Shown here: positions 1-31,714 of the stretch, in pieces | Layout: each line of letters starts with the position of its first letter | Position numbering within the stretch: position 1 is the first letter of the stretch | Virus record (IMG/VR): IMGVR_UViG_3300036833_000312 | Location: 1 to 31,714 of that record | Direction: 5' to 3' (one strand) | Source: a virus | Taxonomy: Duplodnaviria > Caudoviricetes | Length of the DNA: 31,714 bases | Position numbers and translations under genes: made by a program | Notes under the pieces: model-generated | The model's input: only the letters and a program-made list of their open reading frames with translations | What the model was told of the DNA's origin: nothing | Databases searched by the model: none

Positions 1-52
1 GGAATCTGTCGCGTTGATAATAAAGTACTAAACTTTGGTTATTAGTTGACAT
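1..52 (-). CDS. 5' part of a hypothetical protein (MSTNNQSLVLYYQRDRF...), runs off the window
   Basis: Manual translation; ATG at 52-50 preceded by GGAG and downstream of a sigma70-like promoter. Confidence 0.55.
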   Translation of the reverse strand, partial: MSTNNQSLVLYYQRDRF

Positions 53-94
53 GTCAGCAATCTCCATAGGGAGTAATGCAAATCAGCGGGAGGC

Positions 95-123
95 CGTCTA
101 TCACAAACGCTGATTGCTGTCAA
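95..123 (-). promoter_or_regulatory. sigma70-type promoter TTGACA-N17-TAGACG
   Basis: Perfect -35 hexamer (123-118), 17-nt spacer, -10-like hexamer (100-95); inverted repeat AATCAGCG (81-88)/CGCTGATT (108-115) brackets the -10. Confidence 0.55.
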
Positions 124-335
124 CCAATGCGCGCCGCGTGTTGGCGTTCATGCTCGTCGCGGCATTCAGGTTTAATGCAAATATGAACGGTCTTGCGCCC
201 TCCGCTCTCAATTGTACAATCCGAGCAGGCCGTCACGGTCATGTCACCGCAGACCAAACACGGTTCCTCAATGAACGGGCATCGGTTCGATCCAAAATGA
301 TCCCCGCCGCAGATCGGGCAATCGCGTATCGTCAT
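120..335 (-). CDS. small Cys-rich zinc-finger-like protein
   Basis: CPIC, CLVC, CSDC and HICxxxxC motifs; AGGAG RBS; ATGA overlap with upstream ORF. Confidence 0.75.
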   Translation of the reverse strand: MTIRDCPICGGDHFGSNRCPFIEEPCLVCGDMTVTACSDCTIESGGRKTVHICIKPECRDEHERQHAARIG

Positions 336-502
336 TCTGATTCTCCTAATTGATTGGCGTTAAGGGCCGCCCTGATTACCTCGGCTGCAAGAGCGCAGTT
401 CTTGTGCGGTATCGTTAGATCTATTTTGACCTCGGCAGCGTAGTCAAGTTCGTGCAGCAACTCATCTAACTTTAGCTTGGACAGCTTCTGACCTTTGATC
501 AA
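332..502 (-). CDS. hypothetical protein, 56 aa (MIKGQKLSKLKLDELLHELDYAAEVKIDLTIPHKNCALAAEVIRAALNANQLGESE)
   Basis: Manual translation; TTG start with GGAGG 6 nt upstream; stop overlaps next start (ATGA). Confidence 0.7.
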   Translation of the reverse strand: MIKGQKLSKLKLDELLHELDYAAEVKIDLTIPHKNCALAAEVIRAALNANQLGESE

Positions 503-529
503 TTCAAACCTCCGTCTGCATCGGCCTTG

Positions 530-631
530 TCAAGCCATGAAGATGATCAACACGACTATCACCAGCACAGCAACAGTGACGACGAGCGCAATCCAATGCC
601 ATCTGTTATCTGGATCAAACAAATCGACCAT
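530..631 (-). CDS. 33-aa single-TM membrane peptide (MVDLFDPDNRWHWIALVVTVAVLVIVVLIIFMA)
   Basis: Manual translation; ~20-residue hydrophobic stretch; fills the gap in a tightly packed operon. Confidence 0.6.
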   Translation of the reverse strand: MVDLFDPDNRWHWIALVVTVAVLVIVVLIIFMA

Positions 632-639
632 GTGGATTG

Positions 640-810
640 TCAATGCGGTAGATAACCAATGCGCACCGCTCCACCGAATATCTCGGCCGCAACCCAGAAC
701 GCAAGACCGGCAGCAACGAGCCGGTTCCAGTGCGGTGAACCAATCGGCACCGAAGCGAGAACAAAGCAGACGAAGGCGAACACTTCCAGTACCAGACCGA
801 CATTAGCCAT
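640..810 (-). CDS. 56-aa two-TM membrane protein, holin candidate (MANVGLVLEVFAFVCFVLASVPIGSPHWNRLVAAGLAFWVAAEIFGGAVRIGYLPH)
   Basis: Manual translation; GGAG RBS; two hydrophobic helices; better fit than ORF-track frame 615..902. Confidence 0.65.
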   Translation of the reverse strand: MANVGLVLEVFAFVCFVLASVPIGSPHWNRLVAAGLAFWVAAEIFGGAVRIGYLPH

Positions 811-816
811 TGGCTC

Positions 817-1053
817 TCACTCCTTCTTTGGCAGCGTCGTCGGACTCGCCTTAAGAACCTCCTCGCAGGTCTCGCGCAGACCGATGAACTTGCCATCGAC
901 AAGAAACATCACGCAATGAACATCTTTGGAAAAATGATCGGTCTCGCGGCTCGGCCGCACTGCCACGACTTCCTCCGGGTTGACATAGATCGGCGCGCCG
1001 TCAGGTGACGTGAAGCGCAGGAGCTCGACCGCCAATGTAAGTTCCAAGAGCAC
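817..1053 (-). CDS. small FlbD-like beta-rich protein
   Basis: Pattern LLRFTxxDG-xIYVNPEEV...MFLVDGKFIGLRETCEEV resembles the FlbD family (from memory). Confidence 0.55.
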   Translation of the reverse strand: MLLELTLAVELLRFTSPDGAPIYVNPEEVVAVRPSRETDHFSKDVHCVMFLVDGKFIGLRETCEEVLKASPTTLPKKE

Positions 1054-1056
1054 GGC

Positions 1057-1311
1057 TCAATGCTGTCCACTCTCGGGCCTTGCCGTTCCCGTTGGCGTGC
1101 ACTGAAACAGCAGCTGCGCCATTTCGGTGCGGTTCTGATACAGCAACTGCATTTCTGTCTTGCGCTCGTCATGCGCAACGATGCCGGTGTAGTAGAGGAA
1201 GCCGATCAATAAAACATTCATCGCCACCAAGGCCAGCGACAGCGGCTGACCCTTGAGCGCGTCAACGAAGGTGTTGACTGCCTTGCCTGCTTCCTCGCTC
1301 GGTCCTGCCAT
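1057..1311 (-). CDS. single-TM membrane protein (holin/lysis accessory candidate)
   Basis: PLSLALVAMNVLLIGFLYY TM helix followed by a helical tail; position after tail genes. Confidence 0.6.
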   Translation of the reverse strand: MAGPSEEAGKAVNTFVDALKGQPLSLALVAMNVLLIGFLYYTGIVAHDERKTEMQLLYQNRTEMAQLLFQCTPTGTARPESGQH

Positions 1312-1333
1312 ATTAGCACCGAAGTTATGCTAG

Positions 1334-1537
1334 TTAATTACTCCGTTTGATAGCCAAGTTATCAGAGTTGGTAGGCACCGTGGCGGGCATCTCAGCGCCG
1401 CTATTTGTCGGCTGATGGCGGCGCAATTCCTCGCCGATCTTCATCAGAAACGGATTAGCCTGCGCCCACACCACGTTGTTGCCAAGCAGATTGAGCAGCG
1501 TCTGCGCCTCCTGATAAGTAAACGTCAGCGTGATCAT
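1334..1537 (-). CDS. hypothetical protein (possible fibre chaperone/connector)
   Basis: ORF with GGAGG RBS, tightly packed after tail-associated genes. Confidence 0.65.
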   Translation of the reverse strand: MITLTFTYQEAQTLLNLLGNNVVWAQANPFLMKIGEELRRHQPTNSGAEMPATVPTNSDNLAIKRSN

Positions 1538-1539
1538 AT

Positions 1540-2031
1540 TTATCGCCTCCTGCGAACTTCTACACGGATGGTCATGGTCCCGGCCAGCAGCGATGAATTA
1601 GTGCCCTGATCTACCTGCAAAACGAAGATCAGCGGCGTGGTGTTGGCAAAGCTGAGCCGCGCCCATTGACCAATCAAAGCCACCTCCGCGACGTCGGCAG
1701 CAAGGGCACCGGGCGGACCAAAGTCACCAGTGAAGCCGACCATCGAATTCGACGCTCCGGTCGGAACCGGCGCGGCCAAGGCAAAGAACACGGCACCGAC
1801 CGCCGTGGTAAACGAAGCCGAAGCCGCAGCATCCCAGTCACCGGGCGGTAAATTGAGCAGCGTTATATTTTCCTGACTGGTGTTGGGATAAGCTGTGTAA
1901 TTGAAAGTCCCGGTGGCCTGGATGAACTCGCCGACCTCGCCGGGCGCGGCATCGCTGCCATCAACAACACCAATGATTGGACCGATGGTGGAGGTCGAAG
2001 ACGATGGTGCAGGGAGATCGCGGAGGGTCAT
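1540..2031 (-). CDS. tail-fibre-associated structural protein
   Basis: GVVDGSDAAPGEVGE motif typical of tail fibre segments; beta-rich C-terminus; synteny. Confidence 0.6.
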   Translation of the reverse strand: MTLRDLPAPSSSTSTIGPIIGVVDGSDAAPGEVGEFIQATGTFNYTAYPNTSQENITLLNLPPGDWDAAASASFTTAVGAVFFALAAPVPTGASNSMVGFTGDFGPPGALAADVAEVALIGQWARLSFANTTPLIFVLQVDQGTNSSLLAGTMTIRVEVRRRR

Positions 2032-2034
2032 GGT

Positions 2035-2721
2035 TTATCCCCAAGCTACGAAACCGGCGGGCGGGGCAAAGCCAAAGGCGGCGTTGCCGATGTTGAGAAT
2101 ATTGCCGCCAGCGGCTCCGCTGATATTGGTGGCGCTAGTGGCGGGAAATACCGGCGTTGCCACGTAGTAAGTAAAATCCGGCTGTGCTGGAATGAACGTC
2201 GGAGTATTGCCAGCAGGGCCGCCCCCCAAAGACCAAATGCCGTTCAGGTGATAATAAACATTGGTTTGTGATGCAGTGGTGAAGTCCACCGCTACACCAA
2301 TGATATCGTAATTCGCCGGAGCGGTAACCCCTGAGGCATATGCGCCATTGGCGTTGAAACTTTGCCAGAAAGAAGCCGTGTTTTGCGCGCCAAAGCCGTA
2401 ACCTGAGGCATCGTTGCCGATAGGTATACCTGAAGCTACCCAAGCCGAACTAACCACACCGATGCTCTGCGTCCGCACCGTAGGGTCAATAGCGGGTATC
2501 TGAACCTCAAAATAGTATTTGCCCGTGCTGCGAACTAGGGTGCCCTTGCAATCATTGACGTGCGCCCCCGTTCCCGGCAGGCCACCAACGATGGTGCGAT
2601 TGTTGGTGTAGAAAGTCGCGGGCGGACTGGTCACATATACGCTAGCCGGGTTCCAAGCCGAAGGTGGGACGGCCGTCTTGGCAAACAATTGACCAACACC
2701 GCCAGGCAGGATGAAGGTCAT
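2035..2721 (-). CDS. SPRY/concanavalin-like domain protein, putative receptor-binding tip
   Basis: STGKYYFEV...IGV...DIIGVAVDF...YYHLNG and terminal PPAGFVAW typical of phage SPRY proteins; start re-placed at ATG 2721 (ATGA overlap with fibre stop). Confidence 0.7.
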   Translation of the reverse strand: MTFILPGGVGQLFAKTAVPPSAWNPASVYVTSPPATFYTNNRTIVGGLPGTGAHVNDCKGTLVRSTGKYYFEVQIPAIDPTVRTQSIGVVSSAWVASGIPIGNDASGYGFGAQNTASFWQSFNANGAYASGVTAPANYDIIGVAVDFTTASQTNVYYHLNGIWSLGGGPAGNTPTFIPAQPDFTYYVATPVFPATSATNISGAAGGNILNIGNAAFGFAPPAGFVAWG

Positions 2722-5036
2722 GCAACATCCCCGCCTAAGGTATAGGACGCATTGGTGCCGGTGTTGGATGACACCAGCAGCGAGCACATCGCCCACTGAC
2801 CAGCCGAGTGTAACAGTGCTTGGCGGTTGTGTAAGGTAGCACCAGCCCCAGCAGCAAAAGTAATCTGACCGGCACCTGCCTGATGGATCGTGCAGTAGAA
2901 GTTCTTCGGCAGATTGTTAGGACAAGTCACCGTCACCGCCGTAGCGCTGGTGCAATTCTTGATCGCGCCGCTATCGCCAGCAGCAAGTGTGATCGACGCG
3001 GAGAAGTCGTTAGCAACGCCAACCACCGCTGTAGAATTGACGCTGGTCGGTGAGTAAGCCTGCACGTAAGCCGTGGTGGCCAACTGCGTTGTGTTGGTGC
3101 CCGGAGCCGCAGTCGGTGCGGCCGGAATGCCGGTAAAGGTCGGACCCGCCAGCAGCGCCCCACCCGCATTGGTGATATCCGCCGTGGTCAGAGTGACCGC
3201 GCCGGTTCTGCCGTTGAAGCTGATGACCGCTGCCGCAACTGCCGCCGTGACGAAAGCAGTGGTGGCAATCGCCGTGCTGTTGTTGCCGGGCGCGGCAGTA
3301 ACTGATGCTGGAGTACCGGTGAAGATCGGCGAAGCAATCGGCGCGCCGCCCGCCCCGGTAATGTCAGTGGTGAGCAAGGTCACCACACCGCCGCGACCAT
3401 TGAACGACGTTACCCCGCCCGAGACGGCCAGCGCCGCAGTGACGAATGCGGTGGTGGCGATTTGCTGCGTGTTCGTGGCCGGGGCAGCTGTGGGCGCGAG
3501 TGGAACTCCGGTAAACGTCGGAGACGCCAGCAGTGCCCCACCGACCGAACTGATATCAGTAGCAAGCAGATTGACCGCGCCGATGCGCCCCTCAAAGCTG
3601 GTGACCGCATTAGCGAGCGCGCCGGTGACGAAAGCAGTCGTAGCGATCTGCTGCGTGCTGGTGCCGGCGGTGGCAGTGGGCGCGAGCGGAACTCCGGAAA
3701 ACGACGGAGCCGAAATCGGCGCGCCCCCCACGGCGGTAACGTCAGCCAAGCTCAGGGTTACTGCGCCAGTGCGGCCGTTGAACGAGGCCACCCCACTGAC
3801 CGAAGAGGAAATCTGATTTATCACAAAAGCCGTAGTAGCCAACTGCGTATTGTCAGTGCCAACCGCAGCCGTCGGTGCAGTCGGCACGCCAGTAAAAACT
3901 GGATTGGCGAGTGGCGCGCCACCGGCCGCCTGCACGTCGGCCGTGGTCAACGTGACCGCGCCAGTGCGCGTGTTGAAGCTGCTGACGCCAGTGGTCGAAG
4001 CCGTCACCGCCGCCATGACAAACGCAGTCGTTGCCAGTTGCCCGGTGCTGTTGCCCGGCGCTGGCGTGGGCGCGGAAGGGGTACCGGCAAAGGTCGGCGA
4101 GGTGATCGGCGCAAAGGTGGCGTTAACAAACTGCGTCGTCGCAAAACTAGTGGCAACGAAAGCGGTGGTGGCAATGCTAGTAGATGAATTGCCCGCCAGC
4201 GGCGTGGGTGCTGTCGGGGTGCCAGTGAATGCCGGACTGGCGAGCGGCGCACCCCCAGCCCCCGTTACATCCGCCAAAGTCAGAGTGATGGCCCCGGTGC
4301 GGGTGTTGAAGCTGTTGACCATCACCTGCGCGGCAATCCCGGCCGTCACCGCCGCTTGCACGAACGCGGTCGTGGCGAGTTGCGTTGTGCTGGTCGACGC
4401 TGCCGCTGTAGGGGCGGTCGGCGTGCCGGACAGTGCCGGGCTCGCCAGCGGCGCACCACCCGCCCCAGTGATATCAGCCGTCGTCAGGGTCACCGCACCG
4501 ATCCTGGTGTTGAAGCTGGCGACGGTGTTGGCCTGCACCCACGCTACGGTGGCCGCGTCGGTCGGTGCACTCGGCGGCGCGCTGATGTCAATGCCGCCAA
4601 CCGTCAGCTTGCCGGCGCTCGTGAGGTCGAAAATGACGTTCCACTTGGTGGTGTCGATAGCGTCATCTTTTTCCCCCGGAGGCAAGCTAGCAAAGATCAA
4701 CTCGCCGCTGGTATTGACCTGTGACCAGTAACCGGCCGGGCCGTTTTGTAGATAGCGCTGCACCCCATCTGCATCGACATACCAATTAAAGCCCTGACGC
4801 TGACCGAGCGGTGTAATCAAATAGCTGGCGGCAATGCCCTTGTTGTCGGGCGCGGGTAAGATGCCGACGTTGAGCCGCTGAAAAACCTGTCCAAGTAATC
4901 CGTCCTGAGTGACGCATTGATAAGGCCCGCCAATCCCACCTTGCTGCAACAACAACAAATCAGTGGCGCCAATGTACTGAACTTGTTTGTAGTTGCCGAT
5001 CTGTCTGACATTGATGACAAAATCATCCATCGCCAT
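2718..5036 (-). CDS. long tail fibre protein
   Basis: Repeats VxSFNxRxGAVTL and APLASPxFTGxPxAPT...ATTAFV (phage tail fibre repeat); start likely MAMDD at 5036 or 5030. Confidence 0.9.
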   Translation of the reverse strand: MAMDDFVINVRQIGNYKQVQYIGATDLLLLQQGGIGGPYQCVTQDGLLGQVFQRLNVGILPAPDNKGIAASYLITPLGQRQGFNWYVDADGVQRYLQNGPAGYWSQVNTSGELIFASLPPGEKDDAIDTTKWNVIFDLTSAGKLTVGGIDISAPPSAPTDAATVAWVQANTVASFNTRIGAVTLTTADITGAGGAPLASPALSGTPTAPTAAASTSTTQLATTAFVQAAVTAGIAAQVMVNSFNTRTGAITLTLADVTGAGGAPLASPAFTGTPTAPTPLAGNSSTSIATTAFVATSFATTQFVNATFAPITSPTFAGTPSAPTPAPGNSTGQLATTAFVMAAVTASTTGVSSFNTRTGAVTLTTADVQAAGGAPLANPVFTGVPTAPTAAVGTDNTQLATTAFVINQISSSVSGVASFNGRTGAVTLSLADVTAVGGAPISAPSFSGVPLAPTATAGTSTQQIATTAFVTGALANAVTSFEGRIGAVNLLATDISSVGGALLASPTFTGVPLAPTAAPATNTQQIATTAFVTAALAVSGGVTSFNGRGGVVTLLTTDITGAGGAPIASPIFTGTPASVTAAPGNNSTAIATTAFVTAAVAAAVISFNGRTGAVTLTTADITNAGGALLAGPTFTGIPAAPTAAPGTNTTQLATTAYVQAYSPTSVNSTAVVGVANDFSASITLAAGDSGAIKNCTSATAVTVTCPNNLPKNFYCTIHQAGAGQITFAAGAGATLHNRQALLHSAGQWAMCSLLVSSNTGTNASYTLGGDVA
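3056..4523 (-). repeat. intragenic tandem repeat of ~63-68 aa units in the tail fibre
   Basis: 7 copies of VxSF(N/E)xRxG and 8 copies of AxxxxPxxxGxP...ATTA(F/Y)V, one unit lacking its first half. Confidence 0.9.
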
Positions 5037-5037
5037 C

Positions 5038-5355
5038 TCACGAGGTTGGCGCACACAGCATCAGCGCCGTGCGCGGATAGTCCAAACCAAAGGTGTCGGT
5101 CGCCGTCCATAGAAGCTGATAGTCGATGCCTTCAACGCCGCCGCCGAGACTGGTGTAGAGAATGCGCCCCAACACAAGAATCGGACCAATGATGAAATCG
5201 GCGTCGCGATTGGTGGGAACCGCAACGTTGTTGAAGAAGTGCAGCGTGCCCGAAACAATGCCGACACCGGGCGGAATGACAAACGAAAAATCCATGCCGA
5301 TCAGCGCACCCTCGCCGGGCGCCCAGGCCGGGGTATAACGCCGCGAAATCGGCAT
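5038..5355 (-). CDS. small tail/fibre adaptor-like protein (MPISRRYTPAW...)
   Basis: Start re-placed at ATG 5355 after AGGA; beta-sandwich-like pattern DFSF...LGGGVEGIDY; immediately upstream of fibre. Confidence 0.6.
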   Translation of the reverse strand: MPISRRYTPAWAPGEGALIGMDFSFVIPPGVGIVSGTLHFFNNVAVPTNRDADFIIGPILVLGRILYTSLGGGVEGIDYQLLWTATDTFGLDYPRTALMLCAPTS

Positions 5356-5368
5356 TTCCTGCGTCCTA

Positions 5369-5686
5369 TCAGCCGCCGAGACGGCGGGTGTTCTCAGTCC
5401 AACGCGCAGACAGGAGCCGATGAATATATTCGGGGCCGTGCTCACCAACGAAGGTGCCAGACGGATCGCCAAGATACGACTGGCCGTCGCCAAGCACGAG
5501 AGGTTCCACCACCATCACCGGACCAGCGCCGTTGGTCGGCAAGCAAGTGGCCATGCGCATCAACCCGAACGCCAGTGGCATTCCCGGATAGGTGCCGTTG
5601 GGCGCGACAGGCTCAATCACCCGGCCGGCGCGTTCGTCAACGGTCAGGGTCGGGCGCGCGGAGATCGACGACGGGAACGTCGGCAT
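5369..5686 (-). CDS. hypothetical protein, first gene of the tail-fibre block
   Basis: AAGGA RBS 9 nt upstream; packs against the next gene. Confidence 0.65.
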   Translation of the reverse strand: MPTFPSSISARPTLTVDERAGRVIEPVAPNGTYPGMPLAFGLMRMATCLPTNGAGPVMVVEPLVLGDGQSYLGDPSGTFVGEHGPEYIHRLLSARWTENTRRLGG

Positions 5687-5772
5687 CGGGATACGTCCTT
5701 GTCATAGAAATAACACAGGACTAGCTTGATGCGCCACCCGACACGAAACGGGTTTGGGTGCAAACCCAAAGG

Positions 5773-5802
5773 AAAAGGGCCGGGCTGACACCCGACCCTT
5801 TT
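5773..5802. terminator. bidirectional intrinsic terminator-like hairpin
   Basis: AAAAGGGCCGGG-CTGACA-CCCGACCCTTTT, 12-bp stem with one mismatch, including the A4/T4 ends. Confidence 0.6.
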
Positions 5803-5872
5803 AGAAGGTCAGCAAAATCTGAGTTCCAAGAGCGACCAAGGAAACGACAGATATCCAACGGAGGACCGCCAG

Positions 5873-5938
5873 ATGCCCCAAGACATAATCACAAATCCGC
5901 AAACTGTAAAGATTAACGCCAGACCAGTCCGGAGCTAA
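5873..5938 (+). CDS. 21-aa upstream ORF (MPQDIITNPQTVKINARPVRS)
   Basis: GGAGG at 5860-5864, 8 nt before ATG; stop 2 nt before primase ATG. Confidence 0.4.
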   Translation: MPQDIITNPQTVKINARPVRS

Positions 5939-5940
5939 CT

Positions 5941-7599
5941 ATGCTCGGGCGCGATGATCTGATCGAGGCCGCACGTCTGCTCTGGGGAGCGGAGACTTCC
6001 GCCACCCGCAAAGACATGCGGTTCGGCCAACACGGCTCAAAAAAGATCGAACTCGAAGGCTTGCTGTGGTCCGACTTCGAAGCCGGCGAATACGGCGGTG
6101 TGGTCGAGCTCTGCCGCCGCGCCGGCAATACGCAAAACCTCGGCAACGGCAGCGGCAGCGACGGCGCCTGGATCACCTACGATTATCGCGACGAACGGCA
6201 GACGCTGCTGTTCCAAGTCGTCAAGCGGCCCGACCGCCCGCGCCCCGAACGCTTCATCCAGCGCCAGCCCAATGGCTCCGATTGGATCTGGAACACCCAA
6301 GGGGTGCGCCGCGTCCTCTACCGCCTACCTGAGCTCATCCAAGCCGACCCCAACGACCCGGTATTCCTGTGTGAAGGTGAGAAGGACGTCGATAACCTGC
6401 GGCGGCTCGGCTGCGTCGCCACCACCAATCCCGGCGGCGCCGGCAAGTGGCGCAGCGAGTACAACGAATTCCTGGACGACGCCGACGTGATCTTGCTGCC
6501 CGATAACGATAAAGCCGGCCGCGAGCACGTGGAACAAGTGCGCAAGACCCTCGCCGGCGAGCGCTCCTTCACCATCGTCAACCTGCCCGGATTGCACGAA
6601 GGCGGCGACGTCTCCGACTGGATCGGACGCGGCGGGACTAAGGAAGAACTGCTGACCCTTGTGGCGCGGGCGCGGGAAGGCAAACCACATCCCCCATACA
6701 ACAACGCGGCCGAGCTCATGACCGAAACATTCGCAGCGCTCAAATGGGTTGTCCCCCGCTACGTCCCCGAAGGCTGCACCTTGCTGTCAGGCAAACCCAA
6801 AGTCGGCAAAAGCTGGCTGGCGCTCGCCATCGTCCTCGCCTGCGTGCGCGCCGAGCAAGTCCTGGGCGAAACCTGCCCCAAACGGCGGGTGCTGTACTGC
6901 GCCTTGGAGGACAACAAGCGACGGCTGCACTCGCGCATTCAGACCATGTTGGGCGACGACCGCGAGGGATTGGAGGATTTTCTTTACGAGCTCGAAATTC
7001 CCCGGCTCGACAAAGGCTGCGCCGGCTACCTCAGGCAACGGATCGAAACCGATCAGATCGGCGGCATCATCATCGATACCCTCGCTGCTGTCGGCAGTCC
7101 CAAAGGCAAGGACGAAACCCAGAACGCCGCCGACTATCGCAACATCGCCGAGCTGACCAAGCTGACGCGCGAAACCGGGGTGTGGATCATCATCATCCAC
7201 CACCTGCGCAAGCAGGGGTCCGACGACGTGTTCGAAATGATTTCGGGAACCTTGGGGATCGCCGCTGCCGCCGATCACCTGATGGTGCTGACCCGCGAGG
7301 GCGACGCGCTGCGCCTCGCCACCCGAGGACGGGACGCGGAGCCAGAAGACAAGCTGGTCGATTTCGACAGCGAAATGGGCGAGTGGACCGTCACCGGAGA
7401 CTACGAGCCCCAGGACAAAGGCGCCGGCAAAACCCGCGAGCACATCCTCGCCGCACTCGGAACCGAGGCGGACACCATGACCCCAGCCCAAGTCGCCAAG
7501 ATGACCGGCATCAAACTTGGCACCGTCCAGCAAACACTCAGACGCATGGCTCGGGACGGCCAAGTCAAACGTACATCGTACGGGTCCTACCATGTGTGA
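5941..7599 (+). CDS. DNA primase-helicase (TOPRIM + RepA/AAA_25-type helicase + C-terminal wHTH)
   Basis: TOPRIM motifs FLCEGEKD and LPDNDKAG; Walker A GKPKVGKS; Walker B IIIDTL; IIHHLRK; ISGT; C-terminal TPAQVAKMTG...VQQTLRRM HTH. Confidence 0.92.
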   Translation: MLGRDDLIEAARLLWGAETSATRKDMRFGQHGSKKIELEGLLWSDFEAGEYGGVVELCRRAGNTQNLGNGSGSDGAWITYDYRDERQTLLFQVVKRPDRPRPERFIQRQPNGSDWIWNTQGVRRVLYRLPELIQADPNDPVFLCEGEKDVDNLRRLGCVATTNPGGAGKWRSEYNEFLDDADVILLPDNDKAGREHVEQVRKTLAGERSFTIVNLPGLHEGGDVSDWIGRGGTKEELLTLVARAREGKPHPPYNNAAELMTETFAALKWVVPRYVPEGCTLLSGKPKVGKSWLALAIVLACVRAEQVLGETCPKRRVLYCALEDNKRRLHSRIQTMLGDDREGLEDFLYELEIPRLDKGCAGYLRQRIETDQIGGIIIDTLAAVGSPKGKDETQNAADYRNIAELTKLTRETGVWIIIIHHLRKQGSDDVFEMISGTLGIAAAADHLMVLTREGDALRLATRGRDAEPEDKLVDFDSEMGEWTVTGDYEPQDKGAGKTREHILAALGTEADTMTPAQVAKMTGIKLGTVQQTLRRMARDGQVKRTSYGSYHV

Positions 7600-7601
7600 G
7601 T

Positions 7602-7741
7602 GTCAGTCCGTAGACGCGCGCGCGCGCGCGTATGTGTACGCCGTAAGTCTTGTAAGTCTTGTCTGTCTGTCAGTCTCTAGACTTACAAGAATTACAACAC
7701 ATACAAGACTTACACATGTGTTATATAGGAAGTGTAAGTCT
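7602..7741. repeat. iteron-like GTAAGTCT/AGACTTAC repeats plus (CG)8; putative replication origin
   Basis: GTAAGTCT at 7643, 7652, 7734; AGACTTAC at 7679, 7706; degenerate copies; AT-rich; directly after primase stop. Confidence 0.65.
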
Positions 7742-7849
7742 TTGTCGGTCCTCCAGGGACGCTACCTACCACAAGATGAAAACACGCCGCTCGGCGCAAC
7801 CCTGCCGGGCCGCAAAAGGCAAAAATGCATAACTGAAAGGAACCCTAAG

Positions 7850-8215
7850 ATGGACATAGCCTCAACAAGAGCACCCATCATCGCAAATGATGGCCTCCTC
7901 CGCTGCCCAACCTGCGGAGGCGAATACCTGCATCACTTCCAAATCGCCACCTACAGTCGGCAGGAAGATGCAATAAACGTCCGCCGCGTGGTCGTCCAAA
8001 CCAATACCCAAACCCACGCAGGAGCGTTCGATGTCGTCGGTATGATCGTCCCCAATAGCGCCGATAATCCCAGCGCCCGCAGACACGGCCTCGCTATCTC
8101 CTTCTTCTGCGAAATGTGCCCCGCCATCAATGAATTAACAATCGCCCAACACAAAGGCGTCAGCCAAATCGAATGGCGCTACGTCGGAACAACCCTGTCC
8201 GGATTGATGCTATGA
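7850..8215 (+). CDS. zinc-ribbon hypothetical protein
   Basis: CPTC...CEMC pair, QHKG motif; start re-placed at ATG 7850 after AAAGGA. Confidence 0.75.
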   Translation: MDIASTRAPIIANDGLLRCPTCGGEYLHHFQIATYSRQEDAINVRRVVVQTNTQTHAGAFDVVGMIVPNSADNPSARRHGLAISFFCEMCPAINELTIAQHKGVSQIEWRYVGTTLSGLML

Positions 8216-8424
8216 CCGACCCCGCCGACTTCGCCACTTGGCTCGCCACCAACCCGCCCCCCAACCCGCAAACCCTCGTCAGCCAATACGGCTCCTGGAG
8301 CCTGATCCCGGCCGCAGCCTGGGCGCAATGGGATGCCGCCGTCACCGCCTGGGAAAACGCCCGCCGCGACCGCCTGCTCGGATCAAGAACATGGGCCATG
8401 ATGGAAGCGCGCAAACTCCGCTGA
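8212..8424 (+). CDS. hypothetical protein (MTDPADFATWL...)
   Basis: ATGA overlap with previous stop; Trp-rich helical sequence. Confidence 0.7.
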   Translation: MTDPADFATWLATNPPPNPQTLVSQYGSWSLIPAAAWAQWDAAVTAWENARRDRLLGSRTWAMMEARKLR

Positions 8425-8872
8425 CGCTTAGCCCGGCTAACCGGCAAAACCTGAGAAACCTGATGGCGGAATTAAAACCCGCACAACCCGCGCGGGCCGC
8501 ACCCCCACCACATCAATTGCGGCCCGGAAAGATTGCGAAAAAAATAAAAACAGCCTGCCACAAAATTTTTCCCAGTTTTGGGGAAAATCCGGCATGGGGG
8601 CGGGCGCGAAACGAGCGCCGCAGGCAGAGAGACGTTCTCCGGGTCCTCTATAACTTCAATCTACATTTTGGTTATGGTGGTTATAGGGGGGTGGGTTATG
8701 GGGGAGGTTAAGAGGTCGGGCGGAAAGGTGTCCTGGGGGAAGTTGTCGATACTTGCCCTGCACCCTTCCGCCCTAGGCTGTGACCAATCCACAGCCATAA
8801 GGTAATTCCTCTTGACTGGGCCTTAGCCAAGCTTATTTACTAGACCTGACAAGTTGGGTCAAGGAGGAACGA

Positions 8873-9049
8873 ATGACACCCGCCGAGCGACTGATCTTAG
8901 CCTTGACCGAAATCGTCTATGCGCGAGAGAGTGGCCGCATGATCGATCAGGCAATGTGGCAAGAAATGCTTGAGGCGCGGTCTGCCCTCAAGCACGCCAC
9001 AAAGTCGGAGCCGGCAAAAGAGGGCCAGGACGTATGGGGGAAGGGATAG
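8873..9049 (+). CDS. hypothetical protein, 58 aa (MTPAERLILALTEIVYARESGRMIDQAMWQEMLEARSALKHATKSEPAKEGQDVWGKG)
   Basis: Manual translation; AAGGAGG RBS; TTGACT at 8812 upstream. Confidence 0.75.
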   Translation: MTPAERLILALTEIVYARESGRMIDQAMWQEMLEARSALKHATKSEPAKEGQDVWGKG

Positions 9050-9324
9050 GCCAACTCGCCTGGATTTTTGTCTTTGTCGGATTTGCCTTCTGGCGCGATC
9101 AGCCGCGTGTGCGTGAGTGCAGAATGGAGGTCATCTGGGAAACCGTCATCGGCGCGTTTGCCATCGTCATGCTGACGCTGGAGCTCTATGCGCTGATGAC
9201 CGGATTGCCGACGCTTTCGCAAATGATCTGGAAGTGGCAACGCACCTACCCGCTATTGCCGTTCTGGATCGCAGTCGTGTTTGGGCTGCTGATGATGCAC
9301 TGGTTCAATTTTATCCCTGGGTAA
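9034..9324 (+). CDS. small membrane protein (2-3 TM)
   Basis: Hydrophobic segments; start uncertain (9034 or 9124). Confidence 0.65.
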   Translation: MGEGIGQLAWIFVFVGFAFWRDQPRVRECRMEVIWETVIGAFAIVMLTLELYALMTGLPTLSQMIWKWQRTYPLLPFWIAVVFGLLMMHWFNFIPG

Positions 9325-9337
9325 GCTTGGAGAGATC

Positions 9338-9529
9338 ATGCCCAATCAGAATGCGCGCTACGCAGCCATTGTTGCTTTCGGTAAAGAAGCTGGGCCACGA
9401 CTGGATCGCGGCCAGTGTCCGCGCTGCGGTAAGGAGCCAAAGGGGTTTCGCGATGCCGTGTCTGCGCGTGAGCATGGCATTAGCGGCCTGTGCCAGAACT
9501 GTCAGGACGCGATTTTCCGAGAAGAGTGA
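9338..9529 (+). CDS. small zinc-finger phage protein
   Basis: CPRC...FRDxxSxRE...ISGLCQNCQD pattern; GGAGAG RBS. Confidence 0.8.
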   Translation: MPNQNARYAAIVAFGKEAGPRLDRGQCPRCGKEPKGFRDAVSAREHGISGLCQNCQDAIFREE

Positions 9530-9566
9530 AAATTAAAAAAAATTAAAAAAAATTCAAAAAAAATTT
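9529..9566. repeat. phased A-tracts
   Basis: A4-TT-A8-TT-A8-TTC-A8-TTT with a 10-11 bp period. Confidence 0.85.
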
Positions 9567-9652
9567 AGCTTACCGTGACGTCACGATTGTTAAGTTAATC
9601 TAATCTAATCAATCGAGAGATTAGTCAACATGTTGATAGTCTACCATGTTGA

Positions 9653-9856
9653 CTATTGCTGCAGATCCAGTTGTGGCTCGACAAGTCTGGCGTAGTCGTC
9701 AACAATCGCGCCCATGAGCGCAATCTCACGCGCGGCAGCTTGCTCGGTCATTTTGCCTAGGCCCACCAGCTTGGCGTAGGCTCTGATCCGTAATTTCAAT
9801 TCGCGTCTAGCACAGTCGAGTTTGTCCTTGTTGCTGAATTCAATTACACTCCGCAT
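9653..9856 (-). CDS. phage hypothetical protein
   Basis: KLDCARRELKLR...KMTEQAAAREIALMGAI helical pattern; TAATG coupling to endolysin. Confidence 0.8.
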   Translation of the reverse strand: MRSVIEFSNKDKLDCARRELKLRIRAYAKLVGLGKMTEQAAAREIALMGAIVDDYARLVEPQLDLQQ

Positions 9857-10986
9857 TAGGCTACCTCTTCTCCTTCCTCGATAAATCGCCAGTCGACATT
9901 TCCCATGCCGGATAGGCCGATAGCTTTGGCCGCTGCCGGGGTCAGATCGAGCCCCGCGCCGTTACTGGTCTTGCCCTGATGCTTGCCGCGCGGGATTTTT
10001 GAGCCCTTCGGCTCGGCAACCGGGCGCGCTTCGCCTAGCACATAGGCTTCGTCGTCGATCACCCAGGGACCAACATCCCTGATCCGGCAGACGACATCTT
10101 TTCCGGTGACGGTGTTGTGCACCGCCACTAATGGACGTGCGCTGCCAAATTTCCACGGCAGAGCGCAACCCAGTTCTTGGTCAGTGATCCTGTCGAAGGG
10201 TGGATACGCGCTGGTGTTAGGGTCAGCCGCGCCGCCAAAAACACTGCAAATGATATTCTGATGGTTGGGCTGGAATACGGACGCGGCCGGTTCCTCGGGG
10301 CCGGGCTCATTGAACATGAAGTCCTGGCCATTGATGCTGACCACGACTTGGCCGACAGCTTTGATATCGATTTCGACTCGCGGGACTTCCGCGACCTCTG
10401 TTGGTGGCTCGACCGGCGGCGGTTCCTCGATTGGCGGCTCTATCGGCTCGCCGATGGTGATTTGGCCGATGACTTCGGCGATGCGCTTGCAAATTTGCTC
10501 AAACGTGGCGCGGTAGCGCTCGCCATCGGTGCTGCTGTCAACAAAGCAGACTTCCAACAGGATCGCCGGTTTAGTGGTGCCGTTCAAAAATGCGAGGTCG
10601 GTTCTCTTCTTTGCGCCGCGATTAGGCAAGTTGGCGGCGGTGGCAATAGCGGCAGACGTGTTAGCCGCGAGCGTTTGCTGTGTGACGTACAGCACTTCAG
10701 TGCCCATCGGATTGCTGGTCTTTGTATAGGCATTGAAGTGCACACTGACATCGTAATCGCGGGCGCGTGCGTTGTGCCAGTTGACGATGGTATTGAGGTT
10801 TTGCGATTGCGTGGTGCTGGTGTCATCGTGGAAGAACTCGACACCTACTCCATTGGCGCTCCAGAGTTCGGCAACTCTGTTGACGACGCGTCTAGCTTCG
10901 TCCACCTCATCTAGATAGGGCGGGCGTGGCGATGCGCTGGCGCCCCGGATATACTTGCCGTGTCCGCTGCTGATTGCGATTTTCAT
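9856..10986 (-). CDS. endolysin: N-acetylmuramoyl-L-alanine amidase (Amidase_3) + Pro/Glu linker + RlpA-like DPBB domain
   Basis: SSGHG, LDEVDE, VSVHFNA, AILLEVCFVDS amidase motifs; C-terminal IRDVGPW and LDLTPAAAKAIG. Confidence 0.88.
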   Translation of the reverse strand: MKIAISSGHGKYIRGASASPRPPYLDEVDEARRVVNRVAELWSANGVGVEFFHDDTSTTQSQNLNTIVNWHNARARDYDVSVHFNAYTKTSNPMGTEVLYVTQQTLAANTSAAIATAANLPNRGAKKRTDLAFLNGTTKPAILLEVCFVDSSTDGERYRATFEQICKRIAEVIGQITIGEPIEPPIEEPPPVEPPTEVAEVPRVEIDIKAVGQVVVSINGQDFMFNEPGPEEPAASVFQPNHQNIICSVFGGAADPNTSAYPPFDRITDQELGCALPWKFGSARPLVAVHNTVTGKDVVCRIRDVGPWVIDDEAYVLGEARPVAEPKGSKIPRGKHQGKTSNGAGLDLTPAAAKAIGLSGMGNVDWRFIEEGEEVA

Positions 10987-10990
10987 AGGT

Positions 10991-11185
10991 CTATCCCTTC
11001 ATTCTTGGTCGATAATGCTTTAGACAATCCTGGCGGCGCTTTTCGCGAGTTTCCTCACTGCACTGTTGATAGATTGCGCAGCAATCGTCCCTGTGCACAG
11101 GCATCCCACACCATGCGCATTCGTGCCGTTTGAGGTAAAGTCGTTCCAGCTTTGTGTATCTCTTAAGCATCCTGGGTGTTCTCAT
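10991..11185 (-). CDS. small Cys-containing basic hypothetical protein
   Basis: CAWC...CC...C pattern; ends 5 nt before endolysin start; start uncertain (11215, 11185 or 11170). Confidence 0.55.
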   Translation of the reverse strand: MRTPRMLKRYTKLERLYLKRHECAWCGMPVHRDDCCAIYQQCSEETREKRRQDCLKHYRPRMKG

Positions 11186-11327
11186 GCCTCTCGGGTCCAA
11201 CGTCTCTGCCAACATCCATGAGCTGTATCACCATGGTCGTCGGCCGCGCTCGCGCAAACAGATCATTGCCATTGCCTTGAACGCGGCACGGCGCGGCAAG
11301 CGCAGGGGCCGCCGCCGGAGACGCTAA
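11184..11327 (+). CDS. 47-aa basic protein MPLGSNVSANIHELYHHGRRPRSRKQIIAIALNAARRGKRRGRRRRR (DUF6496-like KQxxAIA motif, from memory)
   Basis: Manual translation; SxNIxE...KQIIAIAL..AR motif; fills an otherwise empty gap; Arg-rich tail. Confidence 0.7.
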   Translation: MPLGSNVSANIHELYHHGRRPRSRKQIIAIALNAARRGKRRGRRRRR

Positions 11328-11695
11328 ATCAACAACCGGGGCGGCAGTCTGACGTGGTCATCCTGTGGACGCCACAAGTGCAGGCAATGCGGGTGCGTGT
11401 TGACGTACTTGTCCTTGGGCGGATGGAACTGCAGTACAAGCTCGCCATCTTCAAAGCATAGATCTTTGACGAAGCTCATTTCCAGCCAGTTCGGATTGCG
11501 CGACTTTATTGATACACTGACATGCTCCCAACCCTCGCTCTCAGGGAGCTCGGCCGCGCCGACGATGATGAATATGCGAATACCGCAGGGGCCAATGACT
11601 TCAAACGCGCCGCACATGCCATAGCTGGTGTCTGAGCCCATGCGCCCCTCGGTGATGCGGCCGTTCTCCAGTTTTTCGGGAACGATCTTGCGCAT
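11324..11695 (-). CDS. conserved phage hypothetical protein (DUF7694-like, from memory)
   Basis: WEHVSVS...PNWLEMSFVKD...QFHPP...YVNTHPHCLHLW motif. Confidence 0.8.
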   Translation of the reverse strand: MRKIVPEKLENGRITEGRMGSDTSYGMCGAFEVIGPCGIRIFIIVGAAELPESEGWEHVSVSIKSRNPNWLEMSFVKDLCFEDGELVLQFHPPKDKYVNTHPHCLHLWRPQDDHVRLPPRLLI

Positions 11696-12006
11696 CAGAT
11701 CTTGCCTCGGATGTCTTCGACACTGAATCCGGTTTCCTTTGCCAGCCGTTTGGCCAGTCGGGCGGTTGGGCGATAGAGCCCATTGAGCCAGCCGAAATAG
11801 GTTTGCTTGGTGATGCCCAAGCGCCGGCAGCGGTCAATCAAGCTTAGCTCTGGCCATAGCTTCCCCAGCACTACCGTCATCGGCAGCTTGAGCCGTTCGC
11901 GCATTTTCAGCGCATACGTCAAGGTACCATTGTCCGGCTTCAACTCGATCAATTGCTCAACCAGCCCCAGCGCCCGCCGCTGGCGTTCGATCAGGTCTGT
12001 TTCCAT
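11695..12006 (-). CDS. XRE/Cro-like HTH transcriptional regulator
   Basis: C-terminal CRRLGITKQTYFGWLNGLYRPT...LAKETG HTH; divergent from the early operon. Confidence 0.75.
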   Translation of the reverse strand: METDLIERQRRALGLVEQLIELKPDNGTLTYALKMRERLKLPMTVVLGKLWPELSLIDRCRRLGITKQTYFGWLNGLYRPTARLAKRLAKETGFSVEDIRGKI

Positions 12007-12012
12007 TGGTAA

Positions 12013-12052
12013 GGATTATCCCCTTGACTAAATTGGGTCAAGGGTTAACAGT
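12013..12052. promoter_or_regulatory. overlapping divergent promoters with palindromic operator CCCTTGAC-N8-GTCAAGGG
   Basis: Plus strand TTGACT (12024)...TAACAGT; minus strand TTGACC (12041)-N17-TAATCC; 8-bp perfect inverted repeat 12021-12044. Confidence 0.65.
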
Positions 12053-12100
12053 GTACGGGCGACTGAGAAAGTCAACCATTGAACCAAAGGACAAAAACCG

Positions 12101-12760
12101 ATGAACGACGAAAGCAGAAAAGATCTAGCCCTCGCTCAACCTACCACCCTCGCCATCAGGGAAGCCGAGATCATCGGCGCCGCCGCTGAGGAAGATGGCG
12201 GTGAGAAATTCTTGAAATTCGTCAAGGGTGAATATTTCATCAACAAGGAGCCCGTCGCGCTGGGCAGCGAGTATATCGCGCACTGCGTCGGCTGGACGAA
12301 GTGCTGGATCAAATTCAAGGATGATGGGCCACCCGAGCGCAAGATGTATCCGGTGCTTGAGAAGCAACGCATCCTTGCGCGCGACGAGCTTGACGAAAAC
12401 GATCCGAGCAAATGGGGTCCGGGGTTGGACGGCAAGCCGAAAGACCCATGGGTGTTTCAATATCTTCTGCCGCTAACAAATCAGGCTGATGATCTATTCA
12501 TATTCGTGACGAGTTCTTTTTTTGGCCGGCGCGCGGTCAGCAATCTGTGCCGGCTATATCATCGTAGAACGCTGAGAACCGGGATCAGTGAAAATCCGGT
12601 GGTCAAATTAGCGGCATCGTCGGAAGTCACCAAGAAGTGGGGCAAGGTTCAGTGCCCCTTGTTTGAGGTTGTCGGCTGGGACGGCAGTAAGGAGGCTATC
12701 CGCGAGGTCAATCCGATTGATACTCTCGCCAACGACATGAATGATCAAATCCCCTTTTAG
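12101..12760 (+). CDS. single-stranded DNA-binding/annealing-like protein
   Basis: Acidic SSB-type C-terminal tip (NDMNDQIPF); AAAGGA RBS; next to exonuclease. Confidence 0.7.
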   Translation: MNDESRKDLALAQPTTLAIREAEIIGAAAEEDGGEKFLKFVKGEYFINKEPVALGSEYIAHCVGWTKCWIKFKDDGPPERKMYPVLEKQRILARDELDENDPSKWGPGLDGKPKDPWVFQYLLPLTNQADDLFIFVTSSFFGRRAVSNLCRLYHRRTLRTGISENPVVKLAASSEVTKKWGKVQCPLFEVVGWDGSKEAIREVNPIDTLANDMNDQIPF

Positions 12761-12773
12761 GAAGGACAGGCAA

Positions 12774-12983
12774 ATGCGACGGATCATAACGACTGTGCTG
12801 CTGCTGGGAATTGTGATGCCGGCTTTGGCGCAGGTTCCAATGCCAAGGCCACGACCGGATGCGTGCGTGATAAACCCGGCGAGCTGCAAACCCATTAAAA
12901 TTCAGAATCCGACAAGATCGTGCTCAACAACCTGCCGACCAGATGGGCGGGGCGGGCAGACTTGCACAACGAGCTGCATGTGA
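12774..12983 (+). CDS. small secreted Cys-rich protein
   Basis: Signal peptide MRRIITTVLLLGIVMPALA-Q; 6 Cys; VPMPRPRP; start re-placed at 12774 after AAGGA. Confidence 0.7.
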   Translation: MRRIITTVLLLGIVMPALAQVPMPRPRPDACVINPASCKPIKIQNPTRSCSTTCRPDGRGGQTCTTSCM

Positions 12984-13630
12984 AACGCTACGACGTAGAG
13001 CAGTATTCGGAAGACTGGAAGCGCTTGCGGTTGGGCATTCCAACCGCAAGCAACTTTCATTTGCTGATGACGCCGGGCGGCAAGCCTACCTCGCCCGACA
13101 ACAAGGAACGCCGGCAGTACCTGTATCGCTTGGTGGCCGAACGCATTTTGCAAACGACAATGCCGGATCGCTTCGTCGGTAATCAATTCACCGACGACGG
13201 GCACGAGCGCGAGGGCGCGGCGGCGAATTTGTTTCCGGGCGAATTGTTGCCGGCTGGGTTTTTCACCACCGACGATGGTCGTACCGGCTGCTCACCGGAT
13301 CGGATATTTGCGCATCGTAATGAGGCGGTGGAGATCAAGGCGCCAGCGCCGTGGACGCATATTCAATACATGGTTGACGGCCCAGGCGATAAATACAAAG
13401 CGCAAGTGCAAGGTCAAATTATGATTGGTGAATTCGATTGCTGTCATTTCTGGAGCTATCATCCGGACTTTGCCGCTGTGCATATCCGAACGAGACCAGA
13501 CCCGCGCTATATCGCCTTGCTGCGTTTGCAATTGGATCTGTTTTTGGATGAGCTTGATAACGTCGAGCGCTACGTGCGCCGGCACGGCAATGTCGCGGTT
13601 CTTTTGAAGGAAGTGAGCGATGCGGACTAG
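12980..13630 (+). CDS. YqaJ/lambda-exonuclease family protein
   Basis: QYSEDWKRLRLGIPTAS, GHERE, GCSPDR, VEIKAP, QVQGQI motifs; GTG start overlapping upstream TGA. Confidence 0.9.
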   Translation: MKRYDVEQYSEDWKRLRLGIPTASNFHLLMTPGGKPTSPDNKERRQYLYRLVAERILQTTMPDRFVGNQFTDDGHEREGAAANLFPGELLPAGFFTTDDGRTGCSPDRIFAHRNEAVEIKAPAPWTHIQYMVDGPGDKYKAQVQGQIMIGEFDCCHFWSYHPDFAAVHIRTRPDPRYIALLRLQLDLFLDELDNVERYVRRHGNVAVLLKEVSDAD

Positions 13631-13970
13631 GGACACCAGTACGGGCGATCTGTTCGGCTGGACTGGTGGCAAGGCGGCGCGCGACGAAGGAATGGAGCGG
13701 GCCGTGCGTGGTGGGGGCGATTGGTGGCAGGCGGCCCTGGCCGTGGTGCACGGGTTGCCGGCCGGGTGGGAGGGCAAGTTCGAAGATCTGACCCGATTGG
13801 TGCGAAAGACAATTGGCCCGCCGCCGAAGTCGAGCAATATCTTTGGCGCTTTGGCCAATGCTGCGATGCGGCGGCAGTGGCTGGTCAAGACCGGCAAGCG
13901 CCAGCACATGGAAAAGATCACGTCGCACTCGCGGATTACCGACGTGCTGCGAAGGACATTTTTGCGATGA
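13620..13970 (+). CDS. phage hypothetical protein
   Basis: AAGGAAG RBS; GKAARDEGM...NIFGAL pattern; overlapping gene packing. Confidence 0.75.
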   Translation: MRTRDTSTGDLFGWTGGKAARDEGMERAVRGGGDWWQAALAVVHGLPAGWEGKFEDLTRLVRKTIGPPPKSSNIFGALANAAMRRQWLVKTGKRQHMEKITSHSRITDVLRRTFLR

Positions 13971-14131
13971 TCGAGCCGCGTAAGGCGCGCTTGTCTGGCG
14001 GCCAACGCACCGTTGCTGAAATGACCGAGCGAGCCGAGCTCAATGCGGATGCGCTACCCCAGCCAAAGAGAATTAAAACTAAGGTAAAGAAACACCGCAA
14101 TGTGGGACCAAGGCGGCGCGGGAACAGATAA
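13967..14131 (+). CDS. 54-aa basic hypothetical protein (MIEPRKAR...GPRRRGNR)
   Basis: ATGA overlap; AAGGA RBS; Lys/Arg-rich C-terminus. Confidence 0.6.
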   Translation: MIEPRKARLSGGQRTVAEMTERAELNADALPQPKRIKTKVKKHRNVGPRRRGNR

Positions 14132-14151
14132 GCGGGCGGGAGTAGCACTTT

Positions 14152-14172
14152 AAAATGCCCCGCGCCGGGGCA
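14152..14172 (-). terminator. intrinsic terminator, probable end of the late minus-strand operon
   Basis: Minus strand TGCCCCG-GCG-CGGGGCA followed by TTTT. Confidence 0.55.
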
Positions 14173-14224
14173 CAGTCGGTCGCTGGTGCGTTTTTAAAAA
14201 GATCTGGTACTACACATAGGGTCT

Positions 14225-14301
14225 TGCTAAAATACGCAACGGCTGAGCGCTTACGACGCCCAGCCGTTACTTGACCGGCAACCCTGGATAGGAGAATTGC
14301 C
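14225..14301 (+). promoter_or_regulatory. extended -10 promoter and structured leader of the HNH gene
   Basis: TG-C-TAAAAT at 14225-14233; hairpin 14238-14268; second hairpin GGCAA...TTGCC enclosing AGGAG. Confidence 0.5.
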
Positions 14302-14832
14302 ATGCCCGCCGCCATAGATATCACCGGCCAGCGTTTCGGACGATTGGTCGTTTTGGCCCTTCACCACATAGCTAAGAATTATCATCGCTGCTGGCTCTGC
14401 TCATGTGATTGCGGAAAGCGAAAGGTCGTTAGTTGGCCCGCCTTATCACAAAAGACGACAGTATCCTGTGGGTGTCTTAGGGCTGAGAAAGCGGGAATAA
14501 CAGCGAAAAATCGGACCGTGCACGGTCAAGCTCGCCAAGGGCATCACACCCGCGTTTTTCGCTGTTGGGTAAATATGAAAGATCGCTGTCTCAATCCCAA
14601 GAATAAGCATTTCAAGGACTATGGGGGGCGGGGCATCCAAGTCTGCGAACGATGGCGTTCGTTCTCAAATTTCTTCGAGGATATGGGGCCTTGTCCAGAT
14701 GGCTATTCCATCGAGCGCATTGACGTGAATGGTAACTACGAGTCGGCAAATTGCAAATGGATACCGATGGCAGAGCAGGTCCAAAACACTAGGCGCGCCC
14801 AGAGATCGCGAGCCACACAGCCGGGAAAATAA
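14302..14832 (+). CDS. HNH homing endonuclease-like protein
   Basis: DITGQRFGRL, WLCSCDCG, SCGC, YGGRGIQVCERW, SIERIDVNGNYESANCKW motifs. Confidence 0.88.
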   Translation: MPAAIDITGQRFGRLVVLALHHIAKNYHRCWLCSCDCGKRKVVSWPALSQKTTVSCGCLRAEKAGITAKNRTVHGQARQGHHTRVFRCWVNMKDRCLNPKNKHFKDYGGRGIQVCERWRSFSNFFEDMGPCPDGYSIERIDVNGNYESANCKWIPMAEQVQNTRRAQRSRATQPGK

Positions 14833-15157
14833 CCCCCACGCAGTACACACCAAGCGCCCCAAGCCGATAAGGATCTGGTTGCTGAAGCGCCAGATACGTA
14901 AGGAAAATCCCGCCGGCTACTCCAAGCAAGACAATCAAACGCGCCGCCAGAACCCGAAATAGTACGTTCAGAGAGCCTATGACGGCCGCGCGCCAAGCGC
15001 TTCTAGTGACGAATTCCTGCTGAAGGTTAGGCGCTGTCGCGCTCGGTATCGCCGTCGTCGCCCCAGGCGTCGTTGATGGCGTCGCGGATGATATCATCGT
15101 CTGCAGTTCGCTCGGGTTCCGCTCTTCCGGCAATTGCCTTTCGGCCACGAGCGTCAT
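14789..15157 (-). CDS. membrane protein with 2 C-terminal TM helices
   Basis: LAARLIVLLGVAGGIFLTYLAL and LGALGVYCVGVIFPAVWLA; start uncertain (15211, 15157 or 15097). Confidence 0.6.
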   Translation of the reverse strand: MTLVAERQLPEERNPSELQTMISSATPSTTPGATTAIPSATAPNLQQEFVTRSAWRAAVIGSLNVLFRVLAARLIVLLGVAGGIFLTYLALQQPDPYRLGALGVYCVGVIFPAVWLAISGRA

Positions 15158-15383
15158 GGGCTTTGAAGGCCTTGCTGTATTTTCGTACGGAGCTCCCGGC
15201 GCTGGCGTCATGGATTTTCTCTTTGCGCATTCCCATGAACATTATTTGAATGCGGCCGATGGCGATCAGGGCCGCAATCCGTTCCTTCAGCGTAACACGC
15301 TCATCGGTCTCAAGGTGGTGCAAAATCTCGGAAATCTGATTGTAGAGGCGGACGTTGACGCCGAGCGGATCAAGGCTGCTCAT
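15027..15383 (-). CDS. hypothetical protein
   Basis: ATGA coupling with upstream stop; helical N-terminus, acidic tail. Confidence 0.65.
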   Translation of the reverse strand: MSSLDPLGVNVRLYNQISEILHHLETDERVTLKERIAALIAIGRIQIMFMGMRKEKIHDASAGSSVRKYSKAFKAHDARGRKAIAGRAEPERTADDDIIRDAINDAWGDDGDTERDSA

Positions 15384-16348
15384 TGCTCGGCCTCTTGTGG
15401 CGGTGGCAGAACTGCGGGTGCGGCGCGGCCGGCGGCAAACCCGGCGACACCGGCCGGAATGTGACCGACGATTTGGCCAGCCGCGTCCACGATTTTATTT
15501 CCGACAAGATGCACCTTTTGACCGCTTGGCGTTCGCGTCCAGCGCAGTCCAGGAATGGCCAAGGATGTAATGATCTCGTCGGAAACAGGCACCCCTGTAT
15601 GGAATGCGTGCATGACACCAAAGGCGGCAAGCGAACCGAGCCCATGCGCTCCAAGGGAGCGGCCAATTCCGCTGCGCAATACGCCACCAGCCGCGCCGGG
15701 AATAGCGCCGCCGACCGCACCAGCTACTGCGCCCTGCCCCGGATGCTCGGGATCGGCGATGGCGCCACCGACAGCGCCCCGTTCGGCAGCTCCAGCGCCA
15801 CGAGCAATCGCTCCTGTTATTGCTGCGGCGCGCGGTGAAGTGGCGGCAGCGATTTGGGGTAATTGGCTTAACACCCTAGACCTCATAAATGCTTCGACCG
15901 GTCCACCAGGGATTGCCATGAGGGGAAGCGTTTCAGCAGCGCCTCGCGTAATACTTTCAGTCGTTGATTGACTGGGTTCATCGGCATATTCCCGTGCGCG
16001 GTGATAAGCGTCGCGCACGAATTGCGGCATGTTTCTTTTAGCGATCTGCGTCAGATTGGGGGCAAAAAGGTTTCCCAGCGTTTGTTGAAGTCGAACGATG
16101 TCGGTTCCAAGGCTTGCCAATCCGTGCGGAATGCCACGGGCGATATCGTGCCGTTGGCTCCAGGGTAGATCTTCTTCAGGAGTTTCTGGTTCTGCTGGTG
16201 TGGGCGCGGGAGCGGGAGCGCCGGGGCGCAGCCGGTCGCCCTTACCGCCGGTCAATGGGGCCGCCCCCACTGGCGCGGATGGTTTGTCCGCCCCCGCGAG
16301 CGAATTAGATCGCTTCATGAAGGCGGCGAGATCGCTATCTTCACTCAT
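15380..16348 (-). CDS. internal virion/ejection protein (Gly/Ala-rich)
   Basis: Start re-placed at MSEDSD (16348, GGAG RBS); Gly/Ala-rich hydrophobic segments; synteny. Confidence 0.65.
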   Translation of the reverse strand: MSEDSDLAAFMKRSNSLAGADKPSAPVGAAPLTGGKGDRLRPGAPAPAPTPAEPETPEEDLPWSQRHDIARGIPHGLASLGTDIVRLQQTLGNLFAPNLTQIAKRNMPQFVRDAYHRAREYADEPSQSTTESITRGAAETLPLMAIPGGPVEAFMRSRVLSQLPQIAAATSPRAAAITGAIARGAGAAERGAVGGAIADPEHPGQGAVAGAVGGAIPGAAGGVLRSGIGRSLGAHGLGSLAAFGVMHAFHTGVPVSDEIITSLAIPGLRWTRTPSGQKVHLVGNKIVDAAGQIVGHIPAGVAGFAAGRAAPAVLPPPQEAEQ

Positions 16349-18518
16349 TGACGTGGAGCTCCCAAGGCGGGTTCGGGGTGAGCCCCATGGTTCGCATGGC
16401 GTGTTGTATCTGGGCTTGAATAGCCGGGTCGGGGTTGTCCTTGTTGCGTTGGTAGAAGATCCTGGCGCCGCGTGCCTCGGCCTCAGTCGGTGGCGGTTCA
16501 CGCTCTGTTTTGGATAATCCGGTTCGTGCCTTGGCCGGATCGCGACTAAGTTGCTTGAGCTGCGGTGGTACGTCACTGGGGAATTCGCCGCTGCGCCAAT
16601 TGCTGCGCAAGAACCCGCTATAAAGATCAACGGTTTCTTTGTTTAATCCCGGCGCATAGCCTTTGACGCCAAAATTAGAGAACTGACCTTGTATGTTGCC
16701 GACGCGGCCCCAAGCCTCGGCAAGGTCCTGCATCATGGCGCCGCGAATGGTTTCCGAGGATGCTGTGGCGGGCACAGCCTTCATCATTTCTTCCAGAATA
16801 GTCACACGCGGAACGCCGGTTCCGCTCTGAATAGCGGTGATTGCTTGCTGGACGACACGTAATTGGTTGGCGATCAAATTGTATTCCGGATCTTGGCTCA
16901 GGCCCTTCAATGCCTGATCAAGCTTGGTGCCAAAGTAGTTGGTGTTTTCCTGTTTGCGTAAATTGCTGTAGAGTTGGATCATCACATTCGGCAAGTTGGC
17001 GGCGGCTTGCATTGCTGTGTTTTCTTTGCTGCCCGCCTTGTAGAATTCCTTGAGCTGCGCCGCTTTGGTTGGATCGTATTTCGGATTAACTTGATGTGCC
17101 CAACTACTGAATTGCCCACGTGTGGCGTTGGGTACGTCTTTAAGCTCCTGACGATAGTTGGCTAAATCATCCAAGGTCTGCGCAACATTGGGGTTGATGT
17201 TGCGAATGGCCTCTATTTTTTCTTCGGGCGTGCCGGCGCCGGAAGCGATTTGTCCAATTTCATGACCGATCTGCCCCGCTGCCGTCGCTGCCGCGTGATA
17301 CTTGAGAGGATGCAGCTTTGGCCCCTCTGCCTTGGTCATCCCAGGGACATCGCCCTGTTCAACGATGTCTTGCGCGGCGTTCATACCTTGGTCATTGAGC
17401 CCATTATCTTTCTGGATTTTCTTCAGAGTAGATTTTGCGTCATCGGGCGTTGGCGCTTTTGTTTGATCCGCTGATGCTTCCCGTGTTTCTTCAGCCTGGC
17501 CCTTGAAAAGAGCGTCACGGGCGCTGCTTCCGCTGCCGTCTGTCCAATCATCGGATTGATCGCCGGTTTGTTTCTTTTTGGTTTTGTCGGCATAATCAAG
17601 AACGGCATACGCGCTCCAGAAATCGCGGAGCTTAGCATCATCTTCGAGTAATTGTTGTCTGACCGCACCCGGCCCTTTATTCGCCAGCAGAACACCAAAG
17701 GTAGAGTGTCCGGTTTCTTGATTTAGATTGTCCAGAGCCTCATGATATGCAGCATCATCTATGGTTCCTGCGTCGTGTTTGTTAAATATGTCAGAATACT
17801 TCGACATGATCAGGCTACTGTTGGCGATTGCCTGTGCACCATTTTCCAGCATTTGCTGATGCAGCAATTGCATTTGTTCGGATTGCATTCTCATTCGCGC
17901 TTCCTGCATTCGGACTTGTGCTTCTTGTTGTTGTGTTTCTCCCAACATGGTGCTGCGATAGTGCGAGGAAAAAGCATTTTTACTGTAGAAATCCAGAAAT
18001 GGACCGATGATGCCGGCGATGTCGCTCGCTACCTTTGCCGGACCAGCAACCGAAGGCGGACCAAACATGGCCATTTGTTTGCCGGCGCCGCGTATGACGC
18101 CAGGGGCTTCGTCGCGACTGGGCAAGACGGTAGTAAATTCTAGGCCGGGATAGTGCGGCAATCCGGCAATTGCAGAAGTCGGTTTACCGATCTCGGACAT
18201 TGGTCGTGGTGTCTGGTGTGGCGTGAACCGCTGATTTTCCGGCGGCGGTTTGGGCGGCGTTACTGGTGCGGTTGCAACCGGAGCCTCTGGCGGTCGTGGT
18301 GCGGGCGTCGGTGGCGGTGGCTGTGGGGGACCGCTAGAAAATCCCTGCGTAGGTCGGGTTGTCCAGGGTACGTTGCCGCCAGGAAGTCGGTCCTGAATTT
18401 TCTGGTCAGCTTCCTGCGGTTGAGCCGGTGCGGATTGCGATATTAGTTGCAATGGCGACGGGGCCGGCGGCGGGTAATAGGTCCGATCACTGCCGTCGGC
18501 AGTACTGGTGTCGGTCAT
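16341..18518 (-). CDS. large internal virion/ejection protein
   Basis: Start re-placed at MTDTST (ATGA overlap); Pro-rich N-terminus, Gln/Met coiled coil, helical body; podovirus synteny. Confidence 0.7.
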   Translation of the reverse strand: MTDTSTADGSDRTYYPPPAPSPLQLISQSAPAQPQEADQKIQDRLPGGNVPWTTRPTQGFSSGPPQPPPPTPAPRPPEAPVATAPVTPPKPPPENQRFTPHQTPRPMSEIGKPTSAIAGLPHYPGLEFTTVLPSRDEAPGVIRGAGKQMAMFGPPSVAGPAKVASDIAGIIGPFLDFYSKNAFSSHYRSTMLGETQQQEAQVRMQEARMRMQSEQMQLLHQQMLENGAQAIANSSLIMSKYSDIFNKHDAGTIDDAAYHEALDNLNQETGHSTFGVLLANKGPGAVRQQLLEDDAKLRDFWSAYAVLDYADKTKKKQTGDQSDDWTDGSGSSARDALFKGQAEETREASADQTKAPTPDDAKSTLKKIQKDNGLNDQGMNAAQDIVEQGDVPGMTKAEGPKLHPLKYHAAATAAGQIGHEIGQIASGAGTPEEKIEAIRNINPNVAQTLDDLANYRQELKDVPNATRGQFSSWAHQVNPKYDPTKAAQLKEFYKAGSKENTAMQAAANLPNVMIQLYSNLRKQENTNYFGTKLDQALKGLSQDPEYNLIANQLRVVQQAITAIQSGTGVPRVTILEEMMKAVPATASSETIRGAMMQDLAEAWGRVGNIQGQFSNFGVKGYAPGLNKETVDLYSGFLRSNWRSGEFPSDVPPQLKQLSRDPAKARTGLSKTEREPPPTEAEARGARIFYQRNKDNPDPAIQAQIQHAMRTMGLTPNPPWELHVNE

Positions 18519-20605
18519 GGTTGCCTCGGGCGCGGACGCGGCATCGGCACAGGGCCGCCCATAAGTTGCATCGCCCATTGCTGGGCAAGCTGATCCAATA
18601 ATGGGTCAATATCATTGACGCCAAGCTGACGGGCCATTTCCGTATTACGCTGCGGCGATTGCAGCCCCGCCATCCAATCGTTACGCACTGCTGGATTGAC
18701 GCCAGTTTGCCCAGTTGGGAAAGCAAGCGGCGTCATAAAGGGGTTGCCCCGGCCTTCTTCGACGTTAGTCGAACGGCGCCAGTCCTGAGTAGGCAATCCG
18801 CCGGGAGCCGCCCGCGCCGTTGTGTTGACAATTCCCTCCAAGTCCGGCCGGGGGCCGAAATTGAATTCGCCATAGAGACGTTGTGGCTCTATCGCCGTCA
18901 TCGTTTGTCCGGCTTGCGGCAGGCTATCGCCGGAACGGACATGCTCACGGAAGTAATCATCGCCACCGGAGCGGCGCATACTGTAGCCCTGCGTGCCGCG
19001 TAGGTACTGATGCTTCGCCACCATGCCGCGTTCGCCCATACGCGGGTCATTGGAGGCATTGCCAGTCATTGGTCCCCAACCAACATCCGACAGGTTCGAT
19101 CCGGGACCACCATCGGGCGGGAAAACCACGTCGTAAACGTCGCGCTTGAACTGGGCTAGTTGCTGCGGACTAACCCGCTGTCCGCTGTAGTCCGGGTAAT
19201 AGCCGGAATAACCGGCGCGGCTATAGGGACCACGAAGGGTCTGCCCAGCCTGGGCCAAACTAGTAGGCGCACGGGTGCCGTCCGGATAACGCCCGTTGCC
19301 CTTGATGCCGTAGAGCGCGCGATTGCGTAGCGTTTCTAATTGTATGATCTGAGCGCGAGTGTTGCCTGGGCGCAATGAGACTTCCTGTGACACCATTTGC
19401 GCCATTTGGCGCACGGTGTTCGGATTGCTGACCTCGCCCCCGAGCGGGCTCACATCGACACTAGCCTGCGACGGCTTCATCGGTGGCGCTCCGGATCGCG
19501 AATAGGGGCTGATCTGGATCTCGCCTTGCGCGATTGGTGTCGCAGCGTGGCCGGTGCCGGTAGTCCCGGTGGTCAACGAGGCTGGGGTAGCGGGGGGACG
19601 GGCCGTAGGAGGCTGTACAGTGGCCGCTGGTGCGCCTGTTTGTGTTGGGGGTGCTGTAGGCGCCCCGGCCGCGCCAGCGCTACGGGCGGCTGCGCTAGGG
19701 TCGCGCATTGCCGCATCCGAAGCGAGCTCGGCCTGTACGGCCCTTTCGGCTTCCGCCGCCCGCGCCTCTCGGTCTGTAGCTGGCGGCTGCGGCGCGGCCT
19801 GCGGCTGCGCCAGGGGCGGTGCAGCAGCTTGTGCGGAGGATGGGGCCGCGCCGTAGCCATAACCGTGTTCGGTCGCCCCCTGCGAGCCGTACTCCTGCTG
19901 CCCGTAGGCAGGGCCGACTTGATTGGTGAGCCCCATTAGATCCTGCATCACCGCGTTGGGACCACCGCGCAACAGGTCGCCGAGCAGATTGGGTATTCCG
20001 TGCGGAGCGCTGCCCGGCTTGGCCAAGTTTTTAAAGAAATTGCCGGCCTGTGTGAGCGGGTTCTGCTGGCGCTGCTGTCCGCGTTGCTGTCCCGCGCCTG
20101 CTCCTTGCTGATCCGTTGACGATGCTGCCGTCTCCGGGGCCGGCGTGGCCGTACCGACATTCGCTTGCGCGGGCGCGGGGCCGGCCTGTGCCGTAATGGG
20201 CTGGGCTTGGTTTGGATCAGCTTGTGCCGCCTGATTAGGATCGGCCACGGCCGCCTGGGCGGCTTTGTTCGGGTCAGTCGCCGTGTCCAGCCAATCTTGC
20301 GATGCCTGGGGTACGGGTTGCGGCGCTTGCGGTGGAGGCGTGAAGGTCGGCGGCTGGGGTGGCGGCTGGGGTGGCGCCTGTTGTTGCGGCTGCTGTCCAG
20401 TTATCGAGGGGTCGCCACCACTGACCGCCGCTTGCGATGCCACAAGTGGATCGGTGAGAACGTTGCTGGCGGCATTCTGCGGCTGCTCCTGGGGCAGGAT
20501 ATTGGGACTGCCGCCGCCCATGGCGCCACCGCTCCCCGCCCCGGCCAGACTGGAAAGACCGCTCCCCAAGGCGCCGAATATGTCTGGTAAGCCGCCGCCC
20601 GCCAT
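18515..20605 (-). CDS. low-complexity internal virion protein with possible SleB-like cell-wall hydrolase domain
   Basis: Gly-rich N-terminus; Q/P/A-rich disorder; MVSQEV...QLETLRNRA segment; AGGTG RBS. Confidence 0.65.
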   Translation of the reverse strand: MAGGGLPDIFGALGSGLSSLAGAGSGGAMGGGSPNILPQEQPQNAASNVLTDPLVASQAAVSGGDPSITGQQPQQQAPPQPPPQPPTFTPPPQAPQPVPQASQDWLDTATDPNKAAQAAVADPNQAAQADPNQAQPITAQAGPAPAQANVGTATPAPETAASSTDQQGAGAGQQRGQQRQQNPLTQAGNFFKNLAKPGSAPHGIPNLLGDLLRGGPNAVMQDLMGLTNQVGPAYGQQEYGSQGATEHGYGYGAAPSSAQAAAPPLAQPQAAPQPPATDREARAAEAERAVQAELASDAAMRDPSAAARSAGAAGAPTAPPTQTGAPAATVQPPTARPPATPASLTTGTTGTGHAATPIAQGEIQISPYSRSGAPPMKPSQASVDVSPLGGEVSNPNTVRQMAQMVSQEVSLRPGNTRAQIIQLETLRNRALYGIKGNGRYPDGTRAPTSLAQAGQTLRGPYSRAGYSGYYPDYSGQRVSPQQLAQFKRDVYDVVFPPDGGPGSNLSDVGWGPMTGNASNDPRMGERGMVAKHQYLRGTQGYSMRRSGGDDYFREHVRSGDSLPQAGQTMTAIEPQRLYGEFNFGPRPDLEGIVNTTARAAPGGLPTQDWRRSTNVEEGRGNPFMTPLAFPTGQTGVNPAVRNDWMAGLQSPQRNTEMARQLGVNDIDPLLDQLAQQWAMQLMGGPVPMPRPRPRQP

Positions 20606-20612
20606 GCATCAC

Positions 20613-20975
20613 CTATTTGCCGAAGTGACCAAGGTTGCCGATGACGTTGCCAGGGCTCTTGTTGGCACCCAGCGGACTACCTTGCAGAGTTTGGTTTTGT
20701 AATTGCCCCAGCACCGCCTGAAATTGTGCGGGAATGCCGCCAGTAAGGCTCGGGGCAAGCCCGAGATCCATCGCCTCAGGCGTTCCCATGGGGCTTGGCG
20801 TGCCACCACCCGCGCCCGGCCCACCCAAGCCAAGCTGATTGTAGCGGTTTGCCATCATTTCCACGCTCTGCCCGGCTGCGGGACCGACTGCCGCCGTCGC
20901 ACCGGACGGCAGAAAGCCGGGCGCGCCTTGCGATCCAAAGGGGCCGCCAATAAAGTTGGATAGCGCTCCTGACAC
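20613..20975 (-). CDS. Gly-rich virion (pilot/ejection-like) protein
   Basis: Start re-placed at GTG 20975 overlapping upstream TAG; GGAGG RBS. Confidence 0.65.
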   Translation of the reverse strand: MSGALSNFIGGPFGSQGAPGFLPSGATAAVGPAAGQSVEMMANRYNQLGLGGPGAGGGTPSPMGTPEAMDLGLAPSLTGGIPAQFQAVLGQLQNQTLQGSPLGANKSPGNVIGNLGHFGK

Positions 20976-21301
20976 TAGCCGCCTCCACCCCCGCCCCCAA
21001 CAGCACCACCAAGCTTGCCGAGAATGTTCCCTACTCCACCGGCAAAGTTGCTGAAGGATTGATTGAGGAAGTTTTCTTGCGCTGCCGTGTTCTGCAGCAC
21101 GTTTTGTCCCTGCTGCAGGGCAAGGTTGGCGAGCGGCCCGGTCGCGCCCTGCGTAGCGCCGGTGCTGTGGCCCATGCCCGCCGAAAACTGGGCTGCATTG
21201 GCGACCTCGCCTTCGCCTTTGGTGTATTGATTTAAGGCCGTCTGCAGCCCGGTAGCGGGAACGCCACCCTGCGTCAGCAACGCGCCGATGTTGTTGCTCA
21301 T
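20975..21301 (-). CDS. Gly/Gln/Asn-rich pilot/ejection-like protein
   Basis: GGAGG RBS; ATGA coupling; Gly-rich hydrophobic C-terminus. Confidence 0.7.
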   Translation of the reverse strand: MSNNIGALLTQGGVPATGLQTALNQYTKGEGEVANAAQFSAGMGHSTGATQGATGPLANLALQQGQNVLQNTAAQENFLNQSFSNFAGGVGNILGKLGGAVGGGGGGG

Positions 21302-21819
21302 GAGGCCTCCAAATTGAGCATGAAGCGCGGCCAGAGTTCCTTGGCCCCGAGCCGCTGCGCCATCGGTGCCAGATCAAAGACGGTGTCGGACGCCAGCATC
21401 CAGTGCTTGCACTTGCGTTTGCGCGCCCAATCGATGGAGCCGCGCAATAGCTTCATGGTTTCCCACATGGCGCCATCATCCGCACATACACAAATGACGT
21501 TGCAATCAAATTGCGACGGGAGCCACGGCAGACACGACAGCATTGCAATCATAAACGAGTTGGACAGCCGTACCGGGTAGAACATCATCGGGTTCTTCAA
21601 TACAATATTGCGAAACCAGTTTTCAGTCGTCAGGGCGTCGAACCCCTGATCGTATTTTTTTCCAAAAAGATTTCGCAACCAGGGTAAATCGTTTTCGCTT
21701 AACAGCCACGGTTCCAACAAAACCGTGTCGGCTTCGACCGTTGTTGTAATCTCTGGTCGAAACGCTACGGAATTTGATTGATCCGGTAGTGTTCTTGATG
21801 ATTGACGAAGCTCCACCAT
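21298..21819 (-). CDS. GNAT-fold protein (P22 gp14/T7 gp13-like position)
   Basis: LLRGSIDWARKRKC...MAQRLG GNAT-like C-terminal motif; just upstream of ejection genes; start uncertain. Confidence 0.55.
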   Translation of the reverse strand: MVELRQSSRTLPDQSNSVAFRPEITTTVEADTVLLEPWLLSENDLPWLRNLFGKKYDQGFDALTTENWFRNIVLKNPMMFYPVRLSNSFMIAMLSCLPWLPSQFDCNVICVCADDGAMWETMKLLRGSIDWARKRKCKHWMLASDTVFDLAPMAQRLGAKELWPRFMLNLEAS

Positions 21820-22118
21820 GATAAACTCAACTTATCTGCGAAAGTGGCATCAGCCATGTTTTGCGGGATGCGAAACCCAAACATAGCGGCGCTGAACTGG
21901 TCGTGTCCAGTTTGATGGTCATAGTGCCAGTTGCCAGCGCGTTGTGCGGTAAGGTGAATTGGCGCGGGATCGAGCAGCGTCGGAAGTGCTGCGTTTGTTC
22001 GCGTTGTTGTAGCCTGCAGCGTGGAGACCATCGAGCGATGTTCCTGATCGTGGTCGAACACAAAGCCCGCAGCACCACGCGCGTTCGTGGGCAATGTCAG
22101 GAGTGAGGCGAGGGGCAT
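21765..22118 (-). CDS. His-motif hypothetical protein
   Basis: DHDQEH, DHQTGH and NHQEH motifs; GAGGA RBS. Confidence 0.7.
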   Translation of the reverse strand: MPLASLLTLPTNARGAAGFVFDHDQEHRSMVSTLQATTTRTNAALPTLLDPAPIHLTAQRAGNWHYDHQTGHDQFSAAMFGFRIPQNMADATFADKLSLSWWSFVNHQEHYRINQIP

Positions 22119-22442
22119 CTAATCCTCGCGGCGGCGATTATTATCTCCGCGTAGCTCGCGCGATACCAACGGCGAACTCTCCTGTGGGCCATAAGTGTTG
22201 AGCGCGGTGCCTTCCGGATCGAACCCGCGTGGGGTGATGCGATCCATGCCAAAGTCGCTGCTACCGTTTCTGACGGCGCCGCTTGGTCCGACGGGCGGGG
22301 CAGTGCCGAGACGCAAAGGCCCGACGAGTGAGCGATTTGATTTCAGATAGCCGTCCGGTGTCGCGAAAAACGCCGTTGGACTGCGGCGCTCCGATCCGTC
22401 CTCTCGGGTCCTCGGCCATGCGCGTTGGTTCTCTTTGCTCAT
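22119..22442 (-). CDS. hypothetical protein
   Basis: GGAG RBS; ATGA overlap upstream; abuts next gene. Confidence 0.7.
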   Translation of the reverse strand: MSKENQRAWPRTREDGSERRSPTAFFATPDGYLKSNRSLVGPLRLGTAPPVGPSGAVRNGSSDFGMDRITPRGFDPEGTALNTYGPQESSPLVSRELRGDNNRRRED

Positions 22443-22810
22443 GCTGCAATCTCCATTTTGCGGTGGGGAATGCTTTCTTGCTCCAAAACACCGATTACAT
22501 CATCAGTATTTCGGCAAGTATATACCCTAACGCCGGCCGCGTATAATTGCAGAAACATCGCGCGCTGTTGTTTGGAAATGTCGCCGTCGGCGGCCTTGAG
22601 CTCCACGCCTACGGCACGGCCATTGAAAAATACCAGAATGTCGGGGAACCCAGCTTTGAGCCCGGAGCCACGGAGGCGGCCGGCCGTGGCCTTGCCGAGT
22701 TTCCCCCAACCTGCCGGAAACGTCGTCCATAGCGCGGGCGGAAGCAGACCCCAGTCGAGTAGGTCTGCAACGGCTTTGTGAAGTGCGGCTTCGCTAACCT
22801 TGGCCTTCAT
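22439..22810 (-). CDS. VRR-NUC domain nuclease
   Basis: SEAALH...GLKAGFPDI...GVELKA...SKQQ PD-(D/E)xK motifs. Confidence 0.88.
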   Translation of the reverse strand: MKAKVSEAALHKAVADLLDWGLLPPALWTTFPAGWGKLGKATAGRLRGSGLKAGFPDILVFFNGRAVGVELKAADGDISKQQRAMFLQLYAAGVRVYTCRNTDDVIGVLEQESIPHRKMEIAA

Positions 22811-22974
22811 CGCCGGGCACGGCGCACCGGACCCGTGCGCGCGCCAGGACGGGGTGACCGCCCAGCGCGCCCACGAGCCATCAACCGAGTACGGCTCCAG
22901 TCACTCGGCCAAGCTCCGTCATGCCAAGGCAATCGATTTACCGCACCTGTGCGGCCCTTGACCTTGCGAGCCAT
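22807..22974 (-). CDS. Arg-rich microprotein 6, 55 aa (MARKVKGRTGAVNRLPWHDGAWPSDWSRTRLMARGRAGRSPRPGARTGPVRRARR)
   Basis: Manual translation; TGATG coupling upstream and ATGA coupling to VRR-NUC. Confidence 0.75.
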   Translation of the reverse strand: MARKVKGRTGAVNRLPWHDGAWPSDWSRTRLMARGRAGRSPRPGARTGPVRRARR

Positions 22975-23009
22975 CAGTATCGTCCGCGTCGTCTTCCCCT
23001 GCGTGCCAT
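22974..23009 (-). CDS. Arg-rich microprotein 5, 11 aa (MARRGRRRGRY)
   Basis: GGGAGGT RBS; 3 nt after previous stop; stop overlaps next ATG. Confidence 0.7.
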   Translation of the reverse strand: MARRGRRRGRY

Positions 23010-23012
23010 CGC

Positions 23013-23189
23013 CTACCTCCCACCTCGACGCGAACGCCGATAACGCTGCGATCCGCCGTGCGGACTGCAGTCGCGAGTGTGTCGGGAGCGCGTTTGAGGA
23101 ACAGGAACTTCGGTACGAGGGCGACGCGTGGGGAAGCGGCCTGCAGGGTCAACCCTGGAACGTCCTCCCAGGTCTACACCTCTGGGCAT
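23013..23189 (-). CDS. Arg/Pro-rich microprotein 4, 58 aa (MPRGVDLGGRSRVDPAGRFPTRRPRTEVPVPQTRSRHTRDCSPHGGSQRYRRSRRGGR)
   Basis: AGGAGGT RBS just upstream of ATG; Arg-rich tail. Confidence 0.78.
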   Translation of the reverse strand: MPRGVDLGGRSRVDPAGRFPTRRPRTEVPVPQTRSRHTRDCSPHGGSQRYRRSRRGGR

Positions 23190-23200
23190 CTAAAAACCTC

Positions 23201-23320
23201 CTATAGACGGCGACCCTTCCTGTACGAAAAAAGGCGCGGTCGCCACTTAGGCAACCGCCAGCTTTTCGGTTTGAGGGCTCTCCGCAAATTGGTGCTGTTG
23301 CGTAGCCCGTAGCGAGGCAT
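23201..23320 (-). CDS. Arg/Lys-rich microprotein 3, 39 aa (MPRYGLRNSTNLRRALKPKSWRLPKWRPRLFSYRKGRRL)
   Basis: TAA-ATG abutment; no acidic residues. Confidence 0.72.
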   Translation of the reverse strand: MPRYGLRNSTNLRRALKPKSWRLPKWRPRLFSYRKGRRL

Positions 23321-23407
23321 TTAACGCCTGCGGCGTCTTGCCCGCGCGGCCTTACGTGATGCCGGGACCATTACCATACGGCGGCGTTTGCGTCCTCGGC
23401 GAGCCAT
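23321..23407 (-). CDS. Arg-rich microprotein 2, 28 aa (MARRGRKRRRMVMVPASRKAARARRRRR)
   Basis: TAA-ATG abutment; GAGGA upstream; 13 Arg + 2 Lys. Confidence 0.75.
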   Translation of the reverse strand: MARRGRKRRRMVMVPASRKAARARRRRR

Positions 23408-23449
23408 TTACCGGCGTCCTCGGCGGTGGCGGCGTCTACGTCGTGCCAT
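23408..23449 (-). CDS. protamine-like microprotein 1, 13 aa (MARRRRRHRRGRR)
   Basis: GGGAGAGGA RBS before ATG; 9 of 13 residues Arg using 5 different codons. Confidence 0.75.
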   Translation of the reverse strand: MARRRRRHRRGRR

Positions 23450-23529
23450 GTTGTCCTCTCCCTCGATTGAGTGGGTAGCGCACCAGCGGTGCGTTCTTGG
23501 GCTACGATACGGAGCCGATTTGCAAAGCG

Positions 23530-23560
23530 ATGATCGACCTAAACACTATTAGTCGTCAAG
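23530..23560 (-). promoter_or_regulatory. putative internal promoter for the microprotein cluster
   Basis: CTTGACG-N18-GATCAT in the only sizeable intergenic gap; leader hairpin CGCACC-GCT-GGTGCG. Confidence 0.45.
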
Positions 23561-23572
23561 TAGGGTGGCTGA

Positions 23573-25270
23573 CTACGCTCCCCATAGCACCCTGTCTTCG
23601 ACCATCAGATGAATGCGTTCCAGCGTGAAATCAGGCGATAGCGATTGAATGTCTAGAGCGGCTGCGATGCCCGCGCCCTGCAGTGCTTGTGGTTCAAAAG
23701 CGGATGTCGAAGCCGTGCCGGCCGGTCCGGCAATCTGTGCCGGCGTATGCGGTCCTGGCGCCAGGGCAAAATTCACTTCCTGAATGCCGTTAGGAATGCC
23801 GCCGCCTGTTGTCGTCAGATTGCCGGCCCAATTCACCCCGCGCCCGTCATTGTCGAAGAATTCCATAAATATGCGCTTCGCGTTTTTGATCGTTAATTGC
23901 TGCAAGCCCTCACCGCGCACGAATTTGGTGGACAGGATTTTGAGAAGATTAGGGTCGGGAGTAGCGAATAGTTGATACAAGTGCGTGCCATCGGTACCGA
24001 ATGGGGTGATGACGCTGTCTTGCTCATAGGAGGCGATGTTGGTCAGTTCCAAGCCGGCGCCTTGTGATGCAATCGACCAGAAATCGCTTCCTGTTCGCGG
24101 GTGCCACATCAGGATCAGATTACGAGTCACACCATAAATGTCAGTAAATCGGCCATTACACAACAACACGCGAAACCCGAACATGGTTGCCGGGGCCATG
24201 GTCGGATAGTACAGGGTGGTATCTGAAGCAGTTTTAGGGATGACAAGCGTGTTAAAAACGTTGGTGGTCTTTTGCCCAATATCAATTGCCTCACCCCCGC
24301 GAAGTTCGAATATGCCGGCGCCATTCCACGTCTGCATAAAGCGGCCGATGCGCCCCACCGGACGCGGAAAACGTTGTCCGACCTGGGGATCGACATTGGT
24401 GTAAGCCAAGTTAGTGGTGAAAGGTGCCTCGGGCGTGCCTGATCCGATCAGTTCCACTTGGTTAATTAGATCAACTGAACTGTCGCCAAAAACGTACAGG
24501 TACCCGGCGGTCGCTGCGAGATCCATGTAGCTGTAGGTCAGGCGGTCGCCGAAGTAGCCAAAGCTGCCACCGCCGTCTGTGGTGGAAAAATCCGCGCCGT
24601 TGGAGGGGGCGGAAAATGAAATCACGTCTTTGCCAGCCACGAATAATCGCGATTGGTAGACCTCCATCGTGTAAATGCCGGGTAATCCTGTCGGCATGGT
24701 AAACGGTACACCGGGAGAGACCTCCTTCGCATCGGTCAACCAGTCAGGCGCCGAAGCGCCAGGACGCGAAAGCGTAGTGCCATCCCAGCCAAACATGCCG
24801 AGTGGCGAGCCGAACAAGACGCCGCCTTGCTGGCCGCTGACGTTGCCGACAAAGCGCGGGCGCCACACTTTAGCGCTCGCCCAATATTGTGGGGCAATTG
24901 GTTGCCATACTGGCGCGGCGGCAGTGCCGATATGTGTGACGGTCAGGGTATCAACATCAACTTGATCGATGCTGCCGTCGCTGAGGAACATCCAACCGTA
25001 ACGGCCGGGTGGTGGGGCGCTGTTCTGTGGCGTGATATCGCCGATAAAACCGAAAAATATACGCAAGATCGTCACGCCGGCAGGCGCGGTATAAAGCACG
25101 GGGCCATGGCCCCAGCAGGAACGCAAATTCCCAGGTCCAATTGCGAAGAGGTTCTCGTTCCACCACTGCTCATCGTCCGCTATTGACCCGCGTCCGGTCT
25201 GTTGATTGAGTCCTAGTATCCAATTCTGGAATGTGTGGAGTTGCGGGGGGTTTGCTGACTGGATGGGCAT
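23573..25270 (-). CDS. tail nozzle/stabilisation protein (P22 gp10/T7 gp12-like)
   Basis: 565 aa, beta-propeller-like pattern (GLNQ..., YQSRLFVAG...ISFS, LYVFG); downstream of adaptor. Confidence 0.75.
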   Translation of the reverse strand: MPIQSANPPQLHTFQNWILGLNQQTGRGSIADDEQWWNENLFAIGPGNLRSCWGHGPVLYTAPAGVTILRIFFGFIGDITPQNSAPPPGRYGWMFLSDGSIDQVDVDTLTVTHIGTAAAPVWQPIAPQYWASAKVWRPRFVGNVSGQQGGVLFGSPLGMFGWDGTTLSRPGASAPDWLTDAKEVSPGVPFTMPTGLPGIYTMEVYQSRLFVAGKDVISFSAPSNGADFSTTDGGGSFGYFGDRLTYSYMDLAATAGYLYVFGDSSVDLINQVELIGSGTPEAPFTTNLAYTNVDPQVGQRFPRPVGRIGRFMQTWNGAGIFELRGGEAIDIGQKTTNVFNTLVIPKTASDTTLYYPTMAPATMFGFRVLLCNGRFTDIYGVTRNLILMWHPRTGSDFWSIASQGAGLELTNIASYEQDSVITPFGTDGTHLYQLFATPDPNLLKILSTKFVRGEGLQQLTIKNAKRIFMEFFDNDGRGVNWAGNLTTTGGGIPNGIQEVNFALAPGPHTPAQIAGPAGTASTSAFEPQALQGAGIAAALDIQSLSPDFTLERIHLMVEDRVLWGA

Positions 25271-25649
25271 TTAACCGCCTCTCGGTATCGCGTTCCATGT
25301 AACCGTGCATTGCGTCATAACGAGATTTTGCCGCATCTTCGGTATCGTAAGAGGGCCACTTATCCAACCCTACCGCCCGAGCGCGCCTTATTGCTTCATC
25401 ATTGCCAATGATTTTATTGTCCCAAACCGTAGGCAAGACATAGGTTCGCCCATCATCGAATTGCGCTGTCAAGTTTAGAAACGTAGAAAGGCTCCCGTCA
25501 TCATGAGGAACGCCACCTAAATCAAGATTTCTAAGATGATGTTGATAGGCGTAGCGTTCTTGCGGGGTTAATTGCAGTTCGTGGGTAGCCGCATGATAAT
25601 TTTTCCATCGCTGATGTTGTTTAACCCAATCGTGCAGTAAATCAGTCAT
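25170..25649 (-). CDS. hypothetical protein between adaptor and nozzle
   Basis: Start re-placed at MTDLLH (ATGA overlap); VLPTVWD...DEAI...YDTEDAA motif; lower GC; 101-nt 3' overlap with nozzle. Confidence 0.65.
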   Translation of the reverse strand: MTDLLHDWVKQHQRWKNYHAATHELQLTPQERYAYQHHLRNLDLGGVPHDDGSLSTFLNLTAQFDDGRTYVLPTVWDNKIIGNDEAIRRARAVGLDKWPSYDTEDAAKSRYDAMHGYMERDTERRLNAHPVSKPPATPHIPELDTRTQSTDRTRVNSGR

Positions 25650-26395
25650 GCTGAACGCAGTGTGGCGCCGTAGGCGGTCTGGATCATTTGCGGGCAAACC
25701 ACCGCCGCGCACAGAGGGAGTTCGGCTGTGAACAGCGCTTGCATTGCTGCCGCGTCCTCGCGGCGTTGCTGTTGCAGGAGCGCGAGCATTGCCGCCCAGT
25801 AACTCACGGCATCACGCCATGGATATGGAATAGGGTCAACATCGTTGTCCGTCAGGAGCGGGCTAGGGATGACGGTGAGATCAACTTCCATCGGCAGCGA
25901 TTGAGTAGGCACCGGCGCGAGATAAATCGCTCCGGTTGGCCCCTCGCCGTACTGAGCAAACCATCCCGGTTCGCTGATAGTGCCCATGAAAGTGCCCCCG
26001 TAGATGCGGAATCGGGCTTGAAAATCTGTCCATACGACGCGGCGCCATAGTGGTTTCCAAGATCCGCCGACGATGCTGGCGCTCAAAATGTTACCCTGAT
26101 CGTCAGTCGTGGTCTGCCATCGGCCACCGATGCCAACAGCCATCGACCGGCAGGCAAGCACCGATTGCGCTTGCGGCATGATCATTTGCACCAGTGCATC
26201 CCAGGAGCGGAATGTATAGATTTCTTGATTAGGGATGGTTTGCACGCCGGGCGGAATGACTCGTAAACATCCGGAGACGGCGGCAATTCGACGGCGGGCA
26301 CGATTGATATAGTTAGCCAAAGTCACATTAACGAAAAACTGCCCCTGATTATCGTTGAGCAGGTTCTGCACTTCGTTGATGTAATTGGCGAGCAT
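25646..26395 (-). CDS. head-to-tail adaptor (gatekeeper)
   Basis: YINEVQNLLND...YINRARRRI N-terminus; IYLAPVP; IPYPWRDAVSYWAA C-terminal pattern; synteny. Confidence 0.78.
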   Translation of the reverse strand: MLANYINEVQNLLNDNQGQFFVNVTLANYINRARRRIAAVSGCLRVIPPGVQTIPNQEIYTFRSWDALVQMIMPQAQSVLACRSMAVGIGGRWQTTTDDQGNILSASIVGGSWKPLWRRVVWTDFQARFRIYGGTFMGTISEPGWFAQYGEGPTGAIYLAPVPTQSLPMEVDLTVIPSPLLTDNDVDPIPYPWRDAVSYWAAMLALLQQQRREDAAAMQALFTAELPLCAAVVCPQMIQTAYGATLRSA

Positions 26396-26406
26396 GTCGC
26401 ATCATA

Positions 26407-27735
26407 TCACTTTCGTCGCCCGCGTCTTGGCCGTATTGGCGGTTCGTCGTTTGCGAATATCATCGCTTCGCCGCCGCCACCACCGGAGCTAGGTTCTGCC
26501 GCGAGCATAGCGGTTGGAAGGGTGAAGCTCGGCGGCGGGAATGCCGGTCCAATTGGCGGTCCCCAGCCACCTACGGGAATATTTTGCGTTGTTGTCGTAT
26601 GCGGTGGTGTTGTTGGTGAAACTCCATCGGTGAATATGTTGCTGAACACAATTGGCGGGCTGGGGAATATTGTTGTCGAATATGGGAATAAGGTGTGTGG
26701 AACGGTGGCGCTGCCGCTGCCAAATTGCGGTTGCGTAACACCGGCTATGGATGGCGGTACTGCTGCGGCAGCAATGGCCGGTCCGACCAGTACGCCAGGA
26801 GGGATGTGTCCAATCGGCGGCGGTGTTGGTGGCGGGAAAGTTGGCGGTGGGCCGCCGCCTCGCCCAATCAGGGGTGGCGGCACGAGCGGCGTAAAGGCGG
26901 GGAACAGACTTGACGGTGGTGGCGTCGTTACTGGTGTATGTACCGTGCCACCGGTCCATGTTGCTGTTCCGGCATTAGCAAAACCGAAACTAATGTACAA
27001 CTGATTATGTGTGCTTACAGTAGGCCCGCCGATAGGAATGTTTGTTACTGTGTCTGCAACATTTGCGGTAAGAGGAACAACTGAAGCTGTTTGTTGTGTT
27101 TCTCCACCCCATTGATAATAAATAGTCATATTTGTACTTGTAGTATGGGTCATTGTTACATCTAGCAACAAATTGGATGGCCCACTGTTATTTTCCCCAA
27201 AATACAGACTTCCATCAGTTGCGATGGTGGCTTTCTGTCCGACAGAAATACCGGAAAAAGTAGTTTGATAAGGATTAGTTGCAGTCGAGAAATTAGTGAT
27301 ATTTGCTACAAGATCAGGAGAAGGTATGAAAACTTTGACACCGGCAAAATTCGTTGTCGCGGATAAATTGAAACCAACATACAAAGCAAGGGTGTGTCCA
27401 TTAGGCGGAAGTATGCTTGTCACGGCTACTGAATATGGACTAGGGCCGCTAGCAATGGCATTTATTGTTCCATTATCCCAAGCAGCGGCGACCTGCATGA
27501 CATCTGCGGCACCCATTGTAAGATTTAACGCAAAATACACAGCTTGGGTTGGCACGGTCAAAAATGCCAAATCACCATTCCCATTGATAGCGGCAATACC
27601 GGATGGAGTTACAGAAGCAAATCGAAAATGATACCAACCGGATGTAGGCCCTCCCGTGTTGCCATCAGCAACGGTAGCCGTCAATATTGCTTGCCCGTAT
27701 GCACTCGGTTCAACAATAAGATGCTGGTCAGACAT
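26407..27735 (-). CDS. putative capsid decoration/surface protein (beta-rich N-terminus, Pro-rich C-terminus)
   Basis: Thr/Asn-rich beta region with low GC; poly-Pro half; ends PIRPRRGRRK; follows capsid. Confidence 0.6.
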   Translation of the reverse strand: MSDQHLIVEPSAYGQAILTATVADGNTGGPTSGWYHFRFASVTPSGIAAINGNGDLAFLTVPTQAVYFALNLTMGAADVMQVAAAWDNGTINAIASGPSPYSVAVTSILPPNGHTLALYVGFNLSATTNFAGVKVFIPSPDLVANITNFSTATNPYQTTFSGISVGQKATIATDGSLYFGENNSGPSNLLLDVTMTHTTSTNMTIYYQWGGETQQTASVVPLTANVADTVTNIPIGGPTVSTHNQLYISFGFANAGTATWTGGTVHTPVTTPPPSSLFPAFTPLVPPPLIGRGGGPPPTFPPPTPPPIGHIPPGVLVGPAIAAAAVPPSIAGVTQPQFGSGSATVPHTLFPYSTTIFPSPPIVFSNIFTDGVSPTTPPHTTTTQNIPVGGWGPPIGPAFPPPSFTLPTAMLAAEPSSGGGGGEAMIFANDEPPIRPRRGRRK

Positions 27736-27744
27736 ATTCTGTCA

Positions 27745-28029
27745 TCATGATTTTGCTGCTGGCACGATAGGTGGCGGCAGCAATTTGGGTGGTTCCGTTA
27801 CTGGAATGACATAGGGGCTGGCGTAAACAGGAAGAAGCTCGATAGACACATCCAGATTTACACCGCCAATGAGGCCGGTGCCCGGAGCTCGACTTTCACT
27901 CTCCAGAAACTTTGGTGATCGCGGATATGGCCATGCTGCCCCGGCTACCCAGCTATAGGGCGGATCAAGATTATGCGAACCGGGAATTACATACGTCGGT
28001 GCGTTGGCCGGTCTGGCAGTAGGCAGCAT
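27745..28029 (-). CDS. Pro-rich small virion-associated protein (MLPTARPANAP...)
   Basis: Start re-placed at ATG 28029, 17 nt after capsid stop. Confidence 0.6.
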   Translation of the reverse strand: MLPTARPANAPTYVIPGSHNLDPPYSWVAGAAWPYPRSPKFLESESRAPGTGLIGGVNLDVSIELLPVYASPYVIPVTEPPKLLPPPIVPAAKS

Positions 28030-28046
28030 GACAATCACCCATTGGG

Positions 28047-29075
28047 TTACGGAGGCGGTGCCGCCGGGAACCCTGCCTGCCCGCCAGTGATGCCAGTAAT
28101 GATCACGCCTGTTGATGGCTTGGAGCAAACAAGATTTAGCGCAGTCAACGACAGTCCGACGCTGGCGATTTGTCCTTGTGGAATTGTTGAATACCAACCA
28201 GTCCAGGCGAAATTGCAGTCCTCATGTATGACCAGCGTGATATATTTACTGTTAAACCCAAATGCAGTGCCCACCGGGCAGTTGAGGTCGAAGAAGATCG
28301 GTGTATCGCCCAGCAGTAGCCCTCTGAAACCACTGTTGACCGGATCGTCTTTGCCCCACCTGCTCGATGGGTCGTTGTTGTAGCGCTCAACCGTCATAAA
28401 GTCGGTGAGCAGCGTTGTCCAGTCCTCTACCGAAGTGACAACAAAATCGAGTGCCTCGCCGCCTGAGTGTTTGACGGCTTTCAGCAATGTCGGAATCATC
28501 GTGGCGCGGGTGAGGATAGCGCCGGCCGTTGGTATGCTGAGCCCGGCCCAGGTTGGATACGTAGCCCGATCAAGTCCGCCGTAAACGCCGGTGGCGCCAT
28601 AAGCGTCATTCAGGCTAAACATTTGCAGCACATTAGCCGTAGGCGGACCAAACAACGCGGCGCTCAACGAATTCAACGCAGAATTCTTCATATCGTTGAG
28701 TTTCAACATAAGGCGGGAGGCGACGGCAATGGCGTCCTGAGTTACGAGCTGCTCCAAACCCAGGGATGACACTGGCGTCGCCAAAGCACAAAGATTGAAT
28801 TCTGCATTGACGGTGGCGGCCACATCGGTAGGCAAATTAAACTGACCAGCAGGTCCGATCCACGACGATGTCACGTACTGGCCAGTTTGCACAGGCTGCG
28901 TATATGGGCTCACGCCGCCCGATGCGCGAATGGCATTTCTAAGCAATAACGCTAAAAGCGGGTTCTGCCTGTAGAGCAGAACAACAACCATCTGAGCGAA
29001 AACTCGTCTTACTGTCGCTTGGAGCTCAAGGCCAATCGGGCCACTCGGAATTAGGCCGGTCCCTAGTACGGGCAA
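28047..29075 (-). CDS. major capsid protein (HK97-fold expected)
   Basis: 342 aa; follows scaffold; YGGLDRATYPTW, SGFRGL, FFDLNCP patterns; AGGAGG RBS with TTG start. Confidence 0.85.
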   Translation of the reverse strand: MPVLGTGLIPSGPIGLELQATVRRVFAQMVVVLLYRQNPLLALLLRNAIRASGGVSPYTQPVQTGQYVTSSWIGPAGQFNLPTDVAATVNAEFNLCALATPVSSLGLEQLVTQDAIAVASRLMLKLNDMKNSALNSLSAALFGPPTANVLQMFSLNDAYGATGVYGGLDRATYPTWAGLSIPTAGAILTRATMIPTLLKAVKHSGGEALDFVVTSVEDWTTLLTDFMTVERYNNDPSSRWGKDDPVNSGFRGLLLGDTPIFFDLNCPVGTAFGFNSKYITLVIHEDCNFAWTGWYSTIPQGQIASVGLSLTALNLVCSKPSTGVIITGITGGQAGFPAAPPP

Positions 29076-29133
29076 TTTACCCTCCTATCAATGTTCAACA
29101 GCAAATACAGGGGAGCCGGCCCGATATTTGTTG

Positions 29134-29676
29134 CTACCTCCCGCCTCTGGCGTTTTGCTGATCCTTGACCAGCGCACCAAAGATTTCATTGCGCGCCCAA
29201 CCCTCCGGATCTTTGGCAATCTCAGCAAAGTTGTCCTGTTTCTGATGATGCCAGAGGCCATCATGTTGGGTCGCGTCACTCTGCTTTGGATTTTTGGCCG
29301 CGTGATATTCTGCGGCGATCTCGTAGTCGCCGACGTTCTTTTCGAGCATGAATTTTTCCAAGTCCTTCATGCCATCTTCCGTAAAGCCGTATTCTTTCTG
29401 CACCCGGTTGCGCGTTTCGGTAAAACGCTTTTCTTCCTCGGCCTCTTTGGCCGCGCGCTTTTCATCGTCGCGCTGCTTTTTGTCATCGTCAAAGCGCTGA
29501 TTAACGCGCTCTTCGATATCGAAGTCGGGTATCTGCACTTGCGGGTATTTGCGCTTGATCAGCGCCTTGGCCTCTTTGGAAAGCACCGGATCGTTGTAAA
29601 TCGACTCGACGAAATCCGCTACTTGCTTGCGGCCCTGTAAAAAGTTGTACTCTTCATCCGAGACTTCGCGTGGCAT
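29134..29676 (-). CDS. capsid scaffolding protein
   Basis: Highly charged coiled coil; immediately upstream of capsid. Confidence 0.72.
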   Translation of the reverse strand: MPREVSDEEYNFLQGRKQVADFVESIYNDPVLSKEAKALIKRKYPQVQIPDFDIEERVNQRFDDDKKQRDDEKRAAKEAEEEKRFTETRNRVQKEYGFTEDGMKDLEKFMLEKNVGDYEIAAEYHAAKNPKQSDATQHDGLWHHQKQDNFAEIAKDPEGWARNEIFGALVKDQQNARGGR

Positions 29677-29679
29677 GAC

Positions 29680-30096
29680 CTACACCGCGTTGAAGTGGTA
29701 CGGAGCAATGTTGCTGCTCCAGATGTCGGCCTCATTCGGCCGCTGACCTGAACCGTGTTGTCCTATCCGAAGTTCTAGATTTTCAACACGGTTGTCGTGG
29801 CGAATGCCATTCTTATGGTGGACTGTTTCCCAGGATCGTAATTTGCGGCCCAGAACACGCTCCATGACGAGGCGATGTTGCCGTTTTTGCGGATTGCCGA
29901 TAATAACGTACCCGTCTTTGTTGAGACGGCCCCTTGCTGTTTCAGACTTTTGCTTGAGATAACAGTCGGCGTGATACTTGGTTGGCGAATGCCAGCCATT
30001 GAAACGCCCATTCTTAAATTGCTGAATAGGCTTGATAAACTCCCCACACCACGCGCAGGGCTTAATAGTTGGTGGTTCCTTGCGCCAGTGTGGCAT
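29680..30096 (-). CDS. HNH endonuclease
   Basis: HRLVMERVLGRKL...VHHKNGIRHDNRVENLEL; N-terminal CAWC. Confidence 0.88.
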   Translation of the reverse strand: MPHWRKEPPTIKPCAWCGEFIKPIQQFKNGRFNGWHSPTKYHADCYLKQKSETARGRLNKDGYVIIGNPQKRQHRLVMERVLGRKLRSWETVHHKNGIRHDNRVENLELRIGQHGSGQRPNEADIWSSNIAPYHFNAV

Positions 30097-30097
30097 G

Positions 30098-30283
30098 TTA
30101 GTTGTTGTTGCTCTTACCTATAATTGACGGTTGCAAAGGCACTCCCCCTTCCGGCTTTGGCACGATCTTAGGGATGGCTCCCCACTCTGATACCTCCGAC
30201 TGGGTATCAACTTGCAGTATAGTTCGTGGAGGTGTTTCCGGTGGGGTTGTAATGGGGGGATCATAGCTGCGGTTCATCGCCAT
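30098..30283 (-). CDS. 61-aa Pro-rich head-module protein (MAMNRSYDPPITTPP...)
   Basis: Start re-placed at ATG 30283 after GAGAGGA. Confidence 0.7.
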   Translation of the reverse strand: MAMNRSYDPPITTPPETPPRTILQVDTQSEVSEWGAIPKIVPKPEGGVPLQPSIIGKSNNN

Positions 30284-30311
30284 TTTGGTTATCCTCTCAG
30301 TCCGCCGTTTA

Positions 30312-30800
30312 TCATGCTCCCGGTAGTGGTGTCGATGGCATCGGCGCCTGCGCCATGGCCCCGGCCGGGGCTCCCTGGCCGCCCCCCTGCTGCTGTTGCC
30401 CCATGATGTTGGACAGTAAAGCGTTGCGGGCGACTGCGCGGAGCATGTCCTTAAGCTGAGTTTGCTGCACACCGGCCGTCGGAGCGCCCTGCGCCATATG
30501 CCGGCTGAGCGATTGCAGCGCGCGCAACACATCGCGATGCACTGGCGTTCCAGGCTGAAGTCCCGACAATGCTTGTTGCAACATGCCCAGTGCGTTCTGG
30601 ACCTGTGTCATGGATGAAGCTTGATCACCCGCGCCGGGAGCGCTGGGCTGCGGACTTTGTTGCCGGCGCGCGAGTGCCGCGAGAAGAGGACCGCCACCGC
30701 CAGGAGCACCGCCAGGAGCACCGCCGCCAGGGGATGCGCCGCTAGCACTAGGATCGGGAGCGTCAGCGCTCTGTGGGCCGGTTTCGTCGCCAATAGCCAT
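30312..30800 (-). CDS. Gly/Gln/Pro-rich head-module protein
   Basis: Start likely MAIGDETG; helical core flanked by low complexity; post-portal position. Confidence 0.7.
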   Translation of the reverse strand: MAIGDETGPQSADAPDPSASGASPGGGAPGGAPGGGGPLLAALARRQQSPQPSAPGAGDQASSMTQVQNALGMLQQALSGLQPGTPVHRDVLRALQSLSRHMAQGAPTAGVQQTQLKDMLRAVARNALLSNIMGQQQQGGGQGAPAGAMAQAPMPSTPLPGA

Positions 30801-30838
30801 GGGGCGATAAATTACGCTCAAAATCTAGTAGGATGCAA

Positions 30839-31714
30839 CTACCCCCCACCACCACCCTTGCGACGGCGCCCGCTGCGGCCACTGCTGCGCCCGCTAGAAG
30901 GCAACTGCAGCACGTCGCGCAGCATTTCCTTTTGCTCCTGTGCTTGTGCCGCTTTGGCTTGATTTTTCTGCCGTTGCCGCAGTCGTGCCAGCAGAAGTTC
31001 GGCACTTGGCGGGTGCAGCATGTGGATCAGATCCTCGGCATCGATGGCGCCAGCACGGGCGAGCGCAATGGCGACTTGCCGGTTGTCTTCAGCAAAGGCT
31101 GGACTGGCGCTGTGGCTATCGACTTGAACTTGAAAATTATCCGGCAGATCGTGCAAGACGAACTCCTGCCCGCTATCGGTCGAATAAATCAACGCGTCCA
31201 TGGCCTGCATGATGCGCAGTGACAGATACCCGGATTGAGCCAATTGCCGCTCGACGCGAGCAGCCTGATCAATGAGTCGTGGAGAGGACGTGCGGACCAA
31301 AGTCTGCGCGTGAACACCGGCGCGCACCCCAGGTTCGCCTTGCCCGGACATGACCGGGGTGAATCCGCCGGCCTCGTCAAACATTTGGAAGATGAATTGA
31401 AGTTCCTCCATGTAACCAGGGGGCGGTGGTTCAACGAGTTTTTTAGCTGTTGCGTTTGGATTTGGGTCGTTGATGAACCCGCCTTCATTGATGATTTTGT
31501 AATACATTTCTTCAGTAACTCCGGTAAATCCGGAGAAGACTTGCGGCGCATTGACGTTCCGGTCCCACATCACCTTGATGTCGCGCAGTCTCTTGTTTAA
31601 CAAGTCTTGTAACATCTGCACATCGGCAATGTAGCTGCGGCCCCAGAAATAGCCGGGCGTGACTTGCGGCTGGATTTTGACGAATGACGAATGTCCGGGA
31701 ACGCGCGAGAGATT
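30839..31714 (-). CDS. portal protein, C-terminal part (5' end outside the window)
   Basis: Frame open to the window edge; PGYFWGRS, MSGQGEPGVRAG, VQVDSHSASP patterns typical of podovirus portals. Confidence 0.85.
   Translation of the reverse strand, partial: NLSRVPGHSSFVKIQPQVTPGYFWGRSYIADVQMLQDLLNKRLRDIKVMWDRNVNAPQVFSGFTGVTEEMYYKIINEGGFINDPNPNATAKKLVEPPPPGYMEELQFIFQMFDEAGGFTPVMSGQGEPGVRAGVHAQTLVRTSSPRLIDQAARVERQLAQSGYLSLRIMQAMDALIYSTDSGQEFVLHDLPDNFQVQVDSHSASPAFAEDNRQVAIALARAGAIDAEDLIHMLHPPSAELLLARLRQRQKNQAKAAQAQEQKEMLRDVLQLPSSGRSSGRSGRRRKGGGGG

Follow-up and report, generated by a model that had tools for sequence, protein, structure and literature searches.

A conserved array of arginine-rich micro-genes in the virion module of a podophage clade, and its possible role in neutralizing phage DNA

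The standard example of dense DNA packing is the tailed phage, in which polyamines and metal ions serve as counter-ions. Can such a phage encode counter-ions of its own? The question is raised by a stretch of 31,714 nucleotides from an uncultured soil phage (IMG/VR record IMGVR_UViG_3300036833_000312; the whole stretch is referred to here as the window), in which positions 23449–22807 of the minus strand are tiled by six chained, arginine-rich micro-ORFs.

The six ORFs are real genes. The initial annotation had described six minus-strand frames of 13, 28, 39, 58, 11, and 55 residues, all starting MAR or MPR and together using all six arginine codons, and each of these statements is borne out; the codons occur in proportions resembling those of the phage's large genes. 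When the 766-nt interval was shuffled 2000 times with its dinucleotides preserved, six MAR/MPR ORFs never arose (maximum 2), nor did six Arg-rich ORFs (maximum 3) or a chain of six (maximum 4). The spacings at the successive junctions are 0, 0, +11, +3, and −1 nt, followed by −4 into the VRR-NUC gene. Among the junctions originally listed, the spacer between ORF3 and ORF4 had been given too short; it is 11 nt long, with an AGGAGG that overlaps the stop. One full set of the six peptides, whose arginine content spans 25% to 69%, amounts to 23.7 kDa with a net charge of +70. One contig among four DNA sequencing runs spans the stretch with no differences and is possibly the window's own source, while other contigs from these runs cover it in pieces; the search listed no RNA run with the stretch, which has no bearing on expression.

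The peptides fall into two compositional groups. ORF1 (23408..23449, on the minus strand like every gene described below; net +9) and ORF5 (22974..23009; net +6) are near-pure polycations with 69% and 55% Arg. ORF1 has its own Shine-Dalgarno sequence, and ORF5 occupies a variable slot, which other relatives leave vacant or use for longer, RGG-rich peptides. ORF2 (23321..23407; net +15) is a mobile cassette, B, with a V-x-V-P-A-S motif flanked by Arg runs. These three have charge densities of 4.5–5.3 charges per kDa and Ser plus Thr counts of 0 (ORF1), 1 (ORF2), and 0 (ORF5). ORF3 (23201..23320; cassette D; net +14), ORF4 (23013..23189; cassette E; net +12), and ORF6 (22807..22974; cassette F; net +14) contain only 25–28% Arg and carry conserved non-basic motifs: W-R-x-P-x-W-x-P-R in ORF3, a near-invariant RSRVDPAG in the ORF4 alignment, and conserved Trp and Asp residues with PRPGxRTGP in that of ORF6. 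Acidic residues number 0–4 per window peptide, the hydrophobic fraction is just 15–16% in ORF1 and ORF4, the long peptides are rich in Pro and Gly, and RS/SR dipeptides are frequent only in ORF4. A terminator-like hairpin lies within ORF3 at 23258–23236; four such hairpins were found versus 2.5 expected.

ORF2, ORF3, ORF4, and ORF6 have no Pfam, PHROG, or above-cut-off NCBIfam match; ORF1 and ORF5 fall below the length usable for family scans. PDB sequence searches with ORF4 and ORF6 profiles gave nothing significant, and an ESM Atlas search for ORF4 gave no usable match. A VgrG-related match to ORF6 is taken as chance, with E values of 0.31 from PDB and 0.088 from NCBIfam, the latter falling far short of the cut-off. 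Searches of Pfam, PHROGs, NCBIfam, and PDB thus found no known virion protein linked to the peptides by sequence. Regardless of function, new microprotein families are defined by the conserved motifs of ORF3, ORF4, and ORF6. The earlier remark that standard callers miss these ORFs applies only to the shortest, which are missing from annotations and make micro-genes of this kind easy to overlook; homologues of ORF4 and ORF6 sit in a predicted-protein collection, some labelled "hypothetical protein" (13 matches for ORF4, and 16 in a further search).

The labels first given to the flanking genes, nozzle and VRR-NUC, both hold. The upstream anchor (23573..25270; 565 aa) is a podophage tail nozzle-like gene. 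Its structural model is of low confidence (pLDDT 44), and all five of its matches at E ≤ 0.001 are podophage tail entries, P22 gp10 and the PhiM1 nozzle complex among them; a sequence search of the PDB gave no significant match. The non-coding spacer between nozzle and ORF1 (23450..23572) contains the ORF1 Shine-Dalgarno sequence and one weak sigma70-like match (23559–23530, 9/12 in a promoter scan), and has a folding z of 0.0. The downstream anchor (22439..22810), which passes the Pfam VRR_NUC cut-off (PF08774), resembles Holliday-junction resolvases, enzymes that debranch DNA ahead of packaging, and its start overlaps the ORF6 stop by 4 nt. In 65 of 68 relatives this slot holds one of three interchangeable resolvase families, and the 4-nt overlap into the next gene recurs in 49 of 68. 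A likely acetyltransferase-like gene (21298..21819), for which the one lead is an ESM Atlas cluster (score 0.95) whose members carry PF00583 in 44% of cases, precedes the presumed ejection-protein genes; Mx8 has an acyltransferase at the equivalent position. The array thus has the nozzle gene on one side and the presumed ejection-protein genes on the other, and lies about 12 kb away from the amidase endolysin gene. Assignment to the podophages is based on the major capsid protein (28047..29075; phrog_9953; NF033394 capsid_maj_Podo, above cut-off), the adaptor (PF24175), and the nozzle-like fold.

The major capsid protein was used to define a clade around the window and a sister lineage. Of the clade genomes, 70 were assessable, representing 66 distinct ones at a cut-off of 95% nozzle identity; all 70 have an array after the nozzle gene, so that the conservation in relatives by which the initial annotation proposed to judge the array is present throughout. 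The 1.5 kb after the nozzle gene holds a mean of 7.1 Arg-rich ORFs, whereas controls average 1.9 on the opposite strand, 1.9 upstream, and 1.3 far downstream. Coupling, also proposed as a check, is seen at 327 of 340 junctions, which lie within −14 to +15 nt; a Shine-Dalgarno 4-mer is present at 226 of these 327 versus 12% of control windows. Synonymous variation points the same way: cassette B is found in 19 of 70 loci with dN/dS 0.11, D in 56 of 70 (0.13), E in 68 of 70 (0.12), and the cassette F motif in 70 of 70 (0.23), and across the peptide families dN/dS is 0.10–0.23, with dS near 1 and dN near 0.1. Such values indicate purifying selection rather than an arms race. The third-position bias persists in an alignment built without protein guidance, which confirms dN/dS. 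In this nucleotide-only alignment, differences from close relatives by codon position are 9/5/23 for ORF1 (four relatives), 35/20/75 for ORF3, 31/29/100 for ORF4, 11/5/17 for ORF5, and 33/20/65 for ORF6; the spacer, at 44/49/49, lacks codon periodicity. In the ORF4 and ORF6 alignments the non-basic motifs are near-invariant over nozzle identities of 51–99%. Judged from sequence, the array is a conserved set of coupled, protein-coding genes within the virion module.

The array is also modular, with fast turnover of cassettes, which exchange and relocate, and with mobile genes inserted between ORFs. Cassette B occupies several different array positions among relatives; one genome whose nozzle is 99% identical (L013) has cassette C in place of ORF2, and another (L057) has HNH genes inserted inside the chain. 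Some relatives contain a cassette with an acidic leader and an Arg tail. The Glu preceding that tail is not invariant, and a cleavage-site reading was set aside as a lead only. A scan for a Shine-Dalgarno sequence followed by MARRRR returned 82 loci: six from the clade, three from a capsid-related outgroup plus L111, and the rest unrelated; the unrelated loci are for the most part solitary ORFs or longer proteins, and no tandem array like that of the clade was seen among them. The lineage is large, with an estimated 1300 or so matching stretches in IMG/VR. No named isolate falls within the clade, INPHARED giving two uncultured spring phages and only remote capsid matches (Mx8, Mx9, and BUCT555). 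Weak hints of hosts come from three MAG contigs (Xanthobacteraceae, Caulobacteraceae, and Terracidiphilus) and one amidase labelled Xanthobacteraceae, all subject to possible mis-binning.

In the sister lineage, whose loci were gathered by the capsid protein alone, micro-genes are found behind the portal. Of 50 distinct loci, 35 have basic micro-ORFs led by a Shine-Dalgarno sequence in the interval from the portal gene to the capsid gene; the matches number 52 in 81 kb, with none in the remaining 424 kb and none antisense. The two positions are mutually exclusive, since micro-genes follow the portal in 0 of 77 clade loci and the nozzle in 0 of 32 sister loci. Cassette C is found at both positions (L175 and L258), which implies that both homes are virion-assembly blocks. 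The sister peptides contain 28% Arg and 24% Lys. Because Lys is used about as often as Arg, the conserved trait, as read from these compositions, is positive charge and not arginine, with Arg/Lys use shifting with lineage. A micro-ORF passing the filter is absent from 15 of the 50 loci; eight of the 15 were inspected, of which seven, mostly from one tight subclade, have none and one is a near miss. The short peptides are thus dispensable in close kin. Related micro-genes are also found at 39–55% GC, and five DNA variants of one 13-mer differ 0/0/20 by codon position. Fourteen sister loci have a conserved putative pseudoknot ahead of one micro-ORF. In two sister-lineage GenBank genomes, antisense hypothetical genes are annotated over the shortest micro-ORFs. 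Sister phages of about 35 kb carry one to three short genes, and the soil clade, at about 42 kb, carries four to eight with a median net charge of +68; this trend of charge with genome size spans two lineages only and is confounded with GC.

What might the peptides do? Position, charge, conservation, and analogy make it somewhat probable that they are made late and bind and partly neutralize DNA in the head, or on its way there. The sister micro-genes directly behind the portal gene lend this role indirect support. The peptides would be made alongside virion proteins, at high level, by co-translation through the tight junctions; they would bind phage DNA during packaging and remain inside the head or portal–tail channel as virion-associated counter-ions and anchors. 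ORF1, ORF2, and ORF5 may behave like genetically encoded polyamines with no fixed site, while ORF3, ORF4, and ORF6 may use their non-basic motifs to attach to a virion protein and lay their Arg tails on DNA. Neutralization would be partial: at about 300 copies apiece, the peptides would counter 25% of the phosphates in a 42.5-kb genome and take up about one fifth of the free space in the head (for an assumed inner radius of 27.5 nm), so that full protamine-style condensation is unlikely. It counts against the proposal that strong polycations can cause packaging motors to stall and can impede ejection; a literature search on such effects found nothing. The resolvase of the same operon is presumably non-structural, and location in the late operon therefore does not imply packaging.

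A bolder form of this proposal, that tens to hundreds of co-packaged polycations of 10–60 residues act as "phage protamines" and replace host polyamines as the main counter-ion, is possible but doubtful. In that case the dose would be set by adding, swapping, and relocating cassettes.

Precedents among phages are closer than the initial annotation held, since both the microvirus J/VP8 proteins and T7 gp7.3 are basic peptides of the virion that contact DNA. The J/VP8 proteins of phiX174 and SpV4 (about 38 aa in SpV4) are rich in Arg and Lys, bind the genome through the basic part, and dock on the capsid through a non-basic motif, as set out in the accessible text of PMC11281519. ORF3, ORF4, and ORF6 likewise join a basic segment to a conserved non-basic motif, a likeness of architecture only, in which docking is conjectural. 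J/VP8 is, in that account, encoded by one gene only, in an ssDNA virus with T=1 symmetry that lacks a packaging portal, whereas four to eight different genes per genome are found here in a tailed dsDNA podophage, and Pfam, PHROGs, and PDB searches found no homology. T7 gp7.3 and gp6.7 and the phiKMV-like gp34 are small podophage virion proteins encoded beside the portal, according to the available portions of PMC11784390 and 10.64898/2026.05.18.726046, and the sister-lineage micro-genes are similarly portal-adjacent. As far as the latter source is accessible, gp7.3 and gp34 typically have 100–140 residues, predicted helices, basic ends, and an acidic or A/Q/P core, and are encoded upstream of the portal; 6–8 copies have been resolved, and for T7 biochemistry puts the number at about 30. 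The micro-peptides, in contrast, have 11–58 residues and nearly no acidic ones, are multiple, and are encoded after the nozzle or the portal; they have no detected homology to gp7.3 or gp34.

Resemblance to eukaryotic viral proteins is mixed. The protamine-like label of the initial annotation suits ORF1, ORF2, and ORF5 by composition (46–69% Arg) but not ORF3, ORF4, and ORF6, at 25–28%. Adenovirus Mu and pVII are protamine-like core proteins of a eukaryotic dsDNA virus. A small second residue permits removal of Met and avoids an N-terminal Arg, and the MAR/MPR start that the array has in common with baculovirus P6.9 is probably convergent. P6.9 is Arg/Ser-rich and phosphorylation-switched, in the accessible part of PMC6163548. 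It is matched by the very small size, arginine richness, and starts of the window peptides, whose charge density would be enough in principle for sequence-nonspecific DNA binding. ORF1, ORF2, and ORF5 differ from it in being nearly free of Ser and Thr, and the host here is bacterial and the head motor-filled, unlike the situation for P6.9 and Mu; Pfam, PHROG, and NCBIfam gave no P6.9-type homology for ORF2, ORF3, ORF4, or ORF6. Proteins IPI–III of T4 are small, variable, partly dispensable, and packaged with DNA, and they need an N-terminal leader cut by the prohead protease. The array is likewise a group of small, variable, partly dispensable genes, packaging being the T4 feature. The window peptides differ in starting directly with basic residues; they have no T4-type targeting leader, which counts against their entry into a motor-filled head, and no protease match was found among the 29–34 window proteins scanned, about 10 kb of the genome being absent from the window.

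It is less likely that the peptides act unpackaged in the infected cell, where they could compact or sort phage DNA or shut down the host through its nucleoid, RNA, or ribosomes. Tight chaining to a presumably non-structural resolvase fits such a role, a set of different peptides, each with its own conserved motif, would be apt for a set of targets, and quick cassette turnover is a habit of host-interaction genes; the Pro-Arg motifs of ORF6 and ORF3 resemble those of proline-rich antimicrobial peptides. However, both genomic homes lie within virion-assembly blocks, one of them directly behind the portal, host-takeover genes are usually early, and the dN/dS values speak for purifying selection.

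Less likely again are membrane-active or escort factors, ejected together with core proteins to aid envelope crossing or to protect DNA against nucleases, or else serving in lysis as "disruptins" of the outer membrane. The position of the array next to the presumed ejection-protein genes is suggestive, T7 gp6.7 and phiKMV-like gp34 are small ejection-linked proteins, and phiKT gp28, in the accessible part of 10.1101/515445, is a cationic lysis peptide of 56 aa, in the size range of ORF4 and ORF6. That peptide has a predicted amphipathic helix, a net charge of +7, and a place within its lysis cassette, whereas the array is remote from the amidase endolysin gene and its peptides are Pro/Gly-rich or pure polycations with 25–69% Arg and, in ORF1 and ORF4, low hydrophobicity. 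The sister peptides, moreover, adjoin the portal and not ejection genes. The escort variant overlaps with a role on DNA in the head, because it too requires packaging.

It is very unlikely that the ORFs serve translation control, as leader peptides, Arg-tRNA sensors, or ribosome relays adjusting the downstream resolvase and virion genes, with the peptides as by-products. Tight coupling does reach into the next gene, AGG makes up 25% of codons near junctions versus 7% elsewhere, and the putative pseudoknot precedes one sister micro-ORF; but the AGG excess is limited to the 20 nt immediately ahead of the following start, in which AGG forms the Shine-Dalgarno sequence, the non-basic motifs are near-invariant, the downstream gene varies by lineage, and HNH genes interrupt one chain. 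Arg-tRNA-sensitive control, an alternative offered by the initial annotation, is disfavored by this origin of the AGG excess and by the Lys content of the sister peptides; Arg and Lys are interchangeable and the downstream genes are not those of Arg metabolism, contrary to what an amino-acid-sensing leader would lead one to expect. It is scarcely credible that the Arg-rich frames arose incidentally from high GC or from some structured element in the RNA or DNA, since the region's 63% GC and the folding of the whole array (z −2.4 versus 20 shuffles; mean −0.9 over 10 genomes versus +0.4 for nozzle controls) are set against inconsistent z values (−4.0 to +1.0), the absence of any match at E ≤ 1 to Rfam 15 covariance models in 22300–23800, the failure of shuffles to reproduce the array, the related micro-genes of lower GC with their silent 13-mer variants, and, mainly, the pattern of synonymous change.

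An array of this kind in tailed phages was not found in the literature searched. The accessible text of the ICP1 paper (PMC7567579) concerns host arginine genes rather than phage peptides and states the polyamine view, and that of PMC13320001 contains nothing on polyamines. A conserved, selected, and modular set of polycations in a virion operon makes self-supply of counter-ions directly testable. None of the ORF1, ORF3, and ORF5 products is computed to yield a tryptic peptide of at least seven residues. If the phage-protamine proposal were true, a class of virion components would have been largely missed by gene callers and tryptic proteomics, and self-supplied counter-ions would bear on capsid pressure, motor load, ejection, and the survival of virions in soil.

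The interval between the nozzle-like gene (25270-23573, minus strand) and the Holliday-junction-resolvase-like VRR-NUC gene (22810-22439, minus strand) is filled by six ATG-led minus-strand ORFs of 13, 28, 39, 58, 11, and 55 codons (ORF1–ORF6, 23449-22807), exactly as the initial annotation had claimed. Successive ORFs are separated by 0, 0, +11, +3, and −1 nt, and ORF6 overlaps the VRR-NUC gene (−4 nt). All six Arg codons are indeed in use, in proportions that resemble those of the phage's large genes. Shuffling the interval 2000 times with dinucleotide content preserved never yielded six ORFs beginning MAR or MPR (maximum 2), six Arg-rich ORFs (maximum 3), or a chain of six ORFs (maximum 4).

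The window is a 31.7-kb podophage fragment whose capsid protein and adaptor score above the NF033394 and PF24175 cut-offs, respectively. The 565-aa product of the nozzle-like gene gave a poor structure model (pLDDT 44), for which all five Foldseek matches at E≤0.001 are podophage tail entries. The sequencing sets best matching the window DNA are labeled soil metagenome, and phage genome searches, including INPHARED, found no cultured member of the clade of nozzle-profile relatives.

A search with a nozzle profile matched 94 viral loci, of which the best 80 were taken, together with three genome contigs; from these 83 loci and the window, four with an incomplete nozzle and ten with less than 1.5 kb downstream were left out, giving 70. 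Arg-rich small ORFs, which had been proposed as a check in relatives, follow the nozzle in every one of the 70 (at least four each, mean 7.1), and the same filter is passed antisense in 11/70, upstream in 5/70, and far downstream in 1/61. Grouped by nozzle identity, these 70 loci make up 66 clusters at a 95% threshold, 48 at 85%, and 11 at 70%; arrays up to the ORF6 cassette contain 4–8 ORFs, with a median net charge of +68.5. The ORF6-type family recurs in all 70, the ORF4-type in 68, cassette C in 60, the ORF3-type in 56, a post-resolvase cassette in 36, and the ORF2-type in 19.

Within six families from the best 80 of 94 loci, the expected synonymous variation is evident: pairwise dN/dS is 0.10–0.23 at dS of 0.7–1.1, with the caveats that pairs are non-independent and that protein-guided alignment pushes the ratio down. 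A nucleotide-only alignment of the window with four close relatives agrees, with differences by codon position of 9/5/23 (ORF1), 35/20/75 (ORF3), 31/29/100 (ORF4), 11/5/17 (ORF5), and 33/20/65 (ORF6); the corresponding figures for the spacer are 44/49/49. ORF2 lacks periodicity (55/52/62) because the four relatives carry a different cassette there. The proposed coupling is likewise borne out in the best 80 of 94 loci, where 327/340 junctions lie within −14 to +15 nt, 131/340 are −1 overlaps, and a Shine-Dalgarno (SD) 4-mer is present at 226/327 junctions versus 277/2294 control windows. The micro-ORFs are real, tightly chained genes under selection for charge and short non-basic motifs.

The array is modular. 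Among the 70 loci (from the best 80 of 94), the commonest cassette order is C-D-E-F, where D, E, and F are the ORF3-, ORF4-, and ORF6-types, and 17 orders or subsets are seen. The window and locus L013, whose nozzles are 99% identical, differ by a clean exchange of the second cassette; the ORF2-type is also placed between ORF3 and ORF4 or after the resolvase, and in locus L057 an HNH-like gene lies exactly between ORF3 and ORF4, leaving both intact. Behind ORF6, the next long gene encodes a resolvase-like protein in 65/68 loci from the best 80 of 94 (31 VRR-NUC-type, 22 phrog_1770, 12 phrog_244), the remainder being two HNH-type endonucleases and one gene without a match; it overlaps the ORF6 stop by 4 nt in 49/68. 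The slot at 22439-22810 and its counterparts in relatives, where these three families stand in for one another mostly without loss of the 4-nt overlap, are a clear case of non-orthologous displacement of resolvases inside a virion operon. A further cassette, absent from the window, joins a conserved acidic/aromatic leader of 10–20 residues to an Arg tail; about 31 distinct versions were counted by eye among 38 listed. In many clade loci (L027, L033, L041, and L044 among them) it comes first behind the nozzle; it follows the resolvase in L071, L072, and L076, and is fused to an ORF2-type cassette in L086. The leader may serve as a pro-peptide or for docking.

A second position lies behind the portal in a sister lineage. 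In each of two GenBank phages with 36% capsid identity, a pair of unannotated basic ORFs of 13 codons, both with strong SDs, lies between the portal and scaffold genes, and four further loci with this layout came from a motif scan. To avoid circularity, sister loci were gathered with the capsid protein as the sole query (best 80 of at least 594); 57 contained both the portal end and the capsid start, 50 after removal of seven duplicates. SD-led ORFs of 8–45 aa with at least 35% Arg+Lys occur in the portal-to-capsid interval of 35/50, at least one in each; 52 lie in 81 kb of interval, with none in the other 424 kb and none antisense (best 80 of 594). These phages are mostly 39–55% GC, and their micro-peptides are 28% Arg and 24% Lys; one 13-mer has five DNA variants that differ in third positions only (0/0/20). 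By this filter, the first kilobase behind the nozzle is free of these ORFs in all 32 sister loci (best 80 of at least 594), as is the region after the portal in all 77 clade loci (best 80 of 94). Cassette C lies behind the portal in loci L175 and L258, which indicates that the two positions belong to one gene class; the micro-genes occupy two different virion-assembly blocks. The filter finds none in 15/50 sister loci (best 80 of 594), and of eight inspected, seven are truly without micro-ORFs and one is a near miss, which counts against essentiality. In 14 sister loci a conserved putative H-type pseudoknot precedes the SD of a single basic micro-ORF by ~10–20 nt (L096:4813-4860; L097:25809-25858, minus strand; L166:3302-3345, minus strand; also L289, L308, L314, L316, L317, L319, L324, L325, L331, L332, and L336), with apparent C-G to U-A covariation judged by eye. 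That in L316 has no Rfam match, and the pattern was not found in clade arrays; an autoregulatory operator is one possibility.

The reading that we favor, with a confidence just above even, is that the peptides would be made late and at a high level, bind DNA, and stay in the particle. Two classes may be envisaged. ORF1, ORF2, and ORF5 (46–69% Arg, 4.5–5.3 charges per kDa) are freely exchanged and would act like encoded polyamines, whereas ORF3, ORF4, and ORF6 (25–28% Arg, 1.8–2.9 per kDa) retain near-invariant Trp, Pro, Asp, and Gly residues that suggest a docking site. One peptide set carries +70 in 23.7 kDa, so that by calculation ~120, ~300, or ~600 sets offset 10%, 25%, or 50% of the phosphates of a 42.5-kb genome. 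The ~120–600 sets would fill 3,500–17,400 nm3 of the roughly 42,000 nm3 free in the head, a volume that rests on an assumed 27.5-nm inner radius. Partial charge neutralization is feasible; full DNA condensation is unlikely. Large contigs of the clade extend to 40–43.7 kb (best 80 of 94 loci), and the two complete sister genomes, of 34.2 and 35.6 kb, have far less peptide charge, a comparison of two lineages only that is compatible with a dose effect.

Action in the cytoplasm on nucleic acid, or against the host, is unlikely but carries appreciable weight, and membrane or escort roles seem rather improbable. Translational control by the ORFs is very doubtful; the excess of AGG codons is restricted to the SD zone. 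That the array is an artefact is scarcely credible.

Basic C-terminal tails are present on the portal and on two further presumed virion proteins (30839-30900, 26407-26460, and 1540-1575, all minus strand), and for the portal the tail is basic in the majority of the 77 listed clade loci. Near the endolysin gene, on the strand opposite to its neighbors, a 47-aa ORF whose tail is Arg-rich (11184-11327, plus strand) matches phrog_2423, of unknown function. A conserved, unannotated 107-aa gene after the resolvase (22119-22442, minus strand) combines two conserved motifs with an Arg-rich end, and conserved unannotated 55–70-aa genes flank the Gly/Pro-rich gene in the sister portal-to-capsid interval; these are candidates for gp6.7/gp7.3-like roles. 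Proteins of 49–407 aa with SD-led MARRRR starts in unrelated viral contigs (L112, L117, L154, L159, L179) perhaps represent core proteins from other groups of viruses.

Searches of Pfam, PHROG, NCBIfam, PDB, and Rfam found no family covering the array, and full-text searches of mainly open-access literature yielded no description of tailed phages with polycationic micro-genes in tandem; the peptides are possibly already catalogued as anonymous small-protein families (e.g., in the small-gene catalogue of Fremin 2022). In Myxococcus phage Mx8, whose capsid is remotely related, an acyltransferase gene directly follows the gene in the equivalent position, and the annotation shows no small genes between the two. 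The mode of action may be likened to that of microvirus J/VP8, described as basic, genome-binding, and docked within the capsid (PMC11281519), and to that of T7 gp7.3, whose basic N-terminus is described as surrounding the DNA end (PMC11784390; gp34 is described as a protein of this type, bioRxiv 10.64898/2026.05.18.726046). Tests of position, size, and sequence fail, so the array is a member of neither. Baculovirus P6.9, described as Arg/Ser-rich and phosphorylation-switched (PMC6163548), is similar in composition only, and the purest array peptides are almost without Ser/Thr; phiKT disruptin, as described in 10.1101/515445, differs in position and predicted structure. The array is a real feature that, by analogy, appears related to known small basic viral nucleic-acid-binding peptides, and it is unusual in its virus class, gene number, modularity, and relocation.
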